A stretch of DNA of 64,000 nucleotides from Candidatus Latescibacterota bacterium (GCA_965204745.1 OZ242010.1:4416001-4480000), one strand, 5' to 3'. Shown: positions 1 to 64,000, counted from the first letter of the stretch. Notes: generated by a model not told the origin, from the letters alone. A program made the numbers and translations.

Positions 1-3000
1 TGCTCGTTGGTATCGTCGCCGGTGACGGATACGGCAATGGTATCGCGCGTCACGCCAGCCGCTAAGGTCAGCGTGCCGGCAGCGATTGCGGTGTAGTCCG
101 TGCCCGGCGTCGCTGTCCGACCCGAGGCGGTTTCCGCATAATCCACCGTCACCACCTTCCCACTCGCCGCGCTCAACGTCACGATGAACTCAAGCGACGG
201 CGTGGTGCCAGTGGCGCCCTCGGCCACACTCGGAGAACTAATACTCAGCGACGGCTCGTCGTCATCATCGTTGATCGTTCCGGTGCCGGACGCCGTGCTT
301 ATCGTCGCATTGGTCGGACTGCTCAACTCGACGACCACGGTCTCATTCTCCTCATCAAGGGCATCGCCGCGGACAGTCACCGCAATGGTATCGCGCGTCA
401 CGCCAGCCGCTAAGGTCAACGTGCCGCCAGTGATTGCCGTGTAGTCCGTGCCCGGCGTCGCTGTCCGACCCGTAGCGGTTTCCGCATAGACCACCGTCAC
501 TACCTTCCCACTCGCCGCGCTCAACGAGACGATGAACTCAAGCGACGCCGTGGCGCCAGTGGCGCCCTCGGCCACACTCGCATCAGCAATACTCAGCGTC
601 GGCTCGTCGTCATCATCGTTGATCGTACCGGTGCCGGTCGCCGTGCTTATCATCGCATTGACCGCATTGCTCAACTCAACGACCACGGTCTCATTCGCCT
701 CATCGAGGGCATCGGCGGTGACGGACACGGCAAGGGTATCGCGCGTCACACCAGCCGCAATCGTCAGCGTGCCAGACGCAAGGGCAGTGTAGTCCACCCC
801 CGGCGTTGCGGTACGACCCGTAGCGGTTTCCGCATAGTCCACCGTGACTTGCTGACCACTCGCCGGGTTCAACGTCACGACGAACTCAAGGGATGAGGAA
901 CCGCTCCCCTCGGCCACACTCGGAGAACTAATACTCAGACTCGGCACGCCGTCATCATTGGTGATCGTTCCGGTACCGGTGAGGGTCGCGCCATCGCCGC
1001 TGAGGGTCGCATTGCTCGGATTGCTCAGCCTCACGATCACGGTCTCATTTGGCTCGTTGGTGCCATCACCGGTGACGGACACGGCAAGGGTATCGCTCGT
1101 CACACCGGCCGCGAACGTCAGCGTGCCGGCAGCGATTGTTGTGTAGTCCGTGCCCGAAGTCGCGCTCCCGGTGCCCGCATCCGCATAATCCACCGTCACT
1201 TGCCGACCACTGACCGCGCTCAACGAGACGATGAACTCAAGCGATGGCGTGGTGCCAGTGGCGCCCTCGGCCACACTCGCATCAGCAATACTCACCACAG
1301 GCGGGTCGTCATCATCGGTGATCGTACCGGTGCCGGACGCCGTGCTTATCGTCGCATTGGTCGGACTGCTCAGCGTCACGACCACGGTCTCATTCTCCTC
1401 ATCGAGGGCATCGCCGGTGACAGTCACGGCAATGGTATCGCGCGTCACGCCAGCCGCTAAGGTCAGCGTGCCGCCAGTGATTGTTGTGTAGTCCGTGCCC
1501 GAAGTCGCGGTCCCGGTACCCGCATCTGTATAGCCCACCGTCACTACCTTCCCACTCGCCGCGCTCAACGTCACGATGAACTCAAGCGACGCCGTCTCCG
1601 TATCGTCGCTCTCGTCCACACTCGGAGAACCAATACTCAGCGTCGGCGGGTCGTCATCATCGGTGATCGTACCGGTGCCGGATGCCGTGCTGATCGTCGC
1701 ATTGCTCGCATTGCTCAGCGTCACGATCACGGTCTCATCATCCTCGTCAAGAGCATCGGCGAGGACAGGCACGGCAATGGTATCGCGCGTCACGCCAGCC
1801 GCTAAGGTCAGCGTGCCGTCAGTGATTGCCGTGTAGTCCGTGCCCGAAGTCGCGGTCCCGGTAGTCGCGTCCGCATAGTCCACCGTGACTTGTTGACTAC
1901 TTGCTATGCTCAACGTGACGATGAACTCAAGGGACGAGGAACCGCTCCCCTCGACCACACTCGGAGAACCAATACTCAACGCCGGCTCGTCATCATCGTT
2001 CACCGTCACCGACACGCTGGCGATAGACATACCAATCCTATAGGATCCCGAAGCGGTGGTAACGCGGTGAGTCACACTCGCGGTGTCGTTCAAGCCATCG
2101 GTATCAGGATTTGCGGTCACGGTCACCGTCTGTGGGCTGTCCCAATTCCCATTTGTGAAGGTCAGCGACGTAGAGGACAAGATGACATCGGTGTTGTTAC
2201 TACTGACGCCAATCACGACGTTGCTGGAGGGTTGGATATCCAGCACGACCGTATAGGTGCCTTGGTTGGCGTTGGAACCCCCGGGATCCTCATTTAACGT
2301 CAGACTGCTCTCGCTGATCGAGACCCCTGCCACCTTGATGGTGAACGACAGACTGGCGCGATCAGTAGGTGTCCTGTCGTCATCCGCATCCACCGCATAG
2401 ATGTTGACGGGGAAAGTACCCCCCGCAGTAGGCGTGCCGCAGATGCTACGCGCCAGCGAGCCGGTACAACTCCCACTACCATCGGCATCAAAGGTCAAAC
2501 CCGCAGGCAAACCGGACGCTTCATAAGTAAGAGCACCATCGCCGTCAGTCGCCGCAGGCACTCGAAACCCCGAAATGCCCTCGCCAGAGGTGAAGGTCAT
2601 GTCAGACACTGAACCAGCACCAAAGGACGGAACCGAGTTCCCACGCGACAAGGTCACAGTGTAGGCCGTGGATTGCGAGCTTTCAGTGACCGAGACCGAG
2701 ACGGTGTTGGCACCGCGATTCAGGGAACTGATGACATGTGTGTCACCGCTGTCGACCGTGTTCGCGGCCCCCCCATTGATGCTGACGCTGATAGTGGCCG
2801 TGCCCAAACTAGCCGTGGGCGTGATATGGAGGGAATCGGTGATGGAGGGGAGGTTCCCAGTGTAGTTGACTATGGACGAGGCGAAGGACGGCATCAGCGT
2901 GACCGACTCGGAAATGGGAATGGATATCCACGCTGTCATGACAGTGGCTGTACTCCCCTCATCATAAATGTGCCACATAACCCCGCCAGAGTCAACTTCG

Positions 3001-6000
3001 GCTTGGGTAAGCGTGATCGATGTGGGATGAGTAAGGATTGAGATTTGACGACATCCCGTCCTGCCAGTAGGGTCGCCCTGTCGCGTATCCCTATTCGCAC
3101 AAACATGGTGAAAATACTCATTGGTAGCATCAGAAGCGGGGCCAGTAATCGTTACCGGTTGTGCAGTCGTTTGCGGCAAGAGGGTGCTGAAGCCAATCGA
3201 GAAGGTGGCATAGACTGTAGCTGGATTTTTATACGAGGCGTTAGCCGGCGGATTTTTTGTCGTGGTCACAGCCAGTGCCAGGCCGGACAGCGTCGGTTTG
3301 GGCGTGCCAGTCGCCTCGCTGGAGGCTTCACTGTCGTCTGCATGCGTGCGCGTGGCAATCACCTGAACCGTGTAAGCCGTGCCGCCAGTCAGACCGGGAA
3401 TTTTATGACTCACGCCGGTCACACTGGTCTGACGGTCAGTCGTGTTGTATGCCTGACTCCCAGACTTCCATTGCACCTTGTAACCCGTCGCACCGGTCAC
3501 AGCGTCCCAACTCACCTCGAGGCTATCCACCAAAGCCGTCACCTGCACATTCGTCGGCGCGTCAGGCTGGGGGGCCTTGGGAACGCCGGTCGCACTGTCG
3601 GAGGCTTCACTGTCCTCGAAAGTCGCACGGGTGGCGATCACCCGAACCGTATAAGTCGTTCCAGCGGTCAGATCGGGAATCTTATGACTCACGCCGGTCA
3701 CACTGGCCTGACGATCAGTCGTGTTGTATACCTCGCTCCCAGACTTCCACTGCACCTTGTAACCCGTCGCACCGGTCACAGCGTCCCAACTCACCGATAG
3801 GGTATCCACCAAGGCCGTCACCTGCACATTCGTCGGCCTGACCAGCATGTCGTCATCGTTCACCGTTACCGTCACGCTGGCGATAGACAGACTAGTCGTA
3901 TAGTCTCCCGAAGCGGTGGTAACGCTGTGACTCACTGTCGCGGTGTCGTCCTGGTCATCGGTATCCTGCCCTGCGGTCACGGTCACCGTCTGTGCCGTGT
4001 TCCAATTCCCATTTGTGAAGGTCAGCGACGTAGAGGACAAGGTGACATCGCTGTTGTTACTACTGACGCCAATCACGACGTTGTTGGCGGGTTGGGCATC
4101 CAGCACGACCGTATAGGTGCCGCGGTTGGCGTTGGCCCCCCCGGGAGCCTCCTCTAACGTCAGACTGCTCCTGCTGACGGTCACACCCGCAGATGGCGAA
4201 ACCGTCACTGTGCTCGTGGTCAGAACACTATTCGCATTACTCCCCGCTGCCAACACCCTCACCGCCAAGGTCTGGGCAGTGGTAAAGTTGCCACTGAAGG
4301 ACAGCGTCAGAACCGCACTAGTCGTACCACCCGCACCTGCTCCCAACGAAGTGATGGACACACTCGGGATAGCCGTCACCAACTCGAAGTGAGAGGCACT
4401 TACACCACTGCTGAACAGGGCATGTTGCAACGTCAGCGTGACCGTCGCGCTGTTCAGATTGGACTCGGTCAACGAAGCGGGATTAGTCGAAGAGATCGAG
4501 ACCCCTCTCACATTGATGGTGAACGACAGACTGCCGCGATCAGCAGGGGTCCTGTCGTTATCCGCATCCACCGCATAGATGGTGACAGAGGAAGTACCCC
4601 CCGCAGTAGGCGTGCCGCAGATGGTACGCGCCCCCGTACAACTCCCACTGCCATCGGCATCAAAGGTCAAACCCGCAGGCAAGCCAGTCGCTTCATAAGT
4701 AAGGACACCATCGCCGCCAGTCGCCGCAGGCACTTGAAACTCCGAGCTCACGCCAGCGGTGAAGGTCTGTGTAGTCACTGGGGTATCAAAGGACGGAACC
4801 GAGTTCCCACGCGACAAGGTCACAGTGTAGGGCAGGGAGCCCGATCTTTCAGTGACCGTGACCGAGACGGTGTTGGCACCGCTACTCAGGGAACTGAGGG
4901 TGTGTGTGCTCGCGCTGGCGACCGTGGTCGCGGCCCCCGCATTGAGGCTGACGCTGATCGTGCTCGCGGCCGAACTGGCAGTAGGTGTAACCCGCAGACT
5001 GTTGCGATTCTGGGCAATCGCCCCTGTGTATGCGGTAGTCCCCGCGCTGAAGGTAGGCGTCAGCGTGACCGCCGCGTCGGAAACGGGAATGGGTATCCAC
5101 TCTCTTATGACAGTGACTTCACCCTCCCCCTCCCAAACGTGCCACATGACCCCGCCAAAGTCAACCTCGGCTCGGGTGAGCGTGATCGATGTGGGATGAT
5201 TAAGTCTTCCGATTTGACGACATCCCGTCCTGCCATCAGGGTTGACCTGTCGCGTATCCTTATCCGCACAAACATAGTGAAAATAAGAAGAATTCCCATC
5301 AGAAGGGGGGCCATTATTAATCGTTACCAATTGCGAAGTCGTTTGCGGCATGAGGGAGGTGAAGCCAAGCGAGAAGGATGTATAGGTTGTAGCTGGATTT
5401 TTATACGAGGCGTTAGCCGGCGGAGCGACTATCTTGGCCGCAACCAGTGTCAAGCCGGACAGCGTCGGCGAGGCGTCATTATCGTTGATCGTTCCGGTGC
5501 CGGTCGTCGTGCTTATCGTCGCATTGGTCGCATTTCTCAGCGTCACGATCACGGTCTCATTTGGCTCGTTGGCATCGTCACCGGTGACAGTCACGGCAAG
5601 GGTATCGCTCGTCACACCAGCCGCGAACGTCAGCGTGCCATCAGTGATTGCAGTGTAGTCCGTGCTCGAAGACGCGGTCCCGGTGCCCGCATCCGTATAG
5701 CCCACCGTCACTTGCCGACCACTGACCGCGCTCAACGTGACGATGAACTCAAGCGACGCCGTGTCCCCATCGTCGACCTCGGTCACACTCGCATCAGCAA
5801 TACTCAGCGACGGCTCTTCGTCATTATCTCTAATCGTCCCGGTGCCGGTGAGGGTTGAACGACCGCCGGCGAAGACCGCATTGATCGGACTTCTCAGCGT
5901 CATGATCACGGTCTCATCATCCTCATCGAGGGCATCGTTAGTGACGGACACGGTAATGGTACGGCTCGTCACACCTACCGCGAACGTCAACGTGCCATCA

Positions 6001-8114
6001 GTGATTGCGGTATAGTCCGTGCCCGAAGTCGCGGTCCCGGTAGTCGCGTCTGTATAGCCCACCGTGACTTGCTGACCACCGGCCGCACTCAACGAGACGA
6101 TGAACTCAAGGGATGAACCGCTCCCTTCAGCCACACTCGGAGAACTAATACTCACCATCGGAAGACTGACGCCAGCGTCCTGTAGCGTCAAAGAGGCCCC
6201 GGTCACACTGCCCGCGCCATGGTCGTTACTCGCCACACCGGTCACGGTCACGACGCGATTACTAGCATCAATTTGGCCGTTATTCACCGCCGTGATCACT
6301 ACCGTGTCCGACGCGTTCGTCGTGTTCCCGGCGGCAATGGCAATCGTCGCATCCGACCCCACCGTGTAACCACCAGTCACCGGGCTCACCGTGATAGTCG
6401 TCGCCTCACTCGATGGATGTGCCAGCGTCGCCGTCACCGTGCTCACGCCGCCATTTTCCGAGATTGACGAGGGCGACAGCGTCAGCTGCACGCTCGGCGC
6501 GTCATCATCGTCTGTGATAGTCAATGTCACGGCAGACGGGGCCAACGCCCCATTGCCACCCGCCACCGTTGCAGACACGGTCACGCGCTTGTCCGGTGCA
6601 TCGGTCGTGTTGTTCACCGCTGTGATCGTCACAGTGCCCGTGCTCGTCGTCGCATTCGCCGCGATAGTCAGCGTGGCCGTGCTCGATAGCGTGAAGTCGC
6701 CCGCAACCGCAGGCGACACAGCCTGTGCTGAGACCGTGATCGTCGTCGCCGCGTTCGACGGATGTGCCAGCGTCGCGCTCACCGTGCTCACACCGCCGTC
6801 TTCCGAAATCGACGCGGGCGTCAGTGCCAACGTCACACTCGCGGGTTGGAGCCGAAATTGCACGGTGGTGTCCAGGCCGGCATACTTCAACACGGGATAC
6901 TGATCCGTCGCGCCAAAGTACCACGGCTCGTCGTTGCCCGTTTGCCCGTCCAGATTCAGGTTCCAGTTGGTGGCATAGATGCCGGTATAGCCGGTGGGGC
7001 TTTGGAGTGCGCTGGTGGCCTGGGGGATACCTTTTCCGGTGTCGTTTTGTCCAGTGGTGGTACTATCGTAGTAGCTGTGGCTACTTGAGCTACCAAATGC
7101 TTGGGTACCAACCAGGCCACCAACCGATGACGGGGTAGCACCACTGACCGGGCCGATGGCATAGCTACCGGTTATCGTGCTCTGATCGAAGTTGGCACCG
7201 ACCATGCCGCCGACGGCACTATTACCGCTGACTGTGCCGGTGGCATAGCTAGCGCGTATGGCGGCCCTTGGGGTGCCGCTGTTGCCGTGGTAGCCCACCA
7301 GGCCGCCGACGTAAGCCTGACCGCTGACTGCGCCGGTGACATAGCTAGCGGTTATCGTGCCGCTATTCCAGCCCACCATGCCGCCGAAGCTTATATTATC
7401 ACTAAGGCGGTTACCACGCCCAATGACGTTCACCTCGGAGCGACAGGCGGTAATGGTCGAGTTGCCGTGCGCCAGCCTGCCCACCAGGCCGGCGCTTCGT
7501 GCTAACCCGCTGACCTGTCCGGTGACGTGGATGTGCATGAGCTGTAGATTGTTGCCTTCGCCAACAAGGACAGCGACTTCAGCATCGCCGGTCACATTGG
7601 CGTTCACCAGGCTCAAATTGCGAATCGTGCCGCCCTCGGCATAGCCGAACAGCCCGGTTTTGCTGACGGCAGAGCGGTCGATAAACAGGTTGGAGATGGT
7701 ATTGTCGTTGCCGTGGAAGGTGCCGGTGTATTTCGTCGTGTTGTTACCGATGGGCATCCAGCCTGCGCCGCTGTTCCAGTAGGTGGCGTCTGCTACGGTG
7801 ATTTGACCGTCGCTATTCTCGTCAAAGTCCAAGTTGTTCATCAACTCGTAGCCGGTGCAGGTAGCCGGGCAACCCATGCCCGTGGCGGGGTTGGAAAAGG
7901 CGGTGGTGTAGTTCGTCCAGTCGCTGGCACTGACGCTGCCTCGTGCGCCATCGCCATCGAGGTCATAGCGAATGGCATTCAGTTGCAGCAAGGAGGTAAC
8001 GTCAATCAGGTTGTCGTTGTCCGAATCGTAATCGGTTTGGGCAAAAGCTGGCCCCGATGCCATCAGAAAAACCAGCGCGACCATAGCCAACAAATGAGTG
8101 TAGCGGGACATCAT
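1..8114 (-). CDS. Giant secreted adhesin-like protein (>2700 aa, runs off the left edge): signal peptide, EF-hand/GLUG module, Ig-like repeats, Fn3, cadherin/He_PIG-like and many Calx-beta repeats
   Basis: Hand translation at the 5' end gives MMSRYTHLLAMVALVFLMASGPAFAQTDYDSDNDNLIDV after a GGAG RBS. The same frame at 3-60 reads VTRDTIAVSVTGDDTNE (Calx-beta), and it is also open when spot-checked near 3.2 kb. It is probably missing from the ORF track because it has no stop in the window. Paralog of 21968-33265. Confidence 0.9.
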   Translation of the reverse strand, partial: MMSRYTHLLAMVALVFLMASGPAFAQTDYDSDNDNLIDVTSLLQLNAIRYDLDGDGARGSVSASDWTNYTTAFSNPATGMGCPATCTGYELMNNLDFDENSDGQITVADATYWNSGAGWMPIGNNTTKYTGTFHGNDNTISNLFIDRSAVSKTGLFGYAEGGTIRNLSLVNANVTGDAEVAVLVGEGNNLQLMHIHVTGQVSGLARSAGLVGRLAHGNSTITACRSEVNVIGRGNRLSDNISFGGMVGWNSGTITASYVTGAVSGQAYVGGLVGYHGNSGTPRAAIRASYATGTVSGNSAVGGMVGANFDQSTITGSYAIGPVSGATPSSVGGLVGTQAFGSSSSHSYYDSTTTGQNDTGKGIPQATSALQSPTGYTGIYATNWNLNLDGQTGNDEPWYFGATDQYPVLKYAGLDTTVQFRLQPASVTLALTPASISEDGGVSTVSATLAHPSNAATTITVSAQAVSPAVAGDFTLSSTATLTIAANATTSTGTVTITAVNNTTDAPDKRVTVSATVAGGNGALAPSAVTLTITDDDDAPSVQLTLSPSSISENGGVSTVTATLAHPSSEATTITVSPVTGGYTVGSDATIAIAAGNTTNASDTVVITAVNNGQIDASNRVVTVTGVASNDHGAGSVTGASLTLQDAGVSLPMVSISSPSVAEGSGSSLEFIVSLSAAGGQQVTVGYTDATTGTATSGTDYTAITDGTLTFAVGVTSRTITVSVTNDALDEDDETVIMTLRSPINAVFAGGRSTLTGTGTIRDNDEEPSLSIADASVTEVDDGDTASLEFIVTLSAVSGRQVTVGYTDAGTGTASSSTDYTAITDGTLTFAAGVTSDTLAVTVTGDDANEPNETVIVTLRNATNATISTTTGTGTINDNDASPTLSGLTLVAAKIVAPPANASYKNPATTYTSFSLGFTSLMPQTTSQLVTINNGPPSDGNSSYFHYVCADKDTRQVNPDGRTGCRQIGRLNHPTSITLTRAEVDFGGVMWHVWEGEGEVTVIREWIPIPVSDAAVTLTPTFSAGTTAYTGAIAQNRNSLRVTPTASSAASTISVSLNAGAATTVASASTHTLSSLSSGANTVSVTVTERSGSLPYTVTLSRGNSVPSFDTPVTTQTFTAGVSSEFQVPAATGGDGVLTYEATGLPAGLTFDADGSGSCTGARTICGTPTAGGTSSVTIYAVDADNDRTPADRGSLSFTINVRGVSISSTNPASLTESNLNSATVTLTLQHALFSSGVSASHFELVTAIPSVSITSLGAGAGGTTSAVLTLSFSGNFTTAQTLAVRVLAAGSNANSVLTTSTVTVSPSAGVTVSRSSLTLEEAPGGANANRGTYTVVLDAQPANNVVIGVSSNNSDVTLSSTSLTFTNGNWNTAQTVTVTAGQDTDDQDDTATVSHSVTTASGDYTTSLSIASVTVTVNDDDMLVRPTNVQVTALVDTLSVSWDAVTGATGYKVQWKSGSEVYNTTDRQASVTGVSHKIPDLTAGTTYTVRVIATRATFEDSEASDSATGVPKAPQPDAPTNVQVTALVDSLEVSWDAVTGATGYKVQWKSGSQAYNTTDRQTSVTGVSHKIPGLTGGTAYTVQVIATRTHADDSEASSEATGTPKPTLSGLALAVTTTKNPPANASYKNPATVYATFSIGFSTLLPQTTAQPVTITGPASDATNEYFHHVCANRDTRQGDPTGRTGCRQISILTHPTSITLTQAEVDSGGVMWHIYDEGSTATVMTAWISIPISESVTLMPSFASSIVNYTGNLPSITDSLHITPTASLGTATISVSINGGAANTVDSGDTHVISSLNRGANTVSVSVTESSQSTAYTVTLSRGNSVPSFGAGSVSDMTFTSGEGISGFRVPAATDGDGALTYEASGLPAGLTFDADGSGSCTGSLARSICGTPTAGGTFPVNIYAVDADDDRTPTDRASLSFTIKVAGVSISESSLTLNEDPGGSNANQGTYTVVLDIQPSSNVVIGVSSNNTDVILSSTSLTFTNGNWDSPQTVTVTANPDTDGLNDTASVTHRVTTASGSYRIGMSIASVSVTVNDDDEPALSIGSPSVVEGSGSSSLEFIVTLSIASSQQVTVDYADATTGTATSGTDYTAITDGTLTLAAGVTRDTIAVPVLADALDEDDETVIVTLSNASNATISTASGTGTITDDDDPPTLSIGSPSVDESDDTETASLEFIVTLSAASGKVVTVGYTDAGTGTATSGTDYTTITGGTLTLAAGVTRDTIAVTVTGDALDEENETVVVTLSSPTNATISTASGTGTITDDDDPPVVSIADASVAEGATGTTPSLEFIVSLSAVSGRQVTVDYADAGTGSATSGTDYTTIAAGTLTFAAGVTSDTLAVSVTGDGTNEPNETVIVRLSNPSNATLSGDGATLTGTGTITNDDGVPSLSISSPSVAEGSGSSSLEFVVTLNPASGQQVTVDYAETATGRTATPGVDYTALASGTLTIAAGVTRDTLAVSVTADALDEANETVVVELSNAVNAMISTATGTGTINDDDDEPTLSIADASVAEGATGATASLEFIVSLSAASGKVVTVVYAETATGRTATPGTDYTAITGGTLTLAAGVTRDTIAVTVRGDALDEENETVVVELSSPTNATISTASGTGTINDDDDEPSLSISSPSVAEGATGTTPSLEFIVTLSAASGKVVTVDYAETASGRTATPGTDYTAIAAGTLTLAAGVTRDTIAVSVTGDDTNE

Positions 8115-8297
8115 ATCAGACTCCTCTCGGGGGGGGGGGGGGGGGGGGTACACTGTACTGATCACCCTAACGGATTGTTTTGCAAGAAAATAAAAGCATG
8201 CACCAAGACGGGTATAGGAGACATGAACCCCGGTTTTCGCAGGGGAATAGGGGTCTCCAAACAGGTTTGAACAACGGGAAAAAATAGCAGTCAACAT
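8115..8297 (-). other. Leader ORF (MLTAIFSRCSNL...VISTVYPPPPPPREESD), currently fused in frame to giant gene 1
   Basis: GGGAGG RBS precedes the ATG at 8297. There is no stop before the ATG at 8114. It is homologous to leader 21801-21971. Confidence 0.75.
8129..8148. repeat. G20 homopolymer (C20 on the coding strand), putative slipped-strand phase-variation tract
   Basis: 20 consecutive G counted, directly adjacent to the RBS of giant gene 1. Confidence 0.85.
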
Positions 8298-8373
8298 GTG
8301 AACCCTCCCAAAAAAACAGAATGAGTTGTACAAACTTAGCATGCGCCAAATAACAATGGTGAAACAAGTATGA

Positions 8374-8401
8374 AATGTAACACCTTATATTTGTTTGTCA
8401 A
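8374..8401 (-). promoter_or_regulatory. Sigma70-like promoter for leader plus giant gene 1
   Basis: TTGACA-N16-TACATT; shares TTGACAAACAA with the promoter at 21690. Confidence 0.55.
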
Positions 8402-8468
8402 GACATTATTAGGCTCTGTTGACTTTTTTTTTGCGATGCGCTCGCCCGTGGGCGTGAGCGCGACGCCC

Positions 8469-8543
8469 TTGAACGGGCTATCGCCAGTTGTACCCCGCTC
8501 GTGCCTTTGAACGGGCTATCGCCAGTTGTACCCCGCTCGTGGC
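8469..8543. repeat. Two tandem 38-bp units (TTGAACGGGCTATCGCCAGTTGTACCCC...) of a dispersed repeat family
   Basis: Related copies at ~39371-39420, ~40676-40762 and inverted at ~54290-54326. Confidence 0.8.
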
Positions 8544-8584
8544 TAATCGCCTCGTGTGGCTCACTTCAGGTTGGGTGGTTGGGT

Positions 8585-8661
8585 GGGGACTGACTACTGA
8601 CTACTGACAACTGCCTCTTACCTCTTACCTCTTACGCTCTTACCTCTTACCTCTTACGCTC
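8585..8661. repeat. Heptamer tandem repeats (ACTGACT and CCTCTTA types)
   Basis: Read directly. The ACTGACT type recurs at ~10395, ~21093, ~44107 and ~54390; 14-mer versions occur at ~33601 and ~51280. Confidence 0.8.
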
Positions 8662-10380
8662 TTTGTGCGTCAGGGTAATGGCTGAGAGGGACAAGCCTGC
8701 GCGGGATTGTCGGTTGATGGCTTCGGCGCGGACTTCGATGGTATAAACCCCGGGCGCGTCGAGTTGGACATCGCCGATCACAGTGGCGGCCTCGGGGAAA
8801 TACCGCGCTTTGGGGCTGTCGCTCCAGGCGTCGGGGGCGATGGTTTTGCGGAAGCTGTGACCCGAAAGATCCACGCGAACTTCGTGTCCCCCCATCCAGT
8901 CGCGTGCTCGGCGGAGCGCGCTGGTGTGGATGCGGATTTCAAACGCGCCGGGGTGGGACACCTTGAACGCGCAATCGATCCAGTTGGACGTGCTGAACCA
9001 ATCTTCGATAACGCCGCTTTCGCCAATGCGGATTTGCGTTCCGGATTCGGGGGCGTGCAAATTGACCATGCTGGCGATCATGGTGATGCTGCCGTCGGCT
9101 TGCTGGATGGCGGTTTGATCGACATCGGGCGCGCCATCGAGATCCAAAGCCACGACCGCGACATGGGGATCCGGGCATTCGGGCAGGCGCAATTCCAGCA
9201 TGTCGCAGTCGTTGTCGCGGGTTTGAGACACTTCGATGGGTGCGCGTTCGTCTGCGAGCAGAGTCGCTTTTTGGACGCGGTTGTGCAGACCGGGCAGCGC
9301 GAACCGCTCGCCGGGCCAGTGGGTAAAGAGCAAATAGAGGCGGTTGCCTTTTTGCGTGATGCCGCCCCATGGAAATTCATGTGGATACGGCGTGGGCTTT
9401 GCGCCGTAGATGGCTTCGCCGTTGGTTTTCATCCAGTCGCCGATGGCGCGCAGGCGATAGACACTTTCATCGGGCACGCTGCCATCTGCACGCGGGCCGA
9501 TATTGAGCAAATAGTTGACCCCCTTGCTGCCGAGATCGACGAGCAGATGGAGCAGGGTTTTGACGCTTTTCCAGTTGTGGTCGTCGGTTTTGTACCCCCA
9601 CGTATCGTTGAGGGTGGCCGGCGTTTCCCAATACCCTTTGAGGCGGCCCGTGGGAATTTGGTTGTCCCCCAAACTGCCGTAGTCCCCCACGCCATTGCCC
9701 ACGCGGCCGCTTACGAGGCAGTCGGGTTGCAAGGTGTGGACCAGGCGGGAGAGGGACTGGCTTTGTTCCAATGAAATGGATACGGGCGTGTCGAACCAGA
9801 TCAGGCCGATGGGGCCGTATTGCGTGAGCAACTCGCGCACTTGGGGTTTGACTTTGTTTTTCAGATAAGAGGCGAAGTCCTTTGTCGCCGGGTCAAAGTC
9901 CCAGTCATTGCCCGAGGCATTGGGGTCGTGCCAGTCCTGATCTTGCGAGTAGTAAAAGCAGAGGCGGATGCCGTATTTTTGACAGGCTTTGGCGAGCGCG
10001 GCCATGATGTCTTTGCCGTAAGGCGTGGCATCGACGATGTCGTAGTCGCTGCACGGCGAGTCATACATGGCAAAGCCATCGTGGTGTTTGGCCGTGATGA
10101 CGAGGTATTTCATCCCCGCATCTCGCGCGAGTTTGGCGATGGCGTCGGCGTCGAAGTTCACGGGGTTGAATCGCGAGGCGAGTCGTTCGTATTCCGATGC
10201 CGGAATTTCTGCGCGCCGCATAATCCATTCGCCAATGCCCTCAATGGCTTTGCCCTTCCATTTGCCCGCGGGAATCGCGTACAGGCCCCAGTGGATAAAC
10301 ATGCCAAACCGCGCTTCTTCCCACCACGCAATGCGCTCGTGGTCGCGTTGGGTCTGGCGCGTCTTTGCTGCGGTATTCAT
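8647..10380 (-). CDS. Alpha-L-fucosidase (GH29) with C-terminal beta-sandwich
   Basis: Motifs RFGMFIHWG, ITAKHHDGF, IWFD and LLNIGPRADG. Confidence 0.92.
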   Translation of the reverse strand: MNTAAKTRQTQRDHERIAWWEEARFGMFIHWGLYAIPAGKWKGKAIEGIGEWIMRRAEIPASEYERLASRFNPVNFDADAIAKLARDAGMKYLVITAKHHDGFAMYDSPCSDYDIVDATPYGKDIMAALAKACQKYGIRLCFYYSQDQDWHDPNASGNDWDFDPATKDFASYLKNKVKPQVRELLTQYGPIGLIWFDTPVSISLEQSQSLSRLVHTLQPDCLVSGRVGNGVGDYGSLGDNQIPTGRLKGYWETPATLNDTWGYKTDDHNWKSVKTLLHLLVDLGSKGVNYLLNIGPRADGSVPDESVYRLRAIGDWMKTNGEAIYGAKPTPYPHEFPWGGITQKGNRLYLLFTHWPGERFALPGLHNRVQKATLLADERAPIEVSQTRDNDCDMLELRLPECPDPHVAVVALDLDGAPDVDQTAIQQADGSITMIASMVNLHAPESGTQIRIGESGVIEDWFSTSNWIDCAFKVSHPGAFEIRIHTSALRRARDWMGGHEVRVDLSGHSFRKTIAPDAWSDSPKARYFPEAATVIGDVQLDAPGVYTIEVRAEAINRQSRAGLSLSAITLTHKERKR

Positions 10381-10443
10381 GGTGACTCCTTTCGGTCAGT
10401 GGTCAGTGGTCAGCAACAAGTCATCTTCAAATGGCTGATTTTC

Positions 10444-10701
10444 TCAAGCAGGCTCCGCCACGGCATCCAAGCGCAACCCATCCACCTCCGGGAGCGGATG
10501 GTCCATTTTCAAGCCGAGGATGATCCAACCTTCGAGCGCGGATTGCAATTCTTCGCGGCACATTTCCAAGGTGCCCGCATTGGCGTACACGCCTTGAAAG
10601 CCTGCGATTTCCCCATAGAACGTTCGATCTTCGAGGATCTCGTATTTCGCGTGTTTCATCGCCGATTGGATATAGGTGGTTAGGTTCTGTTGACATTTCA
10701 T
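10444..10701 (-). CDS. HicB-family antitoxin-like protein whose native start has been displaced by a MITE
   Basis: LTTYIQSAMKHAKYEILED..FYGEI..FQGVYA...L..CREEL..ALEGWI pattern. The first residues (MKCQQN) come from the MITE end. Confidence 0.75.
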   Translation of the reverse strand: MKCQQNLTTYIQSAMKHAKYEILEDRTFYGEIAGFQGVYANAGTLEMCREELQSALEGWIILGLKMDHPLPEVDGLRLDAVAEPA

Positions 10702-10960
10702 TTTTTTTGACGTTACGCACAGATTAGCAAAGCGCGAGGGGACCTATCCCCCGGCCCCTTTCCTACAAGGAAAGGGGAGTAAAGCTCTTTTGGTGGCTTT
10801 GGGCGAATGGATCACGCCATAGAACCCAAAAAACCTCTCGAGCAATCCCTCGGAAGACCCATCACCGTTCCCCCTTCCTCTTAGGAAGGGGGTTAGGGGG
10901 TAGGTCCCCCTCGCAAAACCGCTCAAGCCAGTTGTTTTGCTCGTAAATGTCAACACGACC
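10683..10960. mobile_element. 278-bp MITE with 16-bp imperfect TIRs and a TA target duplication (IS5-like ends), carrying a nested palindromic REP doublet (~10738-10910)
   Basis: GGTTCTGTTGACATTT at 10683-10698 and AAATGTCAACACGACC at 10945-10960, with TA on both sides. Removing it restores AGGAG-cgtcc-ATG CTA ACC ACC on the minus strand. Confidence 0.82.
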
Positions 10961-10992
10961 TAGCATGGACGCTCCTATCCCGTTATCCCTGC

Positions 10993-12051
10993 TTAGTTTT
11001 GAAAAAACGCTTGGTGGATCGCGAACGATTTGGCGACGAGATCGGCTTGTCTCAAGACCGGGGCCTTTTTTTTGTTGGGCGCGTAAACCCCGATGTCGAT
11101 CAGAAAGAACCGATTGATATCCACATCGACAAACGCATAGCTCTTGAACGGGCCGCCTTTCCACGCGGCTTCGTTTTCCCACAGGCCATACAGCACAATG
11201 GCGAGTTTGCCTGCAAATTCGGCTTGTGTCACCGCGACTTCGCCAGGCACGATGCGGTCGCCGCCAAACCAGCGCCCCATGATTTCATCGCGTTTTTGAA
11301 TGCACCAGTCTGCGGTGAGTTGATCCGGGTGTACATCCGATTCCCAATAGACCGAGAGCCAGCGGTTGGGGTTGTCGCGGGCGAGCACCACAAAGCCACT
11401 GTCCGGATAGGCTTCGAGGATGCGATAGCCAAAGGGCACGCGCACGCTCCAACCGTAGGTGTCGGCCAGTTCGCGGGTGATGGTTTCGCGCTCGCCAAAG
11501 CTGTACACATTTTCTCGCACGCTGTGATCGACGGCATTTTCCAACGTGCGATACAAGCGGTCGGATTCCATGTAGAGGTTTTCGACGGTCGTCTCTAAGT
11601 CTTTGCCCGAGACGACGTACAGGGTTTGGTCTTTGGCCCATACGTCTTTTTTCCAAGACGCACTTGCGCGGCCCTCGCGGATGGCCCGTTGCACGTCCGG
11701 GCTGAGAATGTCTTTGACGAATTGCGCGGTGGGATGGTCCGCGTCGAGGGGGGCAATGACCATGAGGCTTTTGCGCTGTACGTGTTTATGCGCTTCAAAA
11801 AAGTTGACATCGCCCCGTTCAATTTCATACACGCGCTCGGCTTGGGGCGTGTAAATCACCGTTTCAAAAATTTCTCGCAACGGGTCTTCGAGCGTCGTCC
11901 AATCCGCAGGGTCCGCGAGTACGATCAGTTTGCGGGCGGGGCCCAGGGATTCGGGCAGATGCTCGCCGCAGCCGCACAAGAGCAAAAGACAGAGCATGGA
12001 TTTGATGGCATATCGGGATCTGCGGCATAGCCCTTCAACGGTCGCGAGCAT
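10993..12051 (-). CDS. DUF4837-like lipoprotein
   Basis: AAGGAG RBS before the ATG at 12051; lipobox-like LLLLCGC; GLWE....KGGPF.SY and YAPNKKK motifs. Confidence 0.7.
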   Translation of the reverse strand: MLATVEGLCRRSRYAIKSMLCLLLLCGCGEHLPESLGPARKLIVLADPADWTTLEDPLREIFETVIYTPQAERVYEIERGDVNFFEAHKHVQRKSLMVIAPLDADHPTAQFVKDILSPDVQRAIREGRASASWKKDVWAKDQTLYVVSGKDLETTVENLYMESDRLYRTLENAVDHSVRENVYSFGERETITRELADTYGWSVRVPFGYRILEAYPDSGFVVLARDNPNRWLSVYWESDVHPDQLTADWCIQKRDEIMGRWFGGDRIVPGEVAVTQAEFAGKLAIVLYGLWENEAAWKGGPFKSYAFVDVDINRFFLIDIGVYAPNKKKAPVLRQADLVAKSFAIHQAFFQN

Positions 12052-12074
12052 GGGGATCACTCCTTTTGTCCTTG

Positions 12075-13187
12075 CTACACATAGCGCCGAGGGAGGCGCG
12101 TGCCGAGTTGGGCGATGACTTCGTGGGAAATGCAGTTTGCCCAGTGCGCGAGGTCGTCCACTGTGATTTTGCGGTCGCCCTGTGGTCCGAGCAGAACGAC
12201 TTCTTCGCCCACGCGAACGGATGGTAGGTCCGTGACGTCGATGAGGATCATGTCCATGCAAACCGCGCCGACTACCGGGCAGGGGGTGCCGCGGATGAGG
12301 ACATGGGCGTTGTTGGACAGGCCGCGGCTGTATCCATCGGCATAGCCCAACGGTACGAGGGCGATGCGAGAGGGGCGCGCAACCGCGTACGTGCCGCCAT
12401 AGCTGAGGGTTTGACCGGGCGCGAAATCTCGCACCTGCGCGATGCGTGCTTTGAGGGACAGCGCGGGCAAAAGCGCGAGGTTTCCCGCACCTCGAGAAGG
12501 GGGAACGCCATACGCGAGCAGCCCCACGCGCACGAGGTCAAAATGCGATTCGGGCAGGTGAACGGTCATCGCGCTGTTGGCGGCGTGCCGCCATCGGATC
12601 GACAGGTGGGCGAGTTTGGATGTGCAGGCGACGAAGGTTTTGATCTGATGCCGCGCTTTGTCCATATCTTCTGCGCGTTCCCACGCCACATGCGTTGCGA
12701 TGCCCTCAAAAAACAAGTGGGGATCTGTAGCGATTTTTTTTGCGAGACCGAGGGCGTCGTCAGGGGACAGGCCGACGCGCCCCATGCCGGTATCGACTTT
12801 GAGATGAACCCGCGCTCTCGTGTTGCGGCGGTTGGCAGCGGTTGCTAGGGCGCGAATCGCATCGCCGCCGCCGATGGTTTGCGACAGGTTGTGGGCGATG
12901 AGGCATTCGGCCTGTTCGGGCAAAGCCGGGGCGAGCACGACAACCGGTGCGCGAATCCCGGCCTTGCGAAGGGCAATCCCCTCTTGCAACAGGGCAACGC
13001 CCAAAGCAGACGCGCCACCTTTGAGGGCCGCTTTGGCAACGGGTATCAGGCCATGCCCATACGCATTGGCTTTGACGACGGTCAGGACCTCGGTCGCTGG
13101 CGAGACGTACTGCCGCACAGCAGAGATATTGGCGACAATGGCCGACAGATCGACTTCGATCCAGGCGGGACGGTGGGGTTGGAGCAT
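12075..13187 (-). CDS. alr: Alanine racemase
   Basis: VVKANAYGHG (PLP lysine), HLKVDTGMGR, GYADGY, VCMDM. Confidence 0.96.
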   Translation of the reverse strand: MLQPHRPAWIEVDLSAIVANISAVRQYVSPATEVLTVVKANAYGHGLIPVAKAALKGGASALGVALLQEGIALRKAGIRAPVVVLAPALPEQAECLIAHNLSQTIGGGDAIRALATAANRRNTRARVHLKVDTGMGRVGLSPDDALGLAKKIATDPHLFFEGIATHVAWERAEDMDKARHQIKTFVACTSKLAHLSIRWRHAANSAMTVHLPESHFDLVRVGLLAYGVPPSRGAGNLALLPALSLKARIAQVRDFAPGQTLSYGGTYAVARPSRIALVPLGYADGYSRGLSNNAHVLIRGTPCPVVGAVCMDMILIDVTDLPSVRVGEEVVLLGPQGDRKITVDDLAHWANCISHEVIAQLGTRLPRRYV

Positions 13188-13256
13188 TTAGAACACCTAA
13201 AAATAAAGTTGGGAACTCGCCACAATGCAAAGTTAATAACCTTGCCGAAACCGATA

Positions 13257-16200
13257 CTATCCCAGCCGCTCAGCAAGGGCTTTAAGTGGAAATCCATCGT
13301 TTTCCCATACGAAACTGGCAACGCGAATCCGCGCTGTGCCCGATAAGACGACTTCCAATTGAACGCCCGAGGACTCAGCGGCTGTAATTTCGTCCCGTAA
13401 TTCCTCAAATCCGTCGAGATCATCGCACAACTGATCTACGCGGCCCCCGATATTTTCTACGAACCACATATTGTCCCGGACAGTATCCAAGTCTGGCTTA
13501 ACATCTTCTACCGGGACGACGCAGAGTAAAAATCTGTCTCTCTGTTCCACAGCTTTTCTCGCCTGAGTAGCTGTCATTCGGACTTCTTGGCCTCGCGTAG
13601 CCTTTACCTCAACCAGCCAGCTTTGATTTTCTCGCTCCACTTTGATACCCATTTCCTTCTCGTTTTCAACCGAATCGTGCTCAATCTCGAAGTCCGATCC
13701 AATCGGCTCTCGCTTTACGGCGAAACCCTCATTTTCGAGACTCTCCCGCACCAACTTTTCTACGAGTTTTCCTAAGCACTGGTTATCCTGTCCTCTTTTC
13801 TTTTTTCTTTCGCGAGCTTTGATATCCTCGCGTACCTGGTTGAGGTAATTTATATCCCCGCCAGCCGTAGCAAGTATATCGTTGAATGCGTTCTCCAATT
13901 CTTGGCGATTTTCAGAATTTTCCGCGACAAATTCTAGTGTCAAATTAAACGGTGCCACACCGATTGCTTTTAACAATTTGATAGCTCTTTTGCTCAGAGA
14001 GCTAGCTTCCCATCCATTGTCCCGAAGCAGATCAGCAAGAGACTCGGCTGTCGCACCAGTGCGTGCGTCGTTCTTTAACCGAATCCAAGGGTTTTCTCGC
14101 AATGGCTTAAGCCACAAAGCTTGGTAATATCTATGTTCATCCTCACACTCACATTCAGCCATCTTGAGATCTAGACATCCAATATCTTTTTTGATAACCC
14201 ACTTGGTAAGAAAGCACCAAAATAGGAAAGCGCGGTCTCGACTGTCTCGAACTCGATTCATGATTTCCCCGCGATACACAATATCTTTCACGAGAACAGG
14301 ATCAACAGTTCTATGCTCTCCATCAACTAAAGGCTCGTCTAGAAGGAACTCGTTGAAATTCATTGACGCTGTGTTGGTGGTTATCACATCCGTTCTAATA
14401 AAACCGTGCTCATTAAGCATCTGCCATGTGTCTGGGCTAGGCACTTGCTCAAAGAAAGCGTCTGACAAGATGCGAGTCGGCGGAAAAAGATCGGAGAATT
14501 CCTGAAGGGCTTGTGACCAGGCCCTAACAGGGGCCAATAGACGGTCATTATCTTGGGCATCTCGCGGAAGATAAAGGACTTTCAGGCTACCAGAACCGTC
14601 TTCTTTTTTGAACACAGGAAACCCACGCAAACGGTTCCAATCTTCTTGACCGACAATCCACTTAAAAAGACGCACACTTGCTTGCACGAATTTGTCATCT
14701 GGATCATCCTCATCGCGTTCATTGATCTTTGAAATTATATTTTGAACGACATATTCGTCATTCCAATCTCCCTTACCTACTTCATTGTCAAGAAAAGAAA
14801 GTCGCGTGTCGCGAAGTTTCTGTCGAACTTTCCAGCCGAGCAACTCCGCAATATCTTTCAATTCTTCATCTATACCTTGATCGCAGTGCAGGTTAGATAG
14901 CTTGTCAAGAAAGCCATCTTGATCGAGGACAATGTGATATTCACTTACCTCCTCACGCAAGCCATCTTTGTTCAAAAAGTCGTGTAATCGATTCAGCCAT
15001 TCAACTGCTTCAATATCCTCATCCTCTCGTAGCAGATTCCGCAGGTCTTCAATCTTGCCGCAGTTTCCATTTTTATGCGTCTTTTCCTCAATATTTGACA
15101 CCAATTTTTTGCCATCCATTGCCTCACCGAACAAAGACATCGGCTTACCATCCTGCACAACCGCCCAACTTTTGAGGGCATCCCACCACCCGATAGCCTC
15201 GCTCTCTCTCGGTAACTTTTGTCGATATTCTTCCAGTTCGCCTAACAAGTCCCAAAGAGCCTTCACATCTGTGCCTTGTTCAGCGAAGGGCAAGATCGAT
15301 TCCTTCGGAGTTATTGGATCGAGTTCGCAAAGAACCGCAGGCGTTTGGCGAACCTTTCCAATGAACTGATCTTCAAGGGTTCCTTGAAGCCATTCTCTGT
15401 TTAGCCAGTCCGGTTCAGGGATGGCAGGAACATTCGCCAACTCGTACACATTTCGATAGCCCGATTCCGCCGCGAATTGGACCAGTTCAACGAGTAACCC
15501 ACAGGCTTCTTTGATAACCGCCTCGTTTTCACGATTCGCCTCGTTTTCAGCCTGTCCAAGAAACACGCCATCGCGGTGTTCCGTTGGGGTAAATTCAAAA
15601 CTGTTGATGACAGCGGGGAAGCTAAAATTCTCAGTGCCTATCAGGGGAAAACCCAAGAAAAGCCTTGGCGTGTTGTTGATAGGCATAAGTGTCTTGCTAC
15701 CGTCGCTCTTTGGTTCCAGGGCAACAGCGACAGATGTCTTCTCACCCTTTGATAGGAGGTACACCTTATCCTCCTGATTTCCATTTCTATTCTTGGACAC
15801 CGTGATTTCTTGCAAGCCATCTCGCGATAGCGATGCGCGCTCAGTCACTTCAAAACTCGTAGTTTCGTCAGGCGATTTGAGGTCTTTGAGGTCAATGCGC
15901 GAAAATTCCTCGTTAAAAGCAACTACGAATGGAGCGCATTTTTTGAGCATTGCGATGCCTTTCGCGACCACATCATCGGCGCGATCCTCGATAGGATATC
16001 GAAACCGGGTAGGCAATTTGTCCGAAGTTGGTGCAGACCACGACTCGTTGAAATCAGCCCATGCTCGATTCATTGACTCGCTGAGTGCTTCAACTGAACC
16101 GACTTCTCGCGTCAGGGCAAATTTGAAAGATTGTTCATTGTCGAGTTGACCCGATATATCAATTGTCGGCGACAGCAGGTGCGTCGTGAGAAAGCCGCTA

Positions 16201-16511
16201 CCGTACCGTCCAAGCGTCCCCTCATCCTCAATTTTTGTCGATCCGTGGTAGATGAGATGGGCTACATCGTCCATTTTGAACTCGTCCCCATTGTGCTGAA
16301 AAGTAATTTCTCCAGGGCCGAACTCAATAGAGACAGAGGTAGCTTTAGTATCCCGTGCGTTTTGCAAGAGTTCCCAAATCCACCGAGTACGCATACGTGC
16401 GCGATGCGATTCCTGTGTCTTGAGGTTATTGAGAACTCCCTGCGCCGTGTTTTCGGTGAGTACCCGATTCTTGATTGCGTCGGGTTCTTCAATGTGGTTT
16501 TCCTGAGTCAT
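13257..16511 (-). CDS. Sacsin-like GHKL ATPase N-terminus fused to a C-terminal DUF3883-like PD-(D/E)XK nuclease; probable defence protein
   Basis: WELLQNARD, HNG..F, GRYGSGFLTTH at the N-terminus; GSDFEI...LVEVKAT...VRMT.TQ at the C-terminus; visibly more AT-rich than its flanks. Confidence 0.72.
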   Translation of the reverse strand: MTQENHIEEPDAIKNRVLTENTAQGVLNNLKTQESHRARMRTRWIWELLQNARDTKATSVSIEFGPGEITFQHNGDEFKMDDVAHLIYHGSTKIEDEGTLGRYGSGFLTTHLLSPTIDISGQLDNEQSFKFALTREVGSVEALSESMNRAWADFNESWSAPTSDKLPTRFRYPIEDRADDVVAKGIAMLKKCAPFVVAFNEEFSRIDLKDLKSPDETTSFEVTERASLSRDGLQEITVSKNRNGNQEDKVYLLSKGEKTSVAVALEPKSDGSKTLMPINNTPRLFLGFPLIGTENFSFPAVINSFEFTPTEHRDGVFLGQAENEANRENEAVIKEACGLLVELVQFAAESGYRNVYELANVPAIPEPDWLNREWLQGTLEDQFIGKVRQTPAVLCELDPITPKESILPFAEQGTDVKALWDLLGELEEYRQKLPRESEAIGWWDALKSWAVVQDGKPMSLFGEAMDGKKLVSNIEEKTHKNGNCGKIEDLRNLLREDEDIEAVEWLNRLHDFLNKDGLREEVSEYHIVLDQDGFLDKLSNLHCDQGIDEELKDIAELLGWKVRQKLRDTRLSFLDNEVGKGDWNDEYVVQNIISKINERDEDDPDDKFVQASVRLFKWIVGQEDWNRLRGFPVFKKEDGSGSLKVLYLPRDAQDNDRLLAPVRAWSQALQEFSDLFPPTRILSDAFFEQVPSPDTWQMLNEHGFIRTDVITTNTASMNFNEFLLDEPLVDGEHRTVDPVLVKDIVYRGEIMNRVRDSRDRAFLFWCFLTKWVIKKDIGCLDLKMAECECEDEHRYYQALWLKPLRENPWIRLKNDARTGATAESLADLLRDNGWEASSLSKRAIKLLKAIGVAPFNLTLEFVAENSENRQELENAFNDILATAGGDINYLNQVREDIKARERKKKRGQDNQCLGKLVEKLVRESLENEGFAVKREPIGSDFEIEHDSVENEKEMGIKVERENQSWLVEVKATRGQEVRMTATQARKAVEQRDRFLLCVVPVEDVKPDLDTVRDNMWFVENIGGRVDQLCDDLDGFEELRDEITAAESSGVQLEVVLSGTARIRVASFVWENDGFPLKALAERLG

Positions 16512-16653
16512 AATTGCTCCTCAATGCAGGGGTTGGGAGTGAATGTGGTTCCAAGGTTGAACAGGGCCGGCGTTCTGAAGTCAACATTGTATTGACGAGC
16601 CAGTTCGGTTTTGGCGTGTTGAATTTCGCCATTTACCGTTCCGCGCAGATAAA

Positions 16654-19600
16654 CTAGTAGAGCACCTCAAAGCGCGACCCCTGATCCGGATATTTGGTGA
16701 CTTCGATCCGCACGGGAAATGCCTGTTTGAGCGATTCGACGTGGGTGATGATCAGGATTTTTTCAAAATCGCTGCTGATGGCCTGAATGGCTTCTACGAG
16801 GTGGTCGAGACCTTCGGCGTCTTGCGTGCCAAATCCCTCGTCGATGACCAGCGTACGCAGGCGCGTGCCCGTGCGGCGAGCCAAGAGTTTGGACAGGGCA
16901 ATGCGAATGGAAAAGTCGATGCGAAAGGCTTCCCCGCCCGAATAGAGCTCGTAATTGCGTTCCCCGAGTTCGTCGCTGATTTTGATGTCCAGGGTTTCGC
17001 TCGTGCCCCCGGTTTTGAGGTCGCGCAGGGATTCGAGGGCGATTTGCGTGCGGTTATCCGTGAGCCGGGCGAGAATGCGATTGGCTTCTTCCTCGAGTTC
17101 CGGAATGGCCTGTTCGATGATGAGTGCTTGAATGCCGTCTTTGCCAAATGCCGTGATCAGTTCTCGGTAGATGCGAATGTCGCGGTTGCTCGAGTTGATT
17201 TCTTTCTTCACCGCGTCCTGTTCTGCGCGCAGGGAATCGCAGTGTTCGATCTGCGATTGCAGGGCCGCGTGTCGCTGGAGCAGGTGATCGCGTTTGGCCC
17301 CCAACGCCGCGATGGTTTTCTCTATCGCGTCGGCTTCTTTGAGGGCGGCTTCGGCGCGGGTGATGGCTTCGGCGAGTTCTGCCAAACGCCGTTGGGTCTG
17401 CCCGTGGCGGGCCGTGAGATGCGTCAGGCGGTCCGCGGCCGCGGCGAGGCGCGCTTGGGCGTTTTCACAATCGCGTTGCGCGCTTTGAAGGCGTTCGTAC
17501 TGCGCGGGCGCGTCGCCCAAGTCCGCGAGTTGCTGCGCGAGTTGTCGGTGGTGTTCGGCGTCGTAATTCAGGGCGCGGATGCGACTTTGCACTTGTTCGC
17601 GCTCTTGTTGTTCGTTGGGCGCGTATTTTTTGTCTGTGAGCCACTGCTGTGCGAGGTCGCGTTTTTGGCGGGACTCGGGCAGTTCCGCGAGGATTTTTTC
17701 CCGGCGTTCTCGGGCCACTTGGAGTTGGGCATTGCGCCCTTCAACCGATTCGAGGGCTTTGAGTTTTTCGCGCAGGGTGCGGTGTTCGGCCGGGTCGTAG
17801 GCGAGGTTTTCCAACGCGCTTCGGGCATCGGACAGGGCGCGCGCTTCCGCGCTGTTTTCGGTTTGCTCGCGCAACTGGGCTTTGAGGTCGGCAAGGCGCG
17901 CGGTCAGGGTCTCGCGGGTTTGCGCGGCGCGTTCCGCTTCTTTGACCGCGGCTTCGGCTTGGGCCAAGGGTTGGGCCGCGTCTTCGGTTTGGGCGAGTTG
18001 GTTTTTGAGGTCTTGATAGTCGCGCCGATATCGCTCGCGTTGGGCTTCGGCTTTTTGAATCGTCGATTCCAACCGCGCGATTTGTGCGTGCTGGTCGCGC
18101 AACTGGTTCGAGAGTTTTGCCGATGCTTCTGCGCGGTGGGCCTGGTCGAGGTCGCTGCCGCACAACGGGCAGGACGCATCCCGAACACTTTGCAGGGTTT
18201 GCCGCTGTTGGGCGATGTCCGCATGGGTTTGGCGCAGGGTTTCGAGGCGGTCCGAATCGGTTTTGAGCTGGATGTTGAGGGCATTGCCCTGGTTGCGAAT
18301 CTCGGTGCATCGGGCTTCGAGGGCTTGGATGTGCTCGGCGCGTGCGCTGAGTTTTTGTCGCGTTTCCCTGCGGGCCTCCAGGTCGGATGCGACCGCGTCT
18401 GTCTGTTGCAACTGTTGCGCGCAGGTGTTGATGGACACTTGCAGGTCTGCACGGGTGCTTTCGAGTTGCCGCTCGAGGTCGCGAATGCTGCGCTCGGCGT
18501 GCGCTCGGTTTTCGCGCAGGGCTTCCCAGTCGCGGTCCTGTTTTCGGGCGCGGTGCAATGCCTCGACCTGCGCTTGGATGGTCTGGCGATCTGCCAACAG
18601 GGTTTCGGTTTCGCGCAACTCGGTTTCGGCGCGCTCAACGCGCACTTCCCATTCGCCCAAGCGGCGTTCCACCTCGTGACGCTGGTCCGCGATTTTTTGA
18701 TCGAGTTCTGTTGCGCGGTGTTCGAGTGGGCGCAAGGCGTGGAATTTTTTCTGCAAGTCCGCGTCTTCTCGTTGCACCGCGCGGTGGTTTTCGACTGCGC
18801 TCGTGATCGCGTCTCGCTCGTCGAGGATGGCGCGGTAGGTCGCCACGTCTTTTTCCACGGTTTCGCGCTCGGCACGGGTTTCCCGCATGTCGGCTTCAAG
18901 GCGCGATGCGTCCGCTTGCAGGGCGTCGCGCTCGGCGCGATGGCGTTCGCGCTGCGTGCGTATTTCTCGCAGGGCGTCGCTACGTTCTGCCGCGCTTGCC
19001 AGGTCGCGTTCCACTTCGCTGCGTCGGGTTTCGATCTCGTCGCGCCGCGCCACAAATTCGCCGCGCTTTTCAACCGTCTGCGCGATGGCGTCCGCCTTGG
19101 CTTGGGCCGTGGCGCGTGCGATATCGCGTTCTCGCATGCGTTCTCGCGCTCGGGCAACCAGGGCGTCATAGTGCGACAAGCCCAAGATATCCGAGAGCAG
19201 GGCCTTGCGCTGGCTCGCTTTGCAGCGCGTAAATTCGTCTGCGCGGCCCTGAAGCAGGAACGCCGAGTTGATGAAGGTCGGATAGGTCATGCACAACAGG
19301 GCATCGATCCGCGCTTGGGTTTTGCGAACCGCATCTCCTTCCGAGAGCGCTTTGTACCCGCCGATTTCCGGAGAGAAAATTTGCAACTCGAGGCGCGTGG
19401 TCGCGCTTTTCCCGGTCTTGCGAAAACTGCGGGTGACGCGATACCGGTCGTCTTCGAGGCGAAATTCAAAATCGACCCGCATTTCCGTGGCGCCAATTCG
19501 CAACAAGCCGTCGTTGGGGAAGCGGTCGCGCCCGGCTTTGCGGGCTTCGCCCCACAGCGCCCATGTGATCGCGTCGAGCAAGGCGGATTTGCCGTGCCCA

Positions 19601-19704
19601 TTGCGCCCGGAGATGCAGGCGACGTGAAAGCCCGAAAAATCCAAGGGGGGCACGTTTTCGCCATAGCTGAGGAAGTTTTGGAGGGAAAGGCCGATGGGAA
19701 TCAT
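16654..19704 (-). CDS. sbcC: SbcC (Rad50-like) SMC ATPase
   Basis: NFLSY, Walker A GRNGHGKS, zinc hook CPLCG, signature YSGGE, LVIDEGFG. The start MIPIGL overlaps the sbcD stop (ATGA). Confidence 0.93.
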   Translation of the reverse strand: MIPIGLSLQNFLSYGENVPPLDFSGFHVACISGRNGHGKSALLDAITWALWGEARKAGRDRFPNDGLLRIGATEMRVDFEFRLEDDRYRVTRSFRKTGKSATTRLELQIFSPEIGGYKALSEGDAVRKTQARIDALLCMTYPTFINSAFLLQGRADEFTRCKASQRKALLSDILGLSHYDALVARARERMRERDIARATAQAKADAIAQTVEKRGEFVARRDEIETRRSEVERDLASAAERSDALREIRTQRERHRAERDALQADASRLEADMRETRAERETVEKDVATYRAILDERDAITSAVENHRAVQREDADLQKKFHALRPLEHRATELDQKIADQRHEVERRLGEWEVRVERAETELRETETLLADRQTIQAQVEALHRARKQDRDWEALRENRAHAERSIRDLERQLESTRADLQVSINTCAQQLQQTDAVASDLEARRETRQKLSARAEHIQALEARCTEIRNQGNALNIQLKTDSDRLETLRQTHADIAQQRQTLQSVRDASCPLCGSDLDQAHRAEASAKLSNQLRDQHAQIARLESTIQKAEAQRERYRRDYQDLKNQLAQTEDAAQPLAQAEAAVKEAERAAQTRETLTARLADLKAQLREQTENSAEARALSDARSALENLAYDPAEHRTLREKLKALESVEGRNAQLQVARERREKILAELPESRQKRDLAQQWLTDKKYAPNEQQEREQVQSRIRALNYDAEHHRQLAQQLADLGDAPAQYERLQSAQRDCENAQARLAAAADRLTHLTARHGQTQRRLAELAEAITRAEAALKEADAIEKTIAALGAKRDHLLQRHAALQSQIEHCDSLRAEQDAVKKEINSSNRDIRIYRELITAFGKDGIQALIIEQAIPELEEEANRILARLTDNRTQIALESLRDLKTGGTSETLDIKISDELGERNYELYSGGEAFRIDFSIRIALSKLLARRTGTRLRTLVIDEGFGTQDAEGLDHLVEAIQAISSDFEKILIITHVESLKQAFPVRIEVTKYPDQGSRFEVLY

Positions 19705-20969
19705 TCGCCACCTCTCAATTCGGCTTCGAGTTGCGCGCCGTAATGCCGAAGGTCTTTTTCGATGTCCGCGAGTTCCGGGCGGTTTTCCAAGTACGCCCGC
19801 AGCGCGTCTTGAACGCCCATATTTTCCGAAATGCCGGCCCTGCGCTGGATTTTTTGGACATGGGGCTTGGGCGCGATGCTGGCGATCATAAACGCGCCTT
19901 CGAGTGCTCTTTTTACGGCGTTGAGATCGACCGTATCCGCGTGGTTGTCCCCCAGATCGTAGATCACGCGCACGATGGCGTCGGTCAAGGTGTGTTCGCC
20001 AATGGCGTCGAGAATGGCCGTCGTCGGGTCTTGGTCCGGCGCGACTTTGACGGCTACCGTGCAAAACGGGCGCGCGGGCGTGCGTACGAATTTGTAAGAC
20101 GTTTCGCGCTTGGGCAGGTGCGCGTCTGCCTCGCTGTCGCGGTCTTCAATGGTGGCGATGACCACGCCCTTGGTCTCTTTTTCCTCGCCAAAGTCGATGC
20201 GGTCAATGCTACCCGAATACACCACGGGGGGACGGGCATTGGCGTTGAGGTCTTGAAATTTGTGGATGTGGCCCAAAGCCACGTAGTCAAAAGCGGGGTT
20301 GGCGAGGGTGCTGGTGAGAAAGACCGGGTCGCGCCCGATGATTGCGGTTTGTTCCGAGCCGGAAAAGGCCGCGTTCGCAGCGGACAGATGGCCCACGAGC
20401 ACTGCGGGAATATCGGGGCGTTCCCGCACGCGGTCTGCTAGGTCTTCGATGATTTGCGCGCCCATGTCTTGCAGTTCTTTGACGATTTCCTCTTGCGACA
20501 AGTTGTGGTAGGGGCCTTTGGCGAGCAGGCGACTGCGGTGCAACCAGGGCAAGCAGGCAATTTGGATGGGACCCGATTTTGTGGAAATGTTGACGATGCG
20601 GTTTTCAGACGCGATGTGAACGCCTTTGATGCCCAAGGTGCCAAAAATATCGACCGATGAGGCTTTGCCATAAGCCACCGGGCTGTCGTGGTTGCCCGTG
20701 ACCATGACCACGGGGATTTCCCGCGCACTGAGCATGCGAATGAGGGATGCAAATTCGCGCTGATGCGTGGGCGTGGGATCGCACGAGCGATAGGCGTCCC
20801 CTGCGAAAATCACGAGATCGACCTCTTCTTTGATCGCTTCTTCAAACGCAAAACGCAGGCTTTTGATAAAGTCCTGCAAGCGCGTGTGAAGCCCGGTGCC
20901 CGAATCGAGCCGACCGTAATTTTCGACGCCGACATGCGTGTCGGCAACGTGCAGAAATTTGATGGACAT
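19701..20969 (-). CDS. sbcD: SbcD (Mre11-like) exonuclease
   Basis: HVADTHVG, AGDAY, GNHD, YVALGHIH, YSGSIDRIDFGE. Confidence 0.94.
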   Translation of the reverse strand: MSIKFLHVADTHVGVENYGRLDSGTGLHTRLQDFIKSLRFAFEEAIKEEVDLVIFAGDAYRSCDPTPTHQREFASLIRMLSAREIPVVMVTGNHDSPVAYGKASSVDIFGTLGIKGVHIASENRIVNISTKSGPIQIACLPWLHRSRLLAKGPYHNLSQEEIVKELQDMGAQIIEDLADRVRERPDIPAVLVGHLSAANAAFSGSEQTAIIGRDPVFLTSTLANPAFDYVALGHIHKFQDLNANARPPVVYSGSIDRIDFGEEKETKGVVIATIEDRDSEADAHLPKRETSYKFVRTPARPFCTVAVKVAPDQDPTTAILDAIGEHTLTDAIVRVIYDLGDNHADTVDLNAVKRALEGAFMIASIAPKPHVQKIQRRAGISENMGVQDALRAYLENRPELADIEKDLRHYGAQLEAELRGGE

Positions 20970-21143
20970 AGCGAGAAATCACAAGGTGGAAAAGCGACGA
21001 CTATGGCTGTGGGGAATTTAAGGAAGAACGCGCAAAGTGCAAAGTGAAAATCAGCTATTAGGGGTCAGTCCCCACTTGACCCCACCGCCCAAGTAGTCAG
21101 TGGTCAGTCCCCGCCTCGCCGCCCAAAACCGAGACGTGAGACC

Positions 21144-21170
21144 GTAGGGGCGATGCCCTCGTGCTCGCCC
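21144..21170. repeat. GTAG-type REP palindrome
   Basis: GTAGGGGCGATGCCCTCGTGCTCGCCC; relatives at ~21622, and inverted at ~33523-33550, ~39333-39359 and ~51252-51278. Confidence 0.75.
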
Positions 21171-21249
21171 ATCCGCCCCGCCGTGTCTGAATCGCGGATT
21201 AAACGGATTAGGGGATTGCGCGGATTACCCCACACCACCCTACCGCAAG

Positions 21250-21600
21250 CCCTATCCCCCCGGGCCCCGTTATTCGCTTCGCTCATTGTAGGCTACGCCT
21301 GTGCCTACAAGGAAAGGGGGAGCGCATGGCTTTCTTGAAGGGTTGTATCCCTGGCTATTCTGATGGCTTTGGGCGAATGGATCGCGCCATGAAAATGCGA
21401 CCTATCCCCCCGGCCCCCTTTCCTACGAGGAAAGGGGGAGCGCGTGGCTTTCTTGAAGGGTTGTATCCAGGGCTGTTTTGATGGCTTTGGGCGAATGGAT
21501 CACGCCATAGAACCCCAAACCCCCCTCGCGCAATCCTTCGCACAACCTTTCGCCATTCCCCCTTCCTCTTAGGAAGGGGGCCAGGGGGTAGGTCCCCCTC
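21250..21600. repeat. Composite palindromic repeat array (CCCCTTTCCTACAAGGAAAGGGG-type units)
   Basis: Near-identical inverted copy at ~44364-44738 and a shorter copy at 10738-10910. Confidence 0.85.
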
Positions 21601-21689
21601 GCATCCCCCGCCCCATCATCCGTAGGGACAGGCCCCTGTGCCTGTCCTAATCGCTTGGCTGACCACCGATCCCATCGTCATTTTACCGC

Positions 21690-21719
21690 TTGACAAACAA
21701 TAGCGCGATACTTTATTTT
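21690..21719 (+). promoter_or_regulatory. Sigma70-like promoter for leader plus giant gene 2
   Basis: TTGACAAACAA followed by an AT-rich -10 region; same -35 context as 8391-8401. Confidence 0.5.
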
Positions 21720-21800
21720 TTTCATTCACCATTGCGATTTTGAACGCGGAGAAAAAGCCGCGCCCGGTCTGTGCGACAGCTTTTGCAAAGGAGGATTCAG

Positions 21801-21971
21801 ATGATCACCGCCATTTTTAGCCGCTGTTTGAACCTCATTTGGCTCGATGTTCCCTCCGCGAAAAGTGGTGTTCATATCGCCCATCCTCGTCTTGGGACGT
21901 GGTTCTATTTTATTGCAAAACAGCCTGTTAGGATGATCAGTACATGCCCCTCGAGAGGGGGAACAAAATGA
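21801..21971 (+). CDS. 56-aa leader peptide translationally coupled to giant gene 2
   Basis: AAGGAGG RBS; the TGA overlaps the ATG at 21968 (ATGA); homologous to the leader at 8297. Confidence 0.75.
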   Translation: MITAIFSRCLNLIWLDVPSAKSGVHIAHPRLGTWFYFIAKQPVRMISTCPSRGGTK

Positions 21972-24900
21972 CGCCACGCTACGCTCACTTGTTGGCCCTG
22001 ATCGTGCTGGTCATGCTGGTGGCATCGGGGCCGGCTTTTGCCCAAAGCACCGTCGACTACGACTTGGACAATGATGGCTACATTGATGTAGCCAACCTCG
22101 CACAACTCAACGCCATTCGCCACGACCTCAACGGCAACGGCGACGCCACGCACGCCGACTACCTCGCCGCATTCCCCAGCCGCGACACTACAACCACAGG
22201 GCGCATGGGTTGCCTGTCCGGGACATGCACGGGCTACGAACTCACCGCAAGCCTAGACTTCGACAGCGACAGAGATGGCGATGTTGACGCCAACGACCAT
22301 GGCGGTGCTTACTGGAACAACGGCGCGGGCTGGGTGCCCATCGGCTCTAATTCAAGCAGATACTCAGGCGATTTCAAGGGCAACGGATACACTATCAACA
22401 ATCTGTTCATCAGCCGCGGCGGCACCAACTACATCGGGCTTTTCGGTGTCAGTGCCAGCGGCGCCCGCCTCGAAACCTTAGGCATAACCAACGCCAATGT
22501 TAGAGGACAGCAGTTAGTCGGCATTTTGGTCGGCAGAAATTACGGCACAATTGTCGCCTGTTACACCACCGGCAAGGCGCAAGGCGACGCTTTTATAGGT
22601 GGAATAGTAGGCACCAGCAGCGCGACTATATCCACTAGCTACTCTACTGCCTATGTCAGCGGAACTAACTCTCTCGGCGGCCTAGTGGCTTATTCGTATG
22701 GCGGCACTGTAGAAAACTCCTACTCCACCGGCAGGGTCAGTGGTAGCTACAGCGTCGGCGGGTTAATGGGATTTATATATTATCTCAATAGCCCCCGCGT
22801 TACCGCCAGCTACTGGGACACCCAGACCAGCAATCAGAGCAATAGTGTTGCCGGCACAGGCCAGACCACCACCGCCCTCCAAGGTCCCACCGGCTACACC
22901 GGCATCTACGCCAACTGGAACGCCAACCTCGACGGACAAACCGGCAACGACAATCCGTGGACCTTTGGCAAGACAGATCAATATCCCGTGTTGAAATATG
23001 CCGGCATGGACACCACCGTGCAGTATAACTTGCAACCGCCGGGCATTCCGACAAGTGTGACCGTGACGCCACAAAGGGACACCTTGGACGTGCGTTGGCG
23101 TGCGGCGAGTTATGCGACGGGGTACAAGGTGCAGTGGAAAGCCGGCATGCAGAGCTACGCCGCCTCGCGTCAGGCGACCGTCGCGGATACGCTCCACCAG
23201 ATCCCCAACTTGATCGGCGGGACGACCTACACAGTGCGGGTCATTGCCACCAAGACCGGTGCCCGCGATGGCATGCCCTCGGCAGAGCAGACCGGCGTTC
23301 CCGCCGCGCTGGGCAGTCCGACTGTGATGGTGGCGGCGAAGGTGGACACGCTGACCGTGACTTGGAATGCGGTGCCCAACGCAGCCGGATATAAGGTGCA
23401 GTGGAAATCCGGGTCAGCGACTTATCCCACCTCCGATAGGGCGTTGGCCACGCATGGGCAAGCCACTATCGCTGGTGGGAGCACCACGATCCACAAAATT
23501 TCTGGGCTGACCGTAGGGACGACCTACACGGTTCAAGTCATCGCCACGAGTACCAATACCAATGTAGCCGACAGTACCCCCTCAGAGGAAGTGATCGTCC
23601 TTCTCGCGCTGGGTAGCCCGACGGGTGTGGAGGTGAGTGCGAAGGTGGACACGTCGACCGTGACTTGGAATGCGGTGCCCCTCGCAACCGGGTATAAGGT
23701 GCAGTGGAAATCCGGGGCAGAGACTTATCCCACCGCCGATGAGGAGTCCGCCACGCGCGGGCAAGCCACTATCGCTGGCGGGGGCACCACGATCCACAAA
23801 ATTTCTGGGCTGACCGCAGGGACGACCTACACGGTTCAAGTCATCGCCACGCACACCACAACGGCCGGCAACAGTGCCCCTTCGCAGGAAGTCATGGTGA
23901 CTGCGGCGACAACCAAACCCACCAATGTGCGCGTGACGCCGGGGCCGGGCCAACTCATTGTGGCTTGGACCGAGGCAACCGGCGCGACGGGCTACAAGGT
24001 GCAGTGGAAGTCCGGGCAACAGACCTACAACACATCTGATCGCCAGACGACGGTCTCTGGGATGAGCACCACGACCTACACGATAGAGAACCTGACTTTT
24101 GGCACGACCTACACCGTGCGCGTCACTGCTACCATGGCAGGTGGGACCGATAGTGATCCCTCGGACGAGGTCATAGGCACGCCCCAAAGGATCAATTACG
24201 ACAGGGATGGCGATGGCCTCATCGACATTAAGACGCTGGCACAACTGCATGCCATCCGCTGGGATCTCAACGGCGATGGGGTCGTCGCCGATAATGATAC
24301 CATGAACTACAACGCCGCCTTTCCCAGCCGCGACATCACCAGCAATGTCCGGATGGGTTGCCCTTCCGGAACCTGCACAGGCTACGAACTGCTCAACAAC
24401 CTCAACTTTGACGAGAATGGCGACGACCAAATCACCTCAGCAGACGCCACCTACTGGAACAACGGCGACGGCTGGTTGCCCATCGGCACAAACGCCGCCA
24501 GATACACCGGCGATTTCAAGGGCAACGGCTACACTATCGACAACCTGACCATCAACCGCCCCTCCCTCACTGAAGTGGGATTATTCGGCAATGCCGACAC
24601 CGCCTCCCGCATCGAGTCCGTCGGCGTAACCAACGCCAGTGTTGCGGGAGGCGAATATGCCGCCGCTCTGGTCGGCGCCCTGCGCGGCACAGTCGTCGCC
24701 TGCTACTCCACCGGCAACGTTTCGGCGACGACTAGGGTCGCCGGTGGACTGGTCGGATGGACGCCCAACGCCATTACCTCAAGCTACTCCACCGCATCCG
24801 TCAGCGGCCCCGAGCACGTCGGCGGACTGCTGGGAGCAAGCCAAGGCGGCTCCGTAACGAACTCCTACTCCACCGGCACGGTTACCGGCACCGGCAGTTC

Positions 24901-27900
24901 TCCACTCGTCGGCGGGTTGATAGGCTCCGGCACGGGCGGCACCGCAAGCTACTGGGACACCCAAACCAGCGGCTGTACATCCGGCGGCAACAACGGTTGC
25001 ACAACCAGCGCCGGCGGTGGCGGCGTTACCGGACTGACGACCAGCGAGCTCATAAGCCCCACCACCTACGGTGCCACCAGCAACGACACCTACTACGGCT
25101 GGAACGCCAACCTCGACGGACAACCCGGCAACGACGATCCGTGGACCTTTGGCGCGACAGATCAGTATCCGGTCTTGAAATATGCCGGCATGGACACCAC
25201 CGCGCAATTTCAGCTCCAACCCGCGAGAGTGATGTTGACCCTGATGCCCTCGTCGATCTCGGAAAGCGGCGGGATGAGCACCGTGACCGCGACGCTGGCA
25301 CACCCGTTGAGCGCGGCCACGACGATCACGGTGCGCCCGGTGGCGGATGCTTACACGGTGGGGTCGGATTCGACGATCACCATCGCGACCGGGAGCACGG
25401 CGAACGCGTCGGACACGGTGGTCATCACAGCGGTGGACAACACCCAAGACGCGCCTAATCGCGACGTGGACATGTCCGTTGTGGCGGGCAACGCCCAAGG
25501 CGCGGGCAGTGTGACCGAGGCGACTTTGACGTTGGAGGACGACGACCCTGCACCGACAGCGACGTTGGCGGCGTCACCGGCGTCAATTTCGGAGAACGGC
25601 GCGGTTTCGACGATCACGGCGTCGCTATCGCGTCCATCGAGCGCGGCCACGACGATCACGGTGCGCCCGGTGGCGGGTGCTTACACGGTGGGTTCGGATA
25701 CGACGATCACCATCGCGGCCGGGGACACGATTAACGCGTCGGATACGGTGGTCATCACATCGGTGGACAATCCCCAAGACGCGCCTAATCGCGACGTGAC
25801 CGTGTCCGGTGTGATGAGCAACACCCAAGGCGCGGGCAGTGTGACCGGGGCGGCTTTGACTCTGACAGACGACGACGCTGCGCCGGACGTGACGCTGGCA
25901 CTGATGCCCTCGTCCATCTCGGAAAACAGTGGGGTTTCGACGGTGACGGCAACGCTGTCGCATTCGTCGAGCGCGGCCACGACGATCACGGTGCGCCCGG
26001 TGGCGGGTGCTTACACGGTGGCGGCGACGGATTCGACGATCACCATCGCGGCTGGGCAAACCGCGAACGCGTCGGACACGGTGGTCATTACAGCGGTGAA
26101 CAACGACATAGACGCAATGGACAACGAGGTGATGGTGCAGGCCGATGTGGAGAACGACCACGGCGCGGGCACCGTGCAGGCTGTGACGCTGACGATCACA
26201 GACGATATGGGCACGCCCCAAGCGATCAATTACGACAGCGATGGCGATGGCCTCATCGACATTAAGACGCTGGCACAACTGCATGCCATCCGCTGGGATC
26301 TCAACGGCGATGGGGTCGTCGCCGATAGTGATACCACGAACTACAACGCCGCCTTTCCCGGTCGCGACACCACCAGTAGCGGCCGGATGGGTTGCCCTTC
26401 AGGAACCTGTACCGGCTACGAACTGATGAACAACCTCAACTTTGATGAGAATGGCGACGGCGAAATCACCTCAGCAGACGCCACCTACTGGAATAGCAAC
26501 GCGGGTTGGCTCCCTATTGGGACTTACACTGGTACGTTCAAAGGCAATAACAAGACCATCTCCAACCTGTACATCAACCGTGGCGGTACCGTCTCCAACC
26601 TGGGAATCGTCAGTGGCGGTCAGGATGATGTTGGGCTGTTCGGTCGTGTCAGCGGCAACATTTCCGGTCTGGGGCTGAAAAATGTCAATGTAAGAGGCAA
26701 AAACCGAGTGGGTGGGCTGGTCGGCGAACAGGTGGGAGGCCGCATCCTGGGCTGTTATGTCACGGGTCGCGTTGAGGGTACTGGTCACCATGTGGGCGGT
26801 TTGGTGGGTAATTCAAGCGGCAATAATACCATCATCGCGGCCAGCTATGCCGATGCTGAGGTCTCCGGAGGGCTTATTCACGAAGGGGTAGGCGGTTTGG
26901 TGGGCAAACTATATGCTACGGTGATAGCGTCCTACGCCATCGGGCCGGTGACTGGAAGGTCGAGGGTCGGCGGTTTGGTGGGGCTCTTGGTCATTTCTCC
27001 TAGTTCGGTTAGTACCAGCTATGCCACGGGGACAGTCACTGGGCAAGTATCCAGCCTTCTAGGCGGATTGATCGGGAGGGCACAATCACAATCAGTGTCC
27101 CATAGTTACTGGGATAGGGAAAGTAGCGGTCTTTCATCCAGTGCTCGCGGCACGGGCCAGACCACCAGCGCGTTGCAGTCGGAAACGGATTACGACGGCA
27201 TCTACGCCAACTGGAATGTGGATGTCGATGGCAGGTCTGGCAATGACGATCCGTGGACCTTTGGCGCGGCGGATCAGTATCCGGTCTTGAAATATGCTGG
27301 CATGGATACCACCGCACAATTTGCAATGCAACCGCCGGGCATTCCGACAAGTGTGACCGTGACGGGGCAAACGGACACCTTGGACATGCGCTGGACTGCG
27401 GCGAGTTATGCGACGGGGTACAAAGTGCAGTGGAAATCCGGCATGCAGAGCTACGACGCCTCGCGTCAGGCCACCACCACAGAGACGCGCCACAAGATTT
27501 CCAACTTGACGGCGGGGACGACCTACACAGTGCGTGTCATTGCCACCAAGACCGGTGCCCGCGATGGCCGGCCCTCGGCAGAGCAGACCGGCGTTCCCAC
27601 CACCACGCTGGGCAGTCCGACTGTGATGGTGGCGGCGACGGTGGACACGTTGACCGTGACTTGGAATGTGGTGCCCAACGCAACTGGGTATAAGGTGCAG
27701 TGGAAATCCGGGTCAGAAACTTATCCCAACGCCGATCTGGAGACCTCCGCCACGCGCGGGCAAGCCACCATCGCTGGCGGGAACACCGCGATCCACAAAA
27801 TTTCTGGGCTGACCGCAGGGACGACCTACACGGTTCGCGTCATCGCCACGAGTACCAATATCCATGTAGTCGACAGTGCCCCTTCGGCAGAGCAGACCGG

Positions 27901-30900
27901 CATTTCCGTGCTGGGTAGCCCGACGGGTGTGGAGGTGAGTGCGACGGCGGACACGCTGACCGTGACTTGGAATGCGGTGTCCAACGCAACCGGGTATAAG
28001 GTGCAGTGGAAATCCGGGTCAGAGACTTATCCCAACGCCGATCTGGCGTCTGCCTTGCGCGGGCAAGCCACTATCGCTGACGGGCGCACCGCGACCTACG
28101 ATATTTCTGGGCTGACCACAGGGACGACTTACACGATTCGCGTCATCGCCACGCGTACCAATGTAGCCGACAGTGCCCCCTCGGAGGAAGTGACCGGCGT
28201 TCCCGTGCTGGGTAGCCCGACGGGTGTGGAGGTGAGTGCGAAAGTGGACACGCTGACCGTGACTTGGAATGTGGTGCCCAACGCCACCGGGTATAAGGTG
28301 CAGTGGAAATCCGGGTCAGAGACTTATCCCAACGCCGATCTGGCGTCTGCCTTGCGCGGGCAAGCCACTATCGCTGACGGGAGTGCCACGACCCACAAAA
28401 TTTCTGGGCTGACCGCAGGGACGACCTACACGATTCGCGTCATCGCCACACGTACCAATGTAGCCGACAGTGCCCCTTCGGAGGAAGTCATGGTGACCTC
28501 GGCGACAAACAAACCCACCAATGTGCGCGTGACGCCGGGGATAGCCCAACTCATTGTGCGTTGGACCGAGGCAACCGGCGCGACGGGCTACAAGGTGCAG
28601 TGGAAGTCCGGTGGACAAAGCTACAACACATCTGATCGCCAGGAGACGGTCTCTGGAGGCAGCACCACGACCTACACGATAGAGAACCTGACGATAGGCA
28701 CGACCTACACCGTGCGCGTCCTTGCCACCCTGGCAGGTGGGACCGATAGCACGCCCTCGGACGAGGTCATGGGCACGCCCCCGGGGATCAATTACGACAG
28801 CGATGGCGATGGCCTCATCGACATTAAGACGCTGGCACAACTGCATGCCATCCGCTGGGATCTCAACGGCGATGGGGCCATAGATGCAAGTGTCTCGACC
28901 AGCGATACGACCGCCTACAACGCCGCCTTTCCCAACCGCGATACTACCAGCAATGTCCGAATGGGCTGCCCTTCCGGGACCTGCACAGGCTACGAACTGA
29001 TGGCGAATCTCAACTTTGATGAGAACGACGACGGCGAAATCACCTCAGCAGACGCCACCTACTGGAATGGCAACGCGGGTTGGCAACCCATTGGGACTTA
29101 CACCGGTACGTTCAAGGGCAATAACAAGACCATCTTCAACCTGTACATCAACCGCGGCGGTACCGTCTCCAACCTGGGAATCAGTGGCGGTCAGGATGAT
29201 GTTGGGCTGTTCGGTCGTGTCAGCGGCAACATTTCCGGTCTGGGGCTGAAAAATGTCAATGTAAGAGGCAAAAACCGAGTGGGTGGGCTGGTCGGCGAAC
29301 AGGTGGGAGGCCGCATCCTGGGCTGTTATGTCACGGGTCGCGTTGAGGGTACTGGTCACCATGTGGGCGGTTTGGTGGGTCATTCAAGCGGCAATAATAC
29401 CATCATCGCGGCCAGCTATGCCAATGCTGATGTCTCCGGAGGGCTTTTGCATGAAGGGGTCGGCGGTTTGGTGGGCAGACTATATGCTACGGTGATAGCG
29501 TCCTACGCCATCGGGCCGGTGACTGGAAGGTCGAGGGTCGGCGGTTTGGTGGGGAGGTTGGACATTTCTCATAGTTCGGTTAGTACCAGCTATGCCACGG
29601 GGACAGTCACTGGGAACAACCAAACATCCACCTTTCTAGGCGGATTGATCGGGAGGGCACAATCACAATCAGTGTCCCATAGTTACTGGGATAGGCAAAG
29701 TAGCGGTCTCTCATCCAGTGCTCGTGGCACGGGCCAGACCACCAGCGCGTTGCAGTCGGAAACGGATTACAACGGCATCTACGCCAATTGGAATGTGGAT
29801 GTCGATGGCAGGTCTGGCAATGACGAGCCGTGGACCTTTGGCGCGGCGGATCAATATCCCGTGTTGAAATATGCCGGCATGGACACCGCCGCACAATTTG
29901 CAATGCAACCGCCGGGCATTCCGACAAGTGTGACCGTGACGCCACAACCGAGTGCCTTGGACGTGCGCTGGACCGCGGCGAGTTATGCGACGGGGTACAA
30001 GGTGCAGTGGAAAGCCGGCGGGCAGAACTACGACGCCTCGCGTCAGGCCACCACCACAGAGACGCGCCGCAAGATCTCCAACTTGGCGGTTGGGACGACC
30101 TACACAGTGCGCGTCATTGCCACCAAGACAGGTGCGAGCGATGGCCGGCCCTCGTCAGAGGTCGCGGGCACCATAACGATTATGAATTACGATAGCGATG
30201 GCGATGGCCTCATCGACATTAAGACGCTGGCGCAACTGCATGCCATCCGCCACGACCTCAACGGCGATGGGGTCGTCGCCGATAGTGATACCATGACCTA
30301 CAACGCCGCCTTTCCTGAGCGCAACACCACCAGCAATGGCCGGATGGGTTGCCCGTCCGGCATATGCACGGGCTACGAACTCGTCGCAAGTCTTGACTTT
30401 GACAGCGACAGCGACGGCGATGTTGACGCCAATGACCACGCCGGTGCCTACTGGAACAGCGGCACCGGCTGGTCCCCAATCGGCAATAATTCTGTCAGAT
30501 ACACAAGCGATTTCAAGGGCAACGGTCACACTATCAACCACCTGTTCATCAGCCGTAGCAACACCGACAATGTCGGGCTGTTCGGTGGTATTCACAGCAC
30601 ATCTCGCATCGAGACGCTGGGCATAATCAACGCCAATGTCACAGGAAGGGGATATAGCGGCATTCTGGCAGGCAGAAGCTACGGCACAGTCGTCGCCTGT
30701 TATACCACCGGCGCAGTGCAAGGCGGAGATAGCGTTGGTGGATTAGTTGGCTACCAAAACCAAAACTCAGCAGTTATCAACTCCAGCTACTCTACTGCAT
30801 CCGTCAGCGGTGCCTCCTATGTCGGCGGACTGGTCGGGCGCAAGTTTGGCAATGTAACAAACTCATACTCCACAGGCAGGGTCAGCGGAACCGGAGGCAA

Positions 30901-33265
30901 CATCGGCGGGCTAATCGGATCCTCTACTACAGGTAGCACAACCAATAGTTACTGGGACACCTCCACCAGCACCCGTGCCACCAGCGGGGGCGGCGGCACG
31001 GGCAAGACCACCAGTGAGCTCCAGAGCCAGACCACCTACGGTGCCACCAGCGACGACACCTACTACAACTGGAACGCCAACCTCGACGGACAAGCCGGCA
31101 ACGACGATCCGTGGACCTTTGGCAAGACGGATCAGTATCCGGTGTTGAAGTATGCCGGCATGGATACCACCGTGCAATTTCAGCTCCAACCCGCGGTAGT
31201 GATGTTGACCCTGATGCCCTCGACGATCTCGGAAAACAGTGGGGTTTCGACGGTGACCGCGACGCTGGCACACCCATTGAGCGCGGCAACGACGATCACA
31301 GTGCGTCCGGTGGCGGATGCCTACACGGTGGGGTCGGATTCGACGATCACCATCGCGGCCGGGAGCACGGCGAACGCGACGGATACCGTGGTCATTACAG
31401 CGGTGAACAACACCCAAGACGCGCCTAATCGCGACGTGACCGTGTCCGTTGTGGCACGCAACGCCCAAGGCGTGGGCAGTGTGACCGAGGCGACCTTGAC
31501 GCTGGAGGACGATGACGCCGCGCCGGACGTGACACTAATGCTGTCGCCCGCGTCCATCTCGGAGAACGGCGGTGTCTCGACGGTGACTGCGACGCTGTCT
31601 CATGCGTCAAGCGCGGCGACAACGATCACGGTGCGCCCGGTGGCGAATGCTTATACCGTAGGGTCGGATTCGACGATCACCATCGCGGCCGGGGATACGA
31701 CGAACGCGGCGGACACAGTAGAGATCACGGCGGTGGACAACACCCAAGACGCGCCTAATCGCAATGTGACCGTGTCCGGTGTAGCGAACAACGACCAAGG
31801 CGCGGGCAGTGTGACCGGCGCGGCTTTGACGATCACAGACGATGACGCGGCCCCGGACGTGACGATGATGGTGGCACCGGCGTTGATTTCTGAAGCTGGC
31901 GCGGTTTCGACCGTGACAGCGACCCTCTCGCACCCATCGAGCGCGGCGACGACGATCACGGTTTCAGCGTCGGCTGTGTCGCCTGCGGTTCCTGGCGATT
32001 TCACGCTATCGGGCGCGAACACGCTGACCGTCGCGGCGGGCGCGACGACGAGCACGGGCACCGTGACGATCACGACGGTGGACAACAGCATGTCTTCGGG
32101 GAACAAGACGGTGACCGTGTCGGCGAGCACGGTGGGCAACAGCATAGGCACGGGATCGGTCACTGCTACGACGCTGACGATTATCGATGACGAAGTGGCA
32201 CAGGTGACGTTGGTTTTGTCTCCGGCGTCGATTTCTGAGGCAGGCGCGGTTTCAACAGTAACGGCAACGCTAGATCGCACCGTGACCGCGGCGACGACGA
32301 TCACGGTTTCAGCGATGGCTGTGTCGCCTGCGGTTGCGGGCGATTTCACGCTATCGCCCACGAACACGCTGACCGTCGCGGCGAGTGTGACGACGAGCAC
32401 GGGCACCGTGACGATCACAGCGGTGAATAATACGACCGATGCACCGGACAAGCGCGTGACCGTGGCTGCAACGGTGGCGGGTGGCAATGGGGCGTCGCTA
32501 TCGTCTGCCGTGACCCTGACGATCACAGACGATGACGAAGCGCCGACCGTGACGTTGGTGCTCACCCCCTCGTCCATCTCGGAAAACGGCGAGGTTTCCA
32601 CGGTGAGCGCGACCCTATCGCATCCATCGAGCGCGGTCACGACGATCACGGTCTCTGCTACGCCTGTGTCCCCTGCGACTGCGAGCGACTTCACGCTATC
32701 GAGTGCAGACACCCTGATCATCGCGGTGACGACCACAACGAGCACGGGCACCGTGACGATCACCGCAGAGGACAACAACGACCAGGCAGACGAGAAGACG
32801 GTCACGGTGTCTGCAACCGCAAACAACGCCCAAGGCATCACCGCACCCTCACCCGTGACCCTGACCTTGACCGATGACGACGCACCGAGTGCCAACTTGG
32901 ATGTGGATGGCGATGGCCGGGTGAGATTGTTCTCGGATATAATCCTGGTCATTCGATATGTCCTCTTCTTCCGGAACGAGGCCCTCCTCAGAGGGAACGT
33001 CATCGAGCCAACTGCCACGCGCACGACCGCTCAAGAAATTGAACCCTACCTCGACACGTTGGTCAATCAGAACATTCTCGATGTGGATGGCGATGGCGAT
33101 GTGAGGCTGTTCTCGGATATAATCCTGATCATTCGATATGTCCTCTTCTTCCGGAACGAGGCCCTCCTCAGAGGGAACGTCATCGAGCAACAGGCTACGC
33201 GCACGACCGCTCAAGCCATTGAACCCTACATCCGAAGCCTCTATCCCGACTCCCACTTCCAATGA
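21968..33265 (+). CDS. Giant secreted adhesin-like protein (~3765 aa): five EF-hand/GLUG modules, about a dozen Fn3 domains, T/V/S-rich Ig-like repeats and two C-terminal dockerin-like repeats
   Basis: Signal peptide ending AFA-Q; repeated YD.DGDGLIDI, VGGLVG, GYKVQWKSG and TTYTVRVIAT motifs; C-terminal LDVDGDG.VRLFSDIIL.IRY twice. Confidence 0.92.
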   Translation: MTPRYAHLLALIVLVMLVASGPAFAQSTVDYDLDNDGYIDVANLAQLNAIRHDLNGNGDATHADYLAAFPSRDTTTTGRMGCLSGTCTGYELTASLDFDSDRDGDVDANDHGGAYWNNGAGWVPIGSNSSRYSGDFKGNGYTINNLFISRGGTNYIGLFGVSASGARLETLGITNANVRGQQLVGILVGRNYGTIVACYTTGKAQGDAFIGGIVGTSSATISTSYSTAYVSGTNSLGGLVAYSYGGTVENSYSTGRVSGSYSVGGLMGFIYYLNSPRVTASYWDTQTSNQSNSVAGTGQTTTALQGPTGYTGIYANWNANLDGQTGNDNPWTFGKTDQYPVLKYAGMDTTVQYNLQPPGIPTSVTVTPQRDTLDVRWRAASYATGYKVQWKAGMQSYAASRQATVADTLHQIPNLIGGTTYTVRVIATKTGARDGMPSAEQTGVPAALGSPTVMVAAKVDTLTVTWNAVPNAAGYKVQWKSGSATYPTSDRALATHGQATIAGGSTTIHKISGLTVGTTYTVQVIATSTNTNVADSTPSEEVIVLLALGSPTGVEVSAKVDTSTVTWNAVPLATGYKVQWKSGAETYPTADEESATRGQATIAGGGTTIHKISGLTAGTTYTVQVIATHTTTAGNSAPSQEVMVTAATTKPTNVRVTPGPGQLIVAWTEATGATGYKVQWKSGQQTYNTSDRQTTVSGMSTTTYTIENLTFGTTYTVRVTATMAGGTDSDPSDEVIGTPQRINYDRDGDGLIDIKTLAQLHAIRWDLNGDGVVADNDTMNYNAAFPSRDITSNVRMGCPSGTCTGYELLNNLNFDENGDDQITSADATYWNNGDGWLPIGTNAARYTGDFKGNGYTIDNLTINRPSLTEVGLFGNADTASRIESVGVTNASVAGGEYAAALVGALRGTVVACYSTGNVSATTRVAGGLVGWTPNAITSSYSTASVSGPEHVGGLLGASQGGSVTNSYSTGTVTGTGSSPLVGGLIGSGTGGTASYWDTQTSGCTSGGNNGCTTSAGGGGVTGLTTSELISPTTYGATSNDTYYGWNANLDGQPGNDDPWTFGATDQYPVLKYAGMDTTAQFQLQPARVMLTLMPSSISESGGMSTVTATLAHPLSAATTITVRPVADAYTVGSDSTITIATGSTANASDTVVITAVDNTQDAPNRDVDMSVVAGNAQGAGSVTEATLTLEDDDPAPTATLAASPASISENGAVSTITASLSRPSSAATTITVRPVAGAYTVGSDTTITIAAGDTINASDTVVITSVDNPQDAPNRDVTVSGVMSNTQGAGSVTGAALTLTDDDAAPDVTLALMPSSISENSGVSTVTATLSHSSSAATTITVRPVAGAYTVAATDSTITIAAGQTANASDTVVITAVNNDIDAMDNEVMVQADVENDHGAGTVQAVTLTITDDMGTPQAINYDSDGDGLIDIKTLAQLHAIRWDLNGDGVVADSDTTNYNAAFPGRDTTSSGRMGCPSGTCTGYELMNNLNFDENGDGEITSADATYWNSNAGWLPIGTYTGTFKGNNKTISNLYINRGGTVSNLGIVSGGQDDVGLFGRVSGNISGLGLKNVNVRGKNRVGGLVGEQVGGRILGCYVTGRVEGTGHHVGGLVGNSSGNNTIIAASYADAEVSGGLIHEGVGGLVGKLYATVIASYAIGPVTGRSRVGGLVGLLVISPSSVSTSYATGTVTGQVSSLLGGLIGRAQSQSVSHSYWDRESSGLSSSARGTGQTTSALQSETDYDGIYANWNVDVDGRSGNDDPWTFGAADQYPVLKYAGMDTTAQFAMQPPGIPTSVTVTGQTDTLDMRWTAASYATGYKVQWKSGMQSYDASRQATTTETRHKISNLTAGTTYTVRVIATKTGARDGRPSAEQTGVPTTTLGSPTVMVAATVDTLTVTWNVVPNATGYKVQWKSGSETYPNADLETSATRGQATIAGGNTAIHKISGLTAGTTYTVRVIATSTNIHVVDSAPSAEQTGISVLGSPTGVEVSATADTLTVTWNAVSNATGYKVQWKSGSETYPNADLASALRGQATIADGRTATYDISGLTTGTTYTIRVIATRTNVADSAPSEEVTGVPVLGSPTGVEVSAKVDTLTVTWNVVPNATGYKVQWKSGSETYPNADLASALRGQATIADGSATTHKISGLTAGTTYTIRVIATRTNVADSAPSEEVMVTSATNKPTNVRVTPGIAQLIVRWTEATGATGYKVQWKSGGQSYNTSDRQETVSGGSTTTYTIENLTIGTTYTVRVLATLAGGTDSTPSDEVMGTPPGINYDSDGDGLIDIKTLAQLHAIRWDLNGDGAIDASVSTSDTTAYNAAFPNRDTTSNVRMGCPSGTCTGYELMANLNFDENDDGEITSADATYWNGNAGWQPIGTYTGTFKGNNKTIFNLYINRGGTVSNLGISGGQDDVGLFGRVSGNISGLGLKNVNVRGKNRVGGLVGEQVGGRILGCYVTGRVEGTGHHVGGLVGHSSGNNTIIAASYANADVSGGLLHEGVGGLVGRLYATVIASYAIGPVTGRSRVGGLVGRLDISHSSVSTSYATGTVTGNNQTSTFLGGLIGRAQSQSVSHSYWDRQSSGLSSSARGTGQTTSALQSETDYNGIYANWNVDVDGRSGNDEPWTFGAADQYPVLKYAGMDTAAQFAMQPPGIPTSVTVTPQPSALDVRWTAASYATGYKVQWKAGGQNYDASRQATTTETRRKISNLAVGTTYTVRVIATKTGASDGRPSSEVAGTITIMNYDSDGDGLIDIKTLAQLHAIRHDLNGDGVVADSDTMTYNAAFPERNTTSNGRMGCPSGICTGYELVASLDFDSDSDGDVDANDHAGAYWNSGTGWSPIGNNSVRYTSDFKGNGHTINHLFISRSNTDNVGLFGGIHSTSRIETLGIINANVTGRGYSGILAGRSYGTVVACYTTGAVQGGDSVGGLVGYQNQNSAVINSSYSTASVSGASYVGGLVGRKFGNVTNSYSTGRVSGTGGNIGGLIGSSTTGSTTNSYWDTSTSTRATSGGGGTGKTTSELQSQTTYGATSDDTYYNWNANLDGQAGNDDPWTFGKTDQYPVLKYAGMDTTVQFQLQPAVVMLTLMPSTISENSGVSTVTATLAHPLSAATTITVRPVADAYTVGSDSTITIAAGSTANATDTVVITAVNNTQDAPNRDVTVSVVARNAQGVGSVTEATLTLEDDDAAPDVTLMLSPASISENGGVSTVTATLSHASSAATTITVRPVANAYTVGSDSTITIAAGDTTNAADTVEITAVDNTQDAPNRNVTVSGVANNDQGAGSVTGAALTITDDDAAPDVTMMVAPALISEAGAVSTVTATLSHPSSAATTITVSASAVSPAVPGDFTLSGANTLTVAAGATTSTGTVTITTVDNSMSSGNKTVTVSASTVGNSIGTGSVTATTLTIIDDEVAQVTLVLSPASISEAGAVSTVTATLDRTVTAATTITVSAMAVSPAVAGDFTLSPTNTLTVAASVTTSTGTVTITAVNNTTDAPDKRVTVAATVAGGNGASLSSAVTLTITDDDEAPTVTLVLTPSSISENGEVSTVSATLSHPSSAVTTITVSATPVSPATASDFTLSSADTLIIAVTTTTSTGTVTITAEDNNDQADEKTVTVSATANNAQGITAPSPVTLTLTDDDAPSANLDVDGDGRVRLFSDIILVIRYVLFFRNEALLRGNVIEPTATRTTAQEIEPYLDTLVNQNILDVDGDGDVRLFSDIILIIRYVLFFRNEALLRGNVIEQQATRTTAQAIEPYIRSLYPDSHFQ

Positions 33266-33462
33266 AAGCCTGTTCCCTGACCGCCACAGATGAAGATGGC
33301 GATAGCAATGCGAATTTCACCGATTTCTTGACCTTTGCCAGCAAGTTCGGCTCGCGACTCGGTCAGGAGCGATATGACGCCCGGTGCGATCTCAATGGCG
33401 ATGGCGAGATTGGATTCGACGATTGCTTCATCTCCGCCGCCGGCTTTGGCTCATCAGGCTGA
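33262..33462 (+). pseudogene. Free-standing, degenerate dockerin-like/EF-hand domain
   Basis: DGDSNANFTDFLTFASKFG...YDARCDLNGDGEIGFDD; ATGA overlap with the giant gene stop; no signal peptide. Confidence 0.6.
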
Positions 33463-33485
33463 ACGACGAAAGATGCAAACAAACA

Positions 33486-33520
33486 AAAGCCCGGGTTCAC
33501 AGTGAACTCGGGCTTTACTT
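33486..33520 (+). terminator. Hairpin/terminator after giant gene 2
   Basis: AAAGCCCGGGTTCAC-A-GTGAACTCGGGCTTT; related hairpins at 37881-37912 and 39232-39268. Confidence 0.6.
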
Positions 33521-33652
33521 CTTGGGACAGGCACGGGGGCCTGTCCCTACGGATGATGGCGACAGGGAACGATGAAGCGGCGGCAGAGCGGTGGGGCGGT
33601 CTCGCCTCTTACTTCTCGCCTCTTACTTCTCGCCTCTTACTTGGGGCTGATC

Positions 33653-35236
33653 TCAATACCCCACGGCCATGCCGTCTTTGCGCGGGTCCGAGGCGGCGCA
33701 GTAGGTCGTGTCGTCGAGTTTGTAAATGAGTTGGCCGCCGCCATAGCCGATTTGGGGTGGGATGTGAATGGCGTGACCGCGGGCGTGGAGATCGTCCAAA
33801 GTGTCGGAGGCGACGCCGGGTTCGATGCCCACATTTGTCCCGCCCAGAACCTGCCAGCGGGGTGCGTCGCAAGCTACTTGGGGATTTTGACCGTAAGCGA
33901 AAATCCGAATCATCATCTGCGCGTGGCCTTGGGGTTGCATGTGCCCGCCCATGACGCCGAAGGACATCACGGGTTGGCTTGCGCGGGTCGCAAAGGCCGG
34001 GATGATGGTGTGATAGGGCCGCTTGCCGCCATCTACGAGATTGGGATGATCGGGGTCGAGGACAAAGCCCGCGCCGCGATTTTGCATGCTGATCCCGGTG
34101 TCGGGAATGACGATGCCAGAGCCGAATCCCATGAAATTGGACTGAATAAAGGAGACCATCATGCCCTGTTCGTCTGCGGTGGTGAGGTACACGGTGTCGC
34201 TGTGGGGCGTGCCAAATGTGGGGGATTGGGCGCGTTGCAAGTCGATCAACCGGGCGCGTTGGGCCAAATAGGCGGGGTCGAGCAGGTGCGCGTATTCGAT
34301 GTCCCGCGTATTGGGGTCAGAGACGTAGCGGTGGGCGTCGGCGTACGCCAATTTCATGGCTTCGATTTGAAGGTGCAAGCTGTCTGCCGAGTCGACGGGG
34401 TACTGGGGCAAATCCCAGTTGTCGAGGATGCCCAATGCGATCAGCGCGGCGATGCCCTGACCGTTGGGGGGAATTTCGTGCAAGGTGTGGTGCTGAAAAT
34501 CGATGGCCATGGTATCGACCCAATCGGCGCGGTGTTCGGCGAGGTCTTCTTCGGTCATTGCGCCGCCGGTGTTTTTCGCATGGGCCGCGATTTTTTCCGC
34601 GAGGTCGCCCCGGTAAAAAGCGTCCCCCTCGGTTTCTGCAATGCGCTCTAAGGTGCGCGCTTGGGCCTCGCAGGTGAAGGTGTCGCCGATGTCGGGGGCG
34701 CGACCCTGCGGCGCGAATGTCGCCATCCAATCGGGCATGTCGCGGTACGTGCGCGCAGCACTCGCCCAACCGCGCCCGGTGATGGGCGAGACCGCAAAGC
34801 CATTGCGGCCGTAGTAAATCGCGGGTTCAAACAGGGTTTCAAAGGGCAAGTTGCCAAAACGCCGTGACACTTCGACCCACGCAGAAACACAGCCGGGCAC
34901 GGTGACAGCGTCCCAACCGCGCTGCGGCATGCGGTCATACGCGGCAAATCGTTCGGGGCACCACGCCTTTGGGGAACGCCCGGATGCGTTGAGCCCGTGC
35001 AGTTGTTCTCCGTCCCACAAGATGCAAAAGGCATCGCTGCCAATGCCGTTGCTGGTGGGTTCGACGACGCAAAGCGCGATGGCCGTGGCCAGGGCCGCGT
35101 CTGCGGCATTGCCGCCTTTGTACAACATGCTAAGCCCGGCTTGCGCGGCGAGCGGTTGCGATGTGGCGACCACGTTGCGCGCCATCACGGGCATGCGTTG
35201 GGAGGGATATGGAAAAGACCATGACAGATTGGACAT
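33653..35236 (-). CDS. Gamma-glutamyltransferase-family Ntn hydrolase
   Basis: GGNAADAA, EPTSNGIGSD, nucleophile region SDTVY, KRPYHTIIP, GVMGG, SDPRKDG. Confidence 0.92.
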   Translation of the reverse strand: MSNLSWSFPYPSQRMPVMARNVVATSQPLAAQAGLSMLYKGGNAADAALATAIALCVVEPTSNGIGSDAFCILWDGEQLHGLNASGRSPKAWCPERFAAYDRMPQRGWDAVTVPGCVSAWVEVSRRFGNLPFETLFEPAIYYGRNGFAVSPITGRGWASAARTYRDMPDWMATFAPQGRAPDIGDTFTCEAQARTLERIAETEGDAFYRGDLAEKIAAHAKNTGGAMTEEDLAEHRADWVDTMAIDFQHHTLHEIPPNGQGIAALIALGILDNWDLPQYPVDSADSLHLQIEAMKLAYADAHRYVSDPNTRDIEYAHLLDPAYLAQRARLIDLQRAQSPTFGTPHSDTVYLTTADEQGMMVSFIQSNFMGFGSGIVIPDTGISMQNRGAGFVLDPDHPNLVDGGKRPYHTIIPAFATRASQPVMSFGVMGGHMQPQGHAQMMIRIFAYGQNPQVACDAPRWQVLGGTNVGIEPGVASDTLDDLHARGHAIHIPPQIGYGGGQLIYKLDDTTYCAASDPRKDGMAVGY

Positions 35237-35330
35237 GGGATTGCATCTCCTTAAAAATTCTTAAAAGCCCCTCTCCGAGACGGGGAGATGTTCTGCCACC
35301 ATTTCTCGTCGAGAGACGTTGGGGTAAGTA

Positions 35331-35801
35331 TCAGTTCAGGGTGATTTCTTCGAGTTGTTCCGCGACTTGGGTCATCAACTCGTCGTTGTCGATGGGTGCG
35401 CGCAGGGGTTCGGTGAAGTTGAGGCGATACCCATTGGGGTCTATCACGATGACCTCGCGTGCGTTCCACGGGCGGTTGTGCGGGCCGGAGAGCTGGCTGT
35501 TGCCATCGCATCTGACCCGGTCGGCAATCGCGTCAACCGATTCGCGCAGCACGGTAAAATTGAGGGTGACGCCCGCGCCTTTGATCGTCGGCATCACGGC
35601 GTTCGGCCCTTCTTCCATCAAGATCACATCCGCGTGCGGTGCCCAGCGCAAGTGCGACATGATGGGGTCGCCATTGGCGCCGGGCATTTGCGAAATCAAG
35701 GCAAAGCCGAGGGTATCGCAATACCAACGTGTGGCGATGTTGAGGTCATTGACCATCAGCGTTGTATAGGACGGCATCTGGTAGTCGAGATCGCGTGCCA
35801 C
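35331..35801 (-). CDS. VOC/glyoxalase/bleomycin-resistance family protein
   Basis: TTLMVNDL.....WY...LGF and PWNAREV.V.DPNGYRL motifs. Confidence 0.85.
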   Translation of the reverse strand: MARDLDYQMPSYTTLMVNDLNIATRWYCDTLGFALISQMPGANGDPIMSHLRWAPHADVILMEEGPNAVMPTIKGAGVTLNFTVLRESVDAIADRVRCDGNSQLSGPHNRPWNAREVIVIDPNGYRLNFTEPLRAPIDNDELMTQVAEQLEEITLN

Positions 35802-35879
35802 CTGCGTGTCCTTTCTCCCGTGTGGGATTGAATGTCGTGATGGTGGGCGGGCTGATCGCCGATTGCTAACTGCTGATCT

Positions 35880-35917
35880 AAAAAAACAAAACCCGCCGAA
35901 ATTGCTTCAGCGGGTTG
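35880..35917 (-). terminator. Intrinsic terminator upstream of the VOC gene (attenuator candidate)
   Basis: Minus strand AACCCGCTGAAGCAATTTCGGCGGGTT followed by TTGTTTTTTT. Confidence 0.75.
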
Positions 35918-35940
35918 GTGTGGAAAGACGGTTTTTGCAT

Positions 35941-36126
35941 TCATGTCTTTGTCATAAGAACCCGCCAGCATGTCTTCATGGCGATGCCATGATCCGTGCA
36001 GACCGCGAGATTCAGCCCACTGCTCGGGCACGCATCGACACGGATAAACGACATCTGTGCATGAGAACTGCCATCACAGCGATAGGCCAGTTGTGGGCAA
36101 TGATTCTGGTGGGTTGGTGAAATCAT
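35941..36126 (-). CDS. Putative 61-aa leader peptide
   Basis: ORF MISPTHQ...KTCWRVLMTKT lies between a promoter and the terminator; the RBS is weak. Confidence 0.4.
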   Translation of the reverse strand: MISPTHQNHCPQLAYRCDGSSHAQMSFIRVDACPSSGLNLAVCTDHGIAMKTCWRVLMTKT

Positions 36127-36162
36127 GTCACAGTTCCATTTGTGTCGACGAACGGACGCACA

Positions 36163-36190
36163 AAATATAGCGGACATTTGCCAAAGTCAA
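36163..36190 (-). promoter_or_regulatory. Sigma70-like promoter
   Basis: TTGACT and TATATT at near-canonical spacing on the minus strand. Confidence 0.6.
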
Positions 36191-36218
36191 GCGGGTTTTT
36201 TGGAAAAATTTCATCATT

Positions 36219-36312
36219 ATGAGATATTGGTTGACTTTGCGCTCAAATTTGCGAGATTAGATAGAGACTTCTGCTTGAGACCATGACTTGGACAGAAATC
36301 TGTTATTCCCGT
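36219..36312 (+). repeat. Repeat R copy A preceding a TA cassette
   Basis: 94 bp, three mismatches to 37171-37264; its core also occurs at 38314-38349. Confidence 0.9.
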
Positions 36313-36395
36313 GGTTGGTATTACGCTACCCAATGCGCGCACGCGCTTCTGTGCGGATGGGGGGATGAGCAGGATTAATCCGAATGGAGGCATTG

Positions 36396-36605
36396 ATGGA
36401 CTACAAAGTACCACTTGTTCTGACACCGCAACCCGAAGGAGGGTACACTGTGACCTCTCCCTTGTTGCCCGAGTTGGTCACTGAAGGCGATTCGATCTCC
36501 CAAGCGGTAGAGAACGTCCAAGACGCACTGGCTACGGTCATTGAACTGTATGAAGACATCGGCCGCCCATTGCCTCAAAATACCCAGATAGGGATGAGCA
36601 CTTGA
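36396..36605 (+). CDS. hicB: Short HicB-family antitoxin (no hicA seen)
   Basis: YKVPLVLTPQPEGGYTVTSPLLPELVTEGDS; GGAGG RBS. Confidence 0.8.
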   Translation: MDYKVPLVLTPQPEGGYTVTSPLLPELVTEGDSISQAVENVQDALATVIELYEDIGRPLPQNTQIGMST

Positions 36606-36880
36606 TACTAAATTTTAGGCATCGCGGGTTGCGCCGACTCTATGAAACAGACGACTCGCGCGGTGTAAATCCAGACCATGCAGAAAAACTGAAGAATATT
36701 CTGGCGCGGCTTGAAGTGGCTGAAAGTCCAATGGATATGAATTTACCCGGTTTTCGTTTACACCCGCTCAGAGGAAATCGGGCCGGTTTATGGGCTGTTG
36801 TGGTGCGTGCAAACTGGCGCGTCACCTTCCGCTTTGAAAAGACAGATGTCGCCGATGTCAATTATGAAGATTATCATTAA
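36602..36880 (+). CDS. higB: HigB (RelE-superfamily, plasmid-killer type) toxin
   Basis: FRHRGL...PGFRLHPLRG...WAVVVRANWRVTFRF...YEDYH. Confidence 0.9.
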   Translation: MILNFRHRGLRRLYETDDSRGVNPDHAEKLKNILARLEVAESPMDMNLPGFRLHPLRGNRAGLWAVVVRANWRVTFRFEKTDVADVNYEDYH

Positions 36881-36892
36881 AAGGAGCATCCT

Positions 36893-37174
36893 ATGCCGAT
36901 GAAGAATCCTCCGCACCCCGGTAAACTCGTCCTTGAAGAGTGTCTTGAGCCGCTTGGCCTGTCCATTACAGAAGCTGCCGTGGGCTTGGGCATCACCCGC
37001 ACGAGTTTGTCCCGGCTGATTCACGGGCACACGGATATTTCTGCGGAAATGGCCGTGCGTCTGTCCAAGGCATTCGGCGGCAGTGCGGAAAGTTGGTTGC
37101 GCCAACAAATGAACTACGACTTGGCACAGATTCAGAATACCTGTGCCGGTGAAACAGGTAGCGACTCAGGATGA
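36893..37174 (+). CDS. higA: HigA antitoxin (HTH); C-terminal tail supplied by repeat R
   Basis: MKNPPHPG...[24 protein letters not shown]. Confidence 0.9.
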
Positions 37175-37264
37175 GATATTGGTTGACTTTGCGTCCAAAT
37201 TTGCGAGATTAGATAGAAACTTCTGCTTGAGACCATGACTTGGACAGAAATCTGTTATTCCCGT
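37137..37264 (+). repeat. Repeat R copy B
   Basis: Its 5' part matches 38280-38349 and its 3' part matches 36219-36312. Confidence 0.9.
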
Positions 37265-37281
37265 TGTGTACTTGGATTTTT

Positions 37282-37650
37282 ATGACCCAAAATCCTACGC
37301 TCTGCGTCGTCTTTTTTCGCACTGACACGGGAAATGAACCTGTGCGAGAATGGCTCAAAGGGCTTGCAAAAGAAGACAAAAAGACAATTGGTGAAGATAT
37401 AAAATTGGTGCAGTTTGGTTGGCCCTTGGGCATGCCACTCGTTCGGAAACTGAGAGGCGTTCAAGACCTATGGGAAGTTCGCAGTAACCTCAGCGATAGG
37501 CGGATTGCGCGGATTTTGTTTAGCGTAGAAGGTAGCGATATGGTACTTCTGCACGGCTTTTTCAAGAAGAGCCGAAGGACGCCGAAATCCGCTTTGAAGT
37601 TGGCACAAGATCGAAAAAATCTATGGCAAAGGGGAGACGACCATGAATAA
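37282..37650 (+). CDS. RelE/ParE-superfamily (Gp49-like) toxin
   Basis: FFRT..GNEPVREWL, GWPLGMPLVRK, LWEVRS, LLHGFFKKS. Confidence 0.88.
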   Translation: MTQNPTLCVVFFRTDTGNEPVREWLKGLAKEDKKTIGEDIKLVQFGWPLGMPLVRKLRGVQDLWEVRSNLSDRRIARILFSVEGSDMVLLHGFFKKSRRTPKSALKLAQDRKNLWQRGDDHE

Positions 37651-37861
37651 GTATCGCGGTAGCAATTTTGATGACTTTCTCAAAGAGGAAGGCATGCTTG
37701 AAGACGTATCTGAACGCGCACAAAAGCGACTGGAGGCATTACGAGTTGAAGATGCGCCCGCTGGCTCCAGCAACGGGTTTTTGCAATGGCTCAAGCAATT
37801 TGTCAATCGCCGCTTCCCTATTTCTTCTGACGCCCGGCGAGAAACCGCCTCGCCTCGATAA
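37643..37861 (+). CDS. Antitoxin N-terminus lacking the usual HTH (truncated/chimeric)
   Basis: MNKYRGSNFDDFLKEEG start, followed by unrelated sequence ending ISSDARR. Confidence 0.6.
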   Translation: MNKYRGSNFDDFLKEEGMLEDVSERAQKRLEALRVEDAPAGSSNGFLQWLKQFVNRRFPISSDARRETASPR

Positions 37862-37946
37862 CGATTCCTTCCAAAAATTGAAGCCCGAGTTCCTTGCGAA
37901 CCCGGGCTTTTTCTGTTCTTCAAAAGAACCGCCGCGTCATTCTCTT

Positions 37947-38162
37947 TCAGGTGAAAAATGTAATTTTGACCAGCAGGCCCAGTGCGATTACCACCCCCGC
38001 TCGAATCCACGCAACCGTGCGTCCCAAAGCATTGAGTTCTCGGCGCACCTCTCGCAATTCAGCCTCAACCGCGGATAGCCGCGTGCGAATTTCCTCAATG
38101 ATACCCTCAAGTTTCGAAATCCGTTCCCGCGCTTCGTGATCGATGGATCTTTCATCGGTCAT
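37947..38162 (-). CDS. Small coiled-coil protein with C-terminal TM helix (XhlA/DUF1640-like)
   Basis: RISKLEGIIEEIR...GLLVKITFFT; paralog of 45890-46135. Confidence 0.75.
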   Translation of the reverse strand: MTDERSIDHEARERISKLEGIIEEIRTRLSAVEAELREVRRELNALGRTVAWIRAGVVIALGLLVKITFFT

Positions 38163-38279
38163 TCATTCACCCCCTTTATCTGACAACGCAACAACCTCCT
38201 CTGATAACATACGCCCAAAATTCAAAAACATTTTTTAATATAGACACATTGCTGGCCGATTCTGTTTAAAAAAATCCGC

Positions 38280-38349
38280 ATACCTGTGCCTGTGAAACAG
38301 ATCGCGGATCAGGATGAGATATTGGTTGACTTTGCGCTCAAATTTGCGA
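38280..38349 (+). repeat. Repeat R copy C
   Basis: ATACCTGTGCC.GTGAAACAG...GGATGAGATATTGGTTGACTTTGCGCTCAAATTTGCGA. Confidence 0.88.
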
Positions 38350-38401
38350 AATTAAACACGGGAGGGATTCGAGAATTTCACTTGAGAAACAACTACCCGC
38401 A

Positions 38402-38776
38402 ATGCCGGAAACTAAGGTCATATTCTATTGTGAAGCGAACGGAACCGTTCCCGTGCTGGCGTGGCTCGACGACTTGCTTCCCAAGGTTAGGGCCAAATGT
38501 ATTGTAAAAATTGAGCGACTCAGCACATTAGGATATGAACTTCGGAGACCTGAAGCCGATTATTTGAGAGACGATATTTACGAACTTCGCATCGCATATC
38601 GCAACATTCAATATCGGCTTCTTTACTTTTTTTGTGGACGTAACGCCGCGGTGCTCTCGCACGGCATTGTCAAAACACAGCGCGTGCCGCCTGCGGAAAT
38701 CGCCCGTGCTATTCGCCGAAAAAGAAACTTTGAACGGAATCCTGAACGACATACTTATTCGCTGGAGAATGAATGA
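38402..38776 (+). CDS. RelE/ParE-superfamily (Gp49-like) toxin
   Basis: LRRPEADYLRDDIYELR, YRLLYFF, LSHGIVK. Confidence 0.88.
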   Translation: MPETKVIFYCEANGTVPVLAWLDDLLPKVRAKCIVKIERLSTLGYELRRPEADYLRDDIYELRIAYRNIQYRLLYFFCGRNAAVLSHGIVKTQRVPPAEIARAIRRKRNFERNPERHTYSLENE

Positions 38777-39090
38777 TGCGCGAAAAAAGAACCATAGATG
38801 CCGTGGAAATCCTGCACAAACGCTATGTCGCGGGCGACCCGAAGTTGGAAGCCTTGCTCAAAACGGAACGGATCAACGCAGAGATCGGCACTCAACTCTA
38901 TCACCTTAGAACCGCGTCTGGCCTGTCGCAACGGGAATTGGCCGATCAGGCCAGCATGCCCGTCTCGGTCATTGACAGCCTTGAAAACGCCGACTACGAA
39001 GGACACGCCTTGGCCGTATTCCGTCAGATCGCCGCCATGCTGAACAAACGGGGCCAGATTTCTTCTGACGCCCAGGCGATCAGCGGATGA
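38773..39090 (+). CDS. XRE/HTH antitoxin
   Basis: LRTASGLSQRELA....V...LENADYEGH; overlaps the toxin stop. Confidence 0.85.
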   Translation: MMREKRTIDAVEILHKRYVAGDPKLEALLKTERINAEIGTQLYHLRTASGLSQRELADQASMPVSVIDSLENADYEGHALAVFRQIAAMLNKRGQISSDAQAISG

Positions 39091-39184
39091 ATGCGGATTG
39101 GGGCGCAGGTAGGGCGGAGCGTGCAGGTGGTGTAAAGGATGTAGCAGGTGCGAAGGACGCAGTGGGGGTGGTAGGGGTAGGGTA

Positions 39185-39420
39185 ATCCGCGCAATCCCCT
39201 AATCCGCGCAAATCCGCGATCCAGACAACAAAAAGCCCGAGTTCCTTGCGAACCCGGGCTTGTTTTTTGTGCGTTCTTTCATCTGTGTTCATCCGTGTTC
39301 ATCCGTGGTTGCTTTCCCCCTCTTGTATCTTTGGGCGAGCACGGGGGCATCGCCCCTACACACTGATCGCCTTTGAACGTTGTACCCCTTTTGTGCCTTT
39401 TGTGCTTTTTGTGGCTAATT
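39185..39420. repeat. Cluster of different short repeat families (AATCCGCG-type, hairpin, ATCCGTGTTC-type, GTAG REP, TTTTGTG-type)
   Basis: Read directly; counterparts at ~21190-21230 and ~45795-45825. Confidence 0.7.
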
Positions 39421-39442
39421 GTGTCTGTTATGCCTCTTGTGG

Positions 39443-40819
39443 CTAAAATCCCATCTTCCATCTCCCGTACTTCCGCAAAATCTCGATCAACTCGTCATGC
39501 GGTAGCGCGGGCATCACGCGGTCGTCGCGTCCCACCATAGAATCGGCCACGCACATGGCATTGACAATCGCCTCTTCCGTGGCTTCGATAGTGGCTTGAA
39601 ACAGCGGGGTGAGCCGGTGATCGCGCAATGTGGTAATGGTATCGCGGTCCGCCCGCGTGCGCGACAGGCGGTACGCCGTTGAAAACGCGATGGCAAAATC
39701 GCCGCTGCTCGTGCGGGAAACCGTACCCGTGCGCCCAATGCCCACAGGCGCGCGCTTGCACAACCGGCGCAACTGATGCGGCACCAAGGGCGCGTCTGTG
39801 GCAATGACCACGATGATCGACCCGTCGCGCGTGGGCGTTCTCTCAACCGGCAGTTCCCGGCCGACGGGCACCCCATCGATGACGAGCATGGGCCTGCGCC
39901 CGCAGTTGGCATTGACGAGCACCCCGACCGTATGTCCATCCGGCACGACCCGAGACGCCGTGCCAATGCCGGCTTTGAAGCCGTACGCGCGCATCCCCGT
40001 ACCCGCGCCGACCGAGCCTTCGGGCACCGGCCCGGTCCTTGCCTTTTCAATGGCCGCGACGACGTGATCGATCCCAACGTGTCGCCCGGCAATATCATTC
40101 AACCCCCCGTCATAACACTCGGCCACCACGGGCAGGGGAACGCGGCCCGCGCCCTGTTTGAGCATGTACGCGACCACCCCGCTATACCCTTCGCCCACCG
40201 AGAGCGTATTCGTCAGCACGATGGGCACCTCGAGTTGCCCGCGCTCATTGACCCAAGCCATGCCCGTCATCTCGCCATTGCCATTGAGGGCCTCGGCCGC
40301 GGCAAACACCTGATTGCGATAAACATCCTCCCCGTGCGGCACGACAGCCGTGACCCCCGTGCGAACCGGGCCTTTGCCCACGACGAGCTCGCCCTGCCCT
40401 TTGATCAGCGTCACATGCCCGACGCGCACGCCCGCCACATCGGTAATCGCATTGTACTTCCCCGTGGGCAACACGCCAATTTGAATGCCCAATTCCCGAG
40501 CACGCGCCCGCTGGGCATCACAGGGCATTGCGAGCAGCGAGACGAGGAACCAGAGTGTACAGGCACTTTTGAGAAATCGTCTAAATGCCCCCTCTCCGAG
40601 ACGGGGATGGCCTCCTTTTTCGTAGGAAGCACCGATTCCCCCTTTGTATCGTTGGGCACTACAAACACTGCTCGCCTTTGAACGGGCTATCGCCAGTTGT
40701 ACCCCTTTTGTGCCTTTGAACGGGCTGTCGCCAGTTGTACCCCTTTTGTGCCTTTTGTGGCTATAATCCCATCTTCCTCGTAGAAAGGGGGTAGGTTTGA
40801 ATCCCATAAAACACCTCAT
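39443..40819 (-). CDS. DmpA/P1-family (S58) aminopeptidase with repeat-derived N-terminal insertion
   Basis: RARELG, NAITDVAGVRVGH, RTGVTA, EGSVGAGTG, KAGIGTASR, GSIIVVIATDAP, SGDFAIAFST. The ATG at 40819 overlaps the upstream stop. Confidence 0.85.
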   Translation of the reverse strand: MRCFMGFKPTPFLRGRWDYSHKRHKRGTTGDSPFKGTKGVQLAIARSKASSVCSAQRYKGGIGASYEKGGHPRLGEGAFRRFLKSACTLWFLVSLLAMPCDAQRARARELGIQIGVLPTGKYNAITDVAGVRVGHVTLIKGQGELVVGKGPVRTGVTAVVPHGEDVYRNQVFAAAEALNGNGEMTGMAWVNERGQLEVPIVLTNTLSVGEGYSGVVAYMLKQGAGRVPLPVVAECYDGGLNDIAGRHVGIDHVVAAIEKARTGPVPEGSVGAGTGMRAYGFKAGIGTASRVVPDGHTVGVLVNANCGRRPMLVIDGVPVGRELPVERTPTRDGSIIVVIATDAPLVPHQLRRLCKRAPVGIGRTGTVSRTSSGDFAIAFSTAYRLSRTRADRDTITTLRDHRLTPLFQATIEATEEAIVNAMCVADSMVGRDDRVMPALPHDELIEILRKYGRWKMGF

Positions 40820-41949
40820 TTCTTTTTTGCCCCGTGTCGCCGGCCTTTCCACGTAAATCCCCGCGCTGTCCCCGCCAGGCCAACCAGCACGATGTACGGG
40901 ATTTGCGCGATCTCCCAAATCGGAAACGCGGAAAACAAATCCCTGCGGTTGAACGTCAAAACGCCCTTTCCCACCACGAGCACGTCAGCCAAAATTTTGC
41001 CCCCCCAACAGAGCAGGGGAAGTTTGTAATCGCCATCCATCACCGCGAAAAACAAGGCGATGGGAATGAGCGCGTTCACCGTAAAGACCGCGGCGATGTA
41101 CGCGAAAAACCCCGGATTGAGGCGCAGTTGATACGCGGCATTGGACGCCCACCGCTTGCGTTGTTGCCACAGTGATGATGGGGTCTCGGGCCGATGCGTC
41201 GTCACAAAAGCACCGGGATCATCCGCAAACGCCACGCGCCCGTCCCACGCCTTGTGGAGCAACTGGAGCAACAACACATCGTCTCCAGACGCCCGGTGTG
41301 CAATCTCCCGAAACCCGCCCACTCGTTCAAACAGGCTTTTCCGATAGGCAAAATTTTGCCCCGAAGCCGCGAGGGGCATCCCCACGCCCGCGGCCCCAGC
41401 CGCCGCCGCCATCAGCACAAAAAAATCCAACGCCTGCAAGCGATGGAAAAACGAGCGCGGTTCCCGCAGTTGCGAAAACCCAATCACGACGCCCGCATCT
41501 GCCGTCATATAAGACGCCACGGCCGCAACCCAAGTGGGCGGCACCGTGCAATCCGCGTCCGTGGTCAGGATCCACTCTCCTCGGGCGTGCTGAATGCCGA
41601 CGGACAGCGGTCGCTTTTTCGCCGCCATGTCCAAAAACCGGTCTCCAACGGACAACGAGCGCAGGTTGTCCATGCCCGCAGATGCGACGACATGGGATGT
41701 GCGATCAGTCGAATCGTCGTCGACGACCAAAACTTCAAATCGGTCGGCCGGATAAGTCTGTCGCTCGAGACTGCCGAGACATCTCCCGATGTAATCGGCT
41801 TCGTTGCGCGCGGCGATCACGACAGAGATAAACGGCGTCTCACGAGTGCGCGCCTGGCTCCTCAATCGGCATAATCCAACGAAAAAACACAGCGCGACGA
41901 GGCCGTAAAGCGCGGCGGAGAACGCCGACAAATACAGGATGAAATCCAT
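40816..41949 (-). CDS. Membrane-anchored GT2 glycosyltransferase
   Basis: SVVIAARNE, VDDDSTD, TTDADC, SGDDV, QRKRW. Confidence 0.92.
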   Translation of the reverse strand: MDFILYLSAFSAALYGLVALCFFVGLCRLRSQARTRETPFISVVIAARNEADYIGRCLGSLERQTYPADRFEVLVVDDDSTDRTSHVVASAGMDNLRSLSVGDRFLDMAAKKRPLSVGIQHARGEWILTTDADCTVPPTWVAAVASYMTADAGVVIGFSQLREPRSFFHRLQALDFFVLMAAAAGAAGVGMPLAASGQNFAYRKSLFERVGGFREIAHRASGDDVLLLQLLHKAWDGRVAFADDPGAFVTTHRPETPSSLWQQRKRWASNAAYQLRLNPGFFAYIAAVFTVNALIPIALFFAVMDGDYKLPLLCWGGKILADVLVVGKGVLTFNRRDLFSAFPIWEIAQIPYIVLVGLAGTARGFTWKGRRHGAKKK

Positions 41950-41951
41950 TG

Positions 41952-43013
41952 CTATCCGGGGCTCACCTTTTCGATATCGTAAAACATGCCCTTCACGCCT
42001 TCCGAGCAATTGTTGCAGATCGGCACAGCCGTGCGGTCTTTGAGAATGGCATTGCGAAAATCCGCGTATTTTTTGCCCGTCCAAATCCGGTCGAAATCCC
42101 CTTCTGCCAACGCATCTCCCAAGCCGTAATGCACATCTTTGTCAAAACAGCACGGCGAAACCGCGCCATCCCAGTTGATCACCGTGCTGTACCACAAATG
42201 CCGGCAGGTATTGCTGATCTCGCTTTTGGTCGCGAGGTGATCCGCATCGTAATCGTAGCGGCTGAACTTCTCATCCGAAGGCAAAAAGGTCTCGGCATCG
42301 GCTTCGGTATAAACCTGGGCCGTTTTGAGCGACAGGCGATCCACCCCCAAGTTCCGGGCGAGTTGGCGCGCGGCTTCAATTTCGCCCTCGTTGTGTTTCA
42401 TAATGATAAATTGCAGGTGGATCAACGGGTGGCGTTTTCGCAACTCGCGCTTGGCCTGAACCAGCAGCCGGATGCCCTCGAGCACGCGGTCAAAATTGCC
42501 CCCCACGCGGTACTTGACGTAGCTTTCCGGCGTGACCCCGTCCAGCGAAACCACGAGCTCCGACAAGCCGGAATCGACGATATCCCGCGCGGTCTCCCGA
42601 TTCTTGACATAGTGGACATTGGTGCTCGTCAGCGTGGGCACGTTGTGCGCGGTCGCCAAGCGGATCATATCCGTGAGACGCTTGTTGATAAACGGCTCGC
42701 CTTGGTTCCACAACATGAGGAGCAACAAGTGATCGGCCTGTTGTTCGAACACATGCTTGAAATGGTCGTAAGGCATCGTGCCGCGCGCCCGGGTCATCTC
42801 CCCATTGCCCGAGGGGCACAGCGGGCATTTGAGGTTGCAAAAATTGGTGGGTTCGACCATGAGCACAAAGGGCTTGCCCATGCGAATATCCCGCCGAAAC
42901 ACATTGGACAGCCCATAAGACGCCACCACCTTCGCGGCATTCCACACGCGCCTCGGCGTGATTGCGCGATGGTATCTCATCAGGGTTTCGGGCAACAATT
43001 TAATCGAGAGCAT
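41952..43013 (-). CDS. Radical SAM/SPASM-domain protein
   Basis: CNLKCPLC, GEPF, and SPASM/twitch-type C..LW....INWDG.V.PCCFD...C..C. Confidence 0.92.
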   Translation of the reverse strand: MLSIKLLPETLMRYHRAITPRRVWNAAKVVASYGLSNVFRRDIRMGKPFVLMVEPTNFCNLKCPLCPSGNGEMTRARGTMPYDHFKHVFEQQADHLLLLMLWNQGEPFINKRLTDMIRLATAHNVPTLTSTNVHYVKNRETARDIVDSGLSELVVSLDGVTPESYVKYRVGGNFDRVLEGIRLLVQAKRELRKRHPLIHLQFIIMKHNEGEIEAARQLARNLGVDRLSLKTAQVYTEADAETFLPSDEKFSRYDYDADHLATKSEISNTCRHLWYSTVINWDGAVSPCCFDKDVHYGLGDALAEGDFDRIWTGKKYADFRNAILKDRTAVPICNNCSEGVKGMFYDIEKVSPG

Positions 43014-43014
43014 A

Positions 43015-44103
43015 TTATTTCCATTTGAACGATGAACATGTGCCGAGCGCGCACACCACGACGATATACGGCGCGATCAGGATTTCGAGCACGGGAAACC
43101 ACCAGAGCAACTTCAGACTCTTGAAGCGCGTCGCACCGGCGAGCAAAAACACCGCATCCGCGATCACCTTTGCGATGAGACAAACGCCAGTCGCAAAAAA
43201 CAACTCGGCGTCGACCCAGTACAAGACCGGAAGCGTCGACAAGATGGCGTGAAATATATACACCGCAACCGCCGGAATCAAGACTGGAACGCCGTAGTGG
43301 ATGGTCTTGGATTGGTAGCGCACCTGCCGATAGATGAGATTGTCCGCATGAGACGCAGATGGCACAAAAGCATCTGCATTGAACCGAATTTTCCACGCGC
43401 TTTTCTGTGCGACCTGCCGCATGAGCAACACGTCATCCCCTCCGACGATGTGCCCGATCTCCGCAAAGCCATCGACCTCGTCAAAGGCTTTTCTGCGATA
43501 GGCCATGTTGCGCCCCGAACACGTCAGCGGAACCCCGATGCCCGCGCTGCCGGCCGCGAGCGTGGAAACGATGAGGGCTTGCAAAGACAGGAGGCCGGAC
43601 AGTGCCCTCTCGTTTCGCAACAAAGGGGCATGCCCGATGACCATCCCCACCTCCGGCGCGAAGTGCGCGAGCGTGGAAGCGATCCACCGCGGGTCGGGCC
43701 GGCAATCCGCGTCCGTCGTGAACACAATCTCCCCCCGCGATTGTGCGATGCCGTGCCACAGGGCGTTTTTTTTTGGGCACTCGCAATACCGCTCCGCCAC
43801 GGACACACACCGGATATGTGCCGAGCGGCGCGCCCATTCCGCAACGCGATCCGCCGTGCCATCAGCAGATCGGTCGTCGACGACGATAATCTCCACGCGC
43901 TTTGAGGGATACGTCTGCGCGACCAATGCCCGCAAACACGCATCGATATTGCCGGCCTCATTCCGCGCTGGCACGATGACAGAGACCGATAGACCTCGAT
44001 CAGGCCCCATCCGCGGTCTGTATCTGCGAAACAGGCCAAAGAAAAAAAGCGCAATCGACGAGATATACAAAGCGCAAAGGCTCGTGACGAAATAGATCGA
44101 CAT
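43015..44103 (-). CDS. Membrane-anchored GT2 glycosyltransferase
   Basis: SVIVPARNE, VDDRSAD, TTDADC, GGDDV, RQVRY. Confidence 0.92.
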   Translation of the reverse strand: MSIYFVTSLCALYISSIALFFFGLFRRYRPRMGPDRGLSVSVIVPARNEAGNIDACLRALVAQTYPSKRVEIIVVDDRSADGTADRVAEWARRSAHIRCVSVAERYCECPKKNALWHGIAQSRGEIVFTTDADCRPDPRWIASTLAHFAPEVGMVIGHAPLLRNERALSGLLSLQALIVSTLAAGSAGIGVPLTCSGRNMAYRRKAFDEVDGFAEIGHIVGGDDVLLMRQVAQKSAWKIRFNADAFVPSASHADNLIYRQVRYQSKTIHYGVPVLIPAVAVYIFHAILSTLPVLYWVDAELFFATGVCLIAKVIADAVFLLAGATRFKSLKLLWWFPVLEILIAPYIVVVCALGTCSSFKWK

Positions 44104-44363
44104 GGATAGTGGTCAGTGGTCAGTAGTCAGTAGTCAGTCCGCCCATCCATCCGGCCCCATGCCCGCCTCAAACAAAGTATGGACTTTGCAGGCAAGTAAA
44201 AAGCGAAAAGTCAAGCGAATCGCCCTCTAAAAAACGCGCTACAAATCGTTTGACAATGCGAATAAAGCATTGAAGCCATCGCGCCCTTGTCCTTTCGCTA
44301 CTCGGTGGATTCAATCCCGCTCGGTCACGTCTCAAAGGTCAACCAAGAGAGACTCGTTTTATT

Positions 44364-44738
44364 GGGACCTACCCCCTGGCCCCCTTCCTAAGAGGAAGGG
44401 GGAATGGCGAGAGGTTGTGCGAGGGATTGTGTGTAAGGGTTTTTGGATTTGCATGGCGTGATCCATTCGCCCAAAGCCATCATAATAGCCCTGGATACAA
44501 CCCTTCAAGAAAGCCATGCGCTCCCCCTTTCCTTGTAGGCACAGGCGTAGCCTACAATGAGCGAAGCGAATAACGGGGCCAGGGGGATAGGTCGCTTTTT
44601 CATGGCGCGATCCATTCGCCCAAAGCCATCAAAATAGCCCTGGATACAACCCTTCAAGAAAGCCATGCGCTCCCCCTTTCCTCGTAGGAAAGGGGGCCGG
44701 GGGGATAGGTCGCTTTTTCATGGCGCGATCCATTCGCT
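44364..44738. repeat. Composite palindromic repeat array, inverted relative to 21250-21600
   Basis: Same units on direct comparison. Confidence 0.85.
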
Positions 44739-44746
44739 CCAACCCA

Positions 44747-44783
44747 AACAAAAACGCCATCGGCAAATCGCTGATGGCGTTTC
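44747..44783 (-). terminator. Intrinsic terminator after purC
   Basis: Minus strand AAACGCCATCAGCGATTTGCCGATGGCGTTTTTGTTT. Confidence 0.7.
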
Positions 44784-44805
44784 TGCTATCGCGTGACTTC
44801 GGTTG

Positions 44806-45771
44806 CTAAAAATACGGCGCGATATTCTTTTCGATGCGCTCGAGGATGGGGGTGTCGTCCCTGTCCGCGACGAATGTTTCGCCTGTTACGCGCTCGAACA
44901 AATCGATGTAGCGCTCGGAAACTCGCGTGCGGATATCGTCATCCAATTCGGGGATATTGTCGTCAGAAATTCCCTTCTCCACCAGCCAGAGGCGCAAAAA
45001 CTCTTTGTCCAAACTCTCGGGTTCCTCGCCGCGAGCGTGCAGGTCATGATACGAATCGAGAATCCAGTAGCGCGAGGAATCCGGGGTGTGAATCTCATCG
45101 GCCACGGTCAGATTGCCCGCTGCATCCAACCCCATCTCGTATTTGGTATCTACCAAAATCAACCCGCGTTGCGCGGCTAATTCCGTACCGCGGGCGAAAA
45201 GTTTCAGCGCGACCTCTTCCACCTCTGCCCACCGATCTGCATCGACCAACCCGCGGGCGACAATTTGCTCTGGCGAGATCGACTCGTCGTGATCCTCTGC
45301 CTTTGTCGTGGGCGTGATGATCGGCGCGTCAAACGGCTGGTTTTTTACCATGCCTTCGGGCAAATGCACGCCGCAAAAATGCCGCACGCCCTTGGCGTAG
45401 TTCGTCCACACCGAGGTGTCGGTGCTACCGGTGAGGTACCGCCGCACCACGATCTCGACCGGCAACATGTCGAGTTCACGCGCCACTGTCACATTGGGGT
45501 CTGGCACGTCGATCACCTGATTGGGCACGATGTCTCGCGTCTGGTCAAACCAGTACTGCGCGGTGCGGTTCAACACCTGCCCCTTGAGCGGAATCGCCCC
45601 CAAGATGTGGTCAAACGCGCTTTGCCGATCCGTGGTGATCAAAATGCGTTTGTCGTCGAGCAAATAAATATCCCGCACTTTGCCCTTTTTGTACCGAGGC
45701 TGCCAGCGGTCAAACCTGGCCTCCAACAAACAGTTGTCCAGTTGCGAACGAATTTGTGCTTGAGAAATCAT
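44806..45771 (-). CDS. purC: SAICAR synthase
   Basis: GKVRDIY, TDRQSAFD, TPTTKA, LVDTKYEMG, DEIHTPDSSRYW, SLDKEF. Confidence 0.95.
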   Translation of the reverse strand: MISQAQIRSQLDNCLLEARFDRWQPRYKKGKVRDIYLLDDKRILITTDRQSAFDHILGAIPLKGQVLNRTAQYWFDQTRDIVPNQVIDVPDPNVTVARELDMLPVEIVVRRYLTGSTDTSVWTNYAKGVRHFCGVHLPEGMVKNQPFDAPIITPTTKAEDHDESISPEQIVARGLVDADRWAEVEEVALKLFARGTELAAQRGLILVDTKYEMGLDAAGNLTVADEIHTPDSSRYWILDSYHDLHARGEEPESLDKEFLRLWLVEKGISDDNIPELDDDIRTRVSERYIDLFERVTGETFVADRDDTPILERIEKNIAPYF

Positions 45772-45889
45772 GGGTCATACCCTCCAAAAAAAGGAACCAC
45801 AGACGAACACGGATAAACGCGGATGGGCCGAGACGAGCTAGGCCAAAGTTCAAAAAAAAGAAAAGCAACCACAGATGAACGACGTGAAC

Positions 45890-46135
45890 TCAATTGAAAA
45901 ATGCGATCTTGACCAGCAGGCCAATGGCGATCATAACCCCAACCCACAGCGAGGAAACCTTTACATCGAGACGATGAAGCCGGTCATTTACTGCACTCAT
46001 CTCTCGCCTCATTTCCCGCCTCATGTCGCGTTGATCAGCCTCAATCTGCGCCAATCGCGCCCGGATTTCTTCAATGATACCCTCGATCCGAGAGATGCGC
46101 CCCTCGTGGTTGAGGGTCTCTTTTGAATCTGTCAT
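45890..46135 (-). CDS. Small coiled-coil plus TM protein
   Basis: AGGAGG RBS; RISRIEGIIEEIR...GLLVKIAFFN. Confidence 0.78.
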   Translation of the reverse strand: MTDSKETLNHEGRISRIEGIIEEIRARLAQIEADQRDMRREMRREMSAVNDRLHRLDVKVSSLWVGVMIAIGLLVKIAFFN

Positions 46136-46148
46136 GCGTTTCCTCCTT

Positions 46149-46215
46149 TACGTGAAATCATTAAAAAATGCGATCTGGACCAGCAGGCCCATGATGAATA
46201 CCAACCCCGCCTTAC
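46149..46215 (-). pseudogene. 3' remnant of a third coiled-coil/TM paralog
   Basis: Reads AGLVFIMGLLVQIAFFNDFT*, with no 5' part. Confidence 0.6.
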
Positions 46216-46241
46216 CTCTTATGGCATCGCCTTTACGCCAC

Positions 46242-47711
46242 CTAAACCGCGCGATACAAAATCCCCGCCTCGCGCAAGCGCACGATCAACTCGGCTTGGG
46301 TGCCGCTTCCCTTGCGAGCGTTGCAACTGTTGCAAAGCAGTTGCAGATTCTCTTTGTGATCTCCTCCACCTTTTGCACGCGGAGTGATGTGGTCAACGGT
46401 CATATTTTGAAACGGGAAGTGAACGCCACAGCCCTTGCAATTTCCCGCTTGTTCGCCGTACAACACATGCTTGTGCGTCCTGTAATCGGGCAATGCCTCG
46501 ATGTCCGTGCGGCGCGGAAGGTCCGTTCTGTGGATCACTTTCGGGAGTTTCCCGCCTTTCAGCAGTCCATCTTCATCGGATACCTTTTGCAATCGTTCCA
46601 CGACAATTTTGCCAGCCAACGGCGACAAGTCGATGCCGACCCACTGACGCCCCAACATCTCTGCGGAAACGCAAGTGGTGGCGCAACCGCAAAACGGATC
46701 GAGCACCACATCCCCCTCATTTGTAGAGGCTTGAACAATCCGTTCTAACAATGCGAGGGGTTTTTGGGTCGGATACCCCGTGCGCTCACGCCCTTTCACC
46801 GGCGGAATATCCAACACCAAATCCCCACTCACCACGCCGGGCATCAACGACAAGTATTTCTTCATGTAGGGTTTTCCACGAGACGACCAATAAATCAACC
46901 CCGCATCATCCAACGCCTCACATTTGGACAACTGATCCAACTCGGCATAATCGGCGGGCAATCGCGCATGGGCGGATGATGGAATGCGATCAAGTCCCGG
47001 CGGTGCCCACGCACGGCCAGACGGTGGCAACACCCCTCGAAATGGCAGATATGCCTCCGGCCCCCCGGGTTTTCCACCGGTCAAATCAGCCGTAGCCCAC
47101 CGCCCATATTCATCTTCATTCCGATATTGTGATGCGATAAACGCTTGTGAATACGGCTCGTACTGTTGATTCCAAACAGCCTTGCCCGACAGCGCGTAGT
47201 ACAGAACGCGATCACTATTGACCGCAAATTTCTTAGCAAAAGACTTTGTCGATGTTCGACGCCACACCAATTCATTCCGAAAATTATCGCGCCCAAAGAT
47301 GCTGTCCATCAGCATTTTCAAATAGTGACTGGCCGTGGGATCACAATGCAAATAAATACTCCCCGTCGCCTTGAGAATCCGTTTCAATTCCAAAAGACGC
47401 ACTGCCATCATCACCAAATAAGACTTCATCCCTTTTCCATGCGAAAACCCTGCCGCCTCAATCACCCGATACAACGCAGGCTCTTGGTCTGCAATCAAGC
47501 CCAACCAGGCAACATCCAAATCGCTCAATGTCCACGTATCTTTGAAAGCCGCACCGGCCGCGACCGACCCAATCGGCGCGGAGTAATTGCGATTCGAGTT
47601 GAACGGCGGATCGAGATACGCCAAATCCACACTCGCGGAGTTCATGCCCCGCAGAATGTCGAGATTGTCGCCCTCAAAGATCGTGCGATTCGCCCAATTC
47701 GCCTTCGCCAT
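46242..47711 (-). CDS. Amino-DNA methyltransferase (beta class) fused to a C-terminal HNH endonuclease
   Basis: YLDPPFNS, YPTQKP, VLDPFCGC, then C..C...TVDHITPRAKGG....NLQLLC..CN..K. Confidence 0.88.
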   Translation of the reverse strand: MAKANWANRTIFEGDNLDILRGMNSASVDLAYLDPPFNSNRNYSAPIGSVAAGAAFKDTWTLSDLDVAWLGLIADQEPALYRVIEAAGFSHGKGMKSYLVMMAVRLLELKRILKATGSIYLHCDPTASHYLKMLMDSIFGRDNFRNELVWRRTSTKSFAKKFAVNSDRVLYYALSGKAVWNQQYEPYSQAFIASQYRNEDEYGRWATADLTGGKPGGPEAYLPFRGVLPPSGRAWAPPGLDRIPSSAHARLPADYAELDQLSKCEALDDAGLIYWSSRGKPYMKKYLSLMPGVVSGDLVLDIPPVKGRERTGYPTQKPLALLERIVQASTNEGDVVLDPFCGCATTCVSAEMLGRQWVGIDLSPLAGKIVVERLQKVSDEDGLLKGGKLPKVIHRTDLPRRTDIEALPDYRTHKHVLYGEQAGNCKGCGVHFPFQNMTVDHITPRAKGGGDHKENLQLLCNSCNARKGSGTQAELIVRLREAGILYRAV

Positions 47712-47750
47712 CGTCACGGTCTCCAGTCGCCTTTTTATCAACGCCATAAG

Positions 47751-48161
47751 CTACGCGATATCGAATAGGATTGTAACGAGTCCCTCTTTGTCCTTCGGCT
47801 CAACTGCCATCCATTGTCGGATGAATCGTTCGTCTTCTGCGAGAATTTGATCGATGTCGCCTTGCAGACGGAAATCGATCACGAGATAGGATTCTCCGGA
47901 CTCTGGATCGCTTTCCCGATAGAGTTTGAGATCGCTTGCACTACAAAATGAAGTTTTGATCAAATGGACGGCCTGACGAATGGTATCCTCAAGGCCATAG
48001 TGCTCGCAAAACGCTTGCGCGTCCGGGTGCGTTGGCAACCCACAGATGTGCGATGAGGGCACGGCATCTCGCCGGTCTATCACCGAAGACAGGGACCCAC
48101 TGGCAATTTCCTCGCGCTTGGGCCTTACGGGTATCGCTTCCAAATTTTTCGATTGTGCCAT
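47751..48161 (-). CDS. Hypothetical protein
   Basis: GAGGAGG RBS; fills the gap between neighbouring genes. Confidence 0.6.
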   Translation of the reverse strand: MAQSKNLEAIPVRPKREEIASGSLSSVIDRRDAVPSSHICGLPTHPDAQAFCEHYGLEDTIRQAVHLIKTSFCSASDLKLYRESDPESGESYLVIDFRLQGDIDQILAEDERFIRQWMAVEPKDKEGLVTILFDIA

Positions 48162-48224
48162 TTGTGTCCTCCTCGTGTCCAACCAGAGCTTCGCCTTTTT
48201 ATGCGTTCTGATGGGGTTGCATTT

Positions 48225-50213
48225 TCATGCCGCGCGGAAGTGTACGGCATGGCCTTTTTCTGGGAACCAGATCACGTCCAGCATCAGGGATAGGGCCACG
48301 CCGAGCACATAGCCGACCAGCAGGCCGATGAAAAAGGGACGGGATTTGTGATAGACCGATGGGCCGCCCACTTTGAGCATCACCAGTTTGATAAGCCAAG
48401 CGATGAACAGGGTGAAACTGCTCGCCCGAATCAGGGGCACGCCGGAAAGCGCGAGCCCAACCGGGTGCAGGGGCCACCACACGAAGCGATGGCGCATGAA
48501 AATCAAGCCGACCATCGCCAGACCGCCGATGCCAAAAAAGACGAGATTTTCGGGATTATCCACGTAAAACGGGGGTTGGTCCGATTGCTTGACCGCATTG
48601 GCTGCGTTCTTGAAATAATTGCGCGCGCTGCGGGGAATCTCGGACACATTGAAATTGAACGCGCCCTCGTCATAGCCCAGTTTCAACGTCAAAAAAATAC
48701 TCGTCACAAAACTCACGACAAACGCGATGTAAATCGCGCCCATCAACTTGCGGCGGTCGTCCGCGATGCCCTCGGACAACTTGCCCACCTGCGCCGCGGC
48801 CGGCAAGAACAAGCCCTTGGCATTGCCCGTGATCAAATTGGCAAATCGGAACGCCACATGCGTGGACGGGGAAATCGCGACATTGCCGAAAAACGGCGCC
48901 ACGTAATTCCACGGAATCCCCGGAATCGACGTGTAGGGCATGCCCGTGTCCGCCAAAATTTTCGCCATCCCAATATAGCCGAACACGCATGCCATCAGTA
49001 GCAACGCGCTGATCAGGGCGTCCATGTCCATCTGCATCATCCAGATAAACAAATACCCCAGGCCCGCGACCAAGCCGATCACCGCCGTGCGGTAGGACAA
49101 CATCTCGTCGCGGTCATCCACGCTGTCGTCTTTGCCCAGGGCCTTCATCAGCACGTCCCGCAAATGTCGCCGCGCCACCCAGAACATCGAAATCACCAGC
49201 ACCACAAACGCGCCGCGCGTCTGCCATTGGTACACGCCGCGATAGGCCGTGGGCACCATGGACTTGTACCCCAACTTGTTGAGCCAGCCCCCTTCCAAAA
49301 TGAACACGAGATCGAACACCCAAAGGCTGAACAACACGTCCAAGCTGGCGAAGTAGGAAAAGAAAATGGAAAACAAGCCCACGGACGTCCGCACGCGCGG
49401 AAACTGCGGGTCTATCGTATGCCACCTGGCCCCGTGAATGGGAAAGCGCGGGAAGTTCGGCAAAAAGTAATTGATGCAATTCCACGCGATCATGCCAAAT
49501 GCCAGCGCGAACCCGATCCAGAACAGGCGGTTGTACATAAACCCCGGCAAGGTGCGTTTCCCGCCTCCCGGCGCGGACATCATGTTGATGAGGGGCGCCA
49601 TTGCCGGAAAGGCCAAGCGTTCGTTTTGCACCCACTGCTTTCTAAAAATCACGGCCACGCACGCCAGCACCACAAAGGCAGCGGTGAACGCCATGAACCA
49701 CCAGAACAGGGGCAACACCCACACGCCCCAAGGGATGGGCGCGCCTTTGGGCCGGCCTTCAAAAAACCAAGCGATGCCGTGGCCCGCGTTGCTCGGAATC
49801 AAAAAATCGGGCAGATGCGGATGCAGCAACTCCGCCCAATTATTGTCTGCTGTGGCGTAAAAGTACGGCGCGGAAATGTACCCGATCAAGTACCCGGTGC
49901 TGCTCCACGCGGGCAGGGTTGCGCCCACGAGGCCCATCGCCAAAATGGTGTGCCATTCCCCCGGCAGGAGCGAGAACCGCGCCAGCCTGCCCACGACAGC
50001 CAAGACGATGAGCATGGTGATAAACGCGATGAGCATCGCCATTGGAACGTGCGAGAGCACCATCCGCGATCCGTGGTAGTAAAACCGAACATAAACGGCA
50101 AGCGCGTCGAGCACCACCACCAAGAACACCCCCAACCCGATTGCCCGCGGCGTGATCCCACCCCGAAAGGCAGGCGCGACCTCGCGCTGGCGCGCTGATA
50201 CGTGTGTCGCCAT
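48225..50213 (-). CDS. Polytopic membrane protein, DUF6785/DUF6784-like putative transporter
   Basis: RKQW...ERL.FP, WWPLHPVG and PFFIGL motifs; many TM segments. Confidence 0.75.
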   Translation of the reverse strand: MATHVSARQREVAPAFRGGITPRAIGLGVFLVVVLDALAVYVRFYYHGSRMVLSHVPMAMLIAFITMLIVLAVVGRLARFSLLPGEWHTILAMGLVGATLPAWSSTGYLIGYISAPYFYATADNNWAELLHPHLPDFLIPSNAGHGIAWFFEGRPKGAPIPWGVWVLPLFWWFMAFTAAFVVLACVAVIFRKQWVQNERLAFPAMAPLINMMSAPGGGKRTLPGFMYNRLFWIGFALAFGMIAWNCINYFLPNFPRFPIHGARWHTIDPQFPRVRTSVGLFSIFFSYFASLDVLFSLWVFDLVFILEGGWLNKLGYKSMVPTAYRGVYQWQTRGAFVVLVISMFWVARRHLRDVLMKALGKDDSVDDRDEMLSYRTAVIGLVAGLGYLFIWMMQMDMDALISALLLMACVFGYIGMAKILADTGMPYTSIPGIPWNYVAPFFGNVAISPSTHVAFRFANLITGNAKGLFLPAAAQVGKLSEGIADDRRKLMGAIYIAFVVSFVTSIFLTLKLGYDEGAFNFNVSEIPRSARNYFKNAANAVKQSDQPPFYVDNPENLVFFGIGGLAMVGLIFMRHRFVWWPLHPVGLALSGVPLIRASSFTLFIAWLIKLVMLKVGGPSVYHKSRPFFIGLLVGYVLGVALSLMLDVIWFPEKGHAVHFRAA

Positions 50214-50252
50214 TTTCGGTAGTCCTTTCTGCGAATCACTTTTATTTTTTCC

Positions 50253-51206
50253 CTATTCAGCAACGCGGGGCAACACCACAAAACCCAGCGAATCCACGGA
50301 CGCGGATCCAAAAAGCCCGATGCCGCCTTCGATGTGAAACAGGGGCCGCTCAAAATTGTCGCCTGCCAGGCCGCCGGGCTGAAAGAAGTTGTCATCATCG
50401 TCTTGAAAAAACTCGGGCACAGAGCGGAGCAGGTCAAACCAATTTTTGTCAACCGCATAAACGCGGAGCATGTGCCGCCCGGCAAATCCCACGATAAACC
50501 AGGGCATCCGCAAATTGCCATCTGCGGCTTCCAATGCGGGCGAACCGCCGTAGCGGTCGATATCCCCTTCTTCAAACAAATCGGAATCGACCAAATAATC
50601 CGATCCTCGGTCCAGGCTTGCTATCGAGATCTGGTAGCCGCCTGCGAGAATAGGATCGAAGCGCAACTCCAAAAGCCCGAATTGGTAGGGCACTTGGTTT
50701 TCGGGCGCGCTGAACACGCCGCCGTCTTCAAATTTTTTTAATTCGCGGAGCACCTCGAAGGTCGCATCGTCCAACAACACGGCCTCTCGAATGTCCAAGC
50801 GGTCGGGCGTGTGGGTCTGCGCGCTAGCCTCTCGGCCTTGGGATTGCACGCGCAACTCATACACCGCATTCGGCAAAACGCGCGGCGCGGCGGGCGGCGG
50901 CATGTACCACCCCGGCCACTCTGGGTCGGTGCTGTACAAAAACCGCTGGTCGCCCTGCGCGATTGTGACCTCGGCATCGGTCACGGCGGATTCGTTGTAG
51001 CGCGCCGCTATATCCCACCAATTCTCCGATGGCGCGAGGGTCGTGGTCTGCGTGATGAGCAACTCGGGCAGGGGGCGATCGACGATCAGCACCGCATCCA
51101 CGACCAGCATGCCCGAAGCATCCGGGCCGTACAGACTCGATGGACTGCGCTCGGCCTTGCACCCGGCCAGCGCGATCAGGCATCCAAAAATAAAGAGCGT
51201 TTTCAT
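50253..51206 (-). CDS. DUF4249-like lipoprotein partner of a TonB-dependent receptor
   Basis: Lipobox LAGC; C-terminal IEGGIGLFGS. Confidence 0.7.
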   Translation of the reverse strand: MKTLFIFGCLIALAGCKAERSPSSLYGPDASGMLVVDAVLIVDRPLPELLITQTTTLAPSENWWDIAARYNESAVTDAEVTIAQGDQRFLYSTDPEWPGWYMPPPAAPRVLPNAVYELRVQSQGREASAQTHTPDRLDIREAVLLDDATFEVLRELKKFEDGGVFSAPENQVPYQFGLLELRFDPILAGGYQISIASLDRGSDYLVDSDLFEEGDIDRYGGSPALEAADGNLRMPWFIVGFAGRHMLRVYAVDKNWFDLLRSVPEFFQDDDDNFFQPGGLAGDNFERPLFHIEGGIGLFGSASVDSLGFVVLPRVAE

Positions 51207-51352
51207 GGTATTTTCCCACAATGACAGGTTACGCGAACCCCTTGTATCTTCGGGCGAGCACAGGGGCATCGCCCCTACGATCTCCCGTCTTACCTCTCCC
51301 GTCTTACCTCTCCCGCCTCTGATTTTCCCGCAATGACAAGTTACGCGAACCG

Positions 51353-53578
51353 CTAAAAATTAAAATTGATCCCCAGCGTGGGAACGATGGGCAACATCCT
51401 GACCACGTCTGGCTCGTTATCATCAAAAACCACAAACCACTCATTGCGCCGGTTGAACGCATTGAACACCTGAACGTAAATTTCGGCGTTCGCGCCAAAT
51501 GCGCGGAACCTTCGCTTCACGCTCAAATCCAACCGCTGGTAGGGCAACAAGCGACCGCTGTTGCGATCCGCGGGCAGGGTCAGGTCTTCGACTTGCCAAG
51601 AAAACACGGGCGAGCGCAAGAGGTAGCGCGCAGACGCGGGGGTAAACGCCTGCCCCGTACCGTAGAGATAATTTGCCCCAAATGACCACTTGCCCACGCG
51701 ATACTGCATCACAAAAGACACATCGTGGCGGCGGTCGTATTTGGGCGGAAACGCCTTGCCCAGATTGAGTTCGGCAAAGGTGCGCCGCGTCCAACCCAGA
51801 GTATAGCCGATCCACCCGGTCAGCCGGCCCGTGCGCCGCTGGAGAAAAACCTCGATGCCGGTCGCGTACCCAGTCCCGCCGGTCACAAAGGTTTCCTCGG
51901 ACGTCGTGGCATCGCTGTCGGCGGCGACGCGATTGTCCAGCACCACCAAATTCGCCAGATCCGTATAATACGCTTCCACCGTGCCCTGATAGCGTTCGGA
52001 TGGTTCCCACTCGATCCCCAAGACGCCTTGCCATGACCGGCCAGGATCCACGGTTTCGTCCAGCGGCACCCAGAAATCCCAGCCGCTAAATGCCTCGGTG
52101 GTCACCCATTGCAAATACTGGTGAAACGCCCCACCCGCGGCTTTCCACCGGTAATTGCCCGTGCGATAGCTCATCGACAAGCGCGGCTCGAGCTGAATGC
52201 GGGCTCCCTCGCTGAAGTAATTGCCGCGCACCCCCAACCGAATATCGGTCGCAGTGCCCGGCTGATAGTGGTCTTGCATGTAGAGCGACAGCAAATTGGG
52301 TTTTTCGCGCAGGTCGAGTTGATTTTCCAGATTGAATTGCTGATTAAATTCAAAATCGTAGCGCGTCGCCAACAGGCCCCCGCTGAGGGCGTGATCGCGC
52401 GATGCAAACCAATCGAGGTCTGCCTTGAGCGTGTAATCGCGGATGCTATTGAAAAACAAAATGCGCGTATCGAGGATATCCAGATCGGTTTTGCTGAAGT
52501 AATAGCTGCTCGCCGCGACAAAACTGCCGAACAGCGCGGGCGAAAATACGTGCGTGTACTTGCCCAAAAACGCCGTATTGCCCCAGCGAATGCCGAAAAA
52601 AGCCTCGGGGTCAACATCGAACGTCAAATCGTCTCGGCCAAAATAGCCGCTGACTTGCACCTTGTCATCGTCCGAAAAATCCCGATTGAGCTTGGCGTTC
52701 AAATCGTAAAAATAGTACGCGGGCACCTCCGTCTCTTCGTTGCGGATCAACGACAAAATCGGGTCGATATACGTGCGCCTGCCCGACACCATCCACGATC
52801 CCTTGTCGATCGGGCCTTCGAGCGTCAATCGCGCTGAAATAATGCTCACCCCGCCGCTGGCCTCAAAGCCCTTGCGATTGCCGTCCTTGTTGTGGACGTC
52901 GAGCACGGAGCCCAAGCGACCGCCGTATTGCGCGGGGTACGCGCCTTTGTGCAAACTCATGTCCCGAATGGCATCCGGGTTAAACGTGGAAAAAAATCCA
53001 AATGCGTGGGACGGGTTGTAAAGCGGCATTTGATCCAAGAGGATCAGGGTTTGATCCGGGCCGCCGCCGCGGATGTACAGCCCGGAACTGATATCCGACG
53101 CGGCTTGAATGCCGGGCAAGAGGTGGAGGGACCGCAAAATATCCGTCTCGCCAATGGCGGGCATCTCGCGGATTTGCGCGGTCTCGATTTCGACGAATCC
53201 CGGCTGAATGCGCTGTTCTTCCTCCTCGCGCTTGGCCTCCACCACGATCTCTTGCACCGCGATGGGTTCGGGTTGGAGTTGCACGTCGAGCCGCCGCGTT
53301 TCCCCTACGCGCAGGGCGAGCGTGTCCTGAAAACCGATGTACCCGATGTAAGAGATGGTCAACACATACTCGGTCTCTGCGGGGATGCCCCGAATGGCGT
53401 AGTACCCATCGACATTGCTCAGCGTGCCGATGGGGTCGCCTGGTCCTTTTAAGATCACACTCGCATAAGGCAGGGACTCGCCATTGCTTTGATCCGCGAC
53501 GAACCCGCTCAAGGTCGCGGCCCGAACAGACTGCGGCAAGATCGCCAGCAGCACCAAAATTTTCAAATAACTCCTCAC
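51353..53578 (-). CDS. TonB-dependent receptor with N-terminal carboxypeptidase-regulatory-like domain
   Basis: IRGGGPDQ, YNPSH.FGFFSTFN, YGGRLGSVL; C-terminal aromatic residue (INFNF). Confidence 0.9.
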   Translation of the reverse strand: MRSYLKILVLLAILPQSVRAATLSGFVADQSNGESLPYASVILKGPGDPIGTLSNVDGYYAIRGIPAETEYVLTISYIGYIGFQDTLALRVGETRRLDVQLQPEPIAVQEIVVEAKREEEEQRIQPGFVEIETAQIREMPAIGETDILRSLHLLPGIQAASDISSGLYIRGGGPDQTLILLDQMPLYNPSHAFGFFSTFNPDAIRDMSLHKGAYPAQYGGRLGSVLDVHNKDGNRKGFEASGGVSIISARLTLEGPIDKGSWMVSGRRTYIDPILSLIRNEETEVPAYYFYDLNAKLNRDFSDDDKVQVSGYFGRDDLTFDVDPEAFFGIRWGNTAFLGKYTHVFSPALFGSFVAASSYYFSKTDLDILDTRILFFNSIRDYTLKADLDWFASRDHALSGGLLATRYDFEFNQQFNLENQLDLREKPNLLSLYMQDHYQPGTATDIRLGVRGNYFSEGARIQLEPRLSMSYRTGNYRWKAAGGAFHQYLQWVTTEAFSGWDFWVPLDETVDPGRSWQGVLGIEWEPSERYQGTVEAYYTDLANLVVLDNRVAADSDATTSEETFVTGGTGYATGIEVFLQRRTGRLTGWIGYTLGWTRRTFAELNLGKAFPPKYDRRHDVSFVMQYRVGKWSFGANYLYGTGQAFTPASARYLLRSPVFSWQVEDLTLPADRNSGRLLPYQRLDLSVKRRFRAFGANAEIYVQVFNAFNRRNEWFVVFDDNEPDVVRMLPIVPTLGINFNF

Positions 53579-53589
53579 CCCATGCTCCT

Positions 53590-54027
53590 TTACGTCGTTC
53601 CGCGCCCCGCAACGGCCCGGGCGCGATCTTGAATGCGCCTGAGGATCGACTGCATCCGGTTCCTGTCGTCATTTGAAAGCCCGTCATTGCGCCATGGATC
53701 CTCGCTGTCTTTTTTCTGTTTGGTCATCTGCACATTGACCTGATAAGATTGAAAATCGATCACCACCGATATGCGCGTGCGCCGCGAGATATTCAAAAAC
53801 GCCTGACTGGCAAAACTCGATTCATCGCGCCATTCCGTCGTGACCAATCCCGCGACGTGATCGGCCGTCGCGATGGTATAACCCTCTTCGGTCAAAATGG
53901 CCACGGTGGCATTGACAAACGCTTCGGGCGCGATTTTTTCAACGCCCCCCGTAAGCGTGGTCGGATCGACCACATCGCACCCCAGTGCCAAACCCATCAC
54001 CATCACCATCAAAACGCGCTTCATCAT
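53590..54027 (-). CDS. Hypothetical lipoprotein
   Basis: AGGAGG RBS; MMKRVLMVMVMGLALGC lipobox. Confidence 0.7.
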   Translation of the reverse strand: MMKRVLMVMVMGLALGCDVVDPTTLTGGVEKIAPEAFVNATVAILTEEGYTIATADHVAGLVTTEWRDESSFASQAFLNISRRTRISVVIDFQSYQVNVQMTKQKKDSEDPWRNDGLSNDDRNRMQSILRRIQDRARAVAGRGTT

Positions 54028-54539
54028 GACCCTCCTGCTAAAAGTTTTAGACGCCCCCGAAAACACCATCCTCTCCGCAGCTACAAATTGCAATTTCCGT
54101 GCCAAGCGAACCCATCTCAAACAAAAAATCACAATGTCATTATTTTTCACAACTTACAAAAATACGCCCAGTCGTGATTTGAAAAACCAATGTAGCAAAA
54201 ATTCACACTGTGCGTCAAGAACACAAAGGAGGGGGGAAGAAGGGAGGCAGGTGCTGAAGTGATGTTATTCAGTCAGGGAGATGGGATTTTAGCCACGAGC
54301 GGGGTACAACTGGCGACAGCCTTTCAGTGTGAGCATGAGATATGTCCTTTCCCATCAACGAAGTACGTCGGGTTTTGGGGCCGTTGGGCGGGGACTGACT
54401 ACTGACCACTGACCCCTGACTACTGACTACTTGGTGGCGTGCGTCCTTTCCACAAAATTCTGTTGGTCACGCGCCGGGTTTTGTGCATGATAGGACGCGA
54501 GTTTTTGTCGTCAAGTACATTCAACAAGAGGAGTGCAGG

Positions 54540-55583
54540 ATGCCAAATCAAAAAGTTCGCGCGTGCGTCGTGGGAATGGGCATTGGCAAGCCCAATGGCC
54601 GCGCCCTTGCCGCGAATGCGCGGTGCGAGGTCGTGGCGTTGTGCGATTTGTTGCCGGAGCGGATGGAGGAATTCGCCCGCGAGTTGCCCGGGGAGCAGAG
54701 GTTTTACACCGATTACAAAGCCATGTGCAAGGCTCCGGATATCGACGCGGTTTTTGTGGGCACGCCCAATCAGTGGCATGTGCCCATCGCGCTCGAGGTG
54801 GTTCGCAATGACAAGCATGTGATGGTGACCAAGCCCTTGGCGGATTCCGAGGAGGCGGCAAAGCAACTCGTGGCGGTCGCCGAGGCCGCGGGCGTGGTCA
54901 ATATGATGTCGCTTTCGACCCGGTTTTCCGAGCCGTGCCAGTACTTGGGCGATCTCGCACGCAAGGGTTATTTTGGCGATCTGTACTACGGCCGTGCGCG
55001 CAGTGTGCGCCGAAGCGGCATTCCCGCGTGGAATCTCGGGTTTATCCAAAAGGGCGGGGGCGCGTTCCGGGATATGGGCGTGCATGTGCTCGACGCGGTG
55101 TGGTACTTGCTCGGCATGCCCAAGCCCGTTGCGGTGACAGGGGTGTGCGGCGCGAAGTTCGGCCCGCGTGGCCGGGGCTATTGGGGTTTTCGGGAGGTGC
55201 CACAGAGCACGTACGAGCAATACGCTGCGGACGATTACGCCGGCGGCTTTATCCGCTTTGAAAATGGCGCGGGCCTTCAGGTCGAGAGTTTCTGGGCGTC
55301 TCACCAGCCCAATGAGTTGCAGATCGAATTGTTCGGGGACGAGGCCGGCGCGCAGTTCCGCCCGCTCAAGTTGTTCAAGACCCAAGACGGGGTGCCGCAC
55401 GATATCGATGTGGATATTCCGCGCCCAACCAAAGCGTGGGATCGCATTGCCGGGCACTTTATCGACTGCATCTTGGACAACGCGCCTTGCGAAGCCCCCC
55501 TGCGCCACGGGTACCAAGTGCAACAAATGATGGAAGCCCTGCTCAAAAGCGGCGAAACCGGGCAGGAAATTCGCATTGCGTAA
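54540..55583 (+). CDS. Gfo/Idh/MocA-family oxidoreductase
   Basis: VVGMGIG, DAVFVGTPN..H, HVMVTKPLA, GGGAFRDMGVHVLD. Confidence 0.92.
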   Translation: MPNQKVRACVVGMGIGKPNGRALAANARCEVVALCDLLPERMEEFARELPGEQRFYTDYKAMCKAPDIDAVFVGTPNQWHVPIALEVVRNDKHVMVTKPLADSEEAAKQLVAVAEAAGVVNMMSLSTRFSEPCQYLGDLARKGYFGDLYYGRARSVRRSGIPAWNLGFIQKGGGAFRDMGVHVLDAVWYLLGMPKPVAVTGVCGAKFGPRGRGYWGFREVPQSTYEQYAADDYAGGFIRFENGAGLQVESFWASHQPNELQIELFGDEAGAQFRPLKLFKTQDGVPHDIDVDIPRPTKAWDRIAGHFIDCILDNAPCEAPLRHGYQVQQMMEALLKSGETGQEIRIA

Positions 55584-55792
55584 CATCCGTTATTTGACCG
55601 CCCGTAAGTCCCCCCTGTTCAACGGGGGATATGGGCTTCTGATAGGCTTTAAGCCTTGCCAACTTTTTTTTGGAAACTTTTGTCTTTCCCTGTCGTCAAA
55701 GCAGTGTCAACAAAAGGACAATGCTATTTTTGTTTCTTTGTTATGACCCGTCTGCGGGAAGCGGATGCACTTTCGAAAAAGGAGGAATCACC

Positions 55793-56923
55793 ATGAACAA
55801 GGCGGAGTTGGAGAAAGTAGCAGGCATTACTCCTGCCGAACAGACTGACGATGCCATCGAGGGTCTTGGCGACAAGGATGACGCCTCGTGGGAAGACTAT
55901 CCAATAGATACGCTGTTGATCCGGAATGAGAATCGCACGGTTTTCGACGTTCTGCGAAGGATCAAGCAGGACAATTACATCATGGATCCGGAATTTCAAA
56001 GAGATTTTATCTGGCCCAAAGACAAGCAGAGCAAACTCATCGAGTCTGTGCTGATGCGGATTCCCCTGCCGGTTTTCTATTTGGCGGAGGACTCCCAAGG
56101 GCGAATGGTGGTCGTAGATGGATTGCAGCGGCTTTCGACGTTCAAGCGTTTTGTTGCTGGCGAGTTGCGCTTGTCGCTTCCAGGCCAAGATGAACTGCAC
56201 AAAAAGCGATTCGACGATCTATCGCCCAAGCTAAAAAACCGTATTGAAGATTGCAATTTGATCTTCTACATTATGGATGCCAAGGTGCCAGATCGGGCCC
56301 GTTTGGACATATTCGAGCGCGTAAATGGCGGCGTCCCCCTCACCCGTCAGCAGATGCGTAATAGCTTGTACATGGGCGAGGCGACCCGTTTTCTCAAGAC
56401 CGAGTCGTGGACAGAAATTTTTTCTCGTGCAACAGGGGGTAGCCTGAATAAGGATACGATGCGAGACCGCGAATTTGTCAACCGGTTTTGTGCGTTCCAC
56501 CTTCTCGACCTCGATGAATACAAGGGAAATATGGACGATTTCCTCGCACAAGTGCTGACGAAAATGAACACTCTGGAACCAAAAGCCCTGGAGCAACTGT
56601 CAAAAAAATTTCGGCGATGTCTTGCAAACAACTACAAAGTCTTCGACAGACATGCTTTCAGAAAGCACAGCAAAGGACAGGAAAAACGAGGTGTGCTCAA
56701 TGCTTCGCTTTGGGATGTGATGTCAACCGGATTGTCGCATTATCCAGAAAAGGTGGTTGAAGCCCATGCGAATGCCCTCAGAAACGCTTTCTACCCGTTG
56801 ATGGACGACGCGGAGTTCGTGTCATCCATCACTTATGGCCCTAGTGGTACGCGGAAAGTTCGGCACCGGTTTCACATTGCCGGTGAGATGTTCAAGGAGG
56901 TGTTCGGTGCTTACTCAGATTGA
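55793..56923 (+). CDS. DUF262 (GmrS/ParB-like) protein; Menshen NsnA-like
   Basis: PEFQRDFIW, LIES.L.RIPLP, VVDGLQRL, IFERVN.G.PLT.Q. Confidence 0.85.
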   Translation: MNKAELEKVAGITPAEQTDDAIEGLGDKDDASWEDYPIDTLLIRNENRTVFDVLRRIKQDNYIMDPEFQRDFIWPKDKQSKLIESVLMRIPLPVFYLAEDSQGRMVVVDGLQRLSTFKRFVAGELRLSLPGQDELHKKRFDDLSPKLKNRIEDCNLIFYIMDAKVPDRARLDIFERVNGGVPLTRQQMRNSLYMGEATRFLKTESWTEIFSRATGGSLNKDTMRDREFVNRFCAFHLLDLDEYKGNMDDFLAQVLTKMNTLEPKALEQLSKKFRRCLANNYKVFDRHAFRKHSKGQEKRGVLNASLWDVMSTGLSHYPEKVVEAHANALRNAFYPLMDDAEFVSSITYGPSGTRKVRHRFHIAGEMFKEVFGAYSD

Positions 56924-58034
56924 CTTGCGGTACTTTAAGTGCTTTGAATTGTTGCATCTTCCCTTGCGTCCGCTGACGTTATTATCCGGCCCTAATGCTT
57001 CGGGCAAATCCTCCGTGCTTCAGTCGCTGGCGTTGTTGCACCAGACGATGCGCGAACACGAATGGTCAACGCGCCTTATGCTTAACGGAATGGCTGTTCG
57101 GCTTGGGACGGTGTTGGATATCGTGGATAAAGTGCACAGTCAGCATACGTGTGAGATTGGGCTGATCGATGAAGACACAGCGTATCATTGGACATTCACG
57201 GGCGAGCGAGGGGAGATGTCCATGGCAGTTGAGCGCGTGGCTAAAGGTGATGATGTATTGGACAATCCGGAGCAACTTCGCTACTTGCTTCCACCCGACA
57301 TTCCCCTTCCGCTGGCCGAGCGCGTGCGGGATCTCACCTATCTCACGGCGGAGAGAATAGGCCCCCGAGAGATTTACGACATTGAAGACCCGCAGATTGC
57401 ACCGGTCGTGGGCCCGGCTGGTGAACACGCGGTGAGCATGTTGGATTCCGGACGCGACGAATACGTCCGTGATGAACTCGTATTGCCCGATGTGCCTGCC
57501 ACACGTCTGCGACAAGTAGAGGCGAGGATGCGTACCTTTTTCCCAGGCTGTGGTTTGACTGTGCAACAAGTGCCTCAAGTGAATGCCGTGACATTGGGGC
57601 TTCGCACATCCGACGATGTGGATTTCCATCGTCCCATTCATGTAGGATTTGGAATCACGCAGATTTTGCCCATTGTTATTGCATCGCTGTCGGCGCGTCG
57701 AGATGATCTTTTGCTGATCGAAAACCCCGAAGTTCACCTCCATCCGGCCGGGCAAGCATTGATGGGACAGTTTCTAGCAGAGGTCGCACGAGCAGGTGTT
57801 CAGGTCATTTTGGAAACGCACAGCGATCACGTCTTGAATGGCATCCGGCGTGCTGTCAAGGCGGAACAACTACCGGCAGAGCAAGTGTCGCTTCACTTTT
57901 TTAGGCCGCGGTCCGTTGATGGCGTGCAGGTGCTAAGTCCCATTTTAGATAATACGGGTAATATCGACGCGTGGCCGGACGGTTTCTTCGACCAGTTTGA
58001 TAAAGACATGAACCATTTCGCGGGATGGGACTAA
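56907..58034 (+). CDS. ABC/AAA ATPase with DUF3696-like tail; Menshen NsnB-like
   Basis: AAGGAGG plus GTG start; GPNASGKSS, VGFG, IENPEVHLHP, ETHSDH, WPDGFFDQ. Confidence 0.85.
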   Translation: MLTQIDLRYFKCFELLHLPLRPLTLLSGPNASGKSSVLQSLALLHQTMREHEWSTRLMLNGMAVRLGTVLDIVDKVHSQHTCEIGLIDEDTAYHWTFTGERGEMSMAVERVAKGDDVLDNPEQLRYLLPPDIPLPLAERVRDLTYLTAERIGPREIYDIEDPQIAPVVGPAGEHAVSMLDSGRDEYVRDELVLPDVPATRLRQVEARMRTFFPGCGLTVQQVPQVNAVTLGLRTSDDVDFHRPIHVGFGITQILPIVIASLSARRDDLLLIENPEVHLHPAGQALMGQFLAEVARAGVQVILETHSDHVLNGIRRAVKAEQLPAEQVSLHFFRPRSVDGVQVLSPILDNTGNIDAWPDGFFDQFDKDMNHFAGWD

Positions 58035-58993
58035 CAGTGGCACTCCTTACAAACGATCTTTCAATCCACGGGCAATTTTCCGATCTGCACATGTTCCGAG
58101 ACGCGCTTAGGCGGCTCATGGCGATCCGAAATGTCGCCAAGAAGTACGGGCGCGAGGTTCATTGTCACAGAAATATGGATGGCGTTGAGGTTATGCCTAA
58201 AGTCTATATGCGACAAGCGATCCAAAGCCTAACCCAAGATGAACGACGGGTCGTGATGCAGTGGATAACGCAACTTGGTCCGTTTTGGGATGATGAGCGC
58301 GTTCATAGCCCTGATGATTGGCTCGAATGCAATGGAGAAATCGTTACGGAGACTGCTGTCGGAGAAGCGGCATATCGCTGTTGGAATGGGATTGAAACCC
58401 ATCTCGTGAGTCTGACTCCATCGTCGTGGGATTTTTCTCCCGTTGTCGTGAAGTGGTTGAGAAATGAGACTGTGTTCAGGCAGAATGAAGTTGTCAATTA
58501 CCGAACTGCTAATGAACTGAAAATCGCTCTCGAGATTGCTCCTGTCGAGTTCGCATCGTGGAAAGCCTTGGCAGACGAGGCGAGGGTTCGTTGCGAGCAC
58601 TTGACATTTTCCACACACTGCTTTGACCCACTCAATAGATATCCTTTCGCGCTTACTGTCGCACAAAATATACTCCGTCGTCTTGAGATATTGGAGCGGT
58701 TAAAGTGCTGCTTTGATGCAGAGGGAAAACGTACCCCTGAGGGACGCGAACTCTATCGGGATCACTTCGCCGGAGAACGAGCGTGGTTTTCCGACTCGTC
58801 GAGCACAGAGAAGAGCGATTTCCAAAAGAAACTGACCTTTCCGAATCCAACTGGCGGCGGTAAGCCGTTGTTTTGTCCATGGCACGGAAAGGTGAACAAT
58901 ACTCCCCCAATCCGCATTCATTTTTCATGGCCCATAACAGCAGATGAGCCACTTTATGTTGTGTATGTAGGGCCGAAAATTACGCGGCGTTAG
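58025..58993 (+). CDS. Third operon gene, putative nuclease effector (Menshen NsnC-like)
   Basis: Overlaps the ATPase stop; C-terminal WHGKV....IRIHF...LYVVYVGPK. Confidence 0.6.
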   Translation: MGLTVALLTNDLSIHGQFSDLHMFRDALRRLMAIRNVAKKYGREVHCHRNMDGVEVMPKVYMRQAIQSLTQDERRVVMQWITQLGPFWDDERVHSPDDWLECNGEIVTETAVGEAAYRCWNGIETHLVSLTPSSWDFSPVVVKWLRNETVFRQNEVVNYRTANELKIALEIAPVEFASWKALADEARVRCEHLTFSTHCFDPLNRYPFALTVAQNILRRLEILERLKCCFDAEGKRTPEGRELYRDHFAGERAWFSDSSSTEKSDFQKKLTFPNPTGGGKPLFCPWHGKVNNTPPIRIHFSWPITADEPLYVVYVGPKITRR

Positions 58994-59195
58994 CAGCGCG
59001 TTTTTTATTTTTAAAGAGGTTGTGTATGTAGGGCCGAAAATTACGCGGCGTTAGCAGCGCGTTTTTCATTTTTAAAGAGGTTGTGTATGTAGGGCCGAAA
59101 ATTACGCGGCGTTAGCAGCGCGTTTTTTATTTTTAAAGAGGTTGTGTATGTAGGGCCGAAAATTACGCGGCGTTAGCAGCGCGTTTTTCATTTTT
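58958..59195 (+). repeat. About four tandem 61-bp units duplicating the gene end and stop codon
   Basis: Units start at 58958, 59019, 59080 and 59141; there are no spacers. Confidence 0.95.
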
Positions 59196-59208
59196 TAGGA
59201 GATTGTCC

Positions 59209-60258
59209 ATGGAGTTGTTGAAGGAATTGTGCGAATGTTCGGGGGTGCCCGGGCGCGAGGGGCGGTTGCGGGAGATCGTGCGGCGGGAACTCGAGCCGAT
59301 CACAGGCGAATTGCGCGTGGATGGGATGGGCAATTTGATTGCGAAGCAGGAGGCGAGCGCGGGTGAGAATCCCAAAAAGCTGATGCTGGCCGCGCACCTG
59401 GATGAGATCGGTTTTGTGGTGTCGCACATCGACAAGCGGGGATTTTTGCGCCTGGTGCCGTTGGGCGGGCACGATCCGCGCAATATGGTGGCGCAACGGG
59501 TGACGGTTGCCGGCGCGCAACGGGATTACACCGGGTTGCTCTATCCGGGGGTGAAGCCGCCGCATATCCAGACGGATGCGGATCGCAATAAGAAGTTGCG
59601 CGTGGAAGATTTTGTAGTGGATTTGTACATGCCTGCCGATGAGGTCAAAAAGGAGATCGAACTCGGCGCGATGGTGACGTTGCAACGCGCATTTGCCGAG
59701 ATCGGCAATGGGGTGAATTGCAAGGCGATAGACAATCGCTTGGCGGTGTACGTGATGATCGAGGCGATGAAGCGGGCAGAGTCGTTTGCGTTTGAGACGT
59801 ATCCGGTGGCGACCGTGCAGGAAGAGGTCGGATTGCGCGGCGCGGTGGCGAGTGCTTTTGGGGTGGATCCAGATGTGGGCGTGGCGTTGGATATTACGCT
59901 GGCCGCGGATATGCCGGGGGTGCCCGCGCACGAACAGGTGACGCGCTTGGGAGACGGGACCGCGATTAAAATTCAGGATTCGAGTTCGATTTCCCACCCG
60001 GGATTGGTGGCGCACATGAAGGCCCTGGCAGAAGCACGCGAGATCAAGTACCAGATGGAGATTTTGCCTCGGGGCGGCACAGACGCAGGGGGCATCCAGC
60101 GCGTTCGGGCCGGGGTGCCCGCGATTACGCTGTCCATTCCCACGCGGTATGTGCATACGTCGATTGAATTGGCGGACAAGGACGATATCGAGGCGTCGAT
60201 CCAATTGCTGACCGCTTTTCTGGAAGAGGGAGATCGCGCGGATTTGGATTTTGTGTAG
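59209..60258 (+). CDS. M42-family metallopeptidase
   Basis: AAHLDEIG, KAIDNR, TVQEEVGLRGA, GGTDAG, PTRYVH. Confidence 0.93.
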   Translation: MELLKELCECSGVPGREGRLREIVRRELEPITGELRVDGMGNLIAKQEASAGENPKKLMLAAHLDEIGFVVSHIDKRGFLRLVPLGGHDPRNMVAQRVTVAGAQRDYTGLLYPGVKPPHIQTDADRNKKLRVEDFVVDLYMPADEVKKEIELGAMVTLQRAFAEIGNGVNCKAIDNRLAVYVMIEAMKRAESFAFETYPVATVQEEVGLRGAVASAFGVDPDVGVALDITLAADMPGVPAHEQVTRLGDGTAIKIQDSSSISHPGLVAHMKALAEAREIKYQMEILPRGGTDAGGIQRVRAGVPAITLSIPTRYVHTSIELADKDDIEASIQLLTAFLEEGDRADLDFV

Positions 60259-60378
60259 ATGGGAGTTTCACCACGCACGGACGGGCAGATGAGGTGAGGA
60301 ACGCACACGGGGCGGCGGTGGAGAGATGGGGCACGCACGGGGGACGGGCGGATGGGTGGATAACAGGAGACTTAAACC

Positions 60379-61953
60379 ATGCGCTTCTTCAACACAAGTG
60401 GACCTGTCGTGGCCGCGGATCACTACTGTATCCCACCCTTGGAACGGGTTGACCTCGCCGAGATTCGCAGACTCATCCGCGACAAACGCTACTTCGTCCT
60501 GCACGCGCCCCGGCAGACGGGCAAGACCTCGGCTCTGCTGGCTCTGCGCGACTTGCTCAACGCCGAGGGCATCTACCGTTGCGTGTACGTCAATGTCGAA
60601 GGTGGGCAAGCCGCACGCGAAGATGTGGAACAGGTTATGCGTACCATTCTGGGCGAGTTGGCTCTCCGGGCACTCTCGGCGCTGGACGACGGGTTTCTCG
60701 ACGCGAGTTGGCCCGACATCTTAACCAAGTACGGTCCTCACGGTGCCTTGCGTGCAGCATTGACGCGCTGGACAGCGTCGGATGCGAAACCTTTGGTGCT
60801 ACTCATCGACGAAATCGACGCGCTGATCGGGGACTCGCTCCTGTCCGTGTTGCGGCAGTTGCGGGCCGGCTACGATTTGCGTCCCGAGGAGTTTCCGCAA
60901 AGCGTGGTACTGTGCGGGATGCGCGATGTGCGCGATTATCGCATCCATTCCAGTTCTGCAAATGCCACCATCGCCGGGGGCAGTCCGTTTAACATCAAGG
61001 CGCGATCATTGCGCTTGGGCGATTTTTCACAGGACGAGGTACAAGCCTTGCTCGCACAACACACCGAGGAGACGGGTCAGGTGTTCACGCCAGACGCGCA
61101 GGAGATGATCTGGACGCAGACCCAAGGGCAACCGTGGCTGGTCAACGCCTTGGCGGATCAAGCCTGCTTCCGCGATGGCGCCGTGGATCGGCGCGATCCG
61201 GTCACTGCCGCCGCCATCATCGAAGCGAAAGAGCACCTCATCCTGCGCCGCGAAACGCATTTGGAACAGTTGACCGACAAGCTCAAAGAGGAGCGCGTGC
61301 AGCGCGTCGTGGAACCGCTATTGAGTGGGGCCGAGACACGCCACTTCACGGATCGGGATTTGGAGTATGTGCGCGATCTCGGTCTCGTGGCTCAAGATCG
61401 CCCCTTGCGTATCGCCAATCCGATCTACGCCGAGGTCGTCCCGCGCGAATTGACATGGGTGATCCAAGAGGAGTTCGATCAGGACACCGCTTGGTACGTC
61501 CATGCCGATGGCAGTTTGGATGTGGTCAAATTGCTGGCCGCGTTCCAGACCTTCTTCCACGAACACTCCGAGCATTGGGTCGAGCGATTCGCGTATCGCG
61601 AGGCCGGCCCGCAACTGTTGCTTCAAGCGTTTTTGCAACGGATCATGAACAGCGGCGGGCGCATCGAGCGCGAGTATGGCTTGGGTCGCATGCGAACCGA
61701 TCTGCTCATCATCTGGCCGCAGGGCGAGCGGACGCGCAAGTTCGTGATCGAGTGCAAAATTCTCCACAAGGGCTTAGATCAGACCATTGCCGCGGGGTTG
61801 TCACAGACCGCCGAGTATATGGATCGTTGCGATGCAGAAGCGGGTCATCTGGTAGTTTTCGACCGGCGCGAGGGCCGGCGTTGGGAGGACAAGGTATTTC
61901 GAGATCGCCGAATGTCACACAGCGGGGTAGAGATCGATATCTGGGGCATGTGA
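60379..61953 (+). CDS. AAA ATPase with C-terminal PD-(D/E)XK-like domain
   Basis: HAPRQTGKT, LLIDEID, SPFNI, EREYG.G..RTDL, VIECK. Confidence 0.85.
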   Translation: MRFFNTSGPVVAADHYCIPPLERVDLAEIRRLIRDKRYFVLHAPRQTGKTSALLALRDLLNAEGIYRCVYVNVEGGQAAREDVEQVMRTILGELALRALSALDDGFLDASWPDILTKYGPHGALRAALTRWTASDAKPLVLLIDEIDALIGDSLLSVLRQLRAGYDLRPEEFPQSVVLCGMRDVRDYRIHSSSANATIAGGSPFNIKARSLRLGDFSQDEVQALLAQHTEETGQVFTPDAQEMIWTQTQGQPWLVNALADQACFRDGAVDRRDPVTAAAIIEAKEHLILRRETHLEQLTDKLKEERVQRVVEPLLSGAETRHFTDRDLEYVRDLGLVAQDRPLRIANPIYAEVVPRELTWVIQEEFDQDTAWYVHADGSLDVVKLLAAFQTFFHEHSEHWVERFAYREAGPQLLLQAFLQRIMNSGGRIEREYGLGRMRTDLLIIWPQGERTRKFVIECKILHKGLDQTIAAGLSQTAEYMDRCDAEAGHLVVFDRREGRRWEDKVFRDRRMSHSGVEIDIWGM

Positions 61954-62035
61954 GGCAAGCGGCGGTGGCGAGGCAGGGCACGCACGGGCGGACGGGCGGA
62001 TGAGCAGGGCACGCACACGGATCGGAGCTAAACAA

Positions 62036-63345
62036 ATGACAGCCGACCTCAAACCCTATCCCCACTACAAGCCCTCCGGCGTCGACTGGCTCGGCGACAT
62101 ACCCGCGCATTGGGAGGTGCGGCGGTTAAAGTTTTCCGTAGAGAATGTTGCTGACCAAACACGCAAACGCAGGAAGCGCGAAATCTACCTTGCGATGGAA
62201 CACGTTGAAAGTTGGACAGGGAAGTATAGCGAAGCCGGGCCGGATGTGGTCTTCGACAGTCAGGTTAAGCGGTTCAAGGCTGGCGATGTGCTGTTCGGCA
62301 AGTTGCGGCCTTATTTGGCGAAGGTTACACGCCCTAATCGGACGGGCGTCTGCGTAGGCGAATTTTTGGTATTGCGACCTCGTGCTTGTGCTCTGTCATC
62401 CGGTTATCTGGAGTATCTGATGCGATCAAAGCCAGTTATAGATGCCATCAACGCTTCGACATTTGGAGCGAAGATGCCGCGTGCAGACTGGCAATTTATC
62501 GGTGGTATGGTGCAACCTCTCCCACCCCTCGCCGAGCAAGCCGCTATCGTCCGCTACCTCGATCACACCGATGGGCGCATCCGCCGCTATCTCCGTAGCA
62601 GGGAACGGCTCATCGAGTTGCTCAAGGAGTATCGACAGGCTACCATCCACGAGACGGTCACGCAAGGGCTTGACCCGGATGTGCCCCTCAAGCCCTCTGG
62701 CGCAGAGTGGCTCGGCGACATACCCGCGCATTGGGAGGTGCGGCGAGTCAAGCACGCATTTAGACGGATCGTGGGCGGCTCGACGCCATCAAGTAGCGAG
62801 GCGGCCTACTGGGACGGTACTATTGTTTGGGTTACACCAACCGACATCAGCAAAGTGACTCGATTGCGGGACTCTCAGCGTCGGATTACGAAAAAGGGAT
62901 TCGACTCTTGTTCCACTACATTAGTTCCTGTTGGAAGTTTAGTGGTCACGTCGAGAGCACCCGTAGGAAACGTAGCTCTTGCGGAAGTCCCGCTCTGTAC
63001 CAATCAAGGTTGCAAAACCTTGGTTCCAGATAGTCAAGTCATTGATTCTACTTATGGCTATCAAGTGTTTGGGAGACTCAAAGATGAACTTCAGAGCTTG
63101 GCCAATGGTACTACATTTACCGAGATTTCAACCAACGCCCTCGGAAATGTCTTATTGCCCATCCCACCCCTCGCGAGCAAGCCGCTATCGCCGCATATTT
63201 GGACAAACAGACCGCTACCATTGACGCCGCCATGGCCCGCGCCCAGCGGGAGATCGACTTGTTGAGCGAATACCGCACGCGCCTGATCGCCGACGTGGTC
63301 ACCGGGCAAGTGGATGTGCGCGGAGCGACTGATACTAACTGTTGA
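62036..63345 (+). pseudogene. hsdS: Type I restriction-modification specificity subunit with a 1-nt frameshift near 63174
   Basis: Two TRDs; conserved KPSG..WLGDIPAHWEV twice. The second PPLAEQ reads CTCGCGAGCAA versus CTCGCCGAGCAA in the first; the shifted frame continues to EYRTRLIADVVTGQVDV. Confidence 0.85.
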
Positions 63346-63457
63346 CCTCATGGGATAGGTCAATATCAAATCAATTTAAGATGGGCACTATTTCACTTTC
63401 AGGCGCGAACTTGGAATAGCAAAATCCGCTATTCCAAAAACTTAAATAGGATTCGAT

Positions 63458-63727
63458 ATGCAGCGCAGAGAAATCGGCAGATACGAGATCTCGACCACGA
63501 GTGGCGAGCGGATTCGCGCCTTTGTGCCGGCACCACTACCGCCTGATCCGCCCCTCGTTCTGGACGGCGCGCTTCAGCAGGCGTTTGAATCGGCAACACT
63601 CGCGCTCGGGCGGCTCGACGGCATCTCGGCGCTTCTGCCAGACCAAACGCTTTTTCTTTGGACATACATACGCAAGGAGGCCGTGCTTTCCTCTCAGATC
63701 GAAGGCACGCAATCGTCGTTATCCGAC
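63458..63727 (+). pseudogene. Fic-family gene, N-terminal fragment truncated by an IS insertion
   Basis: AFVPAPLPP, LGRLDG, RKEAVLSSQIEGTQSSLSD, then IS-end sequence. Confidence 0.85.
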
Positions 63728-64000
63728 CAGGCCGTAAAGCCCCCATGCTTTAGCAGGGGGATATAGTGTGGCTCTAGGCGTGCTTTAGCATGAAAACTTT
63801 TCTTGCACTGTTGCATTTTGTGGAACTTTTTCTTGCTTGCATGCGGCTAAGTAGTGTTCCCAAAAGCAACGCTCTTTTTGTATTTGTCTCATTCCGCCGA
63901 TGGCAAAGCGTTGCTTTGGGAACAACCGTCGGCGGTTTTTCTTTGGGAGTAAAAACATGGGCTACCGAACCTACAAATTTAAGTTGTACGACAACGCCCG
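63728..64000 (+). mobile_element. IS200/IS605-family element (tnpB-first, IS1341-like): left end plus start of tnpB
   Basis: Subterminal hairpin AAGCCCCCATGCTTTAGCAGGGGG; no tnpA between the end and tnpB. Confidence 0.72.
63957..64000 (+). CDS. tnpB: TnpB N-terminus (partial)
   Basis: GGGAG RBS; MGYRTYKFKLYDNA resembles the typical TnpB YKF(K/R)LY start; only 14 codons are visible. Confidence 0.6.
   Translation, partial: MGYRTYKFKLYDNA

What the first reader, a model, noticed from the sequence alone, without database searches (positions are those of the whole stretch)
8112..8300. Leader ORF plus C20 tract: a three-state translational switch on a giant adhesin
Seen: a ~61-codon leader with its own RBS ends in a C20 tract just before the RBS and ATG of giant gene 1. 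With 20 C it fuses in frame (..VYPPPPPPREESD-MMSRY), burying the signal peptide behind 61 residues. With 19 C it reads ..ERSLI* and the TGA overlaps the start (ATGA). With 21 C it reads ..PRGV* and stops 1 nt before the ATG. Established: long homopolymers slip and drive phase variation. Inference: the tract does not frameshift the adhesin itself but toggles between coupled reinitiation and an N-terminally extended, possibly non-exported form. I do not recognise this leader family.
Basis: partly seen in the sequence, partly recalled or inferred. Interest (0 to 1): 0.85.

Follow-up and report, generated by a model that had tools for sequence, protein, structure and literature searches.

The report
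Leader-ORF poly-C switches on giant adhesins
A sponge-associated bacterium carries about 37 giant surface-protein genes, each preceded by the same small leader gene ending in a long, unstable run of C, so that gaining or losing one C changes how the leader connects to the adhesin, which looks like an unusual way of randomly varying the cell surface.

Summary
On the minus strand a C20 run (window 8148-8129) closes a 61-codon leader ORF that has its own Shine-Dalgarno and sits 14 nt before the ATG of a 6292-aa Calx-beta/cadherin/fn3 protein. C20 fuses the two ORFs; C19 gives an ATGA stop-start overlap; C21 stops 1 nt before the ATG.

The locus is not unique. The genome holds 24 copies with C12-C25 and 13 with decayed tracts, all sharing promoter, leader ORF, tract, SD and ATG. 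Two other species of the genus carry the cassette, with C16-C31.

The leader frame has no stop in 31 copies, pN/pS is 0.53 against 0.9-1.2 in shifted frames, and internal indels are multiples of 3. Orthologous loci in other assemblies differ only in tract length, for example C17 fused versus C21 separate.

Best reading: a multi-locus slipped-strand contingency system acting through the leader's frame. Which state is ON is not shown. Locked fused copies argue against "fused = dead". No reads, RNA or protein data were available. I rate it a new variant of a known kind.

The parts
8374..8401 (-). Predicted sigma-70-type promoter: TTGACA (8401-8396), 16-nt spacer, TG-extended TACATT (8379-8374). 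The expected transcription start is near 8367.
   Evidence: 10 of 12 matches, and the only promoter-like site in 7900-8800 (shuffles give a mean of 0.5). CTTGACAA is conserved in most aligned copies (21 of 24; three copies read TTGTCA, TTGACT or have no TTGACA). This is a consensus match only, with no RNA data.
8298..8367 (-). 5' UTR of the leader, holding the leader's Shine-Dalgarno GGGAGGG (8309-8303), 5 nt before the ATG.
   Evidence: A GGAGG-type SD is conserved before the leader start in the aligned copies. The UTR hairpin seen in paralogs is truncated in this copy.
8115..8297 (-). Leader ORF. It is 61 codons in the present C20 state (MLTAIFSRCSNLF..FYFLAKQSVRVISTVYPPPPPPREESD) and continues in frame into the adhesin.
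   Evidence: There is no Pfam or NCBIfam hit.
8129..8148 (-). C20 homopolymer (G20 on the + strand), read as Pro codons at the end of the leader.
   Evidence: It is one of 24 family tracts of C12-C25.
8121..8128 (-). Shine-Dalgarno of the adhesin gene (GAGAGGAG), directly after the tract and 6 nt before the ATG.
   Evidence: A purine/G-rich SD follows the tract in all family copies.
8109..8114 (-). Adhesin start ATGATG. The ATGA provides the overlapping TGA stop for the leader at C19 or C22.
   Evidence: A regex count found ATGA at the main start in 28 of 34 cassette copies (approximate).
1..8114 (-). Giant secreted protein, 6292 aa in the genome; it runs off the window start. It has a signal peptide (..LMASGPAFA|QTDYD), GLUG motifs, 8 Calx-beta stretches, fn3 and Cadherin-like domains.
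   Evidence: One search gives the length. Searches give the Pfam hits. The signal-peptide cleavage site is read by eye, not predicted by a tool.
21690..21971 (+). Second cassette of the same family in this window, with the tract decayed to C4 (21947-21950). It has TTGACA at 21690-21695 and a leader ORF at 21801-21971 (56 aa, ..MISTCPSRGGTK*). The leader's TGA overlaps the ATG (21968) of the 3773-aa gene ending at 33265. This copy is locked in the ATGA state.

Best explanation
The C20 tract is one of about two dozen slipped-strand contingency tracts in this genome. Each sits at the 3' end of a conserved, translated leader ORF that lies on the same predicted transcript as a giant secreted Calx-beta/cadherin-type surface protein.

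A poly-C run reads as proline in every frame, so the leader always runs through the tract. The tract length modulo 3 only decides what happens behind it. There are three outcomes:
- The leader stops on the ATGA of the adhesin start, which allows termination-reinitiation coupling.
- The leader stops just upstream of the start, or reads 67-116 nt out of frame into the adhesin ORF, where leader ribosomes would occlude the adhesin start.
- The leader fuses in frame, giving the adhesin an N-terminal extension of about 60 residues ahead of its signal peptide.

Gain or loss of one C at replication therefore moves each gene independently between three translational states. A clonal symbiont population would then carry many combinations of giant surface proteins.

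What is shown: the anatomy, its conservation in paralogs and in two other species, coding-type constraint on the leader, and tract-length differences at orthologous loci. What is inferred: that the leader is translated, that the states differ in adhesin output or export, and that switching happens within populations. My tentative assignment is that the ATGA and fused states are productive and the long out-of-frame overlap is the low state.
For: 1. Frame logic at this locus was verified for C18-C22.

2. There is a genome-wide family. Of 33 C/G runs of 10 or more, 24 share about 250 nt of upstream cassette. A further 13 copies have short, interrupted or deleted tracts.

3. The leader behaves like a coding ORF.
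- A start codon is kept in 36 of 36 leader copies (35 ATG, 1 GTG), with a GGAGG-type SD upstream in the aligned copies.
- The leader frame has 0 stops in 31 of 31 copies; the other five frames have stops in 12-31 of 31 copies.
- pN/pS is 0.53 overall and 0.40 over the last 20 codons, against 0.92-1.21 in shifted frames.
- Internal indels are +12, +6, -57 and +33 nt, all in frame.

4. The design is kept at about 70% nucleotide identity in another species, G018 (11 copies, C16-C31), and in G016 (1 copy, C17). The ATGA overlap is kept too.

5. Tract length is polymorphic at orthologous loci.
- G000 4491927 has C17 and is fused (P0070, 188 aa). The assembly with a 5,279,007-nt contig has an identical leader ending PPPPPPPRGV* (which implies C21) plus a separate, identical 128-aa ORF (P0074, P0068).
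- Orthologs of the window's own leader end ..PPPPPPPRGV* (P0011), ..PPPPPPPPSRGV* (P0083) and ..YPSPPSRGV* (P0084).
- P0002 and P0072 have identical leaders with 9 versus 7 Pro.

6. All three frames are populated. In G000 the counts are 10 fused, 8 in the ATGA frame and 6 in the third frame (chi-square p = 0.61 against equal shares). In G018 they are 2, 4 and 5.

7. Among the 11 G000 copies that lost the tract but keep a leader reaching the junction, 6 are fused, 4 are ATGA, 1 overlaps and 0 are in the third frame. The binomial probability of 0 of 11 is 0.012. This test is post hoc and the copies are not independent.

8. The only promoter-like site lies upstream of the leader.

9. In an exhaustive search of 1.84 billion representatives, all 24 hits carry the leader at residue 1. 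Eight are 306-2446 aa long (fused forms) and 16 are short.
Against: - There is no read-level, RNA or protein evidence. Contigs of four public runs do not bridge the tract, so within-population heterogeneity is not shown.
- The adhesin has its own strong SD and could initiate independently of the leader.
- Two family genes keep long intact ORFs without a complete leader: 1080204 (leader stops 38 nt upstream; main ORF 1501 aa) and 4404928 (no leader; 1228 aa).
- Constraint on the leader peptide is only moderate. Entropy by codon position is 0.43/0.30/0.49. One G018 copy (L031) has a frame-shifted inner segment yet stays open.
- Near-equal occupancy of the three frames says nothing about which state is ON.
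- From recalled general knowledge, long C runs are slippery for RNA polymerase, and CCC-C is slippery for ribosomes. That could mix the three products from one allele.
- Assembly consensus at 20-nt homopolymers can be off by a base.
Confidence: 0.55

Rival explanations
1. The tract is hypermutable, but it acts through its length rather than the leader's frame. Longer poly-C means more consecutive prolines, hence more EF-P-dependent ribosome stalling about 20 nt before the adhesin start. It could also mean more C:G pairing with the G-rich SD, or a better Rho loading site. The result would be graded rather than three-state output.
For: Poly-C is read as Pro in every frame. In paralogs with a GAGGGGGA SD, the minimum-energy fold pairs the tract with the SD (L002, L008, L024; L024 has z = -3.1). 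Polyproline stalling that uncouples translation from transcription and allows Rho termination has been shown in E. coli (PMC5021804, abstract read). Graded control by the length of a leader homopolymer is known for H. pylori tlpB/RepG (PMC8295292, abstract read).
Against: In the window copy the tract stays unpaired, and folding is no better than shuffles (z = +1.1 and +0.9). A pure length model does not explain the conserved leader start, the open frame and the ATGA overlap. P0002 and P0072 differ by 6 nt and keep the same frame.
Confidence: 0.2
2. The C run is mainly a recoding site. RNA polymerase or ribosomes slip on it, so every allele yields a mixture of leader-only and leader-adhesin fusion products. 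DNA length variation would then be a side effect.
For: Runs of 12-31 C lie exactly at an ORF junction where all three frames give defined products. Fused forms are common (10 of 24 in G000; 8 of 24 database representatives). That long homopolymers promote transcriptional slippage and CCC-C promotes +1 ribosomal slippage is recalled knowledge; a review was seen only in search listings (PMC5009743).
Against: Recoding sites are normally short and fixed in length. Here lengths range from 12 to 31 and differ between orthologs. Copies with decayed tracts persist in either the fused or the ATGA state.
Confidence: 0.1
3. The tract has no regulatory role. The adhesin is always initiated at its own SD and ATG, the leader is a relic or is irrelevant, and the tracts persist through mutational bias or gene conversion among paralogous 5' ends.
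For: Every copy has a strong independent SD. Two genes lack a full leader yet keep intact ORFs. Frame occupancy is indistinguishable from random.
Against: Uninterrupted runs of 12-31 C at 24 + 11 + 1 loci in three species are hard to keep without selection. Decayed copies show that interruption does happen. The leader shows frame conservation and pN/pS below 1. No locked copy is in the third frame.
Confidence: 0.1
4. This is promoter-spacing phase variation of the Bordetella fim or Neisseria porA/opc type, with the tract sitting between promoter elements of a second promoter just upstream of the adhesin.
For: A TACAGT (TACAAT in G018) hexamer lies 3 nt before the tract, and TGTTAGGAT lies 20 nt before it. 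Both were read by eye.
Against: The scan finds no promoter-like site there; the only one is about 225 nt upstream of the tract. No -35 element sits at 16-18 nt from these hexamers. A -10 element after the tract would leave no room before the ATG, which is 14-19 nt away. The region is inside a conserved open frame.
Confidence: 0.04

Closest known systems
Simple-sequence contingency loci of Neisseria, Haemophilus, Campylobacter and Helicobacter (homopolymer inside the coding region of surface-protein genes)
   Same: A long G/C homopolymer, many independent loci per genome, surface or secreted proteins as targets, and length differences between strains. General descriptions were seen in passages of PMC3711429 and in search listings.
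   Different: Here the tract is not in the target ORF. It is at the end of a separate, conserved upstream ORF, so no state truncates the adhesin. The organism is an uncultured sponge-associated Latescibacterota, not a pathogen. The tracts are unusually long (12-31).
Promoter poly-C/poly-G switches (Bordetella pertussis fim2/fim3; N. meningitidis porA, opc). These names are recalled, not taken from a call.
   Same: A poly-C tract upstream of a surface-protein gene, in several paralogous genes.
   Different: Those tracts set the spacing between promoter elements. Here the predicted promoter is about 225 nt upstream, and the tract lies in a translated frame next to the SD.
H. pylori tlpB-hp0102 leader G-repeat targeted by the small RNA RepG (PMC8295292, abstract)
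   Same: A variable homopolymer in the mRNA leader, acting after transcription, with more than two expression levels.
   Different: That system needs a trans-acting sRNA and involves no upstream ORF. Here no partner RNA is known (Rfam: no match), and a conserved leader ORF reads through the tract.
H. influenzae lic1 (CAAT repeats with alternative in-frame ATGs giving three expression levels). Recalled, not taken from a call.
   Same: Repeat length modulo 3 gives three translational states rather than a simple ON/OFF.
   Different: In lic1 the repeat is within the 5' end of the target gene itself. There is no separate leader ORF, no stop-start coupling and no homopolymer.
Translationally coupled leader peptides and proline-rich leader ORFs (ATGA stop-start overlaps; Salmonella mgtP, recalled; EF-P and coupling, PMC5021804, abstract)
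   Same: A small upstream ORF with its own SD, whose translation and termination next to the downstream start can set downstream expression. Consecutive Pro codons are present.
   Different: Known leaders are genetically fixed and sense physiology. Here the leader's end is set by a hypermutable tract.
Extended signal peptide region (ESPR) of large autotransporters and two-partner-secretion adhesins. Recalled, not taken from a call.
   Same: In the fused state a giant adhesin carries an N-terminal extension ahead of a classical signal peptide.
   Different: The extension is about 60 aa with a polyproline run, and the 61-aa leader has no Pfam match at all. Fusion is optional and depends on tract length.

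Membership tests
Slipped-strand (simple-sequence) contingency locus | Repeat tract far longer than base composition predicts | tested here: met
   Genome counts are C8 4 and C9 3, yet there are 33 runs of 10 or more, 24 of them in this cassette with C12-C25.
Slipped-strand (simple-sequence) contingency locus | Tract placed where a length change alters expression of a gene | tested here: inconclusive
   Length modulo 3 changes the leader's stop position and can fuse it to the adhesin. An effect on adhesin output is inferred, not measured.
Slipped-strand (simple-sequence) contingency locus | Tract length differs between strains at the same locus | tested here: met
   P0070 (C17, fused) is matched by P0074 + P0068 (implied C21, separate) with otherwise identical sequences. 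P0002 and P0072 have 9 versus 7 Pro. P0011, P0083 and P0084 are orthologs of the window leader. Lengths are inferred from called proteins; I did not see the DNA of those contigs.
Slipped-strand (simple-sequence) contingency locus | Length heterogeneity within one population; reversible switching | not testable with these tools
   Only assembled contigs of public runs were available, and no listed contig bridges the tract.
Translated leader ORF (uORF) coupled to the downstream gene | Own SD and start codon, conserved | tested here: met
   A start codon is present in 36 of 36 G000 leader copies (35 ATG, 1 GTG), with a GGAGG-type SD upstream in the aligned copies. The same holds in G018 and G016.
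Translated leader ORF (uORF) coupled to the downstream gene | Open frame kept under coding-type constraint | tested here: met
   0 stops in 31 of 31 copies against stops in the other five frames. pN/pS is 0.53 against 0.92-1.21. Indels of 12, 6, 57 and 33 nt are in frame. The constraint is moderate.
Translated leader ORF (uORF) coupled to the downstream gene | Stop codon overlapping or abutting the downstream start | tested here: met
   An ATGA overlap is seen in 7 of 24 G000 long-tract loci, 4 locked G000 copies and 4 of 11 G018 copies. The stop is 1 nt upstream in 2 loci. In the window locus this applies only at C19/C22 or C18/C21, not at the present C20.
Translated leader ORF (uORF) coupled to the downstream gene | Leader actually translated and affecting downstream translation | not testable with these tools
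   No RNA holder was listed. No proteomic or ribosome-profiling data were available.
Promoter-spacing homopolymer switch (Bordetella fim type) | Tract lies between promoter elements or activator site and the -10 element | tested here: not met
   The only promoter-like site is at 8401-8374, about 225 nt upstream. The tract is inside an open frame and 14 nt from the ATG.
sRNA-targeted leader homopolymer (RepG/tlpB type) | Complementary trans-acting small RNA | not tested
   Rfam gave no match in 7900-8800. I did not search the genome for G-rich small RNAs.
ESPR extended signal peptide | Match to the ESPR sequence family at the N-terminus | tested here: not met
   The 61-aa leader matches no Pfam-A family (0 families at E up to 1) and no NCBIfam model. 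That Pfam-A holds an ESPR model is recalled, not checked here.
Ribosome-arrest leader peptide (SecM/ApdA type) | Conserved C-terminal arrest motif ending at Pro, plus an N-terminal export signal that relieves arrest | tested here: inconclusive
   The C-terminal ..FYFIAKQSVRMISTVY-Pro(n) is the best conserved part (pN/pS 0.40). No hydrophobic export signal is evident by eye, and no family match was found.

The most novel reading that the evidence does not exclude
A uORF-borne hypermutable tract gives each of about 24 giant adhesin genes three heritable, reversible translational states. In one the gene is coupled and makes normal secreted protein. In the second it is occluded and output is low. 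In the third it is fused, with the about 60-residue leader plus polyproline acting as an alternative, extended targeting sequence that changes the fate of the adhesin rather than silencing it. This would be a three-state, combinatorial surface-variation system in a non-pathogenic animal symbiont of a candidate phylum, with up to 3^24 genotypes. It would work by a route not described for phase variation: the frame of a leader ORF.
Probability: 0.3. Interest if true: 0.88.

Novelty: new variant of a known kind. Interest (0 to 1): 0.78.

Why it matters
Phase variation by slipped-strand mispairing is textbook for a handful of host-adapted pathogens. There the repeat sits in the target gene or its promoter.

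Here the repeat sits at the end of a conserved upstream ORF, so no state destroys the giant ORF. Instead the connection between leader and adhesin changes. That gives three defined states per gene.

The 24 long-tract genes sum to about 61,500 codons, or 3.4% of the genome (my addition of the lengths). The organism is an uncultured sponge symbiont labelled Latescibacterota through its relatives.

If the states differ in output or export, three things follow:
- It would be a new way to wire a contingency locus.
- Stochastic surface variation would matter in sponge-microbe symbiosis, for example against phage, host phagocytosis or for adhesion choice.
- It would offer a natural system linking polyproline translation, EF-P and translational coupling to heritable switching.

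There is also a practical point. Gene callers will annotate these genes inconsistently as fused or split, depending on a tract length that assemblies resolve poorly.

Tried and rejected
Reads. The look-up of sequencing runs listed 14 runs, 12 of them holding part of the stretch, from 5 studies. All were sponge or marine metagenomes or coded organisms, all were kept as assembled contigs, and no RNA holder was listed. I laid four runs (X1, X3, X7, X8). No listed piece bridges 8129-8148. In X1 and X3 the pieces end at 8148, and in X7 at 8161. Tract-length distribution, expression and transcript ends therefore could not be measured. I draw no conclusion from the gap.

RNA structure. Folding the junction and the whole leader of the window copy gave nothing beyond shuffles (z = +1.1 and +0.9). 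RNAalifold on 31 leader copies gave a near-zero consensus energy of -0.88. The hairpin I suspected around GCGAAAA uses different registers in different copies, so I do not claim covariation. Rfam had no match at E up to 1.

Mismatch repair. A MutS_I-containing 910-aa frame is present, so I dropped the idea that mismatch repair is missing.

Promoter-spacing model: rejected.

Leader family. There is no Pfam or NCBIfam family. There are 66 clusters in the 5.8-billion-protein set, all unnamed, and only 24 representatives in the exhaustive search, with no distant relatives.

Distribution. The 23-nt motif was found in 3 of 41 relatives' genomes, counting G000. The 321-nt cassette matched in 5 of 21 genomes of the genus, counting G000. 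The G010 and G020 matches are only the C run with different flanks, so I do not count them as cassettes. The one scan of genome contigs used a narrow peptide pattern and found only the two relatives. Absence elsewhere is therefore 'not found in those searched'.

Literature. Full-text searches returned no paper that combines an upstream ORF or leader peptide with a hypermutable homopolymer as a phase switch. None links Latescibacter* with 'phase varia*': that term has 0 occurrences in the 15 papers listed. Subscription journals and supplementary files were not searched, so this is not proof that the idea is unpublished. I opened no supplements.

How I read each paper: PMC3711429 by passages; PMC5021804 and PMC8295292 by abstract and outline; all others from search listings only. 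The following are recalled from memory and come from no call: Bordetella fim, Neisseria porA/opc, H. influenzae lic1, Salmonella mgtP, ESPR, and CCC-C ribosomal slippage.

I did not use the look-up of encoding contigs, which was stated to be closed.

The other nine long C/G runs of the genome were only glanced at.

Full report
**Observation.** The feature is on the minus strand. Reading 8650-7950 in reverse complement shows, in order:
- a TTGACA-16-TACATT promoter-like site at 8401-8374, the only one in 7900-8800 with 10 of 12 matches;
- a GGGAGGG Shine-Dalgarno at 8309-8303;
- the leader ATG at 8297;
- an open frame of 61 codons ending ..STVYPPPPPPREESD;
- C20 at 8148-8129;
- GAGAGGAG at 8128-8121;
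- ATGATG at 8114-8109, opening a giant ORF (MMSRYTHLLAMVALVFLMASGPAFAQTDYD..).

The giant ORF runs off the window. It is 6292 aa in the genome. Its first 2704 aa contain 8 Calx-beta stretches, fn3 and Cadherin-like domains, and the first 400 aa contain GLUG motifs.

C20 is in frame. C19 and C22 give ..ERSLI* with the TGA inside ATGA. C18 and C21 give ..PRGV*, ending 1 nt before the ATG.

The 20-mer is the only G/C run of 8 or more in the window.

**It is a family, not a single locus.** The window lies in a 5,482,115-bp single-contig genome with 56.5% G+C. C/G runs fall about tenfold per added base up to 9. Even so, 33 runs of 10 or more exist.

Of these 33, 24 (C12-C25) share the flanks ..GATCAGTACAGTGTA-Cn-(TC)GAGAGG..AAAATGA... 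Aligning 400 nt upstream shows a common cassette:
- CTTGACAA plus a TAAT-like -10 element;
- a UTR hairpin;
- a GGAGG SD;
- the leader start and ORF;
- the tract.

A mismatch-tolerant motif search, a BLAST of the cassette and a peptide regex add 13 further copies whose tract is short, interrupted or deleted. One is in this same window: its leader is at 21801-21971, its tract has decayed to C4, and its TGA overlaps the ATG at 21968 of the 3773-aa gene.

In all there are 36 leader ORFs and about 37 cassette-bearing genes. They carry three different signal-peptide types. The 24 long-tract genes sum to 61,537 codons by my addition of the lengths.

**Is the leader a real ORF?** The evidence from G000 is as follows.
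- All 36 copies keep a start codon (35 ATG, 1 GTG), and a GGAGG-type SD precedes it in the aligned copies.
- In 31 aligned copies the leader frame has no stop. The other five frames have stops in 12 to 31 of 31 copies.
- Pairwise pN/pS is 0.53 in the leader frame (0.40 over the last 20 codons), against 0.92 and 1.21 in the two shifted frames.
- Entropy by codon position is 0.43/0.30/0.49, a weak coding signature.
- The distance from ATG to tract is 149 nt in most copies and 161 nt in six (+12).

The evidence from the related species points the same way.
- The distances there are 155 (+6), 92 (-57) and 182 (+33), all in frame.
- Length changes that are not multiples of 3 occur only at the tract border, where they are equivalent to tract changes.
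- One G018 copy (L031) has an internally frame-shifted segment yet stays open. This suggests that translation through the tract matters more than the peptide itself.

The N-terminus (MLTAIFRRCLNL) and the C-terminus (..IAKQ.VR.I.T.Y-Pro n) are the conserved parts across species.

The leader has no Pfam or NCBIfam family.

**Distribution.** The 23-nt motif occurs in 3 of 41 genomes searched among relatives: G000 with 24 hits, G018 with 8 and G016 with 1. The 321-nt cassette matches in 5 of 21 genomes of the genus. The G010 and G020 matches are only C runs in other contexts.

G018 has 11 full cassettes (C16-C31) at about 70% identity, and G016 has one (C17). The search for related loci gave these two records titles naming Candidatus Latescibacterota / Latescibacteria MAGs. 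Public runs holding parts of the stretch are sponge and marine metagenomes.

In 5.8 billion proteins the leader profile finds 66 unnamed clusters. In an exhaustive HMMER pass over 1.84 billion representatives it finds only 24 hits. All have the leader at residue 1. Eight are 306-2446 aa long (fused) and 16 are 46-122 aa. So the family is narrow and lineage-specific.

**Does tract length vary?** I could not see reads. The four runs laid are assembled contigs, and no listed piece crosses the tract. Called proteins from other assemblies do give orthologous comparisons:
- G000 locus 4491927 (C17) is a 188-aa fusion (P0070). The assembly with a 5,279,007-nt contig has the identical leader ending YPPPPPPPRGV* (P0074, implying C21) and a separate 128-aa ORF identical to the rest of P0070 (P0068).
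- Leaders whose first 37 residues equal the window's leader end in PPPPPPPRGV* (P0011), PPPPPPPPSRGV* (P0083) or YPSPPSRGV* (P0084).
- P0002 and P0072 are identical apart from 9 versus 7 prolines.
- P0003 (YPPPPLERILI*) matches G000 2634032 (YPPPPPSRGF*).

These lengths are inferred from gene calls, and I did not see the DNA. Differences of 4-6 nt are larger than I would expect from consensus error alone.

**States.** The 24 G000 long-tract loci fall as follows:

| State | Loci |
|---|---|
| Fused in frame (includes this locus) | 10 |
| Leader stops on ATGA | 7 |
| Leader stops 1 nt before the ATG | 2 |
| Leader runs 67-116 nt out of frame into the adhesin ORF | 5 |

By frame the counts are 10, 8 and 6, not different from equal shares (p = 0.61). 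G018 has 2 fused, 4 ATGA and 5 in the third frame. G016 is fused.

Copies that have lost the tract are informative.
- Six are fixed as fusions with intact ORFs. One of these, G000 4580245, has a deletion that removed the adhesin's own SD and ATG, so its 1760-aa ORF can only be translated from the leader start.
- Four are fixed in the ATGA state.
- One overlaps out of frame.
- None is in the third frame.

The chance of none in the third frame among 11 is 0.012, but this test is post hoc and the copies are related. It hints that the fused and ATGA states are tolerated long-term and the long out-of-frame overlap is not.

Two genes keep long ORFs without a complete leader. So the leader is not strictly required.

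**Mechanism.** The simplest reading that uses all conserved parts has three steps.
1. One transcript starts upstream of the leader.
2. Ribosomes load at the leader SD and always traverse the tract as polyproline.
3. Tract length modulo 3 sends them to a stop on or next to the adhesin ATG (coupling), out of frame over the start (occlusion), or into the adhesin frame (an N-terminally extended protein).

The adhesin's own SD is conserved too, so independent initiation probably adds a baseline.

I tested two alternatives.
- C-tract/SD pairing forms in paralogs with a GGGGG SD but not in the window copy. Energies are unremarkable except in one G018 copy.
- A second promoter at the tract is not supported.

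The following remain open and are listed as rivals: polyproline stalling with EF-P or Rho effects (PMC5021804 abstract), a RepG-like small RNA (PMC8295292 abstract), and slippage by RNA polymerase or the ribosome on the C run.

**Comparison with known systems, and novelty.** This works like a slipped-strand contingency locus and meets the testable criteria: excess length, many surface-protein loci, and inter-strain length polymorphism. Within-population switching and phenotype are untested.

It is not a promoter-spacing switch; that was tested and not met. It differs from coding-region switches because no state truncates the target. I found no paper describing a hypermutable tract at the end of a leader ORF as the switch, and none on phase variation in Latescibacterota. 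These searches cover open full texts only, and I read no supplements.

I therefore class it as a new variant of a known kind.

**Verdict.**
- Observation: confirmed.
- Interpretation: partly supported. The frame logic and leader translation are supported by comparative evidence. 'Fused = non-exported' is doubtful.
- Confidence in the leader-frame contingency model: 0.55.
- Interest: 0.78.

The finding's scope should be widened from one locus to a genome-wide, genus-restricted system.

Noticed in passing
window 21690-21971 (+), gene to 33265: This is a second cassette of the same family, with the tract decayed to C4. Its 56-aa leader stops on the ATGA of a 3773-aa fn3/adhesin-like gene. The ORF lister starts that gene at an upstream in-frame ATG (21944) created inside the decayed junction.
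   Followed up: partly
window 8465-8541 and 8569-8663: Upstream of the promoter there is a 38-nt unit repeated twice (97% match), followed by arrays with 7-8-nt periods (ACTGACT x3.6, CCTCTTA x6.9). Summed contig depth in public runs is 50-1000 times higher over 8471-8572 than over neighbouring unique sequence, so the unit is a highly repeated element in those metagenomes. Other cassette copies carry different repeated elements upstream.
   Followed up: partly
G000:C1:1833000-1833018 (C19); L033 in G018 (C23): A different long C run lies 8 codons after an ATG (MSIKNNNL-Pro n) at the head of a 305-codon frame, which looks like a classical in-gene switch. By my reading the ATG is out of frame with the long frame at C19. 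The flanks are conserved in G018. Tracts with similar TA-Cn-GAA flanks occur in G010 (L035, C20), G020 (L036, C24) and G018 (L032, C24).
   Followed up: partly
G000:C1: 732472 (G21), 1578675 (C18), 3250395 (C13), 4295687 (G13), 4540232 (G16): These are further long C/G runs outside the cassette family. 3250395 and 4295687 are inverted copies of one sequence. Their contexts were not worked out.
   Followed up: no
G000:C1:4580245 (+), 1650935 (-), 2402441 (-): Three copies carry deletions that join the leader directly, in frame, to the adhesin. In 4580245 the joint runs from leader codon 43 into the hydrophobic core of the signal peptide and removes the tract, SD and ATG. The ORFs remain 1760, 2462 and 1904 aa.
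   Followed up: partly
cassette 5' UTR, e.g. window 21743-21764; truncated at window ~8320-8345 (-): A hairpin sits between the promoter and the leader SD. It comes in two stem versions (GCGCGG..CCGCGC and GCAGGC..GCCTGC) around a shared AAAAGCC loop. The window's first copy has it largely deleted. This was read by eye and not tested for covariation.
   Followed up: no
G000:C1:276197 and 4491927: Two long-tract cassettes head very short main ORFs (59 and 128 aa). These are probably broken remnants of giant genes, or frameshifts further in.
   Followed up: no
G000 cassette family: The same promoter-leader-tract module is attached to three unrelated signal-peptide types (M.PRYAHLLALVALGMLVASGPAFA, MVRFIFRFLSLPTWIAVLVMPLLIAPATA, MTMFSRIYPVFIVLFGWLVTMIGFVPSAKA). 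Leader halves occur in mosaic combinations, which suggests recombination or gene conversion among 5' ends.
   Followed up: no
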